A stretch of DNA of 64,000 nt. It comes from a virus. Below the pieces are notes generated by a model. It was not told where the DNA came from and did not search any database. It saw only the letters and a program-made list of their open reading frames with translations. The number at the start of each line of letters is the position of its first letter. Positions within the stretch are counted from its first letter, which is position 1. Made by a program: the position numbers and the translations under genes. Location: IMG/VR virus record IMGVR_UViG_3300048919_000048, positions 64,001 through 128,000 of that record; one strand, given 5' to 3'. Below, in pieces: positions 1-64,000 of the stretch.

Positions 1-1
1 A

Positions 2-124
2 GTGGCTGTCGCAAAAGAGAAGTTCTGGTTGTTTGGGAAGCCGATCAACAAGAAGCTCGATGAAGAGATGGCTGAGTTAAACCGTCTTGTGGCGGAGGTG
101 GATAAGAAGTTTAAGGCCGACTAA
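2..124 (+). CDS. partial hypothetical protein (C-terminus only)
   Basis: Open frame VAVAKEKFWLF...KFKAD ends in TAA overlapping the next ATG. Confidence 0.7.
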   Translation: MAVAKEKFWLFGKPINKKLDEEMAELNRLVAEVDKKFKAD

Positions 125-459
125 TGGCGGTCCTTAACTTCTACCACCTGAGTAAAGTAATCCCGGAGAATGCTGTATACATAGGCCGCAGGATGCCCCA
201 CTTCGGGCTACAGCAGTCTAAGTTTGCAAACCCCTTCAAGCTGTCGAAAGAAGAGCCAAGAGGGGCCACAATTGAGCGCTATCGTGTTTGGCTGTGGGAA
301 CAGATTCGTTCCGGGAAAATTACCATTGAAGATCTTCTTGCTTTGGAAGGTAAAGATCTGGTATGCTTCTGTCATCCCCAACCATGTCACGGAGACGTTA
401 TCGAAGCGGCTGTGAAATGGGCGAGGGGAGTTTACGATAAGAGGAGAGGAAATGTTTGA
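124..459 (+). CDS. DUF4326-family protein
   Basis: YIGR...SKFANPF...LEGKDLVCFCHPQPCHGDVI motifs. Confidence 0.8.
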   Translation: MAVLNFYHLSKVIPENAVYIGRRMPHFGLQQSKFANPFKLSKEEPRGATIERYRVWLWEQIRSGKITIEDLLALEGKDLVCFCHPQPCHGDVIEAAVKWARGVYDKRRGNV

Positions 460-667
460 AATTTTCTGTGAGTGGGACATCGGTCAAGAAGGCTTGCTGT
501 TCACCTCTGAAAAAGCCGCCAACAACTGGATGCTGGAGAATGAAAACCTGGCAGACTGTTTTGAAGATGGTCTTACCGGACAGGTGGGTATTGATGACCT
601 GACCGCCGCTGGCCTTCTGGGCACCAATTTACTGACCGTTCTCAACGAGGAAGGAGAGAAAGTATGA
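452..667 (+). CDS. hypothetical protein
   Basis: GAGGAG RBS, coupled to neighbours. Confidence 0.75.
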   Translation: MFEIFCEWDIGQEGLLFTSEKAANNWMLENENLADCFEDGLTGQVGIDDLTAAGLLGTNLLTVLNEEGEKV

Positions 668-1410
668 TCAAGAAGTTTGTAGCGTGGGTAAAGGCCCTGT
701 TCGCCCCAGCGAAGATCGATGATGTAAAGGTTGATGAATACATCGCCAAGCAGTCCCGTCGTACCCACGACGAGTCTGACGTGGTTCTGAAGGCGACGGT
801 GAAAGGTGATGAGGTTACCTTCACGAAACCTCAGACCGTTAACCAGGTTCGCTTCACCAAGCCAGAAACTCGTCCTCTGGATGATCAACTGAATGATAAT
901 CAAGTTGTGGTCGCTGTGGATCTGGCAGAACAAACCAAGCGTGTGGTGACGGTAGAGGCCCGCAGTACCGTTCGTGAGATCCCGGTGCATAAGACCCCAC
1001 CTAAACCTCTGAACGAACAGCTTAAAGGTGTGGAACTGCCAGCGTATGCGAAGGGTAAGACCCTGCCGCCGAAGGCGAAGCGTGAGTACATCAAGCGTGC
1101 TGGCTCTCCGGCCCCGGCCCGTCGCCTGGATGACACCCCGCACAGCACAGGTGGTCATGTTGCCTCCCACGGCATTGATCCAGTGAACGCCGCGCTGTAC
1201 GGTTATGCAGCAGCAACGATCCTAAGCGACGACACCCCGGCGGCGCAGCCTGCCCCGGTGGAAGAGTGCCGCAGTTCCGCTGCGACCTCTACGTACAGTT
1301 CGAGCTACTCGTCCTATGACGACAGTTCAAGCTACAGCAGCAGTTCGAGTAGCAGTTCCTACGACTCCAGTTCGTATGACAGTGGCTCCAGCTACTCATC
1401 CTGTGACTAA
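664..1410 (+). CDS. hypothetical protein with Ser/Tyr/Asp-rich tail
   Basis: AGGAG RBS; tail SSSYDSGSSYSSCD. Confidence 0.8.
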   Translation: MIKKFVAWVKALFAPAKIDDVKVDEYIAKQSRRTHDESDVVLKATVKGDEVTFTKPQTVNQVRFTKPETRPLDDQLNDNQVVVAVDLAEQTKRVVTVEARSTVREIPVHKTPPKPLNEQLKGVELPAYAKGKTLPPKAKREYIKRAGSPAPARRLDDTPHSTGGHVASHGIDPVNAALYGYAAATILSDDTPAAQPAPVEECRSSAATSTYSSSYSSYDDSSSYSSSSSSSSYDSSSYDSGSSYSSCD

Positions 1411-1418
1411 GTAATATC

Positions 1419-1436
1419 CGGGGGCTTCGGCCCCCG
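1419..1436 (+). terminator. GC hairpin with cTTCGg loop
   Basis: CGGGGGC TTCG GCCCCCG; weak U-tract. Confidence 0.55.
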
Positions 1437-1473
1437 TTCAGTGGAATAACGTTTTACCTTGAGGAGTGATGAA

Positions 1474-1896
1474 ATGAGCAATACAAGAAAAGTTTACCCG
1501 GCAAAACCACCACGTGTTGATAAAAAGGCCCCTCGTTACGGGGACCCGGAGTTCCCAAAAGTGACACCAGAGGAGCTTGCAAAGGCCCGTGAGGTGTTCT
1601 GGGATATCTTCATGGTCAAGCATGACAGTGACTGCTTCAATGATTTCGCAATCGCCATCGGCGGGGACCGTAATCGAGCCAAACAACTCTATTACTTCAT
1701 CCTGTTCCAGAAGGGATTTATGCAGAACCAACAGGCCCGTGAGCGTAAGGTTCGCGGTAAGCTTGCTGTCCGGATCAAGAAGTACACCGAGTTTCTTGAA
1801 AACCCTGAGACGATCTATCAGATCTTGGCCCGTGCAGAGGACGAAGTTGACAAGGAAGAAGAACAGGGACGTCAGGTAGGAGAAACAAAATGTTGA
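1474..1896 (+). CDS. hypothetical protein
   Basis: GAGGAG RBS before ATG 1474. Confidence 0.75.
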   Translation: MSNTRKVYPAKPPRVDKKAPRYGDPEFPKVTPEELAKAREVFWDIFMVKHDSDCFNDFAIAIGGDRNRAKQLYYFILFQKGFMQNQQARERKVRGKLAVRIKKYTEFLENPETIYQILARAEDEVDKEEEQGRQVGETKC

Positions 1897-2042
1897 TAGC
1901 ACCGGAAACTTTTGTTATATTGTTCATATTGGTTGCCATGGCGGGTTCCCGGTTCTACTATTGGACGGTGGCATCATCTTTGGCGTATATCTTGGGGATC
2001 ATGATCTCCACAGAAATTTCTAAATTTGCGGGGTGGATGTGA
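1890..2042 (+). CDS. small membrane protein (50 aa, not in ORF track)
   Basis: AGGAG RBS; MLIAPETFVILFILVAMAG...FAGWM, hydrophobic. Confidence 0.6.
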   Translation: MLIAPETFVILFILVAMAGSRFYYWTVASSLAYILGIMISTEISKFAGWM

Positions 2043-2323
2043 AGAAATTAATTCTACTGGCAGCGTTGGCACTCGCAGGTTGTGATAAGCCGGATCGTTA
2101 TGACACATTACCGACTCTCTTGCCGGAACAGGTTGTTGAACTCCACAAGGCTTGTCAGACCCAGCCCGATTTCAAGTCGAGCCGGGTTATTGTGAGAGAC
2201 TCGTCGGCGCGAGCCGTAATCTGCCGATATCAGGACAAGCAGCCCGGCAGCGGCGGTGGTCCTGCCACTTACGAGGTTGATGCAAAGATTCTTCAGCTTA
2301 AAATTCAGGAGGGTTTGAAATGA
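2039..2323 (+). CDS. lipoprotein
   Basis: MKKLILLAALALAGC lipobox (GTG start). Confidence 0.75.
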   Translation: MKKLILLAALALAGCDKPDRYDTLPTLLPEQVVELHKACQTQPDFKSSRVIVRDSSARAVICRYQDKQPGSGGGPATYEVDAKILQLKIQEGLK

Positions 2324-2637
2324 TTGATTTTGTATGGACCGTCTTTATGGCAGGGGCTTGGCTGTCCGTCCTTATCTGGATGGTGCCAACAATCATCGCC
2401 TACAAACGTGATCACCGAAACAAAGTGGTGATCTTCGTAATGTCGGTGGTGATTTCAATGCTGCCGACATTGGTCTTCGTCGGCCTCGGCTGGGTGATGC
2501 TTCTGGCTTTCTCCCTGTACAAATCCCCGGAGGTCGTCGTTGTCCAAGGTCCTCGTGGGGAACCGGGTCCACCTGGTAAAGATGCTGATGAGATCCCTCT
2601 GTCGGCGGCAGGTGTTGTAAAACCTCGAAGGGAGTAA
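2320..2637 (+). CDS. imm: superinfection immunity (T4 Imm-like) membrane protein with short collagen motif
   Basis: PTIIAYKRDHRNKVVIFV..V..W motif, TM helices, GPRGEPGPPGKD. Confidence 0.7.
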   Translation: MIDFVWTVFMAGAWLSVLIWMVPTIIAYKRDHRNKVVIFVMSVVISMLPTLVFVGLGWVMLLAFSLYKSPEVVVVQGPRGEPGPPGKDADEIPLSAAGVVKPRRE

Positions 2638-2638
2638 C

Positions 2639-3280
2639 ATGAACGAGATCCTTATTATTGGGGGCCAGAAGAAACGGAATGTAATTTTGGAAGTGGATGC
2701 AACCAGGCAGTCCTTGGGTGCTACGACCCTGACAGACTGGACCGGGAACAATGTGTTCTCTCTGGTCGGCACAGGGGCCAAAATTGCAGACGTAACTGGA
2801 ATCGGTCGGGTAATGGACTTCACTGTTGGGTCGTCCTTCTTCCAGACAGGACTCCCCGTTGATCTTTCAACGGAACCAATGATTATCGACATCATCTTCC
2901 AAAGCATTAACTCCTCAGCTACCCAGATGGTCTGGTGTACCGGGGATTATTCAAGCCGTATTGTTGCTGGGCTTGGTCATTATGCAATGGTGGGTGTCGG
3001 CAGTCACCAGCTTTTCCCAACGGATGCAGCGGGTAACTTTGTCCGCTGTTCAATAAACGGTACGGTCAGTCAGGTATTTGACCTGACGATCCAAACTGAT
3101 CCGGTTGCTAAAACACTCCGGGTCAAGAATAACACGTCGGGTTTGATTCAGAACTTCAACGTTCCGTTCTGGTTTGGTGCCGGGGAAAGACTTTCAGTAG
3201 GCGGAAGCTACGTAAGCGGCGTGGGGTCTGGATTGCTGAGAGGCTACGTTAAGAAGCTGGTTGTTTCAAAAGTAAGTTGA
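2639..3280 (+). CDS. beta-rich lectin/LamG-like protein, putative fibre tip
   Basis: Beta-rich composition; N-terminal MNEILIIGG shared with 39027-39689. Confidence 0.55.
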   Translation: MNEILIIGGQKKRNVILEVDATRQSLGATTLTDWTGNNVFSLVGTGAKIADVTGIGRVMDFTVGSSFFQTGLPVDLSTEPMIIDIIFQSINSSATQMVWCTGDYSSRIVAGLGHYAMVGVGSHQLFPTDAAGNFVRCSINGTVSQVFDLTIQTDPVAKTLRVKNNTSGLIQNFNVPFWFGAGERLSVGGSYVSGVGSGLLRGYVKKLVVSKVS

Positions 3281-3310
3281 TTTAAAACCGGGGCCATGTA
3301 TAATGGCCCC
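3277..3310 (+). promoter_or_regulatory. sigma70-like promoter with -10 inside a palindrome
   Basis: TTGATT-16-TATAAT; GGGGCCAT-GTATA-ATGGCCCC; 23-mer repeated at 51751. Confidence 0.7.
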
Positions 3311-3335
3311 ACATTAAACAGACGAGGAAGATAAG

Positions 3336-3710
3336 ATGAGCATTTTCGATAACACCTTTGTTGAGCCGGGCTGGGTTTGTGTTCAGGCACAGAAGAACAT
3401 TACTCGCTCCGAGGAATACAAATACGTTAACCTTAACCTAATCTACGAACTGGACCAGCGTCAGGTTGAAGTAGGGGCGTCATACGCCATCAACGTCGGC
3501 GGTCAGGTGTCTCGTGAGGTTCCGGTTAAGATGCTCATCAAGATGTACAGCCTGTCTGGTGATGTAACGGAAGAACCTGAAGTCCTCTTCAAACGTTCAC
3601 TGAGGGCATATCGCCCGGATCAGATGACGGAGGAGATGATCAAGGACATTAATGCTGCAAACTTGATGTTTGACAAAGCAGACAAAGAGGTGCAGCGAGT
3701 CTATCTGTAA
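3336..3710 (+). CDS. hypothetical protein
   Basis: ORF with GAGG RBS after promoter. Confidence 0.75.
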   Translation: MSIFDNTFVEPGWVCVQAQKNITRSEEYKYVNLNLIYELDQRQVEVGASYAINVGGQVSREVPVKMLIKMYSLSGDVTEEPEVLFKRSLRAYRPDQMTEEMIKDINAANLMFDKADKEVQRVYL

Positions 3711-3719
3711 GGAGAGAGA

Positions 3720-3905
3720 ATGAACAAATTACTGGCAGGTTTAGGTCTGGGATATTTGGCAGTTGTGATCGCGGCGTTTGCAGCTTGGGTCACCCACGTT
3801 GTGGTGTGTATCAAGACGGCATCTTGGCTGTTCCTGATCGCAGGCGCTATCCTGGCCCCGATCGGTGTTATCCACGGTATTGGCGTGTGGTTCGGCATCT
3901 TCTAA
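3720..3905 (+). CDS. small two-TM membrane protein
   Basis: AGGAG RBS, hydrophobic. Confidence 0.75.
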   Translation: MNKLLAGLGLGYLAVVIAAFAAWVTHVVVCIKTASWLFLIAGAILAPIGVIHGIGVWFGIF

Positions 3906-3984
3906 GTTGCAAATCGCAGTAAATGTGGTAACCTGTTGTTCTGGCCTCGTTCTGGGGCCTTGTTTATCCTCGAAGGAGAAGTGA

Positions 3985-5253
3985 ATGTCTGAAGTCAAAG
4001 TAATTACTGCCGTCTATGATGCCATCAACGATGTTAACGTCCACATCGCAACTGGGTCCATTGAGCGTATCGCCATCAAACGTATCAATGCCGACGGCAG
4101 TCCTAAGGTGACCAACATCACCAAGGGTCCAAGCGCTGGTAAATCCATCGTGGCGACCCACCGCGCTTCCATTCTGCTGAAAAATGGTGAAGACCAAGAG
4201 TGGATCAGCTTCGGCACCCACGAAGTCAAAAACCTGAAGTACGAAAACCAGTACCAGATTAAGGTCGATGACAAATGGACCGATCTGAAAGAAGGTATGG
4301 TTATCCGTGTTCCGGTTCAGATCCGTAAGTGGACCGATGCAGAAGGTAAAGAACGTTCCGGTGCGGAAGGTAAAAAGGCGAAGATCAAAATCACCGATGC
4401 TTCTGGCGCTCGTGAACCTCGTCAGGCAAACAACGCAGGAAGCTCTCAGGCGTCCTCTACGGCGTCCAATAGCTCTGGTGGCAAAACCACTAAGGTTTAC
4501 GGAGAAATCCTCTCTCTGAGCGATACAGGTGCTGTGGTGAAGGATGAGAACGGTAATGAGGTCTCCGTTGTCCTGACCAAAGAGCAGATCGGTCAAGTTC
4601 AGGCAGGTGGTCGCTTGGCAGGCCAGCGTGGCGAAGACGGTTCCATCGTGTCCGGTTTCAAAGCATACGGCCCGAAAGGTTCGGCCCCGGCGGGTGGTAG
4701 CCGATCCGGCGGTAAGAAAGATAACTCCGGTATGGAAACAGGTCATGCACTTAACGGTGCCCTTAACCTGCGCCGTAGCGGCCTGACTATCCCTCCGGTT
4801 GTTGAGGTAGCCAAAGTTGTTCATGATGTTACCAAACATCTGAAACTGGATGCGGCGAACAATCCGGCAAACAAAGGTATGTCTGATTACGATCTGGGCG
4901 CGATGGTTGGTCACGCTGTTCTGAACGCAACCCGAGATATTCAGGTTGGTGAAAATGACAATCCGGAAGAGATCACTGGTAAACTGCTGGCATATGCCCG
5001 TGGCCTTATGAGTGAAGTTGTCCCGGGTGTGTCTGCCTACGTTAAAGGTGAACAGCCAAACAACTTGGAGCAGACTGCACAGTCTCAACCAGACCCTAAA
5101 CTGGAGCCAAAAACTGAACCCCAGCAGACGGCCCCAGCAGTAAACGACAACGGTCACCTCGATATGTCTCCTCCGGACATTGATTTCGATGATGACATTC
5201 CGTTTGCCCCGATTTGCCTGATGTATCCTAATCATGCAATCTATGCCTTGTAA
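3985..5253 (+). CDS. putative single-stranded DNA-binding protein
   Basis: Beta-rich domains, low-complexity linkers, PPDIDFDDDIPF SSB-like acidic motif. Confidence 0.6.
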   Translation: MSEVKVITAVYDAINDVNVHIATGSIERIAIKRINADGSPKVTNITKGPSAGKSIVATHRASILLKNGEDQEWISFGTHEVKNLKYENQYQIKVDDKWTDLKEGMVIRVPVQIRKWTDAEGKERSGAEGKKAKIKITDASGAREPRQANNAGSSQASSTASNSSGGKTTKVYGEILSLSDTGAVVKDENGNEVSVVLTKEQIGQVQAGGRLAGQRGEDGSIVSGFKAYGPKGSAPAGGSRSGGKKDNSGMETGHALNGALNLRRSGLTIPPVVEVAKVVHDVTKHLKLDAANNPANKGMSDYDLGAMVGHAVLNATRDIQVGENDNPEEITGKLLAYARGLMSEVVPGVSAYVKGEQPNNLEQTAQSQPDPKLEPKTEPQQTAPAVNDNGHLDMSPPDIDFDDDIPFAPICLMYPNHAIYAL

Positions 5254-5719
5254 GATTTGTTTTAAGTGCGGGGCTGAAAAGCCCCTCACCGAATTCTATA
5301 AGCATAAAGGCATGGCTGACGGACATCTTAACAAGTGCAAGACCTGTACAAAGAAGGATGTCAGCGAGAACAGGGAAGATAAAGGAGAGTATTACAAGGA
5401 ATACGAAAAATCCCGTAATAAACTCCCGCATCGTGTTCAGGCCAGAAAGGATTATGCCCGAACTGAGGTCGGTGCTAAAAGTATCCAAAAGGCAAAGGAT
5501 TCCTATATCAAAAGGAACCCTAAAATCCGTGCGGCGCATATTGCTGTGGGGAATGCTGTCCGCGATGGTAAGTTGACAAGGGCGTCGTATTGCGATGTGT
5601 GCCGGGAGAATCTATTCACCGAGGCGCATCACTGCGATTACAACAAACCCCTTGAGGTGATGTGGTTGTGCGACAGATGCCATAAGGATTGGCACTTGAA
5701 CAATGACCCGATTTATTGA
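5234..5719 (+). CDS. HNH-type endonuclease
   Basis: CFKC..CKTC Zn site; HHCDYNKPLEVMWLCDRCHKDWH. Confidence 0.75.
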   Translation: MQSMPCKICFKCGAEKPLTEFYKHKGMADGHLNKCKTCTKKDVSENREDKGEYYKEYEKSRNKLPHRVQARKDYARTEVGAKSIQKAKDSYIKRNPKIRAAHIAVGNAVRDGKLTRASYCDVCRENLFTEAHHCDYNKPLEVMWLCDRCHKDWHLNNDPIY

Positions 5720-5725
5720 AAAAGA

Positions 5726-5753
5726 AAAAGGCACCCAATCGGGTGCCTTTTTT
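5726..5753. terminator. bidirectional intrinsic terminator
   Basis: A-tract GGCACCC AATC GGGTGCC T-tract between convergent genes. Confidence 0.85.
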
Positions 5754-5754
5754 A

Positions 5755-6921
5755 TTATACGTTGAACTCAGAAATGTTCTTGAACTTAGGTGAGTCATAA
5801 TGACCTTGGTTGATATCCGCCGTCCCGGTAAAGAACAGGTTGTTATCATAGACCATGAAATGACCGCCGTTCGGGGAACCAAGAGCGCCACCGTCAGGAT
5901 GAATGGTGATCTGATTGATCTTGGTTACATCCCATTCCCCTTGGAACATGAATGTCGGCTCCATCGGGGTGGTGTTTACAAGACCATCCGGTGTACCCTG
6001 AGGTCCGGTCCCATAGCCATACAATTTACCATCAACAGAGAAGAAGTTCGCAAAGTAACCCGTCGGCACCATGTAGCTGGTGAACCCCGCTCCGAATTTG
6101 GTTGTCTCCTTCCCGTAAGCTGAGTTACTCAATACCCCGATAGAGTAGATCATCTTGGTGGTAGGATCAGACGACATATACCCAATGAAGATCGTCAGTT
6201 CACCAAAGCAGATCATGTCCTCGATGAAAAATCCGGCGGGGGTGTTGATGAGGCGGAAGTTCGGTGATACGTCGGTGCTGCCATTGCCCAATACGTTACC
6301 AGGGAGTCCAGCAGCGTATGCAAGGCCCGTTGCGGAGTTCAGGTATACAGTACGAGACTCGATCACAGAAACACGCTTGACGGTGTTCTGGATGATTGTC
6401 GGGGTGGCATAGGATGTTGTCAGGCTACCCTTCCCCATACAGCCGTTGGCATTGATACCAGAACCAAACATACGCCCATCATTAAGTAGCCACATGGTGG
6501 CCCCAGGACCTCCGTGAACATCCTTGATCGTCGTCATGTCCAAAGTGGAGGTGATGGTGGATGGCAAGGCTGTCCAGTTAGGGACGTCAGATCCGATCCC
6601 CGTCAGCCCCGGCTGATAACCTGCAAATTTCCAAGCTCCTCCGTTATCCTCCGTCACAAAGCATTGACTCGCCCCGAAAACACGTTTAATGTTGGTAGCT
6701 GTCTTGTACCAAGTGTTATTGTTTGGTGTCAGGGTTCCATCACCAAGCTCCCCGTGGAGATTGTCGCCTTGAGTGTAGAGATCGCCATTGGTCAGCAGTA
6801 CGGCTACCGATTTTTTGTATCCATTGGTGACGTACCAAGTCGAAGCCACAGATTTTACAATGCCCGGCGGAAGCGGCAACTTCTTACCACCAGTTAGTGT
6901 CAGTGCAGGAATAGGGAACAT
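5755..6921 (-). CDS. RCC1/BLIP-II-like beta-propeller, putative tail fibre tip
   Basis: GDNLHGELGDG and GINANGCMGKG repeats; follows fibre gene; N-terminus MFPIPALTLTGG. Confidence 0.65.
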   Translation of the reverse strand: MFPIPALTLTGGKKLPLPPGIVKSVASTWYVTNGYKKSVAVLLTNGDLYTQGDNLHGELGDGTLTPNNNTWYKTATNIKRVFGASQCFVTEDNGGAWKFAGYQPGLTGIGSDVPNWTALPSTITSTLDMTTIKDVHGGPGATMWLLNDGRMFGSGINANGCMGKGSLTTSYATPTIIQNTVKRVSVIESRTVYLNSATGLAYAAGLPGNVLGNGSTDVSPNFRLINTPAGFFIEDMICFGELTIFIGYMSSDPTTKMIYSIGVLSNSAYGKETTKFGAGFTSYMVPTGYFANFFSVDGKLYGYGTGPQGTPDGLVNTTPMEPTFMFQGEWDVTKINQITIHPDGGALGSPNGGHFMVYDNNLFFTGTADINQGHYDSPKFKNISEFNV

Positions 6922-6930
6922 AAAACCTCC

Positions 6931-6956
6931 AAAAAGAAAGCCGCCCGGAGGCGGCT
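6931..6956 (-). terminator. intrinsic terminator
   Basis: GC hairpin with T-tract on the minus strand. Confidence 0.75.
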
Positions 6957-6959
6957 GTA

Positions 6960-8687
6960 TTATCTGCGGCTGGTAATGACGGTGTCAATGACCTGGTCTT
7001 TACCACGATACAGCAGTTGAACGATAGTGGTCCCGCTTGCAGATGTGTCGAAATCACCGTCGCCGATCTTGACGAATTCCGGGCTGAACGTAACAGTACG
7101 GCCCCCGGTTGTGTCCTGAGTGAAGTACATCAGGATTGTGCCGCCAACGCCCCCGGTAAACAACCCGACAGGAGGCTTGACAAGGACGTTGCGATCAACG
7201 AGAATATCATAAAGGCTTGACGTGCCATCTGGGGTAAACTCAGAGCTTGTCAGGGCGATCAGTTTTGGTGGGATGTTGAAGAGGTCTGAGGTGACCTTAT
7301 CAAATTCCGCCGTCGTCCCGGTTGTTGCTCCGGTCACTGTCATACTCGTCGTTGTCACAGAGTGAGGGAGAATGTCCTTCCCATCAACAGACAGGTCGAT
7401 ACCTGTAACCGTACCAGTGACCACAAGATCCTTGACGGTAGTGGTTCCACCAACGGAGATGTTGCGAGTTACTGTTGCGTCAACACCCACGGTCAGGTTT
7501 GTGCCGACGTTAACTTCATTGTTTGTCACAACAGAGTTAGGGCGGATATCTTTACCATCGACATTGACGTCAAGTCCAGTAACCGTTCCGGTAATAACAA
7601 GGTCTTTGACCGTCGTCGTCCCGGTTGCGGTGATGTTCTTGCTGTTGACGAATTCAGATGCCGTAACAGAACGAGGGCGGATATCCTGACCATCGACGTT
7701 GGCAACAAAACCTTCAAGGTTGTTAACACGAAGGGTTCCGATTTCAGCAATACCATCAACAATCAGTTGTGGCTTCGGATCGTTAACCGGATCGCTGGTT
7801 GTACCTGACAGGTGCAGGTAATCACCCGCCGCATTCCCTTTCAGGTCTACAGACACGCCCCCGTTGTTAATGTCCCCAGCCGTCAACGTAGTGAAGTTTG
7901 CCACATCGGTACGGATTGTCCCAGTGGAAATCTCAAACGGCGTCAGGCTTGTCTTACGGGTGATCCCAACAGGGAACGGGGCCGTGGTGGTGAAGTTAAC
8001 ATAAGATGCAGAAGATGGCAACTCAATTTGACGAACACGCAGCAGGGCGTTGAGTGCGTCGATAGCTGACCCTGTGCTGGTGATCTTGCCAGTGACATCA
8101 AGATCTTTCGTAGTCGTTTTGTTGCGGACGTTGATGTTCTCAAAATCACTGTCACTCCCGATCTCGCCGATCTGCTGGCGAAGGACATCCAGTTCCGTTT
8201 GCACCCACTGGGTGTTAGGGATGGTCTGGGAGTTATCGCCCGCCGCCGGGGTAGGTGTGCGGGGGTTACCCCGGAAGTTCGGAGACTGGATCGGGGCGTA
8301 GATGTCCGCCATATTGGTTCGGTCAAGGAAGACTTTGAACTTTTTGTTGTTGGCAGGGTCATCCGTCATCACCGCTGGGTTTGACGTTGTCGCCGAAGGT
8401 GCATACCACCAAGCGGTCAGGCCGTTACTGTCGGTGAAGGTATAAAGCTGGTTGTACTCGGTGACGGAGCCACCATTGCGCCATGGCAACGGCGGGGTCT
8501 TGAAGTACAGGTTGTCCAAAAGTGCTTTACGGACAGAGGGGATTAGGCTACCATCTTCAGTTGTGGCCTGAGCAGTGCCATCCCCGTTGACTACGATGTG
8601 GAGGCGCTTGGAGTCCTCGATGATCTGATCAACAGCCTGATCAGCCTCAGAACTCAGCAACGCGATGATGTCAGTATTTGATGACAC
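6960..8687 (-). CDS. tail fibre protein
   Basis: Tail-spike-like N-terminus, PRTPTPAAGDNSQTIPNT fibre repeat, three VDGxDIxPxSV repeats, C-terminal TQDTTGGRTVTF domain. Confidence 0.8.
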   Translation of the reverse strand: MSSNTDIIALLSSEADQAVDQIIEDSKRLHIVVNGDGTAQATTEDGSLIPSVRKALLDNLYFKTPPLPWRNGGSVTEYNQLYTFTDSNGLTAWWYAPSATTSNPAVMTDDPANNKKFKVFLDRTNMADIYAPIQSPNFRGNPRTPTPAAGDNSQTIPNTQWVQTELDVLRQQIGEIGSDSDFENINVRNKTTTKDLDVTGKITSTGSAIDALNALLRVRQIELPSSASYVNFTTTAPFPVGITRKTSLTPFEISTGTIRTDVANFTTLTAGDINNGGVSVDLKGNAAGDYLHLSGTTSDPVNDPKPQLIVDGIAEIGTLRVNNLEGFVANVDGQDIRPRSVTASEFVNSKNITATGTTTVKDLVITGTVTGLDVNVDGKDIRPNSVVTNNEVNVGTNLTVGVDATVTRNISVGGTTTVKDLVVTGTVTGIDLSVDGKDILPHSVTTTSMTVTGATTGTTAEFDKVTSDLFNIPPKLIALTSSEFTPDGTSSLYDILVDRNVLVKPPVGLFTGGVGGTILMYFTQDTTGGRTVTFSPEFVKIGDGDFDTSASGTTIVQLLYRGKDQVIDTVITSRR

Positions 8688-8699
8688 GAGAATCTCCTC

Positions 8700-8963
8700 T
8701 TACTTTGAATCTTCGTTGTTGGAAACTTCAGCCTCTTTCTTGGCAATACCCCAGCGAAGATTGATGAGGTCACTCAGAAGGTGCGGTGCTACTACGGTAG
8801 GGGCATACACCCAAACGTACCACTCTGGGAGAGTGTTGCTGAAGCCGTACCAGAGGAAAACTGCCGTCATAGCCGCCATGCCGATGTTTGACCAAAACTT
8901 TGTGTGAGAAGCTTTGTCAGGTTCAATCGGGGAGGTTACGAGGTCTTTCAAGAATTTTAGCAT
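8700..8963 (-). CDS. holin-like two-TM protein
   Basis: Two hydrophobic helices, charged C-terminus. Confidence 0.5.
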   Translation of the reverse strand: MLKFLKDLVTSPIEPDKASHTKFWSNIGMAAMTAVFLWYGFSNTLPEWYVWVYAPTVVAPHLLSDLINLRWGIAKKEAEVSNNEDSK

Positions 8964-8986
8964 AGAACACCTTCATTATCAATGCG

Positions 8987-9445
8987 TCACACCAGATGGG
9001 CAACAAGGACAAATGCCAGAACTGAACCCGTTCTGAGCCATTCGGATACGGTATTGTCCTTCCAGGAGTAAACGAAGATGAATACCTCAATGAAGTATCT
9101 ATGAGCATCCTGTACTGCGAAGGAGTAGATCCAATCTGGGAAAAAGATCGGGTATTGGATTGCGAATACTTGTACCAGCATCATAGGCACTGCCAAAGTC
9201 AAAATGGCGATTTGACGATACCCTCGGACAAAGAGTGCCACGGTAAATAAAAGTATTGAATCCAATGCCCAAGCTGTGGTAAAGTACAGCGTAATGTCGA
9301 AGAACTCGGCCCCGCTGAAAAACCAAAACATCAGGTTTTCAAGAACAAGGTAGGCGAGGCATAGCCCCGCCATTACCTTGGCCCCGGCATCCGGGCGGGT
9401 TGCCAGGATGACGAAGCAGAGTCCAAAGATAATGGACGTGATCAT
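8987..9445 (-). CDS. multi-pass membrane protein
   Basis: Several hydrophobic segments. Confidence 0.75.
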   Translation of the reverse strand: MITSIIFGLCFVILATRPDAGAKVMAGLCLAYLVLENLMFWFFSGAEFFDITLYFTTAWALDSILLFTVALFVRGYRQIAILTLAVPMMLVQVFAIQYPIFFPDWIYSFAVQDAHRYFIEVFIFVYSWKDNTVSEWLRTGSVLAFVLVAHLV

Positions 9446-9780
9446 TTGTTTCGACGGCTCTCCAGCATTACGTTGAGTACGGAGCGGATGTCTTTCTGAA
9501 GAGCGTTGTTCTCTTCTTTCGCTTCCTTACGCATGTCGTTAATGTCGGAGCGGATGTCGGTGATAGTGTCGGTGAGATGCTTGATCTTACGATCGAGAAT
9601 ATCATCAATACTATCCTTACTGACCATGCTTTCACGCAGCCGGATGATGTCTTTTTCAAGAGCATCCTGCTTTTCCTGCATTTTCTTAAAGTCTGAGTAA
9701 AAGATTTTGAGTACCCCCAACAATAGGAAAGTCACCAAACCCCAAAGAGACTTCAGAATCAACATAATATCAAGAGCCAT
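9442..9780 (-). CDS. N-terminal TM plus coiled-coil protein (holin/antiholin-like)
   Basis: Start MALDIML with AGGAG RBS; TM then heptad repeats. Confidence 0.65.
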   Translation of the reverse strand: MALDIMLILKSLWGLVTFLLLGVLKIFYSDFKKMQEKQDALEKDIIRLRESMVSKDSIDDILDRKIKHLTDTITDIRSDINDMRKEAKEENNALQKDIRSVLNVMLESRRNK

Positions 9781-9821
9781 GTGTCTTCTCCTGGGGCCGA
9801 GCAAGTGCCCGGCCTAAAAGG

Positions 9822-10337
9822 TTATGCAGTGGTGAATTCGGACCAGTCAACATCCCCTGCCGGGGTGTCGTCAGAAATCCGGTTTAGTTTAATACGAAGC
9901 TTGCGGAGAGCGTTGTATTTCTCAACCTCCTCGTCCGTAGCATCGCCCAAATCGACTGCATCCTGGAGAGGAACAATCAGATAGTTCAGCTTCTTGTAAG
10001 CCTCCTCCTTTCTGACAGATGTTGGGACCGATGGGTCAACATCCACCTGGTAGAGTTTCTTACCGTCGTAGATCCAAGTCTTGTCGAAAAGATTGAAACC
10101 TTCCGGCAGGACGTTAATATCCACAATGGAGAGTCCATGGGGCTGAGTAAAGACAAGATTCTTAGACTCAGTTGCACAACGAACGACCCCGAAGCTGTCA
10201 AACAAAACAACGTACTTCTTCGTGAATTTTGAACGTGTCTGGTAAAAGTCACGGCCCTTATCGTCACAAAGATACTGGATGCCCTCCCCGAAGGATTTCT
10301 CCTCCGGGTCATATGGGCGAATGTTATTCATTCGCAT
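9822..10337 (-). CDS. tail fibre assembly chaperone (Tfa-like)
   Basis: YLCDDKGRDFY and PLQDAVDLGDATDEE..LNRI..W motifs. Confidence 0.85.
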   Translation of the reverse strand: MRMNNIRPYDPEEKSFGEGIQYLCDDKGRDFYQTRSKFTKKYVVLFDSFGVVRCATESKNLVFTQPHGLSIVDINVLPEGFNLFDKTWIYDGKKLYQVDVDPSVPTSVRKEEAYKKLNYLIVPLQDAVDLGDATDEEVEKYNALRKLRIKLNRISDDTPAGDVDWSEFTTA

Positions 10338-10340
10338 TTA

Positions 10341-11963
10341 TTAGCCCTCGACAATTACCCATTCACCATTCACCTGCTTCAGAAGCGCCTTAAACTCGAT
10401 GTACTCGGCAGACTCTTTCTGGCGGACGTAAGTTACAACACAACCCGGAGGTGCCTGCAATGGGTCACCACGCTGCTGTACGCCGAGCTTGATGTCTTCC
10501 AGTGTCGGGGTAACAACCTCAGGGACAATCGTCACGGCACGAGTGGTAGAAACACCAGACAGTGTTCCTCGGACGGTGATTGTCGCTGTGCCCGGAGACA
10601 CACCAGTAACATACCCGGCGCTGTTCACAACAGCCACCCCGGCATTACTGGTCAGGTATTGCAAAGGTTCAGTCGCGCTGCTTGGGGTTCTGTTTACCGT
10701 CAACATCTTAGACTCATCGACCTGGATGTTACCCGGGTCTGCTACAGACAGACCTGTCAGGACTGAGTAGCTCGTAACTTGGATAACGGAGTTCATCCCG
10801 GTGGAGATGGATGCGATGATGTTCGTCGTGCCAGCACCAACCAGAGTGATCAGGCCGGAAGAGTTTACTGTCGCCACCGCAGGGTTCTGGCTGGTCCAAG
10901 TGACCGGGTACTGACCTGCAATTGAGGACGGCAGGACGTTGGCTGTGGCCTGCACGGAGTAACCAACACGGTTGCTGATGGTGTCTGGAGAAACCACGAT
11001 AGCCGTTGGTGACTGACCACCAGAGCTTTGCGCCTGATCCGTCTTGATGATATACATCACGGCGGCGTTCTTAGGACGGGTTTCCACCCCACCTTCGCTC
11101 ATGGCTTTAGTTGTGGACAGCGGCAAGCGGATAATGTAGTTATCGCTCTTGTTAGCACCACTAAGTTCATACCCAACAGTCCCCGCCGGGTACGGACCAG
11201 AAATGATGGAAGCACCTGCCGGAATACTGGCATTCTGGTACACCATCTGGAGGTAGTGCTCGTGAGCTTTCAGGGAGTCATCCTGAATAGATCCGAGACC
11301 ACGGTTAGGTTGCTCGTCGTATGCCGGGGAACCATGTGCCCAACCACGCAGGAACAGGCCACGGTAATCTGGGACAGTGTTGCGTCCGAGAACACCATAA
11401 AGCTTAGGGTTCTGTCCGGTGTTAAACACCTGACCGTTACACTCCAGCCACCCGTTTGGCGGGGTTGCACCAGGCCAAGGGATGATAGCGCCGATCGGAA
11501 CAAGACGAGGCTCAAGCTCGTCAATACGCCCGTTTACCTGTGCAATGGCAGAATCAAAGTCTTGACGCAGTTGAGTCAGATCGTTTCGAACACCTTGGAT
11601 CTCGTTCTTCAGTTCAAGAACTTTCTGGTCCACATAACGCTTCAGATCAGCAACACTCTGTTGGAGGTTGGTGATATCTTGACGAATAACGTTCAACTGC
11701 TGGTTAATGCGGGCTTCAAGTTCTTGCAGCAAGCGGGCAATTTCAGCCTCAAGCTCAGGGAACTTCTCATTAACAATCCAGTCGATCCACCCGGAGGACT
11801 GGTTGAGGATGTAGTTGAATTCCTCAGTGGCTGGCTTCTGTCCTTTATCATAGCCTTTGTCGAGCAAGTCGTCAATAGGCTTAGATTTGTTTGGTTTGCC
11901 AGTTCCCGGAAGGTTTACGTCCTCACGTGCCCAGACGTAAATTGGGTCCGTTGGTCTAGCCAT
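10341..11963 (-). CDS. tail fibre protein (tail-collar and Ig-like Big_2 domains)
   Basis: Start MARPTDP with GGAG RBS; PIGAIIPWPGATPPNGWLECNG collar; WTSQNPAVATV Ig repeats. Confidence 0.85.
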   Translation of the reverse strand: MARPTDPIYVWAREDVNLPGTGKPNKSKPIDDLLDKGYDKGQKPATEEFNYILNQSSGWIDWIVNEKFPELEAEIARLLQELEARINQQLNVIRQDITNLQQSVADLKRYVDQKVLELKNEIQGVRNDLTQLRQDFDSAIAQVNGRIDELEPRLVPIGAIIPWPGATPPNGWLECNGQVFNTGQNPKLYGVLGRNTVPDYRGLFLRGWAHGSPAYDEQPNRGLGSIQDDSLKAHEHYLQMVYQNASIPAGASIISGPYPAGTVGYELSGANKSDNYIIRLPLSTTKAMSEGGVETRPKNAAVMYIIKTDQAQSSGGQSPTAIVVSPDTISNRVGYSVQATANVLPSSIAGQYPVTWTSQNPAVATVNSSGLITLVGAGTTNIIASISTGMNSVIQVTSYSVLTGLSVADPGNIQVDESKMLTVNRTPSSATEPLQYLTSNAGVAVVNSAGYVTGVSPGTATITVRGTLSGVSTTRAVTIVPEVVTPTLEDIKLGVQQRGDPLQAPPGCVVTYVRQKESAEYIEFKALLKQVNGEWVIVEG

Positions 11964-11973
11964 TAAAATCTCC

Positions 11974-12618
11974 TCAGTTGAAGGCCCAGTCTTCTTCGTC
12001 GTCAGAAACGTACACGAGGGTGGACATACCACCCGCACCAGTGCGTTCTTCGTCGTAGACCGATGCGAATCCGAATGCCTGAGCATCCCCGCTGAACCCG
12101 AATGGATAACCTTGGTTCTCAACCACACGGAGGTGAGTCACCAGAGGTAGCATGTCAATGATTTCCGGGAGGATATCCGTGACTTCCATACAGGTATTGA
12201 AAATGTTAATATCGAGACGGTAGTTGTAGCCTTTGTAGGTTGTAACTCCGTCTTCCCCAAAGAGTTGCTTCAGGGTGGCGATGATGTCTGCACGGGTCCC
12301 GCTTTTGGAGTTGTTCCCGGTCAAGATCATGATCACAGCGCGATATTCTGGGTCATTCAAACCGTTACGGTAAATGCCCAATTGTCTGCCGATTTCATCA
12401 AGGATGGCGTCTTCAGCGTTCAGCGTGGTACGCAGTTCTGCAAGCTCGACCATCTTCTTGTCGATATATTCAAGGCGTTCCAGCAAGATCCGTAGAGTCT
12501 TCTCGAAGTTTTCTTTGCCGTCGAAGATACCGGAAGGGAGGTAATCAATACCCCCCTGCACGAAATCCGGCAGAGGGTGGATGTGGTTAACATCCTTCAG
12601 TACAACTTCCTCTGCCAT
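11974..12618 (-). CDS. baseplate wedge subunit (DUF2612-like)
   Basis: LDEIGRQLGIYR..D..YR motif; follows baseplate J. Confidence 0.75.
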   Translation of the reverse strand: MAEEVVLKDVNHIHPLPDFVQGGIDYLPSGIFDGKENFEKTLRILLERLEYIDKKMVELAELRTTLNAEDAILDEIGRQLGIYRNGLNDPEYRAVIMILTGNNSKSGTRADIIATLKQLFGEDGVTTYKGYNYRLDINIFNTCMEVTDILPEIIDMLPLVTHLRVVENQGYPFGFSGDAQAFGFASVYDEERTGAGGMSTLVYVSDDEEDWAFN

Positions 12619-12627
12619 TTTTACTCC

Positions 12628-14112
12628 TTACACGATCTGACTGAAGATCACGTCCTCAGGTTCCAAAGAGAAGACCTCCGTCGTCCCCGCCGTAACGTCT
12701 GTGTTGACGTAGGAGGAATCAGGGGCACCTTTGTTCTTGATGTCCACAAAGACCTGTGTGAATCGATCCGGGGAGGTTGAACTCATGACAGTTCCCACTA
12801 GACGAACGTTATAAAGCGTCCCGGCGATCATTGTACCGTTCACCGCTGTCGCCAGGCCGTTTGCGATGCTCGTCTCTTCCGTAACAGACAGTGGGCGTCC
12901 ACGGTAACGAACACGGATCTGAAGCTCACGGGCAGTTGCCTTCGTGTGCCAGATTCGTTCAATCTGGTCATCTTCAGTGGTGATGTCGTAGAACGTGTCA
13001 CCATACGTGTTATTCGATGCAGCGATCGTGTCATAAAGCACTTGACTAATCTCTGCCGTTCCTCCACCATAACACACAGTCATGAAGCGATAAGGTGGGA
13101 TTCCCAAACTGTTGGTCTTGTCCGTATTGTTGTTGAAGATACGAACCTTCTCAATGCCTTCCACCTTGTTCAGGAGCGCCGCCAGAATTGCCGGGCGGGT
13201 AGCCTTCCCTTCGTTGATGGACTGAGTGGCACGGATTCGGTATTCGTTGTCAGATTCAACATCTGATCCGTCGATGAAGGCCGTCAGGTTATCCATCGCC
13301 ACAAATCCACCCGGTGTTGGGTTGATGGTGGTAACGGAGTGGATATCACGAGAGATGTAGCCCGGCTCGATAGAGCGGACATCCATTGAGATGGTCTTTG
13401 TGCCAACCATCGGGTTTGTACGGAAGTCAACTCGACTTGACAGGCCGATCATGTTCTTGTTAGAATCATAACCGATGTACAACGCCCCTTCGGCTGAATC
13501 AATGATGATCCTGTCTTGGTTGGAAAGGATCGTGTTATTTACGATGAAGTCCTTGATTTGCCCGAAGAATGTCATCAGGGGCTGTCCGGATGTCGCCGTA
13601 AGATTCAGGGTGAGGGTTTTTACAGTCTGGTCGGTTGTGTTCTGGATTTGGAATCGGTAAGATCCGACTGTCAAATCCGTACCCCGGATTAGCTGGGCCA
13701 CAATATTACCTGCCACCTGAACATCAGATGATAGCTCGTAATCAGTATCAATGGTGTAGGTAGAGGCAGAATAAATCATATTGTACGGGACTGAGGAATC
13801 GATCGTCATGACGACTGTCCCGGTACTGCGGGTCTTTCCGAGGCGGTAGATACCGCGCTTGCCCAACAGGTCGTCCAAGTAGATGCCCTCGGCACCTTGC
13901 ATGGTCTGGGCGTAGTATACGGACCCCATCAAGAGCCAGAGTTGGTACTCTCGCTCGTTAAAAATCTGAATCAGCTTGTCCGCAACGGAGTTGCTCTCGG
14001 TGTTGAAATCTTCACCAAAGGCGGACTTGAAAGTCTTCTTCGTTTCTTGAACAAGGTCATCCATCGGCGGGAGGTTAAATCCACTGCCTGTCAAACCATA
14101 ATTCTCCGCCAT
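12628..14112 (-). CDS. baseplate J-like protein
   Basis: AEGIYLDDL, GSDVESDNEYRIR motifs. Confidence 0.85.
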   Translation of the reverse strand: MAENYGLTGSGFNLPPMDDLVQETKKTFKSAFGEDFNTESNSVADKLIQIFNEREYQLWLLMGSVYYAQTMQGAEGIYLDDLLGKRGIYRLGKTRSTGTVVMTIDSSVPYNMIYSASTYTIDTDYELSSDVQVAGNIVAQLIRGTDLTVGSYRFQIQNTTDQTVKTLTLNLTATSGQPLMTFFGQIKDFIVNNTILSNQDRIIIDSAEGALYIGYDSNKNMIGLSSRVDFRTNPMVGTKTISMDVRSIEPGYISRDIHSVTTINPTPGGFVAMDNLTAFIDGSDVESDNEYRIRATQSINEGKATRPAILAALLNKVEGIEKVRIFNNNTDKTNSLGIPPYRFMTVCYGGGTAEISQVLYDTIAASNNTYGDTFYDITTEDDQIERIWHTKATARELQIRVRYRGRPLSVTEETSIANGLATAVNGTMIAGTLYNVRLVGTVMSSTSPDRFTQVFVDIKNKGAPDSSYVNTDVTAGTTEVFSLEPEDVIFSQIV

Positions 14113-14171
14113 TACTCCTCCTGCGCTTAAATTAGGCGATAAGCGTATTTTATCATATTACACTGAGAATT

Positions 14172-14200
14172 AAAAGAAAAGGGAGCCAGAGGCTCCCTTT
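14172..14200 (-). terminator. intrinsic terminator
   Basis: GGGAGCC AGA GGCTCCC with T-tract. Confidence 0.75.
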
Positions 14201-14201
14201 G

Positions 14202-14735
14202 TCATTTCCAAGTATTAACCCACGTACTGTCGCCATATTTCGGCAGTTGGAAGTTAATAAGGTAGTACAGTTTGTTCTTGAAGTTGATGATGACACCTTC
14301 ATCACCACACAGTTGCACGTTGCCCTCTGGTGGTGTAGGATACTGGTACTGGTCCTCACCGATAAACGCAAGGTTAATCTCCTCGCCTTCGGCAGTGACT
14401 ACGGTAAAGTAGCATTTATAGGAACGGCCCACGACATCCATAGTGGAGTCAAAATCAACGATCTGAAGAACGTCCGGCTCCTGACGGACCTCTGACTTGA
14501 TCCTTCCGTCAAGAACGGCTTTTACCGTTTTCTTCCCAACGAAGGTCCGGTAAGGGAAGCCAAACGTCTCGTCGAAGTACCAGTCCCCAGACCAAATGGC
14601 GAAGCGAAGATACAGACGTTGACGAAGAGAAAGCTGGTTCGTTAGGGCCAGCTTCATGCCCCGGTTACCCGGGACACCGAAGTCCAGATCCCCGGTCAAG
14701 GGATCGAGGAGCAGGTCTTTATATTGAGTAGCCAT
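14202..14735 (-). CDS. baseplate wedge/sheath initiator (gp25-like)
   Basis: QRLYLRF..W.GDWYFDETFGFPY motif. Confidence 0.75.
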   Translation of the reverse strand: MATQYKDLLLDPLTGDLDFGVPGNRGMKLALTNQLSLRQRLYLRFAIWSGDWYFDETFGFPYRTFVGKKTVKAVLDGRIKSEVRQEPDVLQIVDFDSTMDVVGRSYKCYFTVVTAEGEEINLAFIGEDQYQYPTPPEGNVQLCGDEGVIINFKNKLYYLINFQLPKYGDSTWVNTWK

Positions 14736-14743
14736 AATTCCCC

Positions 14744-15448
14744 TTAGGCATTTGGAGGTTGGGTGTTGTTAGAACCAGAACCGTCTGTCCAAGTGTAGAA
14801 GTGACTATGACGCTTGAAGTATTCGAAGAAGTCATCCACATCGACACCATTTGCCGTAATGATTCTCCCGGCTGGTGTAATCCGGGCACCGTTAACGGTC
14901 ACCATCCCGGAAGGGTCCATGACAAGTGACCCCGGGCCATTATTAATCTTTACGTTGCCGTCAGCCAATGCTTCCACGGACACCTTCGGGTTAGCCAAGG
15001 AGGCGTCACCATTGGGCTTCAGAGTCAGAACCGCCTTGTCATTCTCCAACACGACGTTGTCCGGGTGAATAGCCTTCGAGTTATCATCCGTAAAGATCTG
15101 GGTCACAGCCCAACCTGCAAAAAGCTGATGGGTGTTCTGATCGTTGTTATCCCCCTCGTTTCGTTCAGAGAAGGACAGGCCGACGATATCCCCCGGCTTG
15201 ATCGGCATCGTGAGACGGGCCTTGCCGTTCGCTCCCGATGGAAGAAGGACGGGAACATCATAAATGACCGGGTATCGGTCAGTGGTGCCGGAGGGGAACT
15301 CTGTGTAGGCCATCGGCTGAACATCAACGGACGGCCCTTTGTAATTCACCCCGACCACTTTGCCACGGATATTCGTGTGGACGTTGTTACGCAGGAAACG
15401 GGAGATGTAAATCCCGAATGCTGCATCATAGCGGTCAGTATATGCCAC
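14744..15448 (-). CDS. baseplate spike protein
   Basis: OB-like VDVQP..DVPV..PIKPGD; C-terminal HSH metal-binding tip. Confidence 0.8.
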   Translation of the reverse strand: MAYTDRYDAAFGIYISRFLRNNVHTNIRGKVVGVNYKGPSVDVQPMAYTEFPSGTTDRYPVIYDVPVLLPSGANGKARLTMPIKPGDIVGLSFSERNEGDNNDQNTHQLFAGWAVTQIFTDDNSKAIHPDNVVLENDKAVLTLKPNGDASLANPKVSVEALADGNVKINNGPGSLVMDPSGMVTVNGARITPAGRIITANGVDVDDFFEYFKRHSHFYTWTDGSGSNNTQPPNA

Positions 15449-15457
15449 GTCAACTCC

Positions 15458-16438
15458 TTATTGCATAAGTTCGCCACGGGTCTCTACCAACCCGAGTTCG
15501 GTCACCCAGTCCCCAGTTTCATATCCACCACGGTGGGTAAGCTCTGCCACCTTGTAGAAGCCTTTGTGGTAGCGGGTGTTGAGATATACAGTTGATTCCG
15601 GTAGGATAGCGCCGTTCAGAAGTGTGGTTACAGTCATACCCACGTCCTCCTTGATGTCGTGCTCCTTGGCCTTCTTAGAAGGCTTCTTGGGCTTCGCCCC
15701 GGCCTTCTCTTTGGCTTTGGCTGCAAGCAACTTCTTGGAAGATGCAGGCTGCTTCGGGGTCGGTGTCCCTACCATGCCGCCTTCTTCGGAGATCTCGAAC
15801 ATGACATTATTGAAGCGAGAACCCTCTCTTGTCCAGTACACGGCACCATCTTGCACCGAGAACGTAGATCCTGTATTCTTTGCCAGGTTAGCAAGGTTTT
15901 GGGATGCATTCCCGGTGAACGCCATGGACGTCTGAAGGGTTTGGTTACCAAAGTCGATCACACGGCCCTTTGGCAGCTTCAAATCGTTGATCAGGTCGTT
16001 AAGGACACTGTTCAATGGTGTCCCTTTACGATATGACCGGGCAGTTGTGGCAGTCGTAAGGTTCAGCGTTCCATCACCCAAGATGAACTTGGTTTCTCGG
16101 GTCTCTGCTTCGAAGTTATCCTCCACATACTCAACCGTGCCGGAGAAGATCAGCTTCTCATCGCCATTGTATCCTGCATGGAGCATCACCGCAAGGGACT
16201 CTCGCTGGTTTACTGACAAGTAGTTGACAACCTCATCAGATAGGTTGTACACTGTGACATAACCCTTGTTAGGCTCCTTCGAGTTATCTTTCTTCACGTT
16301 GAATTCCATGTGAAGCTCTTTGATCTCGTAGGCATTGCCTTTGCTGGTGTTGGTATACTTCTCGATGTTAACTGGCTTTTCGCCAATCGACACCGGGCGA
16401 CCAATCACCAAGGTATATGTCCTCTCCATCGCTCTCAT
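15458..16438 (-). CDS. baseplate hub protein
   Basis: PNKGYVTVYNLS..AGY..IFSG motifs, synteny. Confidence 0.8.
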   Translation of the reverse strand: MRAMERTYTLVIGRPVSIGEKPVNIEKYTNTSKGNAYEIKELHMEFNVKKDNSKEPNKGYVTVYNLSDEVVNYLSVNQRESLAVMLHAGYNGDEKLIFSGTVEYVEDNFEAETRETKFILGDGTLNLTTATTARSYRKGTPLNSVLNDLINDLKLPKGRVIDFGNQTLQTSMAFTGNASQNLANLAKNTGSTFSVQDGAVYWTREGSRFNNVMFEISEEGGMVGTPTPKQPASSKKLLAAKAKEKAGAKPKKPSKKAKEHDIKEDVGMTVTTLLNGAILPESTVYLNTRYHKGFYKVAELTHRGGYETGDWVTELGLVETRGELMQ

Positions 16439-16803
16439 TATTCTTCCTCCACATCCTCAAGCAAGGATGAATAAGTCATCTGAACCCCAGACAAAGGGCC
16501 GATATTGAAACGCCCGGCTCGGGTCCGGATATCTCCCAAGGGCCACAGTACCAAGTTACCATCTGGGATGTTGTCAAGGTAACGATAAGGGGCCAAGATA
16601 TCTGAGTAACAGGTCAGTTTAGACGTGATGGTTGGCACCGGGGCACCAACATCCCCAAAGGACATAAACCACGACTCATCTCGCTCGTTCCACATGAAAC
16701 GAAGTTCGTAAGTCACGGAGTCCAGAACCACACGGAATGTTTCATCCGGGTATCCGCTCAGTGAAAAGTCAAATGTGCGGACAACTGTTTTTGTTTCAGC
16801 CAT
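16438..16803 (-). CDS. virion/baseplate structural protein
   Basis: LRFMWNERDESWFM motif, synteny. Confidence 0.7.
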   Translation of the reverse strand: MAETKTVVRTFDFSLSGYPDETFRVVLDSVTYELRFMWNERDESWFMSFGDVGAPVPTITSKLTCYSDILAPYRYLDNIPDGNLVLWPLGDIRTRAGRFNIGPLSGVQMTYSSLLEDVEEE

Positions 16804-16805
16804 GA

Positions 16806-17675
16806 TTACGGTCTCTTCAGTGAGTTAGGGTCAAATGGAAGCTTGGCACCCGGCTTGCCGGAGAAGTCCGTCGTTCCAACCATCTGGTTCTCCCAGCGCT
16901 CCTTTGTAGCCGCATTCTTCCCGATATAGGGAGTCTGACGCTTCTGCTTGTCACTATCATCCACAGCGCCACCTTCTGCCGTCTGCTTGTTCCCTGAGTT
17001 GGCATTCTTCGCCTTCTTCGGGTCCGCAACTTTGGCCTGGGCGAGCACCGTCAGGTTAGCATTCTTGAATCGAAACTCCTCAAGACTAACCTGTACAGTA
17101 ATGGAAGATCCTGTCTCTGAACTACGGTCAACTTGGAAGTTAGTGATCACATAGTTGGTCAGGATGTTATCTTCAGTCACCAACGTTACCAACTGGTGCG
17201 AGTCGGCAATCAGTTCCAGGATCTCGATGGCCTTCGCCGGACGGCGGGCCTCCATCGGGTTTTCCTTGTTGGTGTCTCGGTCAATCATGTTGCGGGGGTC
17301 AATCAGGTAAGGAGAGTCAGTAACAACCCCAGTGAAAGAAAATTTACCATCTTGCGTGGTTACGTGGTCAGAGGCTTTTGCCTTTGACTCCACGGCATAG
17401 CTTGACTTGTTGTAGTCCTTTGTGTAAGAATGGTTTGTAACGGAGTCGAAGAGGATTGCCAGATCATCCGTCTGGTTTTTGCTCTCGAACTCGTTGAGTC
17501 GCCCACGGCGGAGGCCGGAAACGAACATGGTGTACTGAATGTCCTCTCGGGCCTTGGCATTAGCAACTGCCGTTTCTTTCCGATCGACTCCAGCCCGCCA
17601 GTCGTCAACGGCTTGCTTCATTTTCTTTTCTTGTTCCGTTGACGGAACGTAAACACCGTTTTCGTAACTTGCCAT
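16806..17675 (-). CDS. tail tube initiator/Dit-like protein
   Basis: YAVES...SDH motif directly after tape measure. Confidence 0.7.
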   Translation of the reverse strand: MASYENGVYVPSTEQEKKMKQAVDDWRAGVDRKETAVANAKAREDIQYTMFVSGLRRGRLNEFESKNQTDDLAILFDSVTNHSYTKDYNKSSYAVESKAKASDHVTTQDGKFSFTGVVTDSPYLIDPRNMIDRDTNKENPMEARRPAKAIEILELIADSHQLVTLVTEDNILTNYVITNFQVDRSSETGSSITVQVSLEEFRFKNANLTVLAQAKVADPKKAKNANSGNKQTAEGGAVDDSDKQKRQTPYIGKNAATKERWENQMVGTTDFSGKPGAKLPFDPNSLKRP

Positions 17676-17718
17676 AAAAGTCCTCCTGTGCTAGTATTTT
17701 AGCATGAATACAGGCAAT

Positions 17719-17740
17719 AAAAAAGGGGCCGAAGCCCCTT
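17719..17740 (-). terminator. intrinsic terminator
   Basis: AGGGGC TTCG GCCCCT T-tract. Confidence 0.8.
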
Positions 17741-17742
17741 GA

Positions 17743-20178
17743 TTAGTTAGGTCCACCCTGAATCAACATGTTGAAGTTGAACTGGTTGTTCTCGTCAACA
17801 ACGGCACGGATCATGTTCTTCAGTTCGCCAGCCTTGATCTCGATGGTCACGTTACCTTCGACCTTCTGAGGCTGCGCTGGGAATGGAATTCCTGTTGGTC
17901 CGGTGATCCCGGCACCCGGGCCTGGGGTCCCGATAGTCGGTGCATTGAGATTACGAGGTTTGTTGAACCATTCGTCAAGGACATCCATCAGGCCAACGGG
18001 ATGAAGTGACATACCGTACTTCTCTTGCATTGCCTGTTGGTCAATCCCTGCTTCAGCAAGACGTTCGTCACCACGTTTAACGAAGCGGTCATTCAACATG
18101 CTTCCGCCTGCGTAAACCTCACCGAGGATACCCAGTTTGGCAAACTTACCGAGGGCCTTCCAACGTTCCAAGAAGGACAGGGGCTTAGGAGGACCCGCAG
18201 GGCCACCTGGGGTTCCGGCAGCAGGACCCGCAGGTCCAGCCCCTGGTCCACCCGTGGAAGCAGGGCCACCCATTGATTCACGGATAGCAACAAGGGCACC
18301 ACGCAGGCCAGCGATTTTTGTCAGGATCTTGAAGATTCTGTTCAACCCGCCGACGAAGATCCCGATTCCGAGAGCATATCCGGCCCAATCGAAGACTTGC
18401 TTCAGCATGTCCCCCTGATAACCGAGCTTCTCTGCGTAGTAGCTGACGATACGATCCAAGAGCACGAAGTCATCGTGGATCTCTGTCACCATGTCCCAGA
18501 ACCCTTCGATTACGTTCCCGAAGAAACGACCGAGGTTTTTGGCAAGGTCACCGTTACTATCGAGGATCTTGGCAAGGTCACGGAACACACGAGTCATCTG
18601 CTCACCGAAGCCACCTTCGAAGACGGCGTTCTGGAAGTTAACCCACGTCTGCTGCATCTGCTGCATAGCCACTCGGTTGCTGTTCAGCGCCTTATCCAGC
18701 GCACCACCCTTACGGGCAGCTTCAGAGAAGTATTTGGCAACATACGGCAGAACTTTGGCAGATTTCAATTCACCCTTCTGCATCATATCCATCAGTTTTT
18801 CAACGTCGATGGTTGTATCGCCAAAGGCTTCTTGTGCTGCCTTAACGAACACTTGCAGGGAGCCGGGAATACCTTCCGCCAACTGACCTTTCAATTCTTC
18901 AGCCATGATCTGGCCTTTACCCATCATCTGCCCGATCGCGGTGATACCACGCTGGAACTTGACCGGATCCACCTGAAGGGCTGTGGCGTACTCAGAGAAG
19001 CCTTTGAACAGTTCATCGTTCTGAGCCTTGTTCAAGATACCGTCGGAGTTGACGGACATCTGTACGTAACCCTGAGAAGCAATCTTCAGATCCAAGCCCA
19101 AACGGTATGCCTGATCTTTCAGGAACTTGATTCGTTTAGCCGCCTCATCTGATGAATCAGAAACCATCGTCATAGTCGCATCCATACCCTGGAAGAACTG
19201 ACCCTGACGGAGAACTGAAGCGCCGGATGCAAATACCCCATAGGCTGCTCCCGCATTCAGCAGTTGGGAACGAATATCACCAAGGGCCGCTCCAAACCCG
19301 CCCGCATTCGCTTGAGCGGAACGGAACTGTCGTTCCAGCGCCTGGATGCTCTGACGGTACTGACCTGCTGAGAGTGTGCCAGCCTTGAACTGTTTGTTCA
19401 ACTCTTGGATGCCATTACCTGCACCGTCTCTTCCGAGGGAGCTTTGATAATTGCGTCCGTATTTTGAAGAAAGGCGGATTCGCTGCTGGGACATCACATC
19501 GTCGATGCGGGCTGCACGGGCAGCTTCAGAAGCACGTTGACGAGCCTCTGCTTTTGTCTTACGATCCTGTGCCTGAGACTGAGTACGGATACGACCAGCC
19601 ATTGCCCGGTTTTGACGAGCAATCAATTCTGGGTTGTACGGTTTGTTCGGATCTCCCACCATCCCGGTGCCGAAGCCACTACGAGGGGGAAGAGGAACAG
19701 AGTTGATGCGGGTAACGTTGAGGGGACGAGATGCAGCATTCATACCAGTCGTTGCTTTACGGTTGGCTTTTTTGGCCTCACGCTCTTGCTGCTGGTAGAA
19801 CTTCCTCATCTCTGACATCCCCTCACGGGGTGCGGTCATCTGCTTGACCTTCTGGCGAATGCGGGCTGAAGAAGCTTTAGCGATTGCCTCTTTGGCACGA
19901 GCCTCTTTTTTGGCAATGGCGATGCTGTAGTCGGATGCACGTTTTTCTTCACGCATACGGGTTTCAGCCAGGCGCTTGTTCACCAAACGCATCTGGGCGG
20001 CAGACTTGTCATAAGCTTTCGCCGGGTCTTTCTTAGGCTTGGTGATGGCATCGGATGCCTTCTCCCATTCCTTGCCCACCTGGCGAATCTGTTTTACCGC
20101 ACGGTTATAGGAAGCCTTATCGACCTCAAATGTTGTACGGTTGACCGTTTTGGTTACGATCACGTTTCCACTTGCCAT
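17743..20178 (-). CDS. tape measure protein
   Basis: AIGQMMGKGQIMAEELKGQLAE motif; helical; synteny. Confidence 0.9.
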   Translation of the reverse strand: MASGNVIVTKTVNRTTFEVDKASYNRAVKQIRQVGKEWEKASDAITKPKKDPAKAYDKSAAQMRLVNKRLAETRMREEKRASDYSIAIAKKEARAKEAIAKASSARIRQKVKQMTAPREGMSEMRKFYQQQEREAKKANRKATTGMNAASRPLNVTRINSVPLPPRSGFGTGMVGDPNKPYNPELIARQNRAMAGRIRTQSQAQDRKTKAEARQRASEAARAARIDDVMSQQRIRLSSKYGRNYQSSLGRDGAGNGIQELNKQFKAGTLSAGQYRQSIQALERQFRSAQANAGGFGAALGDIRSQLLNAGAAYGVFASGASVLRQGQFFQGMDATMTMVSDSSDEAAKRIKFLKDQAYRLGLDLKIASQGYVQMSVNSDGILNKAQNDELFKGFSEYATALQVDPVKFQRGITAIGQMMGKGQIMAEELKGQLAEGIPGSLQVFVKAAQEAFGDTTIDVEKLMDMMQKGELKSAKVLPYVAKYFSEAARKGGALDKALNSNRVAMQQMQQTWVNFQNAVFEGGFGEQMTRVFRDLAKILDSNGDLAKNLGRFFGNVIEGFWDMVTEIHDDFVLLDRIVSYYAEKLGYQGDMLKQVFDWAGYALGIGIFVGGLNRIFKILTKIAGLRGALVAIRESMGGPASTGGPGAGPAGPAAGTPGGPAGPPKPLSFLERWKALGKFAKLGILGEVYAGGSMLNDRFVKRGDERLAEAGIDQQAMQEKYGMSLHPVGLMDVLDEWFNKPRNLNAPTIGTPGPGAGITGPTGIPFPAQPQKVEGNVTIEIKAGELKNMIRAVVDENNQFNFNMLIQGGPN

Positions 20179-20208
20179 TGCGCCTCCTCTGGCGGTAGCC
20201 GTGGAGGT

Positions 20209-20325
20209 TTACTGTCTCCACGGATCGAAGCCTTCCGGATGTTCCGGAACAACCATAGGCCCGTGTTTGCGTTCAGCTTGAACACAGGCAATAAAAATAA
20301 GGGTCATCAGTGTCAGTACGATCAT
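20209..20325 (-). CDS. 38-aa membrane peptide (not in ORF track)
   Basis: GAGGAG RBS; MIVLTLMTLIFIACVQAERKHG...WRQ. Confidence 0.6.
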   Translation of the reverse strand: MIVLTLMTLIFIACVQAERKHGPMVVPEHPEGFDPWRQ

Positions 20326-20368
20326 GGTATCTCTCCTCTTTGGTATGTTTTAGACATATTATCACACC

Positions 20369-20404
20369 AAAAAAGAAAAGGCCAGAGTCTTTCGACTCCG
20401 GCCC
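20369..20404 (-). terminator. intrinsic terminator
   Basis: Hairpin with GAAA loop and T-tract. Confidence 0.7.
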
Positions 20405-20779
20405 TTAACCTCCCTTAAACTTCTTGTTTCGGGCAGCGATCTCTTGATTCCTGCGAGCCTGGTCGATATCCTTCTGCTGGGCTTCCTGAACGAAGTCCTG
20501 AATATCAAGATACTCATTCTTCTTCAGAAGGTCTTCCATATCCCCGGCCTCAATGGTGAGTTCATTCACACCTTTGAATCGCTCCATCACCCGGTAAGTG
20601 AGGTAGTCGTACCATTTAAGAGATGAGTGCTTCCGTGCATACTCGATTGCCTTCTCTACTGTACTCAGCGGGATCAGATTTCCGTCTGGTTCGTCTCGTC
20701 CAGTTGATCCACCGCTCGTGCCAGCCCCAGTTTTTTGAGGAATGTGTCGATGGTCCCGAAACCGCTCTTTCCGAAAAAA
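20405..20779 (-). CDS. tail assembly chaperone, frameshift extension (GT-like)
   Basis: -1 frame overlapping upstream chaperone; T TTT TTC slippery site at 20773-20779. Confidence 0.7.
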   Translation of the reverse strand, partial: FFRKERFRDHRHIPQKTGAGTSGGSTGRDEPDGNLIPLSTVEKAIEYARKHSSLKWYDYLTYRVMERFKGVNELTIEAGDMEDLLKKNEYLDIQDFVQEAQQKDIDQARRNQEIAARNKKFKGG

Positions 20780-21147
20780 CAACCGTAGTTGACTTCAACC
20801 ACCTTACTCAGCAGAGTGATCAGGTCTTCAACGTGGTCCTCGAAAACGATGTCGATGTCGATTGGGCCACCCATGCTGTCTACTTCGATCCCTTCCAAGA
20901 GCAGGTCCAGAATCTCTTGACCGCCATCCTCAATTTGGTCGAGGATATAAAGGATCGCTGTTGGTACTGCGTCTTGCAGACCTTGACCGCCGGAGAAGGC
21001 AGAACCAGCCATTGTGCCCATCGGTACTGCCACCAGGCGACCAATCTTAGGCATATTACGAATCACTTGGCTTGGTGACCAGTGATAAATTGTAAAGCGC
21101 TTTCCGCCGCACAGAATAATGTCTGTGGACTTCTTAACCTTAAACAT
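20674..21147 (-). CDS. tail assembly chaperone (G-like)
   Basis: Start MFKVKK with AGGAG RBS; between tube and tape measure. Confidence 0.8.
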   Translation of the reverse strand: MFKVKKSTDIILCGGKRFTIYHWSPSQVIRNMPKIGRLVAVPMGTMAGSAFSGGQGLQDAVPTAILYILDQIEDGGQEILDLLLEGIEVDSMGGPIDIDIVFEDHVEDLITLLSKVVEVNYGCFFGKSGFGTIDTFLKKLGLARAVDQLDETNQTEI

Positions 21148-21218
21148 GATACACTCCTGTGTCTTCTGTTGAAAAATCCATGCCGTGAGAAAAGGCCACA
21201 TCCCTGTGGCTCACGTTG

Positions 21219-21701
21219 TTATTGGTCCAGACCAACCAGACCAGTAATGCCTGCGACAGCACCTTGGATCTGATCAGGAGACAGCCACGCATCCAGTACG
21301 CCGATTTCCCAGTCCATCTGACCAACTTCGGAACCGTAGGTCAGGTCAGGCTGTTTCTGAATCCAACCGATGGTGTTCAGGGACAGACCCTGAGAACCTT
21401 CGACTTGGACTGGCAGGTAAATCAGGCCAGTTACGTTGGCTTGGCGCTGCCACTGGGCCAGATAGCCGTTCCAAGGAGCGGTGTTCTGGAGTGACAGGGT
21501 CATTACCCCGGTGTTGTCACGGGACAGGGCGTTACTGATCTCGCCATCTACGCCCGCATGGACGGAGATGTTGTCGTTGTTACGAGAGATAACGATCTTC
21601 GTATCCGCTGCGAAGCCAGCAACACGCTGTCCACCAATGAAGACCAAGACTTTTGCCGGGTCATACGCCTGAAGCGTCAGGATTTTGGATTGGTTCAGCA
21701 T
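21219..21701 (-). CDS. tail tube protein (DUF3277-like)
   Basis: AYDPAKVLVFIGGQRVAGFA; follows sheath. Confidence 0.85.
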   Translation of the reverse strand: MLNQSKILTLQAYDPAKVLVFIGGQRVAGFAADTKIVISRNNDNISVHAGVDGEISNALSRDNTGVMTLSLQNTAPWNGYLAQWQRQANVTGLIYLPVQVEGSQGLSLNTIGWIQKQPDLTYGSEVGQMDWEIGVLDAWLSPDQIQGAVAGITGLVGLDQ

Positions 21702-21704
21702 CTA

Positions 21705-23126
21705 TTACACTCCTACAGCAGAAGAGGTCATCGGGGTCTGAGCGTTAGTGCTCTGGCCCGCCGGACGATCCAGTACAACGGCGGCGCGGATCTTGACGTA
21801 GTGCAGGGAGTTGTTGTACACAAGCTCTACCTTCACGTCACGCAGGATACGTGCAGCGAGGTCATTCGTCGGGATCTCAGCGCGTTTCGGAATGGTGATC
21901 GTCGGGTCATAAGACACTTTGTTTGTAGTGTCATAACCAGTCAGGATAGCACCGTTACGAATACCGATGTTGATCGGGTTGTTCATCAGTACAGACTTCA
22001 GAACTGGAAGGTCTTCGTCGCTCATCTTCATGGACAGGCCCATGTCAGAACGGCGTTTCATGTACGCAAACACGGATTCTTCCATACGGAACTTAACCCA
22101 GTGGGAGAAGCGAATCACGTCAACGTACTGACCGGATGAAGTTTTACCTTCGATGTAGCTACCAGTGCCGTACAGGCTGCGGTAGATGTTGGCGTTACGA
22201 GACCAAGCGTTTGAGCGCTGGGTGTCTGATCCAACAAACGGGGTCATTCCCGGCATCGTTTTCAGGTGCAGAGAGTCGCCGTATGATGGGTCGTTCGCAG
22301 CCATCGCGCCGATAACGGAACCTTCAGTGAAGCTTACGTCAGCGCCAGCATCGGAAGTTCCCAGAGAGTCGTAGCTCAGAGCCTTCAGCGTGTCAAACAC
22401 AGAAGAGGATGAGTTCTCAGGGGCGTATGCATCAGCATCCGTGGAGTTGTAGATGTGCAACTTGTAGTTCGCCTTAGCAAACTCAGCAGCAGCAACGATG
22501 TCTGCATCAGCACGGGCTTCTGTCGCCAGGAAGTACCAGTTATGGTTCTCAGCGATGACGGAAGGCAGAACAGTCGCCACGGTCTCAGCAGAGTCGTTAA
22601 CGATCTTGTAGGTGCCCGCGCCTTTACCAACGCTAACGATGTTGTCGTCAACTGCGGTCACTGTCACATAAGTGCCAGTTGCAACACCAGTAACTTTCCC
22701 GGTCAGGTCAGCATCGTTGGTGATTGCGTCTGCCAGCGCCGTAGCGATCTGGGCAGGTGTGTTGCCAGGCAGTACGTTAATTTTAACAGCCTTGACCATC
22801 TTATTCAAGGTGATATTAACGACAACCTGTTCGGTGTTTGTGGTCCCGGTGAAATCCACCTTGGTAGAGCTATTAGACATACGTCCGATACCAACACGGC
22901 GAGGGGCAAAGTTCCCTGAAAATGCGTTGGTGGCGAACTGGTACGCCGGGGAGCCTACAGCGAACCCATCAGCAACCATCCCTTCAGTGGACACGTAGTA
23001 ACGAACACGCTCTGGGAAGTTGTTGTGGATTGCCAGGAACATCGGGGTTTCAAAGCCAACGGTGTCGATTGGTTGAGTGCCAAGGCTAACCTCAACGTCA
23101 ACAACCTTGTCTTGATATTCAGCCAT
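21705..23126 (-). CDS. tail sheath protein (DUF3383-like)
   Basis: G.YVDVIRFSHW and DLAARIL motifs; 473 aa. Confidence 0.9.
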   Translation of the reverse strand: MAEYQDKVVDVEVSLGTQPIDTVGFETPMFLAIHNNFPERVRYYVSTEGMVADGFAVGSPAYQFATNAFSGNFAPRRVGIGRMSNSSTKVDFTGTTNTEQVVVNITLNKMVKAVKINVLPGNTPAQIATALADAITNDADLTGKVTGVATGTYVTVTAVDDNIVSVGKGAGTYKIVNDSAETVATVLPSVIAENHNWYFLATEARADADIVAAAEFAKANYKLHIYNSTDADAYAPENSSSSVFDTLKALSYDSLGTSDAGADVSFTEGSVIGAMAANDPSYGDSLHLKTMPGMTPFVGSDTQRSNAWSRNANIYRSLYGTGSYIEGKTSSGQYVDVIRFSHWVKFRMEESVFAYMKRRSDMGLSMKMSDEDLPVLKSVLMNNPINIGIRNGAILTGYDTTNKVSYDPTITIPKRAEIPTNDLAARILRDVKVELVYNNSLHYVKIRAAVVLDRPAGQSTNAQTPMTSSAVGV

Positions 23127-23186
23127 TTTGTGTCCTCTGCTTCTGAACGATTATTGACCAGCACGAATGTGCCAATTTGTGGGGGA

Positions 23187-23894
23187 TTACTCCCCCGTCT
23201 TGTCACTGATAAGCGCTGGCTTATCAATAACCGGAGTTTCCAAACAAACCGACACGATCTTGTCGTTGTAGACGATCGGAGGATTTGGCTTTGGTGGTAG
23301 ACCAGGATCATCACCGCCGGGCTTGACACCCACGTCATAGTCTGCTTCAATACCAACAGGTGGGCCAGACGTGTTCCCGGTTTCGATCCCGATGACAATG
23401 TGCTCGATATCCTCGAACGTACCGATATCTTTCTCCACGAACGTCGTGTTGAAGGTGATAATGGTCCGCGCCCGATTCTCGAACAATTGCTGGTTCAGCG
23501 GGACACGCATTCGAGCAATATTCGATGTGGATGAGTACGCATAGGGAGAACCCGTCGGGAAGTATTTCTCACGAAGGAACGGCAGGCCGAATGCCTGATG
23601 CACCCGGGACAGTGCCCAGTGAGGTTTCCCACGGTAAGCGGTGAGGGTATAGCTGGCGGTGTAGTTGTGGGCCGTATGCACGACTCCGTCTTCATCCACC
23701 ACTTCAGCAGTTGCCCAGTCGAGAGGGGTAAGCAATGACAGGTCCACGAGGATGTAAGGCCCTTCCGGTTTTGGAATGGTCTCATCAGCTTCAACGACAT
23801 CATAGCCCGTTACGTCCAAACAGAGACGACCGATTGCCTTGGTCAGTGCTCCCATCACGACATCTGAATTTGTAAAGTCCAGAAGGTCTGCCAT
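23187..23894 (-). CDS. neck/tail terminator protein
   Basis: PKPEGPYI motif, synteny. Confidence 0.65.
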   Translation of the reverse strand: MADLLDFTNSDVVMGALTKAIGRLCLDVTGYDVVEADETIPKPEGPYILVDLSLLTPLDWATAEVVDEDGVVHTAHNYTASYTLTAYRGKPHWALSRVHQAFGLPFLREKYFPTGSPYAYSSTSNIARMRVPLNQQLFENRARTIITFNTTFVEKDIGTFEDIEHIVIGIETGNTSGPPVGIEADYDVGVKPGGDDPGLPPKPNPPIVYNDKIVSVCLETPVIDKPALISDKTGE

Positions 23895-24340
23895 TACAGA
23901 CCTCCCTCAGTTCCAACTGGAACTGCGATCAGGTAGTATCGGTAGCGAGGCACACCGGAAGACGGATACATATCTGCCTTCATCACGGTAAACCACGTCT
24001 GCCCGCCTCCGGAGTCCGGCAGCAACATCTGATCAGAAAGATGCTCTGTGCCCTCTCGTGCTCGGAACAAAAGAGTCTCAGAGTAAACGGTGTAGGAGTC
24101 ATAGTCCTCTTCACCGCCGATCATCAACTGGTTGTTCTGGTCACGGATGGCTTTGCCCCGCATCGGTTGGATAGTGCATTCAACGGCAGTGAAGGGGGTG
24201 TAAACCACCTCTCGCCCGCCGTTCAGGAACGGACTGTCAGGGTCTGTCTTGACCCACTCACGTTTCCTGCATTGCACCTCGATTCGAGGAATGAGTTTGT
24301 TACGGCTTGAGAGCAACGAATAAGCTCTTGGCATCGCCAT
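23894..24340 (-). CDS. head closure protein
   Basis: TIQPM motif, synteny. Confidence 0.6.
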   Translation of the reverse strand: MAMPRAYSLLSSRNKLIPRIEVQCRKREWVKTDPDSPFLNGGREVVYTPFTAVECTIQPMRGKAIRDQNNQLMIGGEEDYDSYTVYSETLLFRAREGTEHLSDQMLLPDSGGGQTWFTVMKADMYPSSGVPRYRYYLIAVPVGTEGGL

Positions 24341-24350
24341 CAGTCACTCC

Positions 24351-24812
24351 TTATTTGCCTTGGTACTTGACAACCTTGTACGTTGCCGCACTTGACAAGT
24401 CACCATAATGAATCATTGCGTCGTCAAACCCCTTGTAGCTCGCCCAGTCTTTTGATACCTTAGGGTTACTGAATGTCCCAGTGGAGATCGTGAAGCGAAT
24501 ACTATCTGCTGCGTCCTTTCCGATTTTCTCCAAGTAGCTACTGAAGTGGCGACCTTGGATGATCCCGTTGTGCATTCGTTTGATATGCTTCAGGAGACCT
24601 TCTTGGAAGTGCAGGGAGGTTGAGAACATGAAGTTACGCTCAGGAAGGTTATTCCAGCCTTCTTCATGGATGGCGGCAAGAGTCGCCATGTTCAGCCCAG
24701 AATAGTGTTTCTCGTCGTAAAAACCAGATTCCACTTCTTTCTCAGCTAAATCAGAGAGTTGGCTGAAATACCGCTTCAGTTCAGAGATGTCGGTGAACGA
24801 CTTCTTTGCCAC
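24351..24812 (-). CDS. neck/tail completion protein
   Basis: ATLAAIHEEG..LPERNFM motif. Confidence 0.7.
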   Translation of the reverse strand: MAKKSFTDISELKRYFSQLSDLAEKEVESGFYDEKHYSGLNMATLAAIHEEGWNNLPERNFMFSTSLHFQEGLLKHIKRMHNGIIQGRHFSSYLEKIGKDAADSIRFTISTGTFSNPKVSKDWASYKGFDDAMIHYGDLSSAATYKVVKYQGK

Positions 24813-24874
24813 GGTATTTCCCCATGAAAGTTATTTTACCACATTAGGTTAGCAAAAGCAACAAAGTCAACGCT

Positions 24875-25402
24875 TTAGCGAACCATCCAAGGACTGCGTC
24901 TCGCTTGGCTGCAAGGCCATGCTGACTGCTTAGGGATCGCCGGGGTTGGATACACACCCTGTTCCATAAAGCCGTTCACAGAGTTAGGGTTGTTCTTCAC
25001 ACGGAAGAATTCATCTTTACGTACACCACCAATGATCACGAGGGCATTGTTGAATCCAAGGGATGGGTCAACATAATCCGGGTTCAGTTCGAGCCAGTCA
25101 AGGAAGTCTTTCCATGATTCCCAGCTTGATCCGCCTTTGATGGAAATAGTCTCGTCACCGATTTTCTCGAATCGCTCACGAATAGATGAAGCACCGCTGG
25201 AAACTTCCTGAACAATCAACCAACGGACGCAGTCAACGACGGTGTTGTACAGGGCCAGTGGGGTTTTATCCGGGTTGTTGTCCAAGTCATACGTCAACTT
25301 CCACTTGGTCCAGAAGAAGAGGATCGTCGCATCCGAAATCTCCTCGGTGGTGATACCACCCAAGAGCATACGGACGATCTCAATTACTTGTTCGTCGGTC
25401 AT
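24875..25402 (-). CDS. head-tail adaptor protein
   Basis: VRMLLGG..ISDA..EKIGDETIS; synteny. Confidence 0.65.
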   Translation of the reverse strand: MTDEQVIEIVRMLLGGITTEEISDATILFFWTKWKLTYDLDNNPDKTPLALYNTVVDCVRWLIVQEVSSGASSIRERFEKIGDETISIKGGSSWESWKDFLDWLELNPDYVDPSLGFNNALVIIGGVRKDEFFRVKNNPNSVNGFMEQGVYPTPAIPKQSAWPCSQARRSPWMVR

Positions 25403-25467
25403 AAAAGGGGCCTCCAGTAAGGGTAGACTTCATGTTACCATATTTTGCACAAAAAGTCATTGACAGA

Positions 25468-25494
25468 CAAAAAGAAAGCCGCCCGAAGGCGGCT
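25468..25494 (-). terminator. intrinsic terminator
   Basis: AGCCGCC TTCG GGCGGCT T-tract. Confidence 0.8.
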
Positions 25495-25498
25495 GTAC

Positions 25499-26308
25499 TT
25501 AGTTGGTGTACAACTTGATTTGAACTTCAAGGAATGTTAAGTTCATATCAACCCCGGTGGTATTGACAAGCCACAGGGTACAACCATCCACAGTAAAGGG
25601 GTCGGTTACGGTGTGGGTCCAAGAGTCCAAGGAGATTGCACCCCTGTCCAGTGATGTACCGGAAACCTTTACCCTCGTGGCTGCTGCCAGTTGAGTTGTA
25701 CCGTCGGCACGACGCAAGTCAACACGCCATTCACGGGCTTGGTTAGCACCGCCTGACAGTTCGCCTTGAAGTCGAACAACAAATCGGACATCTCGCCAGC
25801 CGTCCACTGCTGGGAACTTGGCTACCCCAGTCGAGGAATTGAAATCAATCTGTGCGTTACTGTCCGCCAACAGTGCCCAACCAGGCGCGGTCCCGATGTT
25901 AAGGGACTGTCCATTTGTGATGGTGATTGCGTTAGTTGTTCTTCGAACATCAATGCTGAAGACGGCACCATCATCTCCCGCCGGGCCTTGTGTTCCTTGA
26001 GTCCCTTGCGGACCTTGGATTCCCTGAATACCTTGGTCGCCTTTATCTCCTTTCGGCCCAGTAGCACCAGTCAGTCCAGTGTCTCCCTTCAGACCTTGTT
26101 CACCCGCCGGGCCTGTAGGGCCTGCCGGGCCAATTGGTCCTTGGGGTCCTGGGTCGCCAGGGTCTCCCTTATCCCCTTTTGGTCCCACAGTTCCTCCCCC
26201 GGAACCGATCGAGGCAAAAGGAATCATCGTCTCTGACTGGAGGTCATACAATGCATACCCAAAGTATACACCGTTTTGCTCTCCCGTAATACCTCTTAGT
26301 GTTGCCAT
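25499..26308 (-). CDS. collagen-like fibre/decoration protein
   Basis: Continuous Gly-X-Y run followed by beta domain. Confidence 0.8.
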
Positions 26309-26325
26309 ACTGACTCCTTATACAG

Positions 26326-26350
26326 AAAAACCGCCCCGAAGGGCGGCTTT
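26326..26350 (-). terminator. intrinsic terminator
   Basis: CCGCCC TTCG GGGCGG T-tract. Confidence 0.8.
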
Positions 26351-26351
26351 A

Positions 26352-26747
26352 TTATGCTCCCGGAGCAAACAATCCTGTAGCCCTGATAGCAGCTAGCAGA
26401 TTGTTGAAATCCGCCATTGTCGGATCAGCGGTGATATTTGGGAAATCTCCTTGGAGAACCCCACCACGCTGTGTTGTAGTTGGAACCTTATTCCCAGCCA
26501 TTGCTGTGGTTCCAGTTGTACCGATAACAAGGTCGGATGTTCCAGCGCCGATCGCTGAACGGGCAGTAGCTTGGTCTGCCCCAGCCGCGATAACAGCAGG
26601 TTTGTCAGTCACGTCAGCCCATGCTACAGAGCCGCCGCCACCGCTGCCTTCAAAAAGTTCAGTCAGGGTTTTAGTTTCCCCGGTTGCCTGATCCATGATC
26701 TGGTAACCAGTCAGTGTGCCGAGTGATGCACCGCCAATTGCTGCCAT
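26352..26747 (-). CDS. head fibre/decoration protein
   Basis: WADVTDKP, ARSAIGAGTS, RGGVLQ..DFNNLLAAIRATG motifs. Confidence 0.7.
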   Translation of the reverse strand: MAAIGGASLGTLTGYQIMDQATGETKTLTELFEGSGGGGSVAWADVTDKPAVIAAGADQATARSAIGAGTSDLVIGTTGTTAMAGNKVPTTTQRGGVLQGDFPNITADPTMADFNNLLAAIRATGLFAPGA

Positions 26748-26748
26748 G

Positions 26749-27399
26749 TTATTCTCCTACAAAAGTAGTTGGGACTTCAGGGATGTCTGTGATGACAGAG
26801 GTGTCGTACACAGATTTTACGTAGGCCAGGAGGTTTTGGTGGACCTTCCCGGTTGCGACCATAATCGCATCAATCTTCGCCACTGCGTCTGCGGAAGGCA
26901 AAGTAAGGGTTGAAAAATCCGTTTTACGGATTAGAATGTCTTTGTCAGGATGGGCTTGAGCATACGCCTTGATGGTGTCGAGGTTGATAAGCTCACGAGG
27001 CTCAACCGAGAAAGTATCCCCGTCAACAGTTACCCCGGCAGACAGGTCTGCGGTATACTGCTGGTAGGCACGGCTACGATGATCTTCTTTGGCCCGGACC
27101 AAGTTCTCTGCGATCTCTTCAGGATAGAAATCACGAGCTACCCAAGTCTTGTACCAGAGGTCATCGTCAGGATTTAGTTTGGGAGTTCCCTCTGTGACAA
27201 CATCACCGACAGGGATCTCTGAGTCATGAACCATGCAATAACCCCACAGGTCACGCATGTCAGCTTCCCATACATAAGAGCCGATACTGACGTTGGTATG
27301 CTCTTTCAGGAAGTCACTGAGGTAAACGGGGTATTTCATGTCGGACATGCGAATCATCGGTGTCCAAGCATAAACCTTGCTGGTAGGATCTACAGCCAT
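26749..27399 (-). CDS. fibre-associated/chaperone protein (DUF4376-like)
   Basis: Start MAVDPTSK with AGGAG RBS; GVTVDGDTF; follows long fibre. Confidence 0.6.
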   Translation of the reverse strand: MAVDPTSKVYAWTPMIRMSDMKYPVYLSDFLKEHTNVSIGSYVWEADMRDLWGYCMVHDSEIPVGDVVTEGTPKLNPDDDLWYKTWVARDFYPEEIAENLVRAKEDHRSRAYQQYTADLSAGVTVDGDTFSVEPRELINLDTIKAYAQAHPDKDILIRKTDFSTLTLPSADAVAKIDAIMVATGKVHQNLLAYVKSVYDTSVITDIPEVPTTFVGE

Positions 27400-27437
27400 T
27401 TGGATCTCCTTTAAAGGGGCCGAAGCCCCTTTTGGTA

Positions 27438-30400
27438 TTAGTCTACAGTCATCGCCTGAACACCCGTCAGGTCCGTGCCGTCCCAGAAGAACGTCAGGAT
27501 GGTACGGGTTGTACCAAGCGCAGGCTGGGTTCCGTTTGACCAAGCCATCGGGGTAGGCCACGTCATAGAGCCGCCTTTACCGATGAACTTAACAACTACC
27601 GTCATCGCACGGCCTGCTGGCAGGTTGGAGATGGTAATTGTCTTGGACGTGGTTCCGTCAACGGTGAACACGTTAGACACAGCAGCATCCAGCGCACCAG
27701 TGGCAGACATCACACGGAGGTCGTAACGGTCAAGCTTCTTCCACGCACCGTTTGAACGGACGTAGTAGCCGGAATCCTGAGGCGCTTCAAGAACGCTGAT
27801 CAGTGTCCAGTCACCGTCGATACGGGAATACTGCTTACCATCCTTAGGTGCATCGTAGACGTTACCACCACCCATGTGGCCCAGAGAACCCCAAGTGGTT
27901 GCGTTTGTCTTCAGGAAGAACTCAAGGGTAGAGGAGTTCAGGAAGTAATCCCCGACACGTCCATCAGCAGGGGTAGGGTTACGGGCAAACACGATCCACA
28001 AGGAACCTTGGTCACCTTTATCACCTTTAACACCCTGAGGTCCGGTAGGACCTGTGTTACCTTGAGGACCAGTAGGTCCGATTGGACCTTGGATAGGACC
28101 CAAGTTTTCGTAGGCAGAACCCGTCCAACCCCAGAAATCGCCATCGATCAGGTAACCCTGTCCCAGCGTCCCGGTTGGCGGCAGTTCAGAACTGCTGTTC
28201 AGCTTACCGATGATTTCTACACCCGGACCCATGTCACCTTGAGGACCCTGAGGACCGATATCCCCCTTGTCACCCTTAGGACCTTGTGCCCCAGTGGCAC
28301 CAGTTTCACCTGTGGCACCTGTAGGACCAACTGGACCACGAACAACGCCCATGTTAACCCAAGTGCTGCCGTTCCAAGAGAAGCCTGTTCCGGTGTCCTC
28401 GGTCACGTAGTAATCACCGACGGTGTTACCAGATGACGGCAGGGAGCCTTGGTTAGGGACAGTCCCTTTAGGGATTACTCCTGCACCATTATCGCCAGTG
28501 TCGCCCTTCGGACCAGCAGGTCCGGTATCACCAGTGTCGCCTTTAGGTCCGGTGTTACCACGTGCCATCCCGGTATTAACCCACTGGAGGCCGTCCCAAG
28601 CAAATCCTTCACCTGTGTCAACAGTTGTCCAGAAGTCACCCTTCACGTTGTCGGTGGTAGGGAGGGAAGCTTCGTTAGGAACAGTGCCTTTCGGATTCAG
28701 GCCAGTACCTTGTGGACCAACGTCACCTTGGTCACCTTTTGGACCTTGTTCGCCCGCCGGGCCAGCAGGTCCGGTAGCGCCAGTGTCACCTTTAGGCCCG
28801 GCTGGACCCTGCGCTCCAGTATCACCCTTCGGACCACGAACTGGTCCAACGTTCTGCCATGCAGTACCGTTAAAGATGTACAGGTCGTCACCGATCAGCC
28901 ATGCATCACCCGTCACCGGATTTGCAGGAAGATCTGCTTCGCTCGCTTTCTCACCAAGGATAGCTACACCTTCACCAACAGGACCTTGAGGACCTGTCAG
29001 GCCAGTGTTACCACGTGGACCCTGAGGGCCAGTGTCACCTTTTGCACCTTTCAGGCTGGCAAGATATTCGTTCAGCGAACCTGTGAATCCAGCTTCAACC
29101 GCAAGAGCATAGTTGTCCTTACCAGTTGCGCCCGGGTCGCCTTTCACGCCCTGAGGGCCTTGAGGGCCAGTATCGCCCGTATCACCTTTAGGGCCTTGGA
29201 ATGCCCCGAGGTTCTCCCAGTTTCCGTTACCAGTTGATACCCAAACATCCGTGCCGATCAGGTATGCATCACCTGCATCTGCTCCGGCAGGGAGACTACC
29301 TTCGTCTGCTACCTTACCGAGAATGTTGATGGCGTTGGCGTTTGTACCGTCTACACCGGGATCACCCTTATCGCCCTTCGGCCCGGTTGGTCCGGTTGGT
29401 CCGATGAGAGAGTTCAGGAAGTCAACCTGAGAACCAGTGTGACCGTTATCCAGCCAAACCTGATACGCAGACTTACCTTCCGGCCCGACTTGGCCTACAG
29501 TTTGCCATTTATCGGTGTCACCTGTCCAGACATACATCTTGTCTTGGATGATGTAGCAATCGCCGTTGCTGTTGCCTTCCATTGGGAGGAAGGATGGATC
29601 AGGGAAAGATCCGAGGATCTGGAGACCGATGCCGTCAGCCCCTTTCAGGGAACTCAGCCATTCGTCCTCTGTCCCAACGAAGCCTGCGTTAACTGCGACT
29701 TCATACGCAGACAGACCCTGAGGACCAGCAAAGCTGCCGAGGTTTTTCCACTGCTTAACGCCACCCTCTTCTACCACCGTCCAGAAGTTCTGGTTGATGA
29801 CGTAAGTGTCGCCGAGTTCCATATCCGCAACTGGTGGCAACTGGGTAACATCACTCAGTTGGTCGATGACGTTGATGCCGATCCCTGCTGGGCCTTTAGG
29901 ACCTTCCGGACCACGGGCACCCTGTGCCCCGGCTGGGCCAGCGGGACCTGTTGCACCTTGAGGGCCAGTTTCGCCCTGAGGACCTTGTGGTCCTGTCAAA
30001 CCTTCTGGGCCTTCCGGACCCTGTGGTCCTGTTGGACCAATCGGACCTTGCGGCCCGGTAGCACCAGTGTCGCCCTTATCACCCTTGACAGTCTCGACGA
30101 AAATACCGTCAGACTTCATCTCGATCTTGTTCGCCGGGTCAGCAGAGATTTTGGTCTCTTGCGGGCGAACATACATAGCGCCTTGGCGGATTTCGAGCAT
30201 GTTGTCCTGTGCAGTGGACACAGGGACATTCAGGCCAGCAGAACCAGCCTTCAGGGCGTTCTGAGCACTTGGATCAACAATCACATCAATCTGAGTCTTG
30301 GCCTTCCCGGTAGGGTCAGCTTTGATATCCAGAGTCTTGTTTGGTGACGTGGTTGATACGTTGACAGGATCGGAGTATACTCCTTCCAGCGCTGGGTTAC

Positions 30401-30719
30401 CAGCGTTAGCTGCATCCTGTGCAGAAATGTACGTTACCGTGTTCCCTTCTTTTGAGGAAATCTTGGTGTCGGAACTTCCAACAAAGAGGCCCTGTTCGTC
30501 TGAGGAGCTTACCACCTGGAGGCGGTTACCTGCACGACGGGATACGTTGACATTTGCCAGAAGAGGAGAGGATTGAGTACCATCACCGATCAGTGTGGTA
30601 GATACGGTGTCTTGTGTCTCGATCCCCGTGAAAGGGGCACCAGACCCACCTGAGGTGCTCGTAGAAGGATCTGGTACGGTAACCAGTACCTCTACGACCT
30701 TATCTTCGTATTGTGCCAT
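27438..30719 (-). CDS. long collagen-repeat fibre protein
   Basis: Gly-X-Y blocks alternating with about six LP..GD.Y..W.G..W.N.G knobs and three G.SAY..A..GF.G..L.SL.G modules. Confidence 0.85.
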   Translation of the reverse strand: MAQYEDKVVEVLVTVPDPSTSTSGGSGAPFTGIETQDTVSTTLIGDGTQSSPLLANVNVSRRAGNRLQVVSSSDEQGLFVGSSDTKISSKEGNTVTYISAQDAANAGNPALEGVYSDPVNVSTTSPNKTLDIKADPTGKAKTQIDVIVDPSAQNALKAGSAGLNVPVSTAQDNMLEIRQGAMYVRPQETKISADPANKIEMKSDGIFVETVKGDKGDTGATGPQGPIGPTGPQGPEGPEGLTGPQGPQGETGPQGATGPAGPAGAQGARGPEGPKGPAGIGINVIDQLSDVTQLPPVADMELGDTYVINQNFWTVVEEGGVKQWKNLGSFAGPQGLSAYEVAVNAGFVGTEDEWLSSLKGADGIGLQILGSFPDPSFLPMEGNSNGDCYIIQDKMYVWTGDTDKWQTVGQVGPEGKSAYQVWLDNGHTGSQVDFLNSLIGPTGPTGPKGDKGDPGVDGTNANAINILGKVADEGSLPAGADAGDAYLIGTDVWVSTGNGNWENLGAFQGPKGDTGDTGPQGPQGVKGDPGATGKDNYALAVEAGFTGSLNEYLASLKGAKGDTGPQGPRGNTGLTGPQGPVGEGVAILGEKASEADLPANPVTGDAWLIGDDLYIFNGTAWQNVGPVRGPKGDTGAQGPAGPKGDTGATGPAGPAGEQGPKGDQGDVGPQGTGLNPKGTVPNEASLPTTDNVKGDFWTTVDTGEGFAWDGLQWVNTGMARGNTGPKGDTGDTGPAGPKGDTGDNGAGVIPKGTVPNQGSLPSSGNTVGDYYVTEDTGTGFSWNGSTWVNMGVVRGPVGPTGATGETGATGAQGPKGDKGDIGPQGPQGDMGPGVEIIGKLNSSSELPPTGTLGQGYLIDGDFWGWTGSAYENLGPIQGPIGPTGPQGNTGPTGPQGVKGDKGDQGSLWIVFARNPTPADGRVGDYFLNSSTLEFFLKTNATTWGSLGHMGGGNVYDAPKDGKQYSRIDGDWTLISVLEAPQDSGYYVRSNGAWKKLDRYDLRVMSATGALDAAVSNVFTVDGTTSKTITISNLPAGRAMTVVVKFIGKGGSMTWPTPMAWSNGTQPALGTTRTILTFFWDGTDLTGVQAMTVD

Positions 30720-30777
30720 TACTTACTTCTCCGGGGAAGGGATGGGAGAGATGGCCCCGTGAAGGGGCCGGAGGGAA

Positions 30778-31380
30778 TTACAGTGCAGCTTTCAGATCTT
30801 CCAACATTGCATCGAAAGTCTTAGCCTTGCTCAGGGAGATTCCCAGAGTCAGGGCGTAGGATTCCAGAGCGGCCTTTGCAGCAGCTTTCTTGGTATCGTC
30901 ACGCAGAGTTTCTGCATGGGCGAGGATCTCTGCCTTTTCTTCATCAGTGCGAGAAGAAACAGCTTTTTCCTCAACTTCTTCCTTGACTTCTGACGTTGGT
31001 TCGATTACAGTTGTCTGTACCAAACCAGCGAGAGGAGAAACTTCCTCAACGTCAGGAGGGATAACGTTGGCGCGGGCCACACGGATCTCTTCGACATTCG
31101 CCAAGAATTTCTCTGGGGTCTTAGGTGTCTCATGGAAGAAAATGAGGAACGCCGCACCCTTACGGACAGAGGCGACAGTGTTGATTCCCAACGCCGTCAT
31201 TTCCTCGATCTGAGTCAGGAATTCATACAGGTTACGGCCCATGACGAGTTCATTGTCATAGGAATAAAGGAAAGGTGCCAGGCGGGCTGATGCATCTACA
31301 TCCAGTTTCGGCAGGTATTGACCGAAGAACTTCAGCATGTGATATTCGCTCTGGAACACTTCCATATGCGGTTGTGCCAT
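30778..31380 (-). CDS. hypothetical virion-associated protein
   Basis: AGGAG RBS; downstream of capsid gene. Confidence 0.7.
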   Translation of the reverse strand: MAQPHMEVFQSEYHMLKFFGQYLPKLDVDASARLAPFLYSYDNELVMGRNLYEFLTQIEEMTALGINTVASVRKGAAFLIFFHETPKTPEKFLANVEEIRVARANVIPPDVEEVSPLAGLVQTTVIEPTSEVKEEVEEKAVSSRTDEEKAEILAHAETLRDDTKKAAAKAALESYALTLGISLSKAKTFDAMLEDLKAAL

Positions 31381-31468
31381 TATAGGATACTCCTTCGTTG
31401 TGAATCAAAAGCCTATCTTACAATGGTACACTATTTTGGTTAAAATGTACAGTTATACCGGAACCAAT

Positions 31469-31497
31469 AAAAAAGGCCACCCGAAGGTGACCTTTTT
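31469..31497 (-). terminator. intrinsic terminator after capsid gene
   Basis: GGTCACC TTCG GGTGGCC T-tract. Confidence 0.8.
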
Positions 31498-31500
31498 CAA

Positions 31501-32499
31501 TTATGCAGTGAACTTACCTGTTGACTTAACAACCAGTTCAGGACGGTTGTTTACGGTCAGGAAGGAAGTCTCAGATTCGATCTTCGCTTCACGCAGGTAG
31601 TTGGACTCTTTGAAGAACACGTACAGTTCCTGAGCCACCTGGTTTGCATCACGCAGGGTGTCGCTCGGAGCGTAGTAGATCTCGAACATACGAGAGATAC
31701 CACGTGGGAAGATATACGCTTCACCTGCCGGGATGTTACCGGAGATATCTTCGATGAACAGGATGTTCTTGTGTTCGAAGATACGGTTGTTAGCGTTACC
31801 GCCCAGACGACGACGCAGCATTTCCTGAGTGGATGGGTACTGAGAGTACGCACCAGTCACCTGTGGGTGAGCGATCAGAGCGGAGAACCACTGACGGGAC
31901 GCCAGAACGACGATCTCGTAGTTGTCACCGTTGTCACCAGCCCAGTCGATGATGTGAGCACGAGCTTCAGCTTCCAGAACCTCGATTGGGTCAACACCCA
32001 GTTTGGTGAAGTCTACGTCAGCCGTAGTCTGGGTTGCACCCCAAACGTCGTAGTAGTCGTAGTCACAGGTCGGGTCATCCGGAGACCAAGAGGTGCCCTT
32101 CAGAGCAGCATACATGGCTTTGGACTTCAGGATCGCATGGCTGCGACGGATACGTGCCATGTGGCGCTGAACTTCAGCGTCAACCGTGGCTGGGGCGTTC
32201 TCGGTGCCGAACTCACGGAAGTTCTGGATATCAGCACGGTCGATGGAACGGTCCAGTGGGAAGAACGGAATGTTCAGGTTGATGATCTTTTTACGATCGT
32301 TCGCCAGGTGCTGACGTACACCACCACGCTGAACAGCCTTGATGTCACCAGCGCCGTCATCACGACGCTCGATACGAGCCACAGTGGTACGACCATAGTG
32401 TTCGGAGAACAGGTTCATGCTCTGGAGCAGAGTGTCCACACGTGGCATGGTAGAGATCAGGCCAGTGTAGTCAAGAATCTGGAAATCACCGTTTTGCAT
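31501..32499 (-). CDS. major capsid protein (Phage_cap_E-like)
   Basis: IPFFPLD..I..ADIQ and ESETSFLTVNNRPELV motifs. Confidence 0.9.
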   Translation of the reverse strand: MQNGDFQILDYTGLISTMPRVDTLLQSMNLFSEHYGRTTVARIERRDDGAGDIKAVQRGGVRQHLANDRKKIINLNIPFFPLDRSIDRADIQNFREFGTENAPATVDAEVQRHMARIRRSHAILKSKAMYAALKGTSWSPDDPTCDYDYYDVWGATQTTADVDFTKLGVDPIEVLEAEARAHIIDWAGDNGDNYEIVVLASRQWFSALIAHPQVTGAYSQYPSTQEMLRRRLGGNANNRIFEHKNILFIEDISGNIPAGEAYIFPRGISRMFEIYYAPSDTLRDANQVAQELYVFFKESNYLREAKIESETSFLTVNNRPELVVKSTGKFTA

Positions 32500-32518
32500 T
32501 TAAATATCTCCTGTTGAA

Positions 32519-32977
32519 TTACAGTACGGAACCGATGAACTGGGTGCCGACAATCTTATCAGTTACCTGGTTACCTTGGGCTTCCAGAACCTTGATACCT
32601 GCGGCGTCGATCGCGGTGCCGTCAGCGTATTTGACTTTCAGAGCGTTCAGGGTCAGGCCGCGAACCGCCAGAACCATAGGAACTTTCTCGCCTGGTGTGA
32701 AAACACCAACGTAGTGTTCAACACCCGGCAGAACCTTACGGTCAACCAGAACACCGTAGATGTCAGCAGCGTCAGCAGGAGCGGCAACCGGAGTACCGTC
32801 TTCTTTTACCAACAGGCCAGCAAACAGGGTAGTTTTTGAATCCGCAGCCGCGCCGGATGCGATAAAGGTCATATCCACTTCTTTGAAGTTCCAGCCAGTG
32901 TCACCGAAGGCAACAACACGGCCCAGAACGATATCGGAGTAGTTACCTTCGAGGGTAGCAACGTGTGCTTTAGCCAT
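32519..32977 (-). CDS. head decoration protein
   Basis: Position upstream of capsid gene; YGVL..VRG. Confidence 0.7.
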   Translation of the reverse strand: MAKAHVATLEGNYSDIVLGRVVAFGDTGWNFKEVDMTFIASGAAADSKTTLFAGLLVKEDGTPVAAPADAADIYGVLVDRKVLPGVEHYVGVFTPGEKVPMVLAVRGLTLNALKVKYADGTAIDAAGIKVLEAQGNQVTDKIVGTQFIGSVL

Positions 32978-32994
32978 TTTTAGGGGTCTCCAGA

Positions 32995-34098
32995 TTAGGC
33001 GTTAATGAATTCAGCAGAGCCAGAAGCTTTCGCCAGTTCTGCTTGACGTTCTTTGATCACACGGTCCAGACGGGCCTGTGCATCTTCGGAACCCTTGGCG
33101 ACTTCGGTCAGGGTGCCGTCAGCACCGATGCCTTTGCCATCAGCGAAGGATTTTTTAATCTGCTCGATCTCTGCATCTTTAGCAACAAGAGCGTCGTCTT
33201 TTGCTTTCAGATCAGCGGCAGCTTTTTCCAGTACAGAAACCAAGACGGCCTGCGCTGGGTTTTCGATCACATCGGCAACAACTTCACGCTGGTCAGCAGC
33301 TACGAAGGAAAAGCCGGAGGCTTTCTCAATAGCTACGGCGCGTTTAGCTGCCAGTTGAGCCTTAACGATTTCCTCAGCAGCACCAAAGGTTTTCTGCATA
33401 GAGGTCATCTGGGCAACCAGAGCTTCATTGGCCTTCATCAGATCAATGAACTGCTGGGATTTGGTTACGTCAACTTCTTTCTCCACGGGATTCTCCTCGA
33501 TGGTGTTGGTAGATGCTCCAGCGGAGCTTTCAGTTGGTGCCTCAGCAGTAGACTTTTGTGTTTCCACAACAGGCTTGACTTCTGGAGCAGGTTCGGTTAC
33601 AGTCTTATCACCGAAGTCGATACCCAAGTCACGGCAACCGTCTTCAAAGTCCTTGCGGGCCTTGATAAGCTCGAACTGTTCCATAAGGGACAATTCTGCG
33701 CCGTCACGGGCCTTTTTGATGATGGATACGGAGGCGAGTTTTTCATCCAGGTATTCCTGGTGTTTCTCGTTCCATTCCGCTTCCCATGAGTCATCATTAG
33801 GCGGGTTATCTTCGATGGACTGTTCGAACTCGGTTTTCATCCCAAGCACCTTGGTGAGCAACTCAGCGTCTCCACTCCACAAATGGAAGAAGCGGCGCAG
33901 GTACTCTTCCATGGAGATGGTGAGCGTAACCTGTTCGAGAGATTTAAGGATGTCAACCGTGAGCTTGTCAGGGTCAACTTCAGATTTGGTCAGGAGGCTG
34001 ACGTGGCGGTTATTCGCGCTGTAGCCCTGATCTTTGTGAGTGAGAGCAATGCCGCGAGACTTAATCTTGCGACCTTTCTCGATCCACGTCTTGATCAT
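32995..34098 (-). CDS. scaffolding protein
   Basis: Acidic, coiled-coil, repeated xKS/xKA sites; between protease and capsid genes. Confidence 0.7.
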   Translation of the reverse strand: MIKTWIEKGRKIKSRGIALTHKDQGYSANNRHVSLLTKSEVDPDKLTVDILKSLEQVTLTISMEEYLRRFFHLWSGDAELLTKVLGMKTEFEQSIEDNPPNDDSWEAEWNEKHQEYLDEKLASVSIIKKARDGAELSLMEQFELIKARKDFEDGCRDLGIDFGDKTVTEPAPEVKPVVETQKSTAEAPTESSAGASTNTIEENPVEKEVDVTKSQQFIDLMKANEALVAQMTSMQKTFGAAEEIVKAQLAAKRAVAIEKASGFSFVAADQREVVADVIENPAQAVLVSVLEKAAADLKAKDDALVAKDAEIEQIKKSFADGKGIGADGTLTEVAKGSEDAQARLDRVIKERQAELAKASGSAEFINA

Positions 34099-34673
34099 TT
34101 GGCTTCCTCTTCTTCGAGTGAAATACTGAAGTCAAGTTGAGTCAGTTCGTTAGTCTCTTCGTTCAGCATTCCGCCGCACTGAAGTGACAGGCCACCGATA
34201 ATTCCGGCCTTTTTCAACTCCCATGTTTCAGGGGTGTATTGAACCTTCGCTACCCATGACCCAGCTTTAATTACTTCGCCTGTTTCAGCGACTGTGACGT
34301 CGAACTCTGGTTGAATCCAGTGGTCAACGATTTTCCAAGAGTCGGTATCAAAAAGGTGATACAGGTTCTCCGTGACAGCACCGAGTTCCTGAGCCTTTTT
34401 GAAATCCTGTTGGGCTTTTACCAAGGTATCCTTGGACATCCATTGCCCGTGAAGGTCCGGGGTGTCAGGTTCATAAATGATCTCGTAAGAAACCATCTCC
34501 TCTGCACCTGCGGATTTCTGGACAAGGACGGAGCCAACGGCCCCGTCAATTGCAGCAGCTTTATTAAAACCCTGCGACAGAAGGTCGTTGGCCTTTTTCA
34601 CAAACCGACTCTTTTGAATTCGAGTCAGAATAGCCTGTGAAGGAAGGTCGGAAAGGGTAATGTTTTCCATCAT
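34095..34673 (-). CDS. prohead protease (XkdF-like)
   Basis: YEPDTPDLHG..H..GSWV..W..KAG..GLS. Confidence 0.8.
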   Translation of the reverse strand: MMENITLSDLPSQAILTRIQKSRFVKKANDLLSQGFNKAAAIDGAVGSVLVQKSAGAEEMVSYEIIYEPDTPDLHGQWMSKDTLVKAQQDFKKAQELGAVTENLYHLFDTDSWKIVDHWIQPEFDVTVAETGEVIKAGSWVAKVQYTPETWELKKAGIIGGLSLQCGGMLNEETNELTQLDFSISLEEEEAK

Positions 34674-34739
34674 TGCTCCCGTGATAATTATTTTAGCACT
34701 GAACTGACTGTTTTGCAACAGGTTGTTTTCACGACCGGA

Positions 34740-36263
34740 TTAATTATCCAAATTAGCCGCTGAATTATCCCGTGCAGCAGAGATTTTACCAGTACCGTTA
34801 CCGGAAGAACCCTTCGTCATGCCGTCCCCGGCGCGACTGGTATCTTCTCCCAACAGCTTCATGAGTCCCTCTTGAGAAATGTCTTCCTCAATCTTCTCAT
34901 CAATGCCCAGAACTTCAAGAACACGGTTGATAACCTTAGGAGTCTTCGGCAGGTAGCCAACGGCACCGATACGCTGAATCGCCTTAGAGAAACCTTCCAT
35001 GTCTACGTCCACAATCTCCCCAGCCTTGACGTATGGCATCTCTGTCTCTGGGAGGCGGATGTCATTCAGGGCCAGCAGTTGTGGCAGCAGGTTTTCGTTC
35101 AGAGCTTCCAGAATGATCTCGTTTACACGCTGAACAAACTGGGTGTGGATGGTCTGTTTTGACTCAGACAGGTTGTAAGAACCGCCCTTGTCGTTACCCA
35201 CGTTGATGAATCCAGCACCGAGGCGGTCAAGGATGGACTTCTTACGGTCGCTAATCAACTGTGCGGTACTGTACTGCTTGCCCATCCCATCGATCCCTTT
35301 CAGGGTCATGGAATACTGAGGGGCGTTGTCCTTGGTGTCAGAAGGCAGCATGAAGAATGACTGCTCACCAGAGTGGGCGTTTGCAGCATCTTCCATCAGG
35401 CCACGAACCATCTCCGCTTCCGGGGAGGACGGGTCCATAGCCGCCTTGTTAAGGATCTGGGAAGGGATCTTCAATTCGATCACACCGCCCATGTCCTTGG
35501 TGGCACCAACGACTTCGAGGTTCTCAATCAGAATCTTTTCACGCCAGGCGCGGTAACATCCTACCAGGGGTGATACGCCGAGAGCTTGGGAGGAAGAACC
35601 ACCCGTATTCATGAGCATCACACGGTTGATAGGGATGATTACGTCACTCATCCGGGTGGATGTACCACCAACGCCGATTTCGCTGGCTGTGTAGTTCTGG
35701 AAAGCCGACAGGGATTGTTTTACACCGACGATAGCAGAACCATCTTCGTTATAGACAATCGGGTTTGTACGGCTCAGTGAAGCTTGTGGTCGGAAAGCAA
35801 GGTTTTTAATCTTGTACTTGCCGATGTATTCTCCAACTGTTACCTGCGTGTAGACTTTCTCCACAACGGACAGGCCATACTCGTTGAATGTCGCAGCATC
35901 ACGGGCGAACTGGCGGAGGGTCTGACCATCCATGTTCTTCAGGCAATACTCGACGAACTTAGCAGCCTTTTTGGACTCCTCAGATTCACCAGGGATTACC
36001 TTGAAGTCCTTGAACGCTTTTTCCACGAAAGTGTACAGCATGTCAAGGCCAGTCGCAACAGTCGCATCCTGCTTCATGGATTCAACTGTGCCGATCAGGT
36101 TAGGCCAGCGGATCTCTTCCGCCTTCATACGTTCTGAGTCAACCTGAACCTTTGCCAAAGCAAAAGTCCCCTGCTCACTCATACGCATACGGGATACGTT
36201 GACCTGTTCGCTGGTGGCCTTAGCCACACGAACTTGGCGATTACGATTACGTTTTCTTGACAC
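34740..36263 (-). CDS. portal protein
   Basis: YGLSVVEKVY, GSYNLSE motifs; follows TerL. Confidence 0.9.
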   Translation of the reverse strand: MSRKRNRNRQVRVAKATSEQVNVSRMRMSEQGTFALAKVQVDSERMKAEEIRWPNLIGTVESMKQDATVATGLDMLYTFVEKAFKDFKVIPGESEESKKAAKFVEYCLKNMDGQTLRQFARDAATFNEYGLSVVEKVYTQVTVGEYIGKYKIKNLAFRPQASLSRTNPIVYNEDGSAIVGVKQSLSAFQNYTASEIGVGGTSTRMSDVIIPINRVMLMNTGGSSSQALGVSPLVGCYRAWREKILIENLEVVGATKDMGGVIELKIPSQILNKAAMDPSSPEAEMVRGLMEDAANAHSGEQSFFMLPSDTKDNAPQYSMTLKGIDGMGKQYSTAQLISDRKKSILDRLGAGFINVGNDKGGSYNLSESKQTIHTQFVQRVNEIILEALNENLLPQLLALNDIRLPETEMPYVKAGEIVDVDMEGFSKAIQRIGAVGYLPKTPKVINRVLEVLGIDEKIEEDISQEGLMKLLGEDTSRAGDGMTKGSSGNGTGKISAARDNSAANLDN

Positions 36264-36281
36264 GGCATATCCCCTGTGGTA

Positions 36282-37769
36282 TTAATAACGTCGTGAAGCG
36301 TACAAAGTAGGGGCATTTGGTCGAGGAATAGCGACGGCGCGGACAACCTCGGTCTTCTCCAGGAAGTTAATTCCTGATGCCACGGCATCCGCCCAGTCAT
36401 CCTTACGGGACCCAGTAGAACGCTCACCGTTGAAAGCTTCAAGCTCTTTCATCAGGGCGATATACGTGTCCATCGGGAATGACTTTTTGACGATCCGGAC
36501 AAATCCGTTTTGAGCCAATTGGGCGAACGGAGAGAAGCGGGTAAGCTTCGATTTGTTACCGGGCGTCGGGTCTTTTTCCACCAAGTACCCTTTGGAGATA
36601 AGATCTCTGGATGACGTTGTAAACTCAGAAATACCTGCTTGGCCCGGGTCAACGGAGAAGATGATGATTGTATCGTCACCATCAATGATCGCCTGTTTGG
36701 TGATCAGTACATCACGCTCGCCAGCCTTTTTACAAAAGCGGCCTGCGGTCCCGGTAGACCATTCACCGTCGTCGATGAAGTCTTCATGGTAATCTCCGAA
36801 CAGGTAGTAAAACCCGTCGTCATCACGCGCCACACCGATCCCGGCAGTGAAGTCGGGGGTCTTGTTAGCTGTGGAGCGCTCCGTGCCTGCCTTATCGTAA
36901 GCACGTACTTTAGTGACGTTCAGTGGGAGGCAATCAACCTCTTTCAGGAACTCACGTTTGAAATAGTTTGCACCTTCCGGGCGGGCATCCCAGTTGCCGT
37001 GAAGCAGACGGGCGCGGTCAACGTCGTTCAGACCTTCCAACTGGGCAAGGTATTCCGGGTTGTTGATCAGCATCGGAGGGTTGTCGTAAATGGTGGAAGA
37101 GATGAAGCTGAAAGATACCGGGCGAGTTTTCTTGCCGTATCTCTCTTGGAGTTCTTCCTTGGTGGCACCCCAAATGTAGTTGTCGTCAATACGGACAAAC
37201 CAGCGGATGACACCGTCACGCTCTGGGATCGGGAAGCCGTTCTCGTCCAGATACCAGTCAATCATTTCCCGGAGTTTGTGATCCGGGTCCGGGTTACAAG
37301 AGATAACCATGCGGGAAGGATATTTCGAGCCAGAACGCAAACGAGACATCATGTACTCAAGCTGTTCCCACTCAAACTGTGTTCCTTCGTCCACGCCGAT
37401 GAAAGTAAATTCCAGACCCTGGATGTTGTACTTATCGTTGATATGCTGCATGGACTGCCACTTCACCGTCGCCCCGTTAGGGAACGTCGCAATCATCTCG
37501 TTCTCTTTGAACTTCGGCTTGACGATTGGTGGAAGCTGGTTGTAAATATCTTTAGCCTTGTCGAACAGACCGCCCTGACCACGAATCTGAGGCACTGTAC
37601 GGCGGAACATGATACATGCTGTACGAGGATCGTCTACGATCAGGAGCGGCATCAACTGGAGCAGGTAAGACTTACCTGAACCTGCTGCACCACCCATGAC
37701 GAGGATCTGGGCCTTGGATTCGAGAACCATCTGTTGCTTACGGCTCGCAGGTGCGAACGTAGCTGACAT
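36282..37769 (-). CDS. terL: terminase large subunit
   Basis: GGAAGSGKS Walker A, IGVDE Walker B, SCNP, KDDWADA nuclease motif. Confidence 0.95.
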   Translation of the reverse strand: MSATFAPASRKQQMVLESKAQILVMGGAAGSGKSYLLQLMPLLIVDDPRTACIMFRRTVPQIRGQGGLFDKAKDIYNQLPPIVKPKFKENEMIATFPNGATVKWQSMQHINDKYNIQGLEFTFIGVDEGTQFEWEQLEYMMSRLRSGSKYPSRMVISCNPDPDHKLREMIDWYLDENGFPIPERDGVIRWFVRIDDNYIWGATKEELQERYGKKTRPVSFSFISSTIYDNPPMLINNPEYLAQLEGLNDVDRARLLHGNWDARPEGANYFKREFLKEVDCLPLNVTKVRAYDKAGTERSTANKTPDFTAGIGVARDDDGFYYLFGDYHEDFIDDGEWSTGTAGRFCKKAGERDVLITKQAIIDGDDTIIIFSVDPGQAGISEFTTSSRDLISKGYLVEKDPTPGNKSKLTRFSPFAQLAQNGFVRIVKKSFPMDTYIALMKELEAFNGERSTGSRKDDWADAVASGINFLEKTEVVRAVAIPRPNAPTLYASRRY

Positions 37770-37831
37770 AATTCTCCTGAAATAAATGTTGACAACTAAT
37801 GCAATATGGGTATATTACCATAATACGGCCC

Positions 37832-37866
37832 AAAAGAAAAGGCCCTCCACGTATGGAGAGCCTTTT
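37832..37866 (-). terminator. intrinsic terminator
   Basis: Hairpin with T-tract after spanins. Confidence 0.7.
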
Positions 37867-37873
37867 GGCACAA

Positions 37874-38188
37874 TCACTTACCCTTGTCGCAGACTTCCCC
37901 AACCGAATCGTGGAAGAGGTTGCAGACGTATTGCTGGAGGTCTTCGAACCTGCGTTCTATTGTCCCTGCACGTAAGTTGTTGTTACTAACCACAACTCCG
38001 GCCTCACCGTTGTCAGCACCCCTCTTCAGGTACTGCTTTGGCGGCGACTTACGCATTAGCTCTCTGTCCGGCTTTGCTGCAAGGTCTTCTATCGTGGTGC
38101 CCTTGAAGGCAACCTCTGGGATTCTGTCTTTATTGCTACATCCTGATAGTGCCAGAACCATGAACATTCCGAGAATAAACTTCCTCAT
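37874..38188 (-). CDS. o-spanin (lipoprotein)
   Basis: LALSGC lipobox, Pro-rich, LQQYV; coupled to i-spanin. Confidence 0.8.
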   Translation of the reverse strand: MRKFILGMFMVLALSGCSNKDRIPEVAFKGTTIEDLAAKPDRELMRKSPPKQYLKRGADNGEAGVVVSNNNLRAGTIERRFEDLQQYVCNLFHDSVGEVCDKGK

Positions 38189-38559
38189 CAGTCCCCCAAG
38201 GATTCATTGTACAGGTCGATAAAGTCATCATCCAGCCCTTTCTTCCGGGCGGCTTCAGTCTTGTTGTATTCGATCTGCTTGTGAGTTACATCCTGGGTAC
38301 GCTTCTCTTCAAGCTTGCGCTTCTCTTCAGATACCCGGGCCAGTTGTTCGTTAAGAGACACGTTCTCGGCCTTACCTTTGTCGATAAGGTCAACGTACTC
38401 CTTCCCTTTCTTCTCCCACTGGACATTAGCAGACTGGAACCCACGGTCATATGCCGCAGACTCCTTCGTACCGACGTACCAGTTGAAGGAGAAGATCAGT
38501 GCGATCGCCACTGCAATGCCGATCAGATACTTCTTGTATTTCAGAATAAATGCGTTCAT
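38188..38559 (-). CDS. i-spanin
   Basis: N-terminal TM, coiled coil, LDDDFIDLYN tail. Confidence 0.8.
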   Translation of the reverse strand: MNAFILKYKKYLIGIAVAIALIFSFNWYVGTKESAAYDRGFQSANVQWEKKGKEYVDLIDKGKAENVSLNEQLARVSEEKRKLEEKRTQDVTHKQIEYNKTEAARKKGLDDDFIDLYNESLGD

Positions 38560-38596
38560 ACTTCCCTCCTCTGAGTAGTTTATCACCGTTTGCACA

Positions 38597-38625
38597 AATA
38601 AAAAAGCCCTCCACGAAGGGAGGGC
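38597..38625 (-). terminator. terminator ending the tRNA array transcript
   Basis: GCCCTCC stem, TTCG-containing loop, T-tract. Confidence 0.75.
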
Positions 38626-38668
38626 ACTGAGGCGAAGGAGAGGAGATATTTCTGTTATTATAAGAATG

Positions 38669-38744
38669 TGGTGGAACTGAACGGATTTGAACCGCCGACG
38701 CGATGCTCTTCAGGCAACCGCTCTACCAACTGAGCTACAGTTCC
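38669..38744 (-). tRNA. tRNA-Phe(GAA)
   Basis: Cloverleaf, loop CTGAAGA, encoded CCA. Confidence 0.9.
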
Positions 38745-38747
38745 AAA

Positions 38748-38836
38748 ATAATCAGGGACTTGCGTTACTCCAGTATCGGAATCCACATTGAGTACGCCTA
38801 CTCAACCCTACTCACATTCAACCGGAGCCTGATTAT
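38748..38836 (-). ncRNA. putative structured ncRNA
   Basis: ATAATCAGG/CCTGATTAT closing stem, CTCCGGT/ACTGGAG, TTGAGTA-GGCG-TACTCAA. Confidence 0.5.
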
Positions 38837-38841
38837 CTATT

Positions 38842-38928
38842 TGGCAGAAGAGGAGAGACTTGAACTCTCAGGCCCCTAGGGACCCCGGATTAGCAGTCCG
38901 GTGCGGCTACCAATTTCGCCACTCTTCT
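38842..38928 (-). tRNA. tRNA-Ser(GCT)
   Basis: CCGGA CTGCTAA TCCGG, long variable arm, GCCA. Confidence 0.9.
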
Positions 38929-38932
38929 AAAT

Positions 38933-39025
38933 TGGCGGAAGATAATAGAGTCGAACTATCACCGTGGGGTCGCCACAGCGGGCCGGGGTTCAAATCCGGG
39001 TGCGTACCACTACGCCCTATCTTCC
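38933..39025 (-). tRNA. tRNA-Ser(TGA)
   Basis: Loop TTTGAAC, long variable arm, GCCA. Confidence 0.85.
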
Positions 39026-39026
39026 A

Positions 39027-44174: not shown

Positions 44175-45965
44175 TTATTTCAGGTTTGCTGTGACACGCT
44201 CACGGATTTCAGTCAGCGTTTCGTCAACCAACAGTTTGCCGTCACGGAACACGACACGGAGTTCGTTATCGGCATCGTTGACTTGCTCCAGTTGGAGGTT
44301 ATCAACCAGCTTCAGTTCTCCGTCTTCACCACGAACAACCTTCAGGAAGCCCTGAGCAGACTTCTTGCCAAGGTCGGTCTTAGGCTCTTTGACGACCATG
44401 ATTTGCTGACCGTCGATAACCGCGCCAGTTGCCTTCACGGCCTGACCCAGAGAATCACGGGTGTTGAACTGAGTGGTGAAAGAACCAACACCAAACACAA
44501 CGTTGCTTGATGCAAAGCCCTTCGCTTCCAGACGCTCGAAGATCTCTTTGGCGCGGGCCACGGTGATGGAGTCACCGTAAATCAGACCGACATGAGTATC
44601 CAGAGTGCGGTAGCCTTTGGAGTTCACATCTCCGCCGAACACATCGTGCAGGAGTTCAACAGAACCTTTCTGCTCGTTGGTCAGTTCTGGCTTGTCGATA
44701 GCCGTCACCTTGCTACCATCAACGTAGTAATACGTGTATTCAGCACGGTTCCACTCAATGGAGCCACTCATGCGGTACAGTTCACCGTCGAACAGGAAGA
44801 AACGCTCAACGATGTCATCGCCACGTTCACCATGTGGAGTATCCTGACGGACCTCTTCAACGGCGCTTTCCAGTGCCCAGCTTGCCGCTTTTTCCAGAGT
44901 ACCAGCTTCATCGAGTGCCTCGATTTTACGCCAGTCGAGTGTGCCACAGATGATATCTTCCGGTACGCCGGAGTCCGGGCGGAATACCACACGACCGTCA
45001 CGGGCCATGATTTCATCTTTCAGGATGCGAACACCCTCAGTGATCAGACGGAACCAGTCATAGCTATCGCCGACATATGACACGAAACCTTTCGGGAAGA
45101 TTTCCGTGATGTAACGACGCAGGAACTCGACCTCTGCGTGGAAACGCAGGTCATCCAGCGACATTTCCGGATGCTCAGAACGAAGGCGTCCGATGATGAA
45201 GCCGATGTTCGTTGTTGCAACGCTGTGCTCGGATGCCGGGATGGAGCCGGATACGAACTTACCCTTCATACCGTAATAACGGTTTGCATACAGAATCGCC
45301 GGGATGGTATCTGTACCCTGGGAGTTCATCAGTTGACCGAACTCAGACTGCGCCGCATCGTGAGTACCAGCCTGACCACGATAAGCAAAGCAGTGGATCT
45401 GGTATGGAACGTGCAGGTTGTTGTCACAGGTTTTCTGCGCCCACAGTTCAGCCAGCTTACGATACTGCCAGAAAATGGTTGCCGTGGTTACGGTTTTCCA
45501 GTTTTCAGAGGAGATCACCGACTCCAGATAGTTAGGTAACCAGTAGAAGTCCGGATGCGTGTTCTGAATGGTGAACAGCGGAACCTGTACCGGAGAAAGT
45601 GTACCTTCCGGCAGAGCACGGATTTCAACAGGCAGGTAACCCAAGTCGTGCAGCTTTTCAAAGCCCCACGTTTCAACCATGTCCGGGCCGATAGCCAGGT
45701 CACAGGTTTCTTTGAATTCGCCGATAGCGTCTTCCTTCGGACGACCGAAGAACTCACGGTTGAAGTGGTCGATCAGGAACCACTTGATAAAACCTTGCAG
45801 TCCGGCAGACATGACGCGCTGGTCATTGTCGGAGAAATGCTGGAAGTGCTTGCTTGATCGTGGTGTCATGTTGTCCTGTACGATTTCAGACTTTTTGCTG
45901 TACATGGAGATGTGGCTTGGTTTATACCAGTCAGCAAACAGAATAGGCAGGTCATTATGTAACAT
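44175..45965 (-). CDS. nicotinamide phosphoribosyltransferase-family enzyme (Namat-like)
   Basis: DWYKPSH, IPASEHS, VFRPDSG, LIYGDSIT, VVFGVGS, KKSAQG. Confidence 0.92.
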   Translation of the reverse strand: MLHNDLPILFADWYKPSHISMYSKKSEIVQDNMTPRSSKHFQHFSDNDQRVMSAGLQGFIKWFLIDHFNREFFGRPKEDAIGEFKETCDLAIGPDMVETWGFEKLHDLGYLPVEIRALPEGTLSPVQVPLFTIQNTHPDFYWLPNYLESVISSENWKTVTTATIFWQYRKLAELWAQKTCDNNLHVPYQIHCFAYRGQAGTHDAAQSEFGQLMNSQGTDTIPAILYANRYYGMKGKFVSGSIPASEHSVATTNIGFIIGRLRSEHPEMSLDDLRFHAEVEFLRRYITEIFPKGFVSYVGDSYDWFRLITEGVRILKDEIMARDGRVVFRPDSGVPEDIICGTLDWRKIEALDEAGTLEKAASWALESAVEEVRQDTPHGERGDDIVERFFLFDGELYRMSGSIEWNRAEYTYYYVDGSKVTAIDKPELTNEQKGSVELLHDVFGGDVNSKGYRTLDTHVGLIYGDSITVARAKEIFERLEAKGFASSNVVFGVGSFTTQFNTRDSLGQAVKATGAVIDGQQIMVVKEPKTDLGKKSAQGFLKVVRGEDGELKLVDNLQLEQVNDADNELRVVFRDGKLLVDETLTEIRERVTANLK

Positions 45966-46018
45966 ATGAATCTCCTCAGTTAAAAATCGGGGCGGTGTGC
46001 CCCGGAACGTGATATAAG

Positions 46019-46909
46019 TTACTGGAACTTCACCATCTTGTCAACCGATTTGAAAATTTTATTTTCGTTTCGGCCTTCGAGGTTCTTCATCCACGGGTAT
46101 GCGGAGTAAACCTCGTCGATGACATCCTTAAACACATCCGCACCGTAGGAATAAATCCCATGGGTGGTGTACAGAATGACTTCGCTTGCGCCTTGGTCAC
46201 GAAGGACCTTGCCCAGTTCGATGAAGGTTCGACCGCCATCGCAGATGTCATCAACCATAATCACACGCTTGCCCTTAACGTCAGGGCCGGAGTATGTGGT
46301 ATCCGTGATCTCATTGGTAATGAGGTTTCGGTGCTTCGTACCAACACCAATATGTCGGTGACCAACCTTCTTCGCCAGCTTGGTGACTTTCTTAATCGCC
46401 CCGGCGTCAGGTGCCACAATGACAGCGTCATCAAAGAAGCCCGGGCCGAGAATATCCAGAGCCAGTTCGTATTGCTCGAAGACGGATACGTTTTTGATGT
46501 GGGACGGGGACACGTCTGAGTGCGGGTCATCCACAATAATTCGGTCAAAGGAGCACAGCCCCAGAATTCGACCAAACACCTCAGCCGACAGCGGCTCACC
46601 TGGAACCATAACCCGGTCTTGTCGGGCATACGGGATGTAGGGCAGGTGGCAAACCTTTTTCACCAAGTGCCCGGTGCCACGACCCAGACGGTTGAATGCG
46701 TCGGTGAACAGGAGCAGGTCCATGATGGCATCTGAACTGTCCACGTTGGCATAGACCACCAGGTCTTTACCTTCCGGCATGTTTTCTTTCAGATCGGGGT
46801 TGAATGGGCTGGTCAGCATATACCCGTTGATACGGACGCTGCGCTCACCCCCGGCGAATGTTCCAAATTCGATATCCAGTTGGCTACCGCCAAGATATGC
46901 ACGAATCAT
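46019..46909 (-). CDS. ribose-phosphate pyrophosphokinase-family enzyme (Adps-like)
   Basis: F.GGE, PYIPYARQDR, DPHS, APDAGA, VDDICDGGRTF. Confidence 0.92.
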   Translation of the reverse strand: MIRAYLGGSQLDIEFGTFAGGERSVRINGYMLTSPFNPDLKENMPEGKDLVVYANVDSSDAIMDLLLFTDAFNRLGRGTGHLVKKVCHLPYIPYARQDRVMVPGEPLSAEVFGRILGLCSFDRIIVDDPHSDVSPSHIKNVSVFEQYELALDILGPGFFDDAVIVAPDAGAIKKVTKLAKKVGHRHIGVGTKHRNLITNEITDTTYSGPDVKGKRVIMVDDICDGGRTFIELGKVLRDQGASEVILYTTHGIYSYGADVFKDVIDEVYSAYPWMKNLEGRNENKIFKSVDKMVKFQ

Positions 46910-46951
46910 ATTTCTCTCCTCTCAGTTAAAGTGTCTGCATGGTACAAAAAT

Positions 46952-46976
46952 AAAAAGGCCCCGTCAAGAGCCTTTT
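46952..46976 (-). terminator. intrinsic terminator
   Basis: Hairpin with T-tract overlapping stop codon. Confidence 0.55.
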
Positions 46977-47329
46977 AAAATATTCGGGTCATTTACCACA
47001 ATGTACAGCCGGGACTTCACCTTACCCTCGTACACGGTGTCTTCCTTGTGCGTCGAGATGTAACCCATCTCCTCCATCCTCTTCAGGAATTGTCCAACCT
47101 TGGTTCTTGAGTTTACAGACATGCCAAAGAGAGCCGCAAGCTTACCCTGCGATTCATAATAGCACTTCTCGACCGGGATACCTTCCTTCACCGCCTTACG
47201 TGCAAAAAATCCAAACCTCCAATGAAGAATCACCATCTTCTTTACATCGTCCCCCTTCATGTCCATCACCCACTGCATTGGGAACTGGATGAAGGCACCC
47301 TCCGGGACGAAACAATCAAACTCTTCCAC
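46964..47329 (-). CDS. winged-HTH DNA-binding protein (possible origin-binding)
   Basis: ESQGKLAALFGMS..TKV..FLKRMEEMGYI HTH-wing pattern; AAGGAGG RBS. Confidence 0.6.
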   Translation of the reverse strand: MEEFDCFVPEGAFIQFPMQWVMDMKGDDVKKMVILHWRFGFFARKAVKEGIPVEKCYYESQGKLAALFGMSVNSRTKVGQFLKRMEEMGYISTHKEDTVYEGKVKSRLYIVVNDPNILKGS

Positions 47330-47356
47330 TTGCCCTCCTTACTCTAACCCGACTCC

Positions 47357-47385
47357 AGTTTGCCATCTTGTCTTCCACATGTCAA
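47357..47385 (-). promoter_or_regulatory. sigma70-like promoter
   Basis: TTGACA-17-CAAACT with TG. Confidence 0.55.
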
Positions 47386-47409
47386 CCATGTAGCCCAAAA
47401 GGCACACAA

Positions 47410-47625
47410 GAGTATATAACTACATAAAACCTCGCTACGCTCGCCCTCCGGGCTACGGTTTTATTAATCTTATAATTTATTCGTTACACTCATAAATTAT
47501 TAATCTTATAATTATTATTCATATTCATTCATAATAATTATTAAAAAGAAGAAAACAATAGAAGATTTCTATCAATCTTAAAGATCTTTATATAGATCTT
47601 ACATGAAAAATTTTAAATTTAAAGT
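47410..47625. other. AT-rich repeat/hairpin region, candidate replication origin
   Basis: TTATTAATCTTATAATT at 47461 and 47497; three stem-loops; strand switch point. Confidence 0.5.
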
Positions 47626-47626
47626 A

Positions 47627-47655
47627 TTGACAGGAGGATCATCAGATCATAGAAT
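47627..47655 (+). promoter_or_regulatory. sigma70 promoter
   Basis: TTGACA-17-TAGAAT with AT-rich upstream element. Confidence 0.85.
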
Positions 47656-47694
47656 GAATACATCGAAACGAGACAACCGTATGAGGGTTATAGA

Positions 47695-47976
47695 ATGTTA
47701 AGTAATAAGAAACGTAATAAAATTGATGAACTGGAATTAGCTCATCTGGAAGCTGTGCGTGAGGCATGGCACTCAGCGAAAGCTGGCCTGAAGGTCTGCA
47801 TGGTGTCTGTTTACGAGTGTGGATGGGACACCCTGTTGGGTAAATATTATGGTGTGATGATCAAATATGTTGAGAAGGGCTTGATTTATCATCGTGTGGA
47901 AGATAGTATGAAGCCTGAACTCCAGCTTACCGCTGATGACCTTGACAATGTACTGATTACGATGGAGATGATCTGA
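47695..47976 (+). CDS. hypothetical protein
   Basis: GAGG RBS after promoter. Confidence 0.75.
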   Translation: MLSNKKRNKIDELELAHLEAVREAWHSAKAGLKVCMVSVYECGWDTLLGKYYGVMIKYVEKGLIYHRVEDSMKPELQLTADDLDNVLITMEMI

Positions 47977-48203
47977 TGAAACAGTGTGTGAATGATATTG
48001 TGGCCTTCGGCCTGAATCAACGCGAGTTGGACTTGGTGGCCTTTGTGGTGATCATTGTGCTTGGAATTGTGCTTGGCCGATGGATGCTGTCCTACCTCGA
48101 CCACGGGTTGGAGACTAAAGAGGAGCGCTGGGCACGGAAGAACCCGTTCTTGGCGGTTGACTTGGACATGCACCCTCGTGGGAAGAAACGAAATGTGTGG
48201 TAA
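47976..48203 (+). CDS. single-TM membrane protein
   Basis: Hydrophobic segment, coupled. Confidence 0.7.
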   Translation: MKQCVNDIVAFGLNQRELDLVAFVVIIVLGIVLGRWMLSYLDHGLETKEERWARKNPFLAVDLDMHPRGKKRNVW

Positions 48204-48393
48204 CTGTGATGATGGTTCATACCCTCACTACGGTGTTGGACCACATATCTGCTTCTACAAGATACCGGGCGCGGTGATCGGGCAATCAATAACTTTGTCC
48301 ACAGCACCTCCAAATTACGTGGAGGATTCTGACTGCCCCGGGTTGGGTGTTTGGTACTGCCCGGAGTGCCGGGCTGGAATGAAGGAGAAATAA
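48193..48393 (+). CDS. small Cys-rich protein
   Basis: CGNC..PHIC..CPEC. Confidence 0.65.
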   Translation: MCGNCDDGSYPHYGVGPHICFYKIPGAVIGQSITLSTAPPNYVEDSDCPGLGVWYCPECRAGMKEK

Positions 48394-48695
48394 TGGCTTT
48401 AAATTTCCGAGATGGTGTTGTCGATCGGATGGAGGAGATCTACCGGGCACAAGAGAAGCCTCGATTCTACAAGTGGTCTATTGATCTGAATGACCAGTTG
48501 GAGTATCTTGAGGAACGGATGCACCGGGCCAATATCGACTTCACTGTGACCAAGGTAAAACAGAACTGTGACAACATGCACTTGACAGTGTCAGGAGACC
48601 CGGATCAAGTGGCATGGATGGACATGGCGCTGCTTGTGTGGGCAAACAATAAACGGTGCAAGCACCTGTTGGTACTGGAGCATGTTGATGGATGA
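48393..48695 (+). CDS. hypothetical protein
   Basis: AGGAG RBS, TAATG coupling. Confidence 0.7.
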   Translation: MALNFRDGVVDRMEEIYRAQEKPRFYKWSIDLNDQLEYLEERMHRANIDFTVTKVKQNCDNMHLTVSGDPDQVAWMDMALLVWANNKRCKHLLVLEHVDG

Positions 48696-49020
48696 GACAA
48701 TCATCGCCTACAAATTGTTTCGTGTTCGGAAGGATGGCACAATAGGCCCCCTATTCATCAACAGGAAGCTCGTGGTGGCCCCTGGTGAGTGGATGGAGGC
48801 AGAGTGCCACCCGACAAAAGGGTTCGCTTTACGGCCCGGCTGGCACTGCACACTGGCCCCTGTGGCCCCGCACCTAAGCACCAACCTGAAATCCGGTGAA
48901 GTGCGTAAATGGTTTAAGGTGGAGGTTCAGGGTATTACAACCTTCCAGCGTCCGGAGTCCCAAGGTGGGACGTGGGTCCTGGCTAAAAGACTCCGTGTCG
49001 TGGAGGAAGTGGATGTGTAA
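48688..49020 (+). CDS. conserved phage hypothetical protein
   Basis: AYKLFR..PLFIN..HPTKGFALRPGWH..SQGGTW. Confidence 0.75.
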   Translation: MDETIIAYKLFRVRKDGTIGPLFINRKLVVAPGEWMEAECHPTKGFALRPGWHCTLAPVAPHLSTNLKSGEVRKWFKVEVQGITTFQRPESQGGTWVLAKRLRVVEEVDV

Positions 49021-49231
49021 CTGTGAAGAATGCAAGCGCTGGAGCCGGGTTTATGAAATCCAAGTCTTCCTGCGGCACCATGGAGAAGAGGCATTGCTCG
49101 ACGGTCTTGATGAACTGTATGAGACGTATGTCCATGACAGCATGGATCACGAGCATCTGAAGGCGATCGTGGACAACAAGTGGCCTTCTGCGGAGGCATA
49201 CATGAAAGAAAAGGGGTGGGTTCGTGGCTAA
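49013..49231 (+). CDS. hypothetical protein
   Basis: GGAGG RBS; MCNCEEC. Confidence 0.65.
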   Translation: MCNCEECKRWSRVYEIQVFLRHHGEEALLDGLDELYETYVHDSMDHEHLKAIVDNKWPSAEAYMKEKGWVRG

Positions 49232-49649
49232 GAGTTTATCGGAGATGTGGTTGGATGCAGGAATCGACCGCTGCCTTGAGCAGCCTAAGATTGAGGAAGC
49301 CCTTCGTGAGAAGTTGAAGGATTTCTCAAATGAAGAAGATATCCAACCTTTTGACGAAGAGGAGGAACCGGAGTACGACTCACCTAACGGAAGTGTGTGG
49401 ATCGTAGCTGTCGATTACGCCGGGAGGGTAACTGTTCTGGAAACCCCGAACATTCACCCGGCACTGCTGGACAACGGCCCGGAGGCAGAATATCTCGGCC
49501 TCCCGCCGGACGTGGATGACATGGACCCAGGGGTTTATCGCTGGACGTGCAGTTATCACACCCATATTGACCGGGAGTCTGGTCAAGTTGATGATTACGA
49601 CTTTGAGATAGAGGAGTCGGTATTGCTCTGGTCACCAGATAATGCTTGA
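49224..49649 (+). CDS. acidic hypothetical protein
   Basis: Coupled ORF. Confidence 0.7.
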   Translation: MAKSLSEMWLDAGIDRCLEQPKIEEALREKLKDFSNEEDIQPFDEEEEPEYDSPNGSVWIVAVDYAGRVTVLETPNIHPALLDNGPEAEYLGLPPDVDDMDPGVYRWTCSYHTHIDRESGQVDDYDFEIEESVLLWSPDNA

Positions 49650-49761
49650 CGCGGTTCGGTTCCTTGCGGTATTCTTGGTTTTCGGCGGGGTTGTCCTCGC
49701 CGGACTTACCATAATGGCGATGGCAGGAGGTGTCGGCGGTGAGAAGTGTAAAGGAGATTGA
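49642..49761 (+). CDS. 39-aa membrane peptide (not in ORF track)
   Basis: MLDAVRFLAVFLVFGGVVLAGLTIMAMAGG; fills gap. Confidence 0.45.
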   Translation: MLDAVRFLAVFLVFGGVVLAGLTIMAMAGGVGGEKCKGD

Positions 49762-49930
49762 GGCTGACCTGAAAAAGCAAGATTTTAGGATCTACTATCG
49801 GGCGGTTAAGGCGAGAAGCCGCCTGCAAGGCTGGCTCCCGGCACTGATTAAGGCAAACGACGAATTTTTCCGAGATAATCCGGACTACGTCGAAGGTGCA
49901 ATGTGTGGAAAACTGAAGGAGAAACAATGA
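49730..49930 (+). CDS. hypothetical protein
   Basis: AGGAGG nearby (start may be GTG 49739); ATGA overlap with ligase. Confidence 0.6.
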   Translation: MSAVRSVKEIEADLKKQDFRIYYRAVKARSRLQGWLPALIKANDEFFRDNPDYVEGAMCGKLKEKQ

Positions 49931-51306
49931 GTAACGTAACGAGTATTCTTGCAGAGTTGTCAGCAACCCGATCCTTGAAGGAGAAGGAAGCGATCCTGCG
50001 AGCAAATGCGGATAATGATGGCCTTAAACAAGCCTTCCAGATCGCATATTCCAAAGAACTGAACTTCTTCGTTCGTGGGCTGCGTGTCCCGTTCTTCACC
50101 CCCGGCCTTCGGACACTGTCAGATAGTGTCCAAATGTTGGTTGAAAACATCGCCGGGCGTGTATATACTGGTGACGATGCCAAGTCGTACATGACCCAAC
50201 TGGTGCAGACCTGCGAAGAGCCGGACACCCTGATGAAGATCATCAACCGAGACCTGGAATGTGGCATCCAGACCACGCTGACCAACAAGGTGTGGAAAGA
50301 CCTGATCACGGAACCTCCGTACCAGAGCTACACCCTGTTCAAAGAGGACCTGTTGCGTAAGTTCAACTACAAGGGCGCTTTCTCCGACGAGAAAATGGAC
50401 GGCCTGTATGCGGACATCATGGTGTGGCCTGAGCAGGTGGTCTACCGATCACGTTCCGGCAAGGAACTGAACTTCCGCGCCCCGGAGAACGTTGAACGTG
50501 CGCTGATGAAAGCGGCTGTTGACGATGACGGCACGGCGAAGCCATACGTGGCACACGGAGAAGGTCTGGTTATTGATCCAAACGGGTTGCACGGTGTTAT
50601 GGAACGTGCCGAAGGCAACGGATACCTGAACCAAGACCCGGCAGATATCGATCGTGACCGTGTTCGCCTGGTGATCTGGGACCGTGTGACGATGGATGAG
50701 TATATTGCCCGCAAGTCGAAGCGTCCGTACAGCGAACGCCGCCTGTCTGCGCAGGGCCTCGCCTGGTGGGTGGAAGATCCGGAGCACATGCAGTTCGTGA
50801 AAGGTCGACAGATCAACAGCCTCAAAGAGGCGATCGATCACTTCATCGAGATGCGTCTCCAGAAGAAAGAAGGCACGGTCCTGAAAGAGGCCGCGATGCC
50901 TTGGGGCGACAATAAGACGAAGAAAGGCGTCAAACTGAAGAACGAGTTCGATGTGGATCTGGAAGTTGTCGGGACGACCCCGCACAAGAAAGATCCAACA
51001 CTGATCGGCTCACTGATCTGTCGTACTCGTGACGGACTGCTTGAAGTTGGTGTCGGCTCCGGCCTGACCGACGCGCTTCGTAAGAAGCCTGCGGAATATT
51101 TCATCGGACAGATCATCACGATCAAGGCCAACGACATCACGAAGTCGGAGACCAAAGAGCTTCAGTCTCTGTTCCTGCCGCGCCTCAACTACAAATTCGT
51201 TGAGATCCGCTTGGACAAGACGGTCGCAAACAGTCTGCCGGAAGTGATCGAGGCGTCTGACTCACTGCTGGATCTGCTGCGGGCCATCGCGGAGGACCTG
51301 GAATGA
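49927..51306 (+). CDS. lig: ATP-dependent DNA ligase
   Basis: EKMDG, HGE, EGTVLK, VKLK, SLFLPR motifs. Confidence 0.93.
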   Translation: MSNVTSILAELSATRSLKEKEAILRANADNDGLKQAFQIAYSKELNFFVRGLRVPFFTPGLRTLSDSVQMLVENIAGRVYTGDDAKSYMTQLVQTCEEPDTLMKIINRDLECGIQTTLTNKVWKDLITEPPYQSYTLFKEDLLRKFNYKGAFSDEKMDGLYADIMVWPEQVVYRSRSGKELNFRAPENVERALMKAAVDDDGTAKPYVAHGEGLVIDPNGLHGVMERAEGNGYLNQDPADIDRDRVRLVIWDRVTMDEYIARKSKRPYSERRLSAQGLAWWVEDPEHMQFVKGRQINSLKEAIDHFIEMRLQKKEGTVLKEAAMPWGDNKTKKGVKLKNEFDVDLEVVGTTPHKKDPTLIGSLICRTRDGLLEVGVGSGLTDALRKKPAEYFIGQIITIKANDITKSETKELQSLFLPRLNYKFVEIRLDKTVANSLPEVIEASDSLLDLLRAIAEDLE

Positions 51307-51743
51307 CAGGATTTTGGATCGGTGCTGTCGCCTGCGTCATTCTCGGGTGTGTTTGGTACTGGGACAAGTTCATAACGCCAAAGCGTATGACCCGGCCCCC
51401 GGTAAATCGGATCATGGAGCTTATTGCAGAGAAGAAGCTGGAAGTGTACGACAATCCGTCACAAGCGGATCGGGATCGCTGTAGCCACTTTGTTGACTAT
51501 GTGATCCTCGACACCCAGCGCGGCGCAAAGACCTTCATGTACCGGGATGCCTTCCACGGATCTGCTGTTACCTCCGGAGATCTTGACTGGATGAATCGCT
51601 GGGAGCAAAACCGAGTTCTTAAACTGGTCGAGCAGATCTGCGGTGCCCGAAGGAAGGCGTATCGTAAAGCGTGTGCCGTCGAGAGGGAGGCCCGTGACGA
51701 GCGCCGACGGGAAGAAGCACAAAAGATTTACGAAAGTCGTTGA
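51303..51743 (+). CDS. N-terminally anchored membrane protein
   Basis: GGAGG RBS, N-terminal TM. Confidence 0.7.
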   Translation: MTGFWIGAVACVILGCVWYWDKFITPKRMTRPPVNRIMELIAEKKLEVYDNPSQADRDRCSHFVDYVILDTQRGAKTFMYRDAFHGSAVTSGDLDWMNRWEQNRVLKLVEQICGARRKAYRKACAVEREARDERRREEAQKIYESR

Positions 51744-51773
51744 CAGTGTGCCGGGGCCATGTATAATGGCCCC
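51740..51773 (+). promoter_or_regulatory. sigma70 promoter with palindromic -10 region
   Basis: TTGACA-16-TATAAT; same 23-mer as 3288-3310. Confidence 0.8.
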
Positions 51774-51798
51774 CACTGAAACAGAAAAGGAGAAGTTG

Positions 51799-52161
51799 AT
51801 GTCGCAGTTTATTAAAGATGCCATTCGTACCGAGTCCCACAATTTCTATCTGGATGCGGTTGGGCCGCGCCTGATTCACGCCTCTATGGGTCTGGTAACG
51901 GAAGCGGCAGAGTTTCAGGATGCTCTGAAGAAGTCACTGTTCTACGGTAAGCCGCTGGACACCACCAACCTGAAAGAAGAGGTGGGTGACCTGCTGTGGT
52001 ATCTGGCGCTGGCGATGGACGCACTGAACACCGATTTCGATGCGGAGCAGGATCGTGTGATCCGTAAGCTAAAGGCTCGTTACCCAAGCAAGTTCGATAA
52101 CGAACTGGCAGAGAACCGCGATCTGGCAACCGAGCGCAAGATCTTGGAGACCGACAAGTAA
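51799..52161 (+). CDS. MazG-like nucleotide pyrophosphohydrolase
   Basis: GLVTEAAEFQDALKK..EEVGDLLWY..KLKARYP. Confidence 0.85.
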   Translation: MSQFIKDAIRTESHNFYLDAVGPRLIHASMGLVTEAAEFQDALKKSLFYGKPLDTTNLKEEVGDLLWYLALAMDALNTDFDAEQDRVIRKLKARYPSKFDNELAENRDLATERKILETDK

Positions 52162-52337
52162 TGCCGATGTATTCTTACAAATGCCCCGAGTGCGGGTCAG
52201 TATTTGACAAGAATCGAAAGATTGCAGAGCGCGAAACTGCCCCTTGCAATTGCGGCGGTACTGCGGTAAAGTCTCTTTCTGCTCCCCGGGGCATTAAGAA
52301 TGGTTATTTTGAACAAGGGCGAATGTTCGTCCGATAG
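52161..52337 (+). CDS. FmdB-like zinc-ribbon protein (not in ORF track)
   Basis: MPMYSYKCPECG..F..CNCGG..SAP. Confidence 0.8.
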   Translation: MPMYSYKCPECGSVFDKNRKIAERETAPCNCGGTAVKSLSAPRGIKNGYFEQGRMFVR

Positions 52338-52345
52338 GAGGACTA

Positions 52346-52681
52346 ATGGAAACTAAAATGACAATGCAGAGCCTGGTACCGTTCGCATACGACCCGACCA
52401 AAAACGCTGTGATTTTCGATGGTCATCGCGTAACTGGTTTTGCACAGCCACTGAAGTACCGCCGTGTTGAGGAGGATACTCACGAGCTTCATCTTCAGGT
52501 CGTGAGCGAGTTCCTCCAGAAGATCGGTGTCGGTAATACTGGCGTACTAACCATCGGCGCACATGCGGGTGGCGAACGTAAAGTTTCGATCAACTGCGGT
52601 GTTCTTCGTGTGGAAACCATTTACATCAAAGAACTGACCGGAGATGTACCTGAGGTTGTGGTAGTTCTGAAAAAAGTTTAA
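52346..52681 (+). CDS. tail-tube-like paralogue
   Basis: AYDPTKNAVIFDGHRVTGFA versus tube AYDPAKVLVFIGGQRVAGFA. Confidence 0.6.
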   Translation: METKMTMQSLVPFAYDPTKNAVIFDGHRVTGFAQPLKYRRVEEDTHELHLQVVSEFLQKIGVGNTGVLTIGAHAGGERKVSINCGVLRVETIYIKELTGDVPEVVVVLKKV

Positions 52682-52750
52682 GTTTTTGTTTACACGCTGA
52701 GTTAAAACGAGCATAATGCTCACACATTCACTGAAGAGGAGTAATACACA

Positions 52751-53068
52751 ATGGCTAAAATCAAAATCGAACTGCTGAACACCCTGCCTTCTGATCCGGC
52801 TGTCCGTAAGCGCCTGGCAAACATCGTTCAGGAAGGTGTTGATGCGATTCGTAAGCAGAAAGATGGCGCAGAGGATCTGAAAAGCATCCTGGCGATCACC
52901 AAAGAAGACCTTAACATCGATCCGAAATTCCTGCGTACCCTGATCAATGGTGAGTACGACAAGCAGGATGCCGCAGAGAAAAAACGTGCGGCGCTGGAAG
53001 GCCAGATCGAACAACTGAACGAACTGGACATCCTGATGGGTCGTAAGGCCGACGAAGACGGCGAGTAA
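52751..53068 (+). CDS. dsDNA-binding protein (T4 DsbA/GapR-like)
   Basis: EDLKSI..KEDLNIDPKFLRTLI helical pattern; GAGGAG RBS. Confidence 0.6.
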   Translation: MAKIKIELLNTLPSDPAVRKRLANIVQEGVDAIRKQKDGAEDLKSILAITKEDLNIDPKFLRTLINGEYDKQDAAEKKRAALEGQIEQLNELDILMGRKADEDGE

Positions 53069-53141
53069 TACCCCGCTATGCAGTACCCGCCCCTCCGGGG
53101 GCGGTTAACCCCAAATAATAATTGAGAAAGGAGATTTACCC

Positions 53142-53420
53142 ATGAATATCAACTTCAACGATGCAACCTTCGAAAAACTGCGTTTCCTGGCTGACCGTGA
53201 AGGTCGCTCCGTAGCCGCATTCGTTTCCATGCGTATGGATGAACTGGCAGACCAACTGGTAAACACCACCTTCACTCTGAACGAACTTCCGGCGGGTGTG
53301 CAACTGGCACATCTGGACCCGACACCGCGCCCGGCCCCGGTGCGTAGCGGAGAACAAGCGTTCTACGTTCTGCCAAGCGATAATCAGAATGAGCGCCGTT
53401 ACGCTGAAGACCAATACTAA
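53142..53420 (+). CDS. ribbon-helix-helix-like regulator
   Basis: MNINFNDATFEKLRFLADREGRSVAAFV. Confidence 0.6.
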   Translation: MNINFNDATFEKLRFLADREGRSVAAFVSMRMDELADQLVNTTFTLNELPAGVQLAHLDPTPRPAPVRSGEQAFYVLPSDNQNERRYAEDQY

Positions 53421-53423
53421 AAT

Positions 53424-53450
53424 AACCGCCCTTCGGGGCGGTTTTTCTTT
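53424..53450 (+). terminator. intrinsic terminator
   Basis: AACCGCCC TTCG GGGCGGTT T-tract. Confidence 0.85.
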
Positions 53451-53459
53451 ATATCCCTA

Positions 53460-53487
53460 TTGACTCCTGCCAACCATCCTGTATACT
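53460..53487 (+). promoter_or_regulatory. sigma70 promoter
   Basis: TTGACT-16-TATACT. Confidence 0.7.
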
Positions 53488-53518
53488 ACTCACATCAAAC
53501 AACGAAAGAGGAAATATC

Positions 53519-54037
53519 ATGTCGAACAGCATTAACCTGACCTTCATCGAAAAATGGATCAACAATGTATCGATCTACCCTCCGGCAGAGATTTTCTTCC
53601 AAGCTCCAAAGAGCCAAGAGAAGAAAGAGAAGCGCTGCAAGGAGATTTGTGAGTCTCTATACCGTTTCAACTGGGAGGACTCCCCGGTGCCAAACCCAAT
53701 AGGCACTGTTCGTGAGATTGTCCGGGAGATGGTGGTGGTTGATAAACTGTTCGAATACAACCGATTCCCACCGGATTACCAGAACATCCTGAAATTGCTT
53801 GCGAGGTTTTTGAAGGCGGCATGTTATCTGATCGACCAGTTGAACGATATGCACAAAGAGCATGAGAAACTGAGCGAATGGTACTTGGAATGGCGACGTG
53901 GTCAGTTGCACATCATAATGAACGCAAACCGCTGGGGTGCTGACATCCTGCGATTGCCGACAGAGGGCGAGTACGCCGATCAGATTCAAAAACAGTTTTT
54001 AGACGACGTATCACTGACACTGAAGGAAATGGAATGA
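53519..54037 (+). CDS. hypothetical protein
   Basis: GAGGA RBS. Confidence 0.75.
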   Translation: MSNSINLTFIEKWINNVSIYPPAEIFFQAPKSQEKKEKRCKEICESLYRFNWEDSPVPNPIGTVREIVREMVVVDKLFEYNRFPPDYQNILKLLARFLKAACYLIDQLNDMHKEHEKLSEWYLEWRRGQLHIIMNANRWGADILRLPTEGEYADQIQKQFLDDVSLTLKEME

Positions 54038-54237
54038 GGACAGATATGAAATGGCGTGACCTAGCCTTGCAGTTCGATGGTCATCGTATGCAGGCTCTCT
54101 GTTTTCTGAAGCAGATTCTCGGATCTTTGCCGGAAACGGAGTTCCCAGAGGCCCGGCAGTTTTTGAAAGAAGGTCCAATCCCCGGCGAAGAGATCCTTCG
54201 TCAACGTCTACAGGAAATGATGGAGAAAATAAAATGA
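54034..54237 (+). CDS. hypothetical protein
   Basis: Coupled; WRDLALQFDGHRMQAL. Confidence 0.7.
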   Translation: MRTDMKWRDLALQFDGHRMQALCFLKQILGSLPETEFPEARQFLKEGPIPGEEILRQRLQEMMEKIK

Positions 54238-54440
54238 AATACTTCGCACTGGGCTTTTCTATCGCAGCACTGGTTGCCGTCATTATGATGGGTAATGCAC
54301 AGGCGGCACAGACGCTTGACCTGGAGGATTACTACACCGACGGCAGCGACAAGGTATGCATCTACAGCAACGGTCGAACCACTGTGGCAATCACTCACGA
54401 GGGGGGCGGTTCTTGCCCTTCCAAATACGTTAAGCACTGA
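54234..54440 (+). CDS. small secreted protein with Cys pair
   Basis: Signal peptide ending AQA; KVCIY..SCP. Confidence 0.7.
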   Translation: MKYFALGFSIAALVAVIMMGNAQAAQTLDLEDYYTDGSDKVCIYSNGRTTVAITHEGGGSCPSKYVKH

Positions 54441-54447
54441 GGTGACA

Positions 54448-54660
54448 ATGACATATTTCAAAATTAAGTCAGCGCACCTGCCGTGGCTGGAGATGGAGAT
54501 TTGCAAGGGGACGATCTTTTATCAGCACTACAGCTTCGCCACACCAGACTGGGTTCCATGCGGAGCTTACCGGGAAGGCAGTGCCAGCTATGATCGTCTG
54601 TCGGCAGAAGAGGTCAGCCGCATGATCAAAAAAGACAAAAACGTATACTGGAGGAACTGA
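54448..54660 (+). CDS. hypothetical protein
   Basis: GAGGTG RBS; MTYFKIK. Confidence 0.7.
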   Translation: MTYFKIKSAHLPWLEMEICKGTIFYQHYSFATPDWVPCGAYREGSASYDRLSAEEVSRMIKKDKNVYWRN

Positions 54661-55172
54661 TGACTTTATTCGAAGAGTACGCGATGTTGGTGTCCAACGG
54701 CAATGCTGACTTGCACAAGGACCTCCACGGGTGTTATGATGACCCACAAGTGATGTTGCTGCTGGTGGACTTTGAGCGCAAGGTGAAAGCCAATCTCTTC
54801 AGTGTATTCGACGAGATGGCTCCTGAAGGTCTCCCGGATGTTTGCTACAAAGTGGCGGATTGGTGGGACGGACGTAAGTTGCAGCGCCGGATTGTGTCGG
54901 CAGCAAATCGCTTCGAACTGAAGGACGGTGGGACTCTGGTTATCCCCGGTGCCCGTCACTACTCCCGCGATATGGCGGCGGTTATTGACCAAGTACGCGA
55001 CAAACTGGTGAATGATCATGTGCATGGGGATGACCAAGGGTTCATCGACCAGTGGGGAGAGTACCACACCCGCGAAGAAGCAGTTATCATCGCCACCCAC
55101 GCCGGACAGATTGACCGCTGGCGTCGAAAAGGTGGTCCGGCAAACGAATTATTCAGCGAGGACCTTTACTGA
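54660..55172 (+). CDS. conserved phage hypothetical protein
   Basis: GARHY..QGFIDQWG..REEA..LFSEDLY. Confidence 0.8.
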   Translation: MTLFEEYAMLVSNGNADLHKDLHGCYDDPQVMLLLVDFERKVKANLFSVFDEMAPEGLPDVCYKVADWWDGRKLQRRIVSAANRFELKDGGTLVIPGARHYSRDMAAVIDQVRDKLVNDHVHGDDQGFIDQWGEYHTREEAVIIATHAGQIDRWRRKGGPANELFSEDLY

Positions 55173-55411
55173 TGGGTAGGTTAAGGGTCGGTGAAAGTCA
55201 TGACAATCCATTTATGACTTTATCACAATTCCAGAAGTATGCGTCCCCACGCGACTGGAAATGGTTCTCCACATCGTTCTTTGAGGCGGGGTATGGAAAC
55301 GACACACCCGGCGAGGTTATGATTCACTTCTATGAGTGCAGAAACAAGTACATGTCTGAAAGATGCGCTGAAGAAATGAGCGCTTGGTACAATAAGGAGA
55401 GAGGGATTTAA
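55172..55411 (+). CDS. hypothetical protein
   Basis: TGATG coupling. Confidence 0.65.
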   Translation: MGRLRVGESHDNPFMTLSQFQKYASPRDWKWFSTSFFEAGYGNDTPGEVMIHFYECRNKYMSERCAEEMSAWYNKERGI

Positions 55412-55569
55412 TGAAAATCTGGACAATCTTTTACAAAGTTGATGGCGTTGAGAAAACGTACCAAATCCCGGCGGAAGACTATATTCACGCCCTTGTGCGC
55501 CTGGGTCAGATCTACGGCGACAAAGAAGGCAAAGATGATCGTGTAATCGTCGTGCAGAAGGTGATGTGA
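55411..55569 (+). CDS. 52-aa hypothetical protein (not in ORF track)
   Basis: TAATG coupling; MKIWTIFYKVDG... Confidence 0.65.
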   Translation: MKIWTIFYKVDGVEKTYQIPAEDYIHALVRLGQIYGDKEGKDDRVIVVQKVM

Positions 55570-55907
55570 TGGAAACTGTGACTATCGAAGTATTTGCGGT
55601 GGATATGTCGAAGGCTGTCGGGTTCCGCAAGATGGAGCCTACTGGCCCGGCGGGGCTACGATTCGGACTGTATCTTCCGGCGAAGGGTGAGAAATTGACC
55701 CGATTTGGTCAATTGGTGGATATTCTTGACGCCCATTTGATTGACAGCCCGTTGTTCCCGTGGAAGATTTCCTATATCCACATCAACCCCGGGTATTACA
55801 AAGAGGATTCCAGTATTCTGCTGGCGCAGTATCTTCCGGAGCTTCCTTTGTCGGCAGACTGCCGCATCAGTTGCCCGGCGTCCCTAATTTTTGGAGATGG
55901 ACTATGA
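55569..55907 (+). CDS. hypothetical protein
   Basis: TGATG coupling. Confidence 0.65.
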   Translation: METVTIEVFAVDMSKAVGFRKMEPTGPAGLRFGLYLPAKGEKLTRFGQLVDILDAHLIDSPLFPWKISYIHINPGYYKEDSSILLAQYLPELPLSADCRISCPASLIFGDGL

Positions 55908-56104
55908 TTAAGATTCTTTTTGCATTTCTCTATGTCGTGTTCATCGTCGCTATGAGTTGCATTATTCCGGCGATTATGATCCCGGTGTTCCAAGACTACG
56001 GGTTGTATGCCCGAGATGTGGTCGGTTTCACCCTGACGATCACCCTAATTTCTGATATAATCCTGCTCGGATTTGGGGCAGTGGTGTGGAGCGTATACGC
56101 ATGA
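55904..56104 (+). CDS. two-TM membrane protein
   Basis: MIKILFAFL; hydrophobic. Confidence 0.7.
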   Translation: MIKILFAFLYVVFIVAMSCIIPAIMIPVFQDYGLYARDVVGFTLTITLISDIILLGFGAVVWSVYA

Positions 56105-56298
56105 AAGTGATTCATCCAATCAAAAACGGCATGTTCCCGATCCAGACAGTCCTGCGGGACCTTGCTAACCAAGAGAACTGCGATGGTGATCCATATGACC
56201 AGATGTATCAGGCCGCTGATTACATCGACGATCTGGAGGCTCGCTTGGAGTTCTTCCGTGAAAAGTACAACCGACTTGCCGGGGAGTTTAACGTATGA
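56101..56298 (+). CDS. hypothetical protein
   Basis: QAADYIDDLEARL; ATGA overlap. Confidence 0.7.
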   Translation: MKVIHPIKNGMFPIQTVLRDLANQENCDGDPYDQMYQAADYIDDLEARLEFFREKYNRLAGEFNV

Positions 56299-56483
56299 GT
56301 TATGTTGCGGGTTTTTACATGATCACTCAGCGAAATGGCCTGACGCCGATCAAGTTCCGCATTGATGGTCATCAAGTCATACCGACATTCTCGTCATATC
56401 GTGAGGCATCTATGTTCGCCGACGATAACGTTCCGATGGATGTTGACTACCGTGTCACTGAAGTAGCTATTGGGAGAGCATAA
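56295..56483 (+). CDS. hypothetical protein
   Basis: GGAG RBS, coupled. Confidence 0.65.
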   Translation: MSYVAGFYMITQRNGLTPIKFRIDGHQVIPTFSSYREASMFADDNVPMDVDYRVTEVAIGRA

Positions 56484-57040
56484 TGAAAGTAACCGATAAG
56501 CATGTGTTCTTTTACTCGTGGAAGGACATGTTTAGCAATCATTACCGCAATGACCGGGCTTTCGCTTTACCGCGCCATGAGCAGGAAGGTGTGAAGTTCT
56601 ACACTGGGGAGCACATGATGATGTACGAAAAGGCCATGCTGTTTGCCGATCACAATATCGCCCGGCAGATCACAGAGGTCTTCCACCCGCAAGAGGCCAA
56701 GATGCTGGGCCGTAAGGTAAAGGGATTCAACAACGTACTGTGGGAGAAGTCCAGAGAGCAGATCGTCGAGAACGTCTGCTACTGCCGCCTGGTGTTCGAC
56801 CTCGGCCTCCGCTGCGAGGCGATACAGCACCGACTGGCGGGCCGCAGTTTCGTCGAGGCATCTGACCGGGATCGCATCTGGGGTGTGGGTCTGAGCCAAG
56901 ATCACCCGATGATTGATGACGAGGCCAACTGGCTGGGCCTGAACCTACTGGGTAAGGCGTGGGACCGGGCGACTGACGCCCTTATTGATCGCTGCGGCGG
57001 ATATGACCGTGTGAGAGGTGATTTTGCAGATCAAGCATAA
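56483..57040 (+). CDS. NADAR (YbiA-like) family protein
   Basis: FSNHY, EHMMMYEKA.LF.D, AKMLGRKV, VEAS..DRIWGVG, GLNLLGKA. Confidence 0.9.
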   Translation: MKVTDKHVFFYSWKDMFSNHYRNDRAFALPRHEQEGVKFYTGEHMMMYEKAMLFADHNIARQITEVFHPQEAKMLGRKVKGFNNVLWEKSREQIVENVCYCRLVFDLGLRCEAIQHRLAGRSFVEASDRDRIWGVGLSQDHPMIDDEANWLGLNLLGKAWDRATDALIDRCGGYDRVRGDFADQA

Positions 57041-57527
57041 GATTTGTCTAATCCCACAAACGGCGTGGGATAACAACCTTCGCTCCTACCTCACCCAAGC
57101 TGGGTGGGATAAGGTGCGCCGTAAGTGCTATGCCGAGCACAACTATACCTGCCAGATCTGTGGCGGGCAGGGTGGTAACGGAAGAAAACATCCGGTTGAG
57201 TGCCATGAAAGCTGGACATTCGAAAACGGAGAGGTTAAACTGGTCGGCCTCATGAGCCTGTGTCCGCCGTGCCATGAGTTCCACCACCCGGGACTCGCAG
57301 AGAAGAACGGGAAATTGGAAAGAGCGATCAAGCAATTCATGAAGGTCAATGGGATCAGTCGTGATCAGGCCATTGCCTATCTGAAAAGTGAGTTCGCCAC
57401 ATGGCAGCAGCGCAGCCAGCAGGAGTGGTCGCTTAACATCGACTACCTGAGTGAGTACATGGGGCCGGACTTCAAGTTCAAGCGCCCCGTCAAGGAAGAC
57501 AAGGATGATTTTGGTGATGCGTTCTAA
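57018..57527 (+). CDS. HNH-type endonuclease
   Basis: WDKVR..CQICG..ECHE.W..LCPPCH..HH. Confidence 0.75.
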   Translation: MILQIKHKICLIPQTAWDNNLRSYLTQAGWDKVRRKCYAEHNYTCQICGGQGGNGRKHPVECHESWTFENGEVKLVGLMSLCPPCHEFHHPGLAEKNGKLERAIKQFMKVNGISRDQAIAYLKSEFATWQQRSQQEWSLNIDYLSEYMGPDFKFKRPVKEDKDDFGDAF

Positions 57528-57539
57528 GAGGAGTAGGTA

Positions 57540-58652
57540 ATGGGTTATCCTGTAGTAGAAAACTTTAAGGATATTGTTACGGATGATGTTACTATTGTTC
57601 TTGATTTGGATCAGACGTGTTATGTTGCGGCGGCGGGCGCGGAAAAGCGAACCATTATCGCAACCCACATTAAGTCTGGTCGCCAGATGGAGTTCAAGAA
57701 CAAGACGGAGTTCTGGGGCCGACAGCAAACCGTAGTTGGCGGCTGGCTGAAGGACCAGAACACCAACATGGAAGCCAAAATGCTGGCGTCGGGGAAGGAA
57801 TTCAAACCTTGGACCCGTGAGGACTTCACGATCGAGGATAAGCAGACCCCGGAACCCGTGGAGAACTGCCTGCATTTGCTGAAGATCAAGATCAACGCGA
57901 TCCTTGAGCATATGGGCACAACCAATGGGCTGGGCGTCCTTGGAGGGGAAGGTAATTTCCGGCTGGTTTTACCTACTCCGGAGATCTACAAAGGGAACCG
58001 TGAGGATACTATCCGGCCGCTCCTTTTGGCAGACACTCGTGAGTATGTCCAGCGTAAATACGGCGCGATCGTCATCGACGGTATCGAGGCCGATGACTAC
58101 CTGACCATGAAGCAGTATGAAGGCTGGTTGCATTACAAAAAGACTGGCAAATTCAACTACATTGTGGCATCCTTCGATAAGGATCAGGTGCAGTGCCCGG
58201 GGCTGATCTTCAACACCATGCGCGATTCGACAGAGCGCGACTGGAAGCACCCGCTCCCGTGGCTCATTGATGACTCCATGGGTGAGATCTGGATGGAGAG
58301 CGGGAAGGTTAAGGGCTGGGGCAAGAAGTTCTTTGGCTACCAGATGCTGTTCGGTGACCAGTCGGATAACGTCAAGCCGTACCAGAACTTCGACAAGATC
58401 CGGTTTGGTGAAACATCTGCCTTCAAGGTCATCTCTCCTTGTCAGGACGAGAATGCCATGTGGGCAGCGATCGTTAATCAGTACAAGAAGTGGTTCCCTG
58501 ACGGGGTTGAGTTCACTGACCACATGGGTGTTCCTCGTAAGTTCACCGCCGGGCAGTGGGCATCGGTTATCTTCCAGGCTGTCTACATGAAGCGTACACC
58601 GGACGATAACACCACTTTGGGAAATGTTCTTCGTAAAGCGGGGGTTGTGTAA
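57540..58652 (+). CDS. 5'-3' exonuclease
   Basis: DLD, NFR..YKGNR, GIEADD, DKD, QMLFGDQSDN. Confidence 0.85.
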   Translation: MGYPVVENFKDIVTDDVTIVLDLDQTCYVAAAGAEKRTIIATHIKSGRQMEFKNKTEFWGRQQTVVGGWLKDQNTNMEAKMLASGKEFKPWTREDFTIEDKQTPEPVENCLHLLKIKINAILEHMGTTNGLGVLGGEGNFRLVLPTPEIYKGNREDTIRPLLLADTREYVQRKYGAIVIDGIEADDYLTMKQYEGWLHYKKTGKFNYIVASFDKDQVQCPGLIFNTMRDSTERDWKHPLPWLIDDSMGEIWMESGKVKGWGKKFFGYQMLFGDQSDNVKPYQNFDKIRFGETSAFKVISPCQDENAMWAAIVNQYKKWFPDGVEFTDHMGVPRKFTAGQWASVIFQAVYMKRTPDDNTTLGNVLRKAGVV

Positions 58653-58987
58653 TGAGTCAAGACGACGCCAAGGGTTTAGATTCTCGCGTCGAGGAGATGA
58701 TTAAGGCCGATGAGATCCGGGCGGCGTTTGTGCCCGGTTCCTCAAAGAACTTTTATCTCATCGAGGAGCCATGGACAATGCTTGAAGAGCCATGGCGTAT
58801 CCAGTGGTATGATAATCGTACCCGCAGCCTGTGTGAGGTTTACCCGGTGGGTGTCCCTTACCCAGGGGACAAGTACGCCATGTTCACGGTGTACGACGAG
58901 ATCAGTAAGGTCATTAAGAACTACGTGTTTTTGATGAACGAGTACCATTTTATTGCTGAGGACGAAGATGCGCTTATTGTCGATTGA
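58652..58987 (+). CDS. hypothetical protein
   Basis: TAATG coupling. Confidence 0.7.
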   Translation: MSQDDAKGLDSRVEEMIKADEIRAAFVPGSSKNFYLIEEPWTMLEEPWRIQWYDNRTRSLCEVYPVGVPYPGDKYAMFTVYDEISKVIKNYVFLMNEYHFIAEDEDALIVD

Positions 58988-59591
58988 TCAGAGTATGGCC
59001 TCCTGTGCGTATGTTGTCCTTGATGACGGGGTTCCGATCTTCAAAGAGGTCTTGCATACGACCGGGTCTGAGAAAAAGGCAGGCTCGTCTTCAGACTGGT
59101 GTTTGTTCTTCAAACACCCGGCGGAGCAGATCGCATACATCTCCCGTAAAATTGCGGATGTGTGTGAGTCTTTCGAGGTCGAGCACATCGTGCTTGAATC
59201 TTTGAGTTTCGGCTCCGCTGGCAATGCGACCCGCGATCTGGCTGGTTTATTTTTTGGAATCCAGTTGACACTGCTTCGTGATGGGTATAGCATGGACAAT
59301 ATCCACACCATCGCGCCAACGTCCGTTAAATCTTGGGCACGTAAATGGCTTCCCGGCGAAGAGCAGGAAGTTCCTAATGCGAAAGGCACCAAGATGGACA
59401 AGGTTAAGATGGGCAAAGACGAAATGATGCGTGTCTGCGAGATCCTCCACCCGGGGTTCTTGAAGGGCTATAACAAGTCCGGAAAGAATGGCGGGGCAAC
59501 TGACCTCGCTGACGCCATCCTGATTGGAGGGTGTTTCCTTGAAAGAAATGGAGATCGACTGGGTTTCGCTAAGAAGGGAAGCAACACGTAA
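58968..59591 (+). CDS. RuvC-like Holliday junction resolvase
   Basis: MRLLSIDQS, VLE, PTSVK, DLADA. Confidence 0.75.
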   Translation: MRLLSIDQSMASCAYVVLDDGVPIFKEVLHTTGSEKKAGSSSDWCLFFKHPAEQIAYISRKIADVCESFEVEHIVLESLSFGSAGNATRDLAGLFFGIQLTLLRDGYSMDNIHTIAPTSVKSWARKWLPGEEQEVPNAKGTKMDKVKMGKDEMMRVCEILHPGFLKGYNKSGKNGGATDLADAILIGGCFLERNGDRLGFAKKGSNT

Positions 59592-60222
59592 AATCGTCCT
59601 CTGCGGTGATCGGAACGACTGTGAGTATTGGCTGCACGGGCTTAGTGGTACACTGGGCCGTGACAACACCTATATCTCTCGTGCTCGTGGTAACAGGACG
59701 GAACTCTTGGTGCTCGATAAGGCGCTAAACCTCCTGTTCTTGGTGGAATTCATCAGTACGAACCAGTGGTCGTGGTACGAAAAGATGAGGGGCACCCGGT
59801 ATGACGAGGTTCTCATCACCCGGCGCGGTATGCAGAGGATGCAATACCCGGAACAACTGGCTGATACACTTTCTCGGAGGGAAAGGAATGGGACGGTATT
59901 GGAGATGTCTCTTTACTACCTCACGCAAAACGACAGCCAAGCAGTGAAAAAGTTGGGGCTGGAAACAGCCCAAAGCACTGCGCTCGATAACGGGGATGAT
60001 GTCGGAACAATGTCGGAAGAATTTGACTTCCCTGTTTCACTTTTCCGTCGAAGCATGATGGGTTATTTTGAAGATTACCGCCGTCCAACACGTGAGGAAT
60101 TTCTCTTCGCGCTGACAATGGAGAATATTAGTGGCAGTACGGCCCGGGAGAAGAAGGCGATCGAAGAGGCCCTCCTTTACGTCCAAAGTAAAGGCAACAA
60201 CGCCAATTCGAGTTCCGCTTAG
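59548..60222 (+). CDS. hypothetical protein
   Basis: Long ORF in operon; start uncertain. Confidence 0.65.
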   Translation: MEIDWVSLRREATRKIVLCGDRNDCEYWLHGLSGTLGRDNTYISRARGNRTELLVLDKALNLLFLVEFISTNQWSWYEKMRGTRYDEVLITRRGMQRMQYPEQLADTLSRRERNGTVLEMSLYYLTQNDSQAVKKLGLETAQSTALDNGDDVGTMSEEFDFPVSLFRRSMMGYFEDYRRPTREEFLFALTMENISGSTAREKKAIEEALLYVQSKGNNANSSSA

Positions 60223-60700
60223 TAAGGACAAGTGGGTTTCTGGTTCCAAGAGCATAGCGGCTTACCGCGACCAACTCCTGCTGGAGCAAGGCGGTGTTTG
60301 TGCTATCCTTGGGGAGCCTATGACGGACCCATGTTTGGACCATGATCACTATGACGGTAAGTGCCGTGGTGTGATTGGTTCCACACTGAACCTGTTTGAA
60401 GGCGGAGTCCAGAAGTTATGGGCAAAGCACATGGAAGGTAAAACAGGGTTGACAATGAGTGAGACGTTGCGTAGACTGGCAGACTACCTTGAGACTGACC
60501 AGACGCACCGTAAGTTCCACGGCGAGATTGTTGCGGATCTTAAAAAGTCACTCAAGAGGTGGACTAAGGAGACTATCGCCCGTAACGCATACCTGAACTT
60601 CGGTATCGTTATCGACGAGAACCTGGACAAGGGCGTGATGATTACCATCTACGTTACTGAGTTTGTCCGGAAATTGGAGGAAGACTATCTTTATGAGTAG
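60131..60700 (+). CDS. endonuclease VII-like protein
   Basis: QGGVCAI..LDHDH..G.CRGV..N..EG..ADYL. Confidence 0.75.
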   Translation: MAVRPGRRRRSKRPSFTSKVKATTPIRVPLSKDKWVSGSKSIAAYRDQLLLEQGGVCAILGEPMTDPCLDHDHYDGKCRGVIGSTLNLFEGGVQKLWAKHMEGKTGLTMSETLRRLADYLETDQTHRKFHGEIVADLKKSLKRWTKETIARNAYLNFGIVIDENLDKGVMITIYVTEFVRKLEEDYLYE

Positions 60701-60926
60701 CATTGATAGAAGTTTATACGCCGGGTTGGATACCCCATACATTCGATTCTTCTACCGTAACTGGAGAGGTGAATGCGGTTATCGAACCATCAAGGGTGCC
60801 CCGATGTTCTGGTACGGGGAAAGTCAGTACCATAAGGGTGCTCAGTGGTTCATCAAGGCCCACGATGTTGATAAAGACGACGTTCGTGATTTTGCCCTGG
60901 TAGACATTATCGAATTTTGTAAGTAA
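60693..60926 (+). CDS. stand-alone WYL-like domain protein
   Basis: F.Y.NWRGE..R..WFIKAHDVDKDDVRDFAL. Confidence 0.65.
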   Translation: MSSIDRSLYAGLDTPYIRFFYRNWRGECGYRTIKGAPMFWYGESQYHKGAQWFIKAHDVDKDDVRDFALVDIIEFCK

Positions 60927-60940
60927 TCGGGAGATTAATT

Positions 60941-62023
60941 TTGGCTAATGTAACTTTCACTGTTGAACAGGTTATGGCTCTGATGAAGGGTGGGTTGTCC
61001 CAACGCGAGGTGGCCCGTCAACTGGGCAAGGAATCTCAAGAGTCAACTGTACGCAACATGCTGAAGCGTGAACTGGAAGCACGTAATCTGGACTCTGTCC
61101 AAGAACTGATTGACAGCATCCCAACCCCGGACGAGTATGCTGACTTTATGCAGCAAGAGGTTAGCTCCGGAAAAACCGTAGCCGAGATCCAAAAGAGCTT
61201 CATCGATCATGTACGTGATAGCAACCCCGGCGCGAAGGTGTTCTTGGGCGACGTGGAAACATCCCCAAGCATCGCGTATTCCTTTGGTCGCTTCAAGCAA
61301 TTCATTGCTCCGAAACAGGTGATCATGGAACCGTACATGCTGACGTTTGCCGGAAAGTGGCTGCACAACCCGTCGATCTTCAGCCGCAAGCTGACTGACT
61401 ATCCGGAAGAGTTTAGCCGGGATCACCAGTCTGACCGAAAACTGATCGAAGACCTCTGGAAAGTGTTGGACGAGTGTGATATCTTCATCGCACACAATGC
61501 CCGCTTTGACCGTGGTTGGGCCAACCAGCGTTTCGCATACTACGGTATGCAGCCGCCAAGCCCATATATCACGATCGACACCCTTGCGGCGCTGAAGGAG
61601 GCGTTCTCTCTTCCTTCAAACGCACTGGAAGCAGCGTGTAACTACTTCGAGCTTGACAGCCGTAAGCTGTCTCACGAAGGTTTCGGACTGTGGCGTCGTT
61701 GTGTGGAAGGCGATCCTACCGCATTCGACGAGATGGAGGAGTACAACATCGGGGACATCCCGACGCTGGAAGAGTTGTACCTGACTGTTCGTCCGTACAT
61801 GCGTAAGCACCCGAACATCGCCCTGTTCCATCCGGATCAGTCAGTGATGCGCTGTGTGCGCTGTGGCTCCGACGACCTGGTGGAAGAGAAAGGCAAGTCT
61901 GCCCACACCTTCCTGTCCAAGTTCAAGGTGTACCGTTGTCAGGAGTGCGGATCTTGCGCTCGTGACCGTCAGAACGTTCGTGAGAAGGCAGCGATGAAGA
62001 AAACGCTGGCGAACATTCTGTAA
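60941..62023 (+). CDS. DnaQ/RNase H-like 3'-5' exonuclease with N-terminal HTH and C-terminal Zn ribbon
   Basis: DVET, AHNARFD, IDTL, YNIGD; CVRC..CQEC. Confidence 0.8.
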   Translation: MANVTFTVEQVMALMKGGLSQREVARQLGKESQESTVRNMLKRELEARNLDSVQELIDSIPTPDEYADFMQQEVSSGKTVAEIQKSFIDHVRDSNPGAKVFLGDVETSPSIAYSFGRFKQFIAPKQVIMEPYMLTFAGKWLHNPSIFSRKLTDYPEEFSRDHQSDRKLIEDLWKVLDECDIFIAHNARFDRGWANQRFAYYGMQPPSPYITIDTLAALKEAFSLPSNALEAACNYFELDSRKLSHEGFGLWRRCVEGDPTAFDEMEEYNIGDIPTLEELYLTVRPYMRKHPNIALFHPDQSVMRCVRCGSDDLVEEKGKSAHTFLSKFKVYRCQECGSCARDRQNVREKAAMKKTLANIL

Positions 62024-62025
62024 TC

Positions 62026-62055
62026 AAAGCCGCCCTTCGGGGCGGTTTTTCTTTT
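62026..62055 (+). terminator. intrinsic terminator
   Basis: GCCGCCC TTCG GGGCGGT T-tract. Confidence 0.85.
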
Positions 62056-62067
62056 GGCGAGGGGAAT

Positions 62068-62373
62068 ATGTATATTACGGCAGAAATGAAAGCGGCTCTT
62101 GACAAAAAGCAGTCCCATCGGGATAATGGTGACCAGTTCAAGTACCGTCTTTTCTATGATCCTACCTCATACTTCTTTAAGTACAAGGTTCAGGAGTTCA
62201 GGTATGTTGAGAGTGAGCCTTATGTGGGGAGACCGCTTCACAAAAAAGGATGGAAAACTCTCCGCCAGTTCGCCAGTGAGGGTAAGGCTCGGGCGGTAAT
62301 TGATGAGCTTGAGCGTATTAACGGTTATTTGGCTAAAAAGCCGTCTTGGTACAAAGAGGAGTTTGAGCAATAA
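62068..62373 (+). CDS. hypothetical protein
   Basis: GAGG RBS. Confidence 0.7.
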   Translation: MYITAEMKAALDKKQSHRDNGDQFKYRLFYDPTSYFFKYKVQEFRYVESEPYVGRPLHKKGWKTLRQFASEGKARAVIDELERINGYLAKKPSWYKEEFEQ

Positions 62374-63029
62374 TGATCCTGATTAATCTGAATGCCCCGG
62401 CGGGCGCTGGAAAAGATGCCCTGTGCGCCGAAATCGAGCAGTATGTGAATACCCCGGGATACGAAGTGATCCACATGGAATTCAAAGAACTGCTGTTCGA
62501 CATCGCCATCCGAGCATCCGGCGTCAGCCGTAAGCTGTGGTTTGCACTGTATGAGCGCGAGTACAAGGAAAAGCCTTGCCCTTACCTGCAAATCAATGGT
62601 GTTAACGTGAGTCCACGTGACTGGATGATCCACTGCTCCGAAAACATCATGAAGCCGACATTCGGCAACGATGTGTTTGGGAAGGCATTTGCCGCCAAGC
62701 TGAAAAAGCTGAAGGAAGAGACTCCGAAGGGGATTAAGCGTATTGTGGTGGTTAGCGATGGCGGGTTCATCGAAGAGTCCATTCCGGTTGTTGAAGTGGT
62801 TGGCCCGGACAATTATTTCCTGTGCCGAATCCACCGACTGAAACCAGATGGGACGGAATATAACTTCGACGGTGACTCTCGCAGATACATCAGCGCGGAT
62901 GAGTTCCCGGCGGATCTCCGTCCGTATGAAACGGACATTCTGAACGAAGAGGGTGACCTGATCGGAACGGTGGTCAAGATCTTTGACTTTGTACAAGACA
63001 TTAAAGGAGTTGGATTGAATGGCGCATAA
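62373..63029 (+). CDS. deoxynucleoside monophosphate kinase
   Basis: NAPAGAGKD P-loop, KEKP, SPR, VSDGGF.EE, GDSR. Confidence 0.8.
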   Translation: MILINLNAPAGAGKDALCAEIEQYVNTPGYEVIHMEFKELLFDIAIRASGVSRKLWFALYEREYKEKPCPYLQINGVNVSPRDWMIHCSENIMKPTFGNDVFGKAFAAKLKKLKEETPKGIKRIVVVSDGGFIEESIPVVEVVGPDNYFLCRIHRLKPDGTEYNFDGDSRRYISADEFPADLRPYETDILNEEGDLIGTVVKIFDFVQDIKGVGLNGA

Positions 63030-63630
63030 TAAAACCCCGATCCTGATCGATGTGGACCTGACTTTCGTAGACTCCGGCTGGCCTTGGTTGGAATGGATGG
63101 AAAATGTGTACCAGATCCCTGCTGATCGCCTGTTAATGGAGAACGACCACAAGGAACATGGCCTTTTCAACTACAACCTGTCGAAATATTTCCCGACTCG
63201 TTGCAAAGAGGCTATTGCCCCATACGAGTTTTGGGAAGACCCGCACCTGTATGACAAAATGGTTCCTCGTGAAGGTGCTGTGGAGGCCGTCCGTCGTCTG
63301 CACGAAGCCGGGCACCCGATCCGCTTTGTGTCTTACTGCAAAAAGGGACACTTCAGCAGCAAGGTCCGCTTCCTGAAGCGCCACTGCCCATTCTTGGATT
63401 TGGACAACGGCACGGATGGTAGCGGGTTCTATGCGACCAAGGTGAAGGCTGGTGTAGCGGGTGGGGTTATCATTGATGATCGTAACCAGTTCCTCAATCA
63501 GTTCCCGGATGACGTGATTAAGGTTAAATTTAACACGCCGTTCACTCAAGACGAGGAGCCTCGTACCCAGTACGACCTTACCTCCAACGACTGGAACGTG
63601 ATTGCCGAGTGGCTCTTGGAAACACTGTAA
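63019..63630 (+). CDS. 5'(3')-deoxyribonucleotidase (HAD)
   Basis: IDVDLT, Y..M.P..GAVEAV, IIDDR. Confidence 0.8.
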   Translation: MAHNKTPILIDVDLTFVDSGWPWLEWMENVYQIPADRLLMENDHKEHGLFNYNLSKYFPTRCKEAIAPYEFWEDPHLYDKMVPREGAVEAVRRLHEAGHPIRFVSYCKKGHFSSKVRFLKRHCPFLDLDNGTDGSGFYATKVKAGVAGGVIIDDRNQFLNQFPDDVIKVKFNTPFTQDEEPRTQYDLTSNDWNVIAEWLLETL

Positions 63631-63812
63631 TGCGGTGTGGTAAAGGCAGGTATGTTGTCCGGTACGGGGAGCATATCGAGGTTAGATCGGAGCAGGGAGA
63701 CCTGCTCACTTCTTTCCGGGTGACGAAGGACATGTGCAAAGAAATGCTTGACCTGTACCTCGCCGTCCGGCACAATGTTGTTGTTCCTTACCGTTTGCGT
63801 AAGTTGAAGTAA
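63630..63812 (+). CDS. hypothetical protein
   Basis: TAATG coupling. Confidence 0.55.
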   Translation: MRCGKGRYVVRYGEHIEVRSEQGDLLTSFRVTKDMCKEMLDLYLAVRHNVVVPYRLRKLK

Positions 63813-63826
63813 TTAGAGGAGATTTT

Positions 63827-64000
63827 ATGGGTCAGGTATTTAGCAAGGGAAACATCGAAGTTCAGATCATTGCGGATTCGGTGGGGCAGCGCAGCGGGCG
63901 TATCACGACGTTTGAACTGACGTACCCCCGTATCATCCACAGTGAGTTTATGACTCACCGACTGTTCAGCCGCAACGCGATGTCATCCCGCGCCGTGCCG
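63827..64000 (+). CDS. thyX: flavin-dependent thymidylate synthase (partial)
   Basis: IADS..RITTFELTYPRIIHSEFMTHRLFSRNAMSSRAVP. Confidence 0.85.
   Translation, partial: MGQVFSKGNIEVQIIADSVGQRSGRITTFELTYPRIIHSEFMTHRLFSRNAMSSRAVP

What the first reader, a model, noticed from the sequence alone, without database searches (positions are those of the whole stretch)
30681..30719. Collagen fibre N-terminus copies the tail sheath N-terminal arm
Seen: fibre MAQYEDKVVEVLV versus sheath (23126) MAEYQDKVVDVEV, 9/13 identical plus three conservative swaps, with six of the identical residues on different synonymous codons. A Ser/Thr/Gly linker follows. Established: contractile sheath subunits interlock by donating terminal arms to neighbours' beta-sheets, leaving vacant sites at end rings. 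Inference: the fibre anchors to the tail by mimicking that arm and might be released or repositioned on contraction. With the socket and tip genes, this outlines a sheath-anchored, tip-swappable fibre system I do not recognise as described.
Basis: partly seen in the sequence, partly recalled or inferred. Interest (0 to 1): 0.8.

Follow-up and report, generated by a model that had tools for sequence, protein, structure and literature searches.

The report
Phage fibre copies sheath linking strand
A long collagen-like fibre of this phiTE/CR3-type phage starts with a conserved copy of the short strand that tail-sheath subunits use to clip onto each other, which probably fastens the fibre to the tail, although no published structure shows where it docks.

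Summary
The 1093-aa collagen fibre (27438-30719, minus strand) starts MAQYEDKVVEVLV and the sheath (21705-23126) starts MAEYQDKVVDVEV: 9/13 identical, and six of the identical residues use different codons. It is the best non-self match to the sheath arm in the whole 152-kb genome (BLOSUM62 42 against 23 for the next).

The window is a Certrevirus-like myophage. In phiTE cryo-EM, sheath residues 3-15 are strand S4 of the four-stranded hinge ("handshake") sheet. The motif Y-x-D-K-V-V-E-V/A-x-V is kept in 24 of 24 distinct fibre N-termini, down to 45% identity and in Seunavirus-type phages. The 13-17-residue Gly/Ser/Thr/Pro linker behind it is hypervariable. Jumbo-phage homologues keep the fibre C-terminus and its partner gene but have other N-termini.

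The tail terminator carries a weaker third copy, which phiTE cryo-EM places in an S4 site. A complex model puts fibre residues 2-16 beside sheath strand S3 (score 0.77, best control 0.00), which may only reflect the likeness.

The docking site is unknown.

The mimicry is not in the papers I read. Earlier runs of this scan found it on other genomes.

The parts
30672..30719 (-). Fibre codons 1-16 (MAQYEDKVVEVLVTVP): S4-like strand ending in a conserved proline
   Evidence: Y4, D6, V8 and V9 are invariant, K7 is 23/24, V13 22/24 and P16 23/24 in 24 distinct fibre N-termini.
30633..30671 (-). Flexible linker (residues 17-29, DPSTSTSGGSGAP) between the strand and the first conserved shaft motif F-x-G-I
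   Evidence: the stretch between the 10-residue motif and F-x-G-I (residues 14-29 here) is 13-17 residues long, has 37% mean pairwise identity against 81% for the strand, and is 76% G/S/T/P/A.
27438..30719 (-). Collagen-like fibre gene, 1093 aa, with eight Gly-X-Y blocks (95 triplets) alternating with small modules. Homologue of phiTE_215, CB7_10 and W70_131.
   Evidence: Pfam Collagen 1.8e-32. PHROG 3904, 1232 bits, aligned only from residue 18. Gly-X-Y map. The protein is in virions of CB7 and W70 by mass spectrometry (PMC7344957, PMC11370258).
23082..23126 (-). Sheath codons 1-15: the N-terminal arm, strand S4 of the hinge sheet
   Evidence: S4 = E3-L15 in phiTE (PMC11972413, read). Full-length match to chain 9cb9_A (E 1.2e-288).
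21705..23126 (-). Tail sheath gene (DUF3383 type), 473 aa
   Evidence: PHROG 205, PDB 9cb9, family survey.
23238..23276 (-). Third, weaker S4-like copy (IVYNDKIVSVCLE, terminator residues 207-219) in the C-terminal extension of the tail terminator
   Evidence: Tied for next-best genome-wide match to the sheath arm (score 23). [quoted passage not shown] It matches chain 9cc7_F.
23187..23894 (-). Tail terminator gene, 235 aa, with a 76-residue tail after the conserved FEDIE motif (three strands in phiTE)
   Evidence: Pfam Phage_tail_terminator_9, PDB 9cc7_F, tail comparison.
26749..27399 (-). Partner gene of the fibre (phiTE_216 homologue, PHROG 4998), probably a DUF4376-like fibre assembly or tip protein tied to the fibre's C-terminal domain
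   Evidence: Atlas feature hit to DUF4376 clusters at 0.94 (lead only). It sits beside fibres with the same C-terminus in Vequintavirinae and in jumbo phages EL, Ea35-70 and Psa21. It is a virion protein in CB7 and W70.
14202..14735 (-). Sheath initiator (gp25-like), the other protein that offers a sheath-type hinge sheet
   Evidence: PHROG 4233 and PHROG 120 baseplate wedge subunit. Role as in phiTE and phi92 (PMC11972413, PMC13450770).

Best explanation
Residues 2-16 of the collagen-like fibre are a selected copy of the sheath's S4 'handshake' strand. A flexible 13-17-residue linker tethers this strand to a trimeric, roughly 100-nm beaded collagen shaft. The strand is most likely the fibre's attachment element. 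It would add itself as an edge strand to a sheath-type hinge sheet, pairing with the S3 C-terminal arm of one sheath subunit and packing on the inner-domain helix of another, as the sheath's own arm and the terminator's C-terminal mimic do. Shown: the likeness, its statistical weight, its deep conservation against a hypervariable linker, its loss where the same fibre family uses other N-termini, and an in-virion precedent. Inferred: that it binds at all, and where. The site (neck end, baseplate end or sheath initiator, or a displaced sheath arm) is not known.
For: (1) It is the unique best match to the sheath arm in the genome, 42 against 23, at the same offset from the start. (2) The motif is kept in 24/24 distinct fibre N-termini: Certrevirus, SSBI34, W70/UPEC06, Kashira/ABPH49/ChuuTotoro, PVP-SE1, 4MG, Av-05 and metagenomic relatives. 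Synonymous changes run through it. The strand has 81% mean identity against 37% for the linker. (3) In an unbiased scan of 37 sheath loci, every locus with a long fibre gene upstream had that fibre's N-terminus as its best non-self match to its own sheath arm (scores 29-49). Loci without the fibre had nothing above 24. (4) No Pfam domain lies in residues 1-210, and PHROG 3904 aligns only from residue 18. Jumbo-phage homologues share the C-terminus and partner gene but have unrelated N-termini. The N-terminus therefore behaves as a swappable anchor. (5) Precedent in the same virion type: the terminator's weaker copy (5/13) is seen by cryo-EM in the S4 position (PMC11972413). The fibre and terminator copies share a proline at position 16 and a non-polar residue at position 12 (L in the fibre, C in the terminator), where the sheath has Gly and a polar residue. 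(6) Complex model of two sheath copies (residues 17-473) with fibre 1-60: ipSAE 0.77, best of 3 controls 0.00. In calibration, 58 of 80 solved complexes and 2 of 110 mismatched pairs reached the mark. Partner pLDDT was at least 46 and contact agreement at least 48%. Fibre residues 2 and 4-16 touch 442-452 (S3) of one copy and helix 328-356 plus 425, 427 and 437 of the other. Because the peptide is about 70% identical to the true arm, this pass shows likeness and does not prove that this copy binds.
Against: The phiTE paper reports all hinge sheets as four-stranded and filled by sheath, terminator and initiator strands, so there is no obvious empty socket. The fibre is not modelled in any PDB entry. 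Only an 'unmodelled third fibre' near the baseplate is mentioned, and equating it with phiTE_215 is my inference (RefSeq has exactly three 'tail fiber protein' genes). There is no tight co-variation of the fibre and sheath arms: Kashira's sheath has KPV while its fibre keeps KVV. The length of the terminator tail does not correlate with fibre presence. All evidence is computational.
Confidence: 0.55

Rival explanations
1. The strand anchors the fibre, but to a site other than the canonical S4 position of a hinge sheet. One candidate is the place on the neck where phiTE's displaced ring-1 sheath arms are 'pinned'. Another is a beta-sheet edge of a terminator, head-completion, baseplate or capsid protein.
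For: All S4 sites are reported filled in phiTE, and the ring-1 arms adopt an alternate, pinned conformation, so a second binding site for this sequence exists. The gene lies between capsid and neck genes. Position 12 is hydrophobic and position 10 is Glu in fibres but not in sheaths, which hints at a somewhat different environment. The authors say sheath D3 domains contact tail fibres in phiTE.
Against: The conserved positions are exactly those conserved in the sheath arm (Y4, D6, K7, V8, V9, V11, V13). The complex model places the strand beside S3. No other protein N-terminus in the genome resembles it.
Confidence: 0.2
2. The copy is not an anchor but a regulator. It would compete for S4 sites to cap or time sheath polymerisation, couple fibre binding to the contraction pivot, or share an assembly factor with the sheath.
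For: S4 is the pivot of contraction. The terminator's copy is thought to 'cement' the top rings. Fibre-less relatives (rV5, KP12, phi92) build working tails, so the site is dispensable.
Against: The fibre is an abundant virion protein: 39 unique peptides in CB7 and the highest spectrum count among the W70 proteins shown in the table excerpt I read. It needs some attachment element and has no other candidate. The flexible linker suits a tether.
Confidence: 0.1
3. The likeness is chance, or a neutral relic of a past recombination between the two gene starts.
For: It covers only 13 residues of valine-rich, strand-prone sequence.
Against: The score is far outside the genome-wide distribution. The codons differ. 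There is no upstream DNA likeness. The motif is conserved across genera while the adjacent linker drifts freely.
Confidence: 0.03

Closest known systems
phiTE tail terminator C-terminal extension (pTE221, PDB 9cc7; Hodgkinson-Bean et al. 2025, PMC11972413)
   Same: A non-sheath protein carries a terminal strand resembling the sheath N-arm (Y-x-D-x-I/V-x-x-V) and inserts it in the S4 position of the hinge sheet. The homologue here (23187-23894) has the same motif.
   Different: The terminator's copy is C-terminal, weaker (5/13), part of a ring protein with fixed 6-fold stoichiometry, and seen by cryo-EM. The fibre's copy is N-terminal, much closer (9/13), sits on a trimeric fibre behind a flexible linker, and has not been seen.
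Sheath initiator gp25/TssE-type handshake and the sheath-sheath handshake itself (phi92 gp139/gp130, PMC13450770)
   Same: The same four-stranded sheet built by strand donation between chains.
   Different: These proteins offer or exchange strands as part of the core machine. Here an accessory fibre would borrow the interface.
Neck-anchored whiskers and fibres: T4 fibritin (wac) and the Bas63/XM1 collar-whisker complexes (PMC12609058)
   Same: Trimeric accessory fibres encoded beside neck genes that run along the tail and touch the long tail fibres. The estimated length here (95 Gly-X-Y triplets, about 82 nm, plus modules) is near the roughly 102-nm tail.
   Different: Those attach through folded N-terminal domains or a dedicated collar protein. 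No collar gene or folded anchor was found here. The Fibritin_C hit is below Pfam's cut-off (20.4 against 21 bits).
phiTE_215 / CB7_10 / W70_131 / PVP-SE1 gp068 (PHROG 3904 'tail fiber protein')
   Same: Orthologues with the same gene position, the same N-terminal motif and the same partner gene.
   Different: None of substance. In the papers I read they are only called a collagen-domain tail fibre or virion protein, without an attachment mode.

Membership tests
Handshake (hinge-sheet) S4-strand mimics, as defined by the phiTE terminator extension | Sequence likeness to the cognate sheath N-terminal arm beyond chance | tested here: met
   Score 42 against a next-best 23 in 193,175 windows. It is the best non-self hit in every fibre-bearing locus.
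Handshake (hinge-sheet) S4-strand mimics, as defined by the phiTE terminator extension | The strand lies at a chain terminus, free to be donated | tested here: met
   Residues 2-16 of the protein, followed by a 13-17-residue G/S/T/P-rich linker.
Handshake (hinge-sheet) S4-strand mimics, as defined by the phiTE terminator extension | Purifying selection on the strand in relatives | tested here: met
   24/24 distinct N-termini keep Y4, D6, V8 and V9. Synonymous changes occur within the strand. The strand has 81% identity against 37% for the linker.
Handshake (hinge-sheet) S4-strand mimics, as defined by the phiTE terminator extension | Physically occupies the S4 position next to S3 in a hinge sheet | tested here: inconclusive
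   The complex model puts it beside S3 (442-452) with ipSAE 0.77 against 0.00 for controls, but this may come from likeness alone. No solved structure contains the fibre, and phiTE's sheets are reported as full.
Collagen-like phage fibre (Pfam PF01391; PHROG 3904) | Gly-X-Y triple-helix repeats and a full-length match to the family profile | tested here: met
   Collagen 1.8e-32 with 6 stretches. PHROG 3904, 1232 bits over residues 18-1092. 95 triplets in 8 blocks.
T4 fibritin-type whisker | C-terminal foldon / Fibritin_C domain above the curated cut-off | tested here: not met
   PF07921 scored 20.4 bits against a cut-off of 21, with no stretch passing on its own.
DUF3383-type contractile sheath (the protein being copied) | Full-length homology to a solved sheath with a defined S4 arm | tested here: met
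   9cb9_A at 1.2e-288 over residues 1-473. PF11863 appears on many homologues.

The most novel reading that the evidence does not exclude
A whole family of accessory fibres (Certrevirus, Septuagintavirus, Seunavirus, Avunavirus and relatives) is fastened to the contractile tail by handshake mimicry. A 13-residue N-terminal strand plugs into, or displaces a sheath arm from, the very beta-sheet that pivots during contraction. Fibre attachment and sheath mechanics would then be physically coupled, and some S4 strands in published maps may belong to the fibre.
Probability: 0.3. Interest if true: 0.8.

Novelty: new variant of a known kind. Interest (0 to 1): 0.6.

Why it matters
Where accessory fibres attach is one of the least resolved parts of myophage structure, and the phiTE atlas leaves this abundant fibre unmodelled. 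If a 13-residue tag is enough to dock a protein on a contractile sheath, three things follow. It explains how fibre modules are exchanged: the same shaft and C-terminus appear in jumbo phages with other N-termini. It gives a concrete hypothesis for re-reading the deposited maps. It offers a small portable tag for displaying cargo on phage tails or tailocins. It would also extend handshake mimicry from core proteins (terminator, initiator) to accessory proteins.

Tried and rejected
I therefore could not fetch contigs for the metagenomic fibres.

(2) The search for related loci with the fibre N-domain as a single protein found only CR3 and phiTE. The sheath alignment A1 reached 39 loci instead.

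(3) I searched three jumbo-phage records for Pfam Phage_sheath_1, to ask whether their fibres copy their own sheath arms. It found nothing, so that test was not done. Their N-termini are unrelated to each other and to the fibre here.

(4) Co-variation between the fibre and sheath arms: there is none beyond shared consensus. This is neither for nor against the reading, since both would bind the same conserved site.

(5) Correlation of terminator tail length (one, two or three strands) with fibre presence: there is none.

(6) The phi92 and Bas63 structure papers have no homologous fibre. phi92 encodes only gp125 between the capsid and adaptor genes.

(7) The phiTE paper's supplements, which hold the mass-spectrometry table and the third-fibre figure, are not held.

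I redid it from files.

(9) BLASTP between the two small anchor-plus-linker proteins at 26352-26747 and 25499-26308 found no likeness, although both hit PHROG 21621.

Full report
**What is there.** The window is part of a 151,943-bp phage genome. Its structural module is about 85% identical in DNA to Certrevirus phages such as phiTE, CR3, CR8 and vB_ExiM_F1M1E. All the genes below lie on the minus strand:

| Coordinates | Gene |
|---|---|
| 36282-37769 | terminase |
| 34740-36263 | portal |
| 31501-32499 | major capsid protein |
| 30778-31380 | 200-aa protein |
| 27438-30719 | collagen fibre, 1093 aa |
| 26749-27399 | fibre partner gene |
| 26352-26747 and 25499-26308 | two small anchor-plus-linker proteins |
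| 23894-25402 | neck proteins |
| 23187-23894 | tail terminator |
| 21705-23126 | sheath |
| 21219-21701 | tube |
| 20674-21201 | chaperone |
| 17743-20178 | tape measure |
| below 17700 | baseplate, including the gp25-like sheath initiator at 14202-14735 |

**The observation.**
- The two N-termini read MAQYEDKVVEVLV (fibre) and MAEYQDKVVDVEV (sheath): 9/13 identical with three conservative swaps.
- Six of the nine identical residues use different codons. The DNA upstream of the two starts is unrelated.
- I scored the sheath arm against all 193,175 six-frame 13-mers of the genome. The fibre start scores 42. The next best scores are 23 (mean -11.8, sd 7.1). One of those tied at 23 is IVYNDKIVSVCLE, in the C-terminal tail of the tail terminator.
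- Both the sheath and fibre copies begin at residue 2.
- The fibre's ATG is the first start after a stop and has GGAG 9 nt upstream.

**What the copied peptide is.** The sheath matches the solved phiTE sheath (9cb9) over its whole length (E 1.2e-288). The phiTE paper (PMC11972413) makes the following points:
[quoted passage not shown] S1 and S2 come from one subunit. S3 is the C-terminal arm of a second subunit. S4 is the N-terminal strand E3-L15 of a third.
- S4 is the pivot of contraction.
- The terminator's C-terminal extension gives three strands. One replaces S4 between rings 1 and 2, and the ring-1 arms are displaced into a pinned conformation.

The fibre therefore copies exactly S4. The terminator copy I found by sequence is the one already seen by cryo-EM (chain 9cc7_F).

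**Conservation.**
- Fibre homologues from 87% down to 45% identity in the N-domain keep the motif. These are phiTE, CR3, POP15, F1M1E, SSBI34, W70, UPEC06, Kashira, ABPH49 and ChuuTotoro. Fifteen clusters from the large protein collection keep it too.
- The more distant fibres of PVP-SE1, 4MG and Av-05, and a 1110-aa metagenomic fibre, also start with Y-x-D-K-V-V.
- Over 24 distinct N-termini, Y4, D6, V8 and V9 are invariant. K7 is 23/24, V13 is 22/24 and P16 is 23/24.
- The ten-residue motif has 81% mean pairwise identity. The following 13-17-residue linker has 37% and is 76% G/S/T/P/A. The next conserved block has 66%. Synonymous substitutions run through the strand.
- In a blind scan of 37 sheath loci from viral contigs, every locus with a long fibre gene upstream had that fibre's start as its best non-self match to its own sheath arm (scores 29-49). 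Fibre-less loci (rV5-like, Klebsiella, Aeromonas) had nothing above 24. phAPEC8 and PWH3a-P1 also have nothing.

**Family-specific differences.**

| Position | Fibre | Sheath |
|---|---|---|
| 10 | Glu (20/24) | Asp (79/88) |
| 12 | Leu/Ile/Phe (19/24) | mostly polar |
| 16 | Pro (23/24) | Gly (86/88), leading into domain D4 |

The terminator's verified mimic also has Pro at position 16, and has Cys at position 12. This speaks for long independent evolution under similar constraints and against gene conversion. It also suggests that both mimics leave the sheet in the same way.

**The N-terminus is a module.**
- The partner gene (phiTE_216 homologue) and the fibre's C-terminal domain recur together in jumbo phages: EL ORF156/154, Ea35-70 298/297 and Psa21 gp201/202. 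The N-termini of those fibres are unrelated.
- PHROG 3904 aligns to our protein only from residue 18. No Pfam domain is found in residues 1-210.
- The partner looks like DUF4376 tail-fibre assembly proteins by language-model features (0.94). This is a lead, not a test.
- The only conserved element available for attachment in the Vequintavirinae fibres is therefore the S4-like strand.

**Model.** I folded two copies of the sheath lacking its own arm (residues 17-473, alignment A1) with fibre residues 1-60 (alignment A2).
- The score was 0.77 (ipSAE, median of three runs). The best of three controls was 0.00.
- In the tool's calibration the mark was reached by 58 of 80 solved complexes and 2 of 110 mismatched pairs.
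- Partner pLDDT was at least 46 and contact agreement at least 48%.
- Fibre residues 2 and 4-16 touch residues 442-452 of one sheath copy, which is S3. They also touch helix 328-356 and residues 425, 427 and 437 of the other copy. This is what an S4 strand should do.
- The peptide is about 70% identical to the true arm, so the pass shows compatibility and likeness. It does not show that the fibre binds.

**Where would it dock?** This is the weak point.
- The phiTE authors state that the hinge sheet is four-stranded in every ring. The terminator supplies strands at the two head-proximal rings and the initiator at the baseplate.
- The fibre is in no PDB entry. The paper speaks only of an unmodelled 'third putative fiber previously annotated', which the upward-bent long tail fibre may touch. 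RefSeq NC_020201 has exactly three 'tail fiber protein' genes (215, 236, 241), so the third fibre is probably 215. That is my inference.
- Possible resolutions: the strand displaces a sheath arm, as the terminator does; it binds sub-stoichiometrically and is averaged out; it was modelled as sheath; or it uses the site where the ring-1 arms are pinned.
- Seunavirus and Avunavirus terminators have only a 19-residue tail, enough for one strand. That could leave the top ring's fourth position open. However, fibre presence does not track terminator tail length.
- Estimated fibre length: 95 Gly-X-Y triplets give about 82 nm, and the modules add more (rise per residue from my own knowledge). This is close to the roughly 102-nm tail, so a fibre anchored at either end could reach the other.

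**The fibre is real and abundant.** CB7_10 gave 39 unique peptides. W70_131 had the highest spectrum count among the proteins in the table excerpt I read, and gives a visible gel band.

**Novelty.** Handshake mimicry by terminators and initiators is published. I found no mention of the fibre's copy in the phiTE, CB7, P7_Pc, W70, phi92, Bas63 or RBPseg papers, nor in a full-text search. Earlier runs of this scan noted the same feature on other genomes and reached similar conclusions. I saw the first of these notes, just after I had found the terminator copy and read the phiTE paper, and the notes on other genomes only, after my tests.

**Verdict.** The anchoring reading is the best available (about 0.55), but it is unproven and its site is unknown.

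Noticed in passing
window 26352-26747 (-) and 25499-26308 (-): Two small virion-type proteins share one design: a short N-terminal anchor of about 35 aa, a Gly-rich linker (GSGGGG / SGGGT) and a variable C-terminal module. The first is 74% identical over residues 1-34 to phiTE_217, which the phiTE paper assigns as its hexamer-centre 'Pagoda' capsid decoration, and then diverges completely. The second carries collagen repeats. Relatives have different genes at this spot (CR3 gp010/011, F1M1E), so the distal modules look swappable.
   Followed up: partly
window 26749-27399 (-); L017:6007-6675, L018:5980-6681, L019:6004-6675: The fibre's partner gene (PHROG 4998) recurs next to fibres with the same C-terminal domain in the jumbo phages EL, Ea35-70 and Psa21. 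It resembles DUF4376 tail-fibre assembly proteins by Atlas features (0.94). It is found in CB7 and W70 virions, so it may stay on the fibre tip.
   Followed up: partly
L019:213-818 (Pseudomonas phage Psa21 gp199): This gene is annotated 'tail sheath' in RefSeq but is only 201 aa. Its N-terminus is a paralogue of the N-terminus of the neighbouring 1496-aa fibre gp201, so it is probably a second fibre sharing the same anchor and is misannotated.
   Followed up: no
window 6960-8687 (-): The long tail fibre homologue (PHROG 4549) ends in a domain (residues 449-574) that matches PHROG 15437. The middle of the collagen fibre hits the same PHROG. This hints at module exchange between the two fibre classes, or a shared tip.
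   Followed up: no
window 5755-6921 (-): An RCC1 / beta-propeller repeat protein is encoded right after the long tail fibre. The W70 paper lists RCC1-like proteins among its virion proteins.
   Followed up: no
window 30733-30760: A GC-rich hairpin (GGCCCC-TTCA-CGGGGCC on the coding strand) sits between the 200-aa gene and the fibre start, without a clear T-run. It may be a processing or attenuation signal that sets the fibre's expression apart from the capsid gene.
   Followed up: no

Follow-up and report, generated by a model that had tools for sequence, protein, structure and literature searches.

The open reading frame studied here lies on the plus strand of the window, a stretch of 64,000 nucleotides from a complete virus genome of 151,943 bp with direct terminal repeats. 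Its 111-aa product was named TL (tube-like). The region around it (51,000-54,000) is 83-88% identical to Certrevirus genomes (Vequintavirinae), namely CR3, CR8, phiTE, DU_PP_I and the Enterobacter F1M1E group. TL is a genuine gene: a strong ribosome-binding site precedes it, and it is under selection (Table 1). As read from the sequence, it is the third gene of an operon with a putative early-type promoter, following the genes of a MazG-like pyrophosphatase and a small zinc-ribbon protein, the latter of which was always found directly 5' of TL. A sequence scan detected neither a terminator nor a further promoter-like site between the sigma70-type promoter and TL. The sequence-only reading of this DNA had placed TL behind such a promoter. 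The promoter is indeed present, but not directly in front of TL, as about 580 bp with the MazG and zinc-ribbon genes lie between them. Sigma70-like promoters of this form are putative early/middle promoters of Certrevirus and are concentrated where short hypothetical ORFs lie (PMC7344957). The promoter-like site at the 3' edge of the TL slot is kept in CR3 and F1M1E, where its first hexamer is TTGACA.

The neighbours of TL are small takeover-type genes: MazG, the zinc-ribbon protein, a regulator and a hypervariable membrane protein. The membrane protein gene (51303-51743, plus strand, 146 aa, phrog_12581, 'moron/host takeover') lies just upstream of the MazG promoter and is a second fast-evolving accessory gene of the block, its product being 36-55% identical between phages whose adjoining MazG proteins are 95-99% identical (dN/dS 0.13-0.38). 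Downstream, a GC-rich hairpin at 53424-53443, with an 8-bp stem followed by T-runs on both strands, resembles a bidirectional terminator and closes a short transcription unit after a 92-aa ORF (53142-53420); a terminator is annotated at the corresponding site in phiTE.

The contractile-tail block of this phage is canonical and occupies about 17.7-23.1 kb of the minus strand. Its 160-aa tail tube is orthologous to that of phiTE, whose structure has been determined experimentally (PDB 9cb9_B, E = 7e-99). The tube gene and TL are 30.6 kb apart and on opposite strands, which, together with the position, strand and product length of the TL reading frame, confirms the original description of the locus. 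No third copy of the tube or TL was found in the phage's own genome. Elsewhere on the minus strand (44175-46909), the adjacent genes of a 596-aa NAPRTase/NAMPT-family protein (Pfam PF04095) and a 296-aa ribose-phosphate pyrophosphokinase-like (Prs-like) protein (PF00156/PF14572/PF13793) resemble the phage NAD+ reconstitution pathway that counters NAD-depleting defences.

Table 1. Coordinates of TL, its operon and the tail genes in the window
Feature	Position	Strand	Basis or remark
Tape measure	17743-20178	-	Tail block
Tail assembly chaperone	20674-21201	-	Tail block
Tail tube, 160 aa, DUF3277/PF11681, phrog_280	21219-21701	-	PF11681, 33.6 bits; phiTE orthologue
Sheath, phrog_205	21705-23126	-	Tail block
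Consensus sigma70-type promoter, TTGACA-16-TATAAT, heading the MazG/zinc-ribbon/TL operon	51740-51767	+	12/12 match
MazG-like pyrophosphatase, operon gene 1	51799-52161	+	phrog_229, E = 4e-44; annotated likewise in CR3 and phiTE
FmdB-like zinc-ribbon protein, 58 aa	52161-52337	+	phrog_1076; PF09723 in related contigs
Shine-Dalgarno AGGAGG, 4 nt 5' of the TL ATG, overlapping the zinc-ribbon stop codon	52336-52341	+	Sequence
TL, 111-aa tube-like paralogue, phrog_13903	52346-52681	+	ORF, homology, AF2 fold, dN/dS
Promoter-like site, TTTACA-17-CATAAT, 3' edge of the TL slot	52689-52717	+	Serves regulator gene 52751-53068

Homology of TL to the tail tube

Attention had been drawn to TL by a 20-residue segment in which it was said to be identical to the tube at 12 positions, and this count was reproduced. 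Sequence comparison identifies TL as a true paralogue of the phage's own tail tube, since the BLASTP, profile-profile and PDB profile matches are all far beyond chance. BLASTP aligned TL with the tube at 22 identities in 58 residues (E = 3e-8). Comparison of the profiles of the two families by hhalign (21 members for TL, 19 for the tube) gave 96.9% and E = 1.8e-10, with TL residues 8-72 placed on tube residues 6-71 at 35% identity. When the TL family profile was compared with 177,635 PDB sequences, the phiTE tail tube was the sole match (E = 7e-6). Both proteins carry the segments YDP, G-x-R-V-x-G-F-A and NTGV(L/M)T, which belong to the first strands of the tube. The claim that a further strand with the pattern LxLQ is shared had to be dropped: residues 48-51 of TL align with tube residues 45-48, whereas the LSLQ of the tube sits at 69-72, so the resemblance is out of register and therefore a coincidence.

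The phrog_13903 profile matches full-length TL (E = 1.1e-38). Against phrog_280, TL reached only E = 0.39, and a Pfam scan of TL returned 0 families at E <= 1, so that the PF11681 model was not matched. Scans of TL with NCBIfam and PADLOC were without a match, and an ESM Atlas search with TL gave sub-threshold, unnamed clusters only. An 885-aa protein (P0017) with eight matching stretches was discarded as spurious; it is repetitive, and its repeat resembles the YDP segment.

Predicted fold of TL

AlphaFold2 with the family alignment predicted the structure of TL with a pLDDT of 90.8 and a pTM of 0.79. The best PDB matches of this model in Foldseek were phiTE tube-fold chains, other tubes, VgrG and Hcp. 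In VIA-align, model residues 5-111 were superposed on residues 3-136 of the phiTE tube (9cb9_B) with a Z score of 10.6 over 102 residues (rmsd 3.7), and the tube of XM1 gave a Z score of 11.2. When the model was compared, independently of Foldseek, with 48,161 representative chains, all of the top 41 positions were taken by phage, tailocin or contractile-injection-system tubes or Hcp. The fold predicted for TL is that of tubes and Hcp, and not the different fold that would have spoken against the sequence-only reading. The beta-sandwich of the Certrevirus/Vequintavirinae tube (DUF3277, 9cb9 chain B) is seen over the whole of TL; the homology at the sequence level covers residues 8-72.

The phiTE tube protein is an eight-stranded sandwich with a large flanking helix, alpha-1; an extended beta-hairpin between strands 2 and 5 and an 18-residue N-terminal arm make the ring-to-ring interface, and a C-terminal arm with helix alpha-2 wraps around alpha-1 of the adjacent subunit and touches the sheath (PMC11972413). 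In the tube of the present phage, alpha-1 corresponds to residues 78-91 and alpha-2 to residues 144-158; these positions were taken from a low-confidence AF2 model (pLDDT 51.7), which was used for the placement of secondary structure only and was cross-checked against the phiTE paper. The alignments used for the tube monomer and for TL were of similar depth. The N-terminal arm, the hairpin and the C-terminal end of the tube model each had a pLDDT below 50, and the contrast with TL in overall pLDDT fits a tube protein that needs the assembly to complete its folding and a TL that forms a domain in its own right.

The 49 residues by which TL is shorter than the tube are accounted for by internal deletions, mainly of helix alpha-1, and by loss of the C-terminal arm. 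DSSP found no long helix in the TL model, just helices of 3-4 residues. A two-residue turn links strands 65-75 and 78-96 at the position of alpha-1, and, with strand 103-110 the last element of the chain, alpha-2 is absent. Strand 78-96, with its 19 residues, has a length typical of an inner barrel. The residues preceding YDP range in the TL family from 0 to about 20 in number and are variable in sequence, whereas the arm of the tube is conserved. The hairpin region has nearly the length of that in the tube, with a TL-specific H-E-L-H-L-Q..S..F-L motif replacing the invariant residues of the tube. DNA conduits such as tail tubes are acidic; the pI is 4.4 for the tube, which has a charge of -6.4, versus 6.9 for TL (5.7-9.2 in its family). 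TL had been described as truncated, which is right as to its length. A simple truncation it is not, because both helices, the conserved N-terminal arm and the acidity have been lost and the hairpin has been rewritten, while the structural alignment still spans tube residues 3-136. On the predicted structure, TL amounts to the core of the tube fold in compacted form, lacking the elements of assembly and sheath contact. These losses would be expected to prevent its polymerisation.

The same superfold is common to TL, Hcp of the type VI secretion system (T6SS) and the tubes of extracellular contractile injection systems. Hcp is, like TL, a compact sandwich without sheath-binding arms, and TL gave Z scores of 6.5-7.7 with several Hcp proteins, a likeness at the level of the fold only. 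Hcp, which forms a hexameric ring, is encoded in a T6SS cluster, whereas TL belongs to the phage tube lineage and to an early-type operon of a lytic phage.

Distribution and evolution of TL

Homologues of TL were found in 12 of 50,697 phage records, a count that leaves out CR9-type records, although the CR9 protein is 90% identical to TL. The 12 comprise five Enterobacter/Pantoea phages of the F1M1E group, one partial Enterobacter record and six E. coli phages of the proposed genus Septuagintavirus, in which all six phages listed carry TL. The slot is kept in some Certrevirus, in Septuagintavirus and in several metagenome contigs, and wherever the context could be seen the order was ligase, membrane protein, MazG (or a larger protein), zinc-ribbon protein, TL. 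An IMG/VR scan with the close TL alignment gave no further loci. CR3, phiTE and most Certrevirus are without TL, and in CR3 the slot is an empty intergenic region of 75 bp. The synteny across genera where TL is present suggests that TL is ancestral and was lost repeatedly. A possible remnant of TL at the CR3 junction, 12 nt that resemble the last codons of TL, was rejected; the junction is uninformative on loss versus gain because these nucleotides could just as well be the AAAA-N3-TGTTGAC UP element belonging to the promoter downstream. In phiTE (positions 1832-2335 of locus L017), PBES 02 and CB7, a free-standing HNH endonuclease gene lies between the zinc-ribbon and regulator genes, and the TL slot is a hotspot of insertion and deletion.

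The homologues are 25-90% identical, and their alignments are free of frame problems. Pairwise dN/dS of TL between this phage and five related loci was 0.055-0.31. By these sequence measures, TL is an accessory gene that is nevertheless under selection. It diverges much faster than the tube. Compared with F1M1E, this phage shows 96% identity in the tube and 73% in TL; compared with W70, the values are 74% and 29%. In dN, TL exceeds the tube by a factor of 4-8, and the flanking ligase and zinc-ribbon genes, too, have clearly lower values. The dS of TL also exceeds that of its immediate neighbours, with 0.81 against 0.11-0.42 for the flanks in the comparison with locus L008, and 1.77 against 0.08-0.54 in that with F1M1E. 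The excess in dS suggests that divergent TL alleles have been exchanged by recombination into otherwise similar backbones. As for the partner of TL, a protein that has to fit the tube is expected to be more constrained, and the fast divergence therefore mildly favours a partner outside the tube.

TL and the virion

Purified virions of W70 were analysed by ESI-MS/MS, and 28 proteins were listed, among them the tube W70_123, with 220 spectra, and others of 14-15 kDa (PMC11370258, Table 2). The syntenic TL homologue, W70_162, is not among the 28 (PMC11370258); as it is a distant homologue of TL, only about 29-35% identical and from another phage, and as non-detection is no proof of absence, this result has to be read with that reserve. 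Published data of the kind that the sequence-only reading had called for thus speak against a stoichiometric virion component. The virion of phiTE, which has been modelled completely (PMC11972413), belongs to a phage that carries no TL gene. It is very unlikely that TL is a stoichiometric part of the virion. The label 'virion structural protein', attached to phrog_13903 and to the RefSeq protein of CR9, appears to rest on similarity to the tube only, and no virion data were found behind the name of the phrog_13903 family.

Duplicated and diverged tube-fold proteins also occur beside the tube of the same phage in phiTE (the tube initiator and the head completion protein) and in T4 (gp48, gp54 and gp3). 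Those proteins are late, essential parts of the virion, encoded in the structural module and equipped with extra insertions. TL differs from them in being smaller than the tube, of the early type, dispensable and apparently non-virion. It differs from the Certrevirus tube in the same respect, for the tube is encoded in a late sheath-tube-chaperone-tape-measure module and TL in an early-type operon from which it can be missing.

Possible functions of TL

Very probably, TL is an old, diverged copy of the gene for the phage's own tail tube, repurposed as a non-virion accessory protein. For the role of such a protein, the sequence-only reading had proposed a mimic that occupies immune sensors. In this mechanism, TL would be a soluble look-alike of the tube, unable to polymerise and made before the real tube, and would occupy a partner that recognises the tube fold. 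The likeliest partner would be an immune receptor of the host, similar to DSR2 or Avs16, that detects the tube protein as a monomer and would be bound by TL without being activated. The precedent is DSR2, which is activated by the monomeric and not by the assembled tail tube protein (PMC10981675, PMC11087589). That part of the background cited for the proposal stands. The other part, that DSAD1 inhibits DSR2 by competition, is borne out by one study, in which DSAD1 and the tube compete at an overlapping site (PMC11087589), and contradicted by another, in which DSAD1 binds to the back of the sensor domain and blocks allosterically (PMC10981675). Receptors of the Avs16 family are also activated by tail tube proteins, and their sensor contacts a conserved beta-hairpin (2026 preprint, PMC12803255). 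With its rewritten hairpin and a tube fold that is presumably early, soluble and unable to assemble, TL could plausibly serve such a receptor as a non-activating ligand. The NAMPT-like and Prs-like gene pair of this phage, with its likeness to a counter-defence by NAD reconstitution, is in keeping with this reading.

The likeness to known inhibitors is limited. DSAD1, from phages SPbeta and phi3T, is a small protein that blocks a tube sensor, a role that can only be proposed for TL, and it has not been reported to be a homologue of the tube, unlike TL. None of the searches linked TL to DSAD1 in sequence or fold, and DSR2-DSAD1 entries were absent from the Foldseek and VIA-align matches of TL, an absence from hit lists that does not exclude a relationship. 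We found no evidence for mimicry of the tube surface at the sequence level; the surface of TL has strongly diverged from that of the highly conserved tube, and any mimicry would therefore be one of shape. To our knowledge, the established cases of tube sensing concern siphophage tubes, and we know of no sensor of a Vequintavirinae tube and of no sensor of a myophage tube in the hosts concerned here. Avs-type receptors recognise core folds, and an early protein with the tube fold might trigger fold-recognising sensors rather than block them. No description of a tube-derived decoy or of the TL family was found in the literature. We put the decoy, or competitor, mechanism forward tentatively, as a possibility that is suggested by analogy with these systems and that is more likely to be wrong than right.

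A function unrelated to tube recognition is likewise conceivable, if somewhat improbable. The beta-sandwich would then be a stable scaffold on which a new surface binds another host or phage target, the candidate surface being the H-E-L-H-L-Q..S..F-L motif at the former hairpin together with the C-terminal strand P-E-V-V-V-V-L-K. It agrees with this that the most conserved residues of the TL family are specific to TL, those shared with the tube looking like core and turn residues, and that TL sits among takeover-type genes; on the other hand, none of the searches (ESM Atlas, NCBIfam, PADLOC) produced a candidate target.

We consider it unlikely that TL modulates the assembly of the phage's own tail, by binding free tube monomers, the tape measure or the baseplate hub through the retained face of the sandwich. 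A modulator of this kind would stop premature polytubes or shield the tube monomers until the baseplate is ready, and tube proteins are indeed prone to polymerise by themselves after translation (PMC10981675). By sequence and fold, TL is nearest to the tube of its own phage, and it has retained the YDP...G-x-R-V-x-G-F-A and NTGV(L/M)T segments. However, CR3, phiTE and most Certrevirus make normal tails without TL, which also weakens the tube cap or chaperone offered as an alternative in the sequence-only reading. Nor does an early-type promoter at a distance of 30 kb from the late tail genes suit a modulator of tail assembly, and the protein that TL would have to bind is almost invariant, with TL itself evolving 4-8 times faster. 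Stoichiometric shielding of the hundreds of tube copies in each virion would moreover need late and high expression.

It is improbable that TL acts against foreign tubes, as a dominant-negative cap or poison of those of co-infecting phages, prophages, R-type tailocins or the T6SS (Hcp), which would give the phage a competitive edge. The tube/Hcp fold with its 19-residue strand and none of the sheath-contact helices would suit such a role, as would the cassette-like divergence of an accessory gene and, judging from the type of promoter, production ahead of any tail assembly. But the closely related tube of the phage itself would be expected to be poisoned too, the likeness to Hcp is of a general kind (Z about 7), and no precedent was found in the literature. 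That TL is a minor structural protein of the virion, such as a plug or an adaptor ring in the tail, as its fold and the database names of the CR9 homologue and phrog_13903 would have it, is most improbable, given that the names most likely derive from its resemblance to the tube, that the homologue is missing from the W70 virion proteome, that the complete phiTE virion needs no such protein, and that the gene lies in an early-type operon on the strand opposite to the structural module and encodes a protein of neutral pI.

The broadest form of the decoy reading has TL as an early, non-polymerising decoy that saturates Avs16- or DSR2-like receptors without activating them and that is the first of a class of anti-defence proteins made from duplicated structural proteins in myophages of Enterobacteria, a class arisen independently in several lineages; in this extended form we hold it to be rather unlikely. 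Immune receptors that detect conserved virion proteins, the tail tube included, are now known (DSR2 and the Avs families), and TL would be a concrete candidate for the way in which phages with essential, slowly evolving tubes evade them, through mimicry of their own protein. Should TL prove not to be a decoy, the label 'virion structural protein' in the databases is still corrected, and TL documents a duplicate of a structural gene that was recruited to the early programme, a seldom described route of gene innovation in phages.
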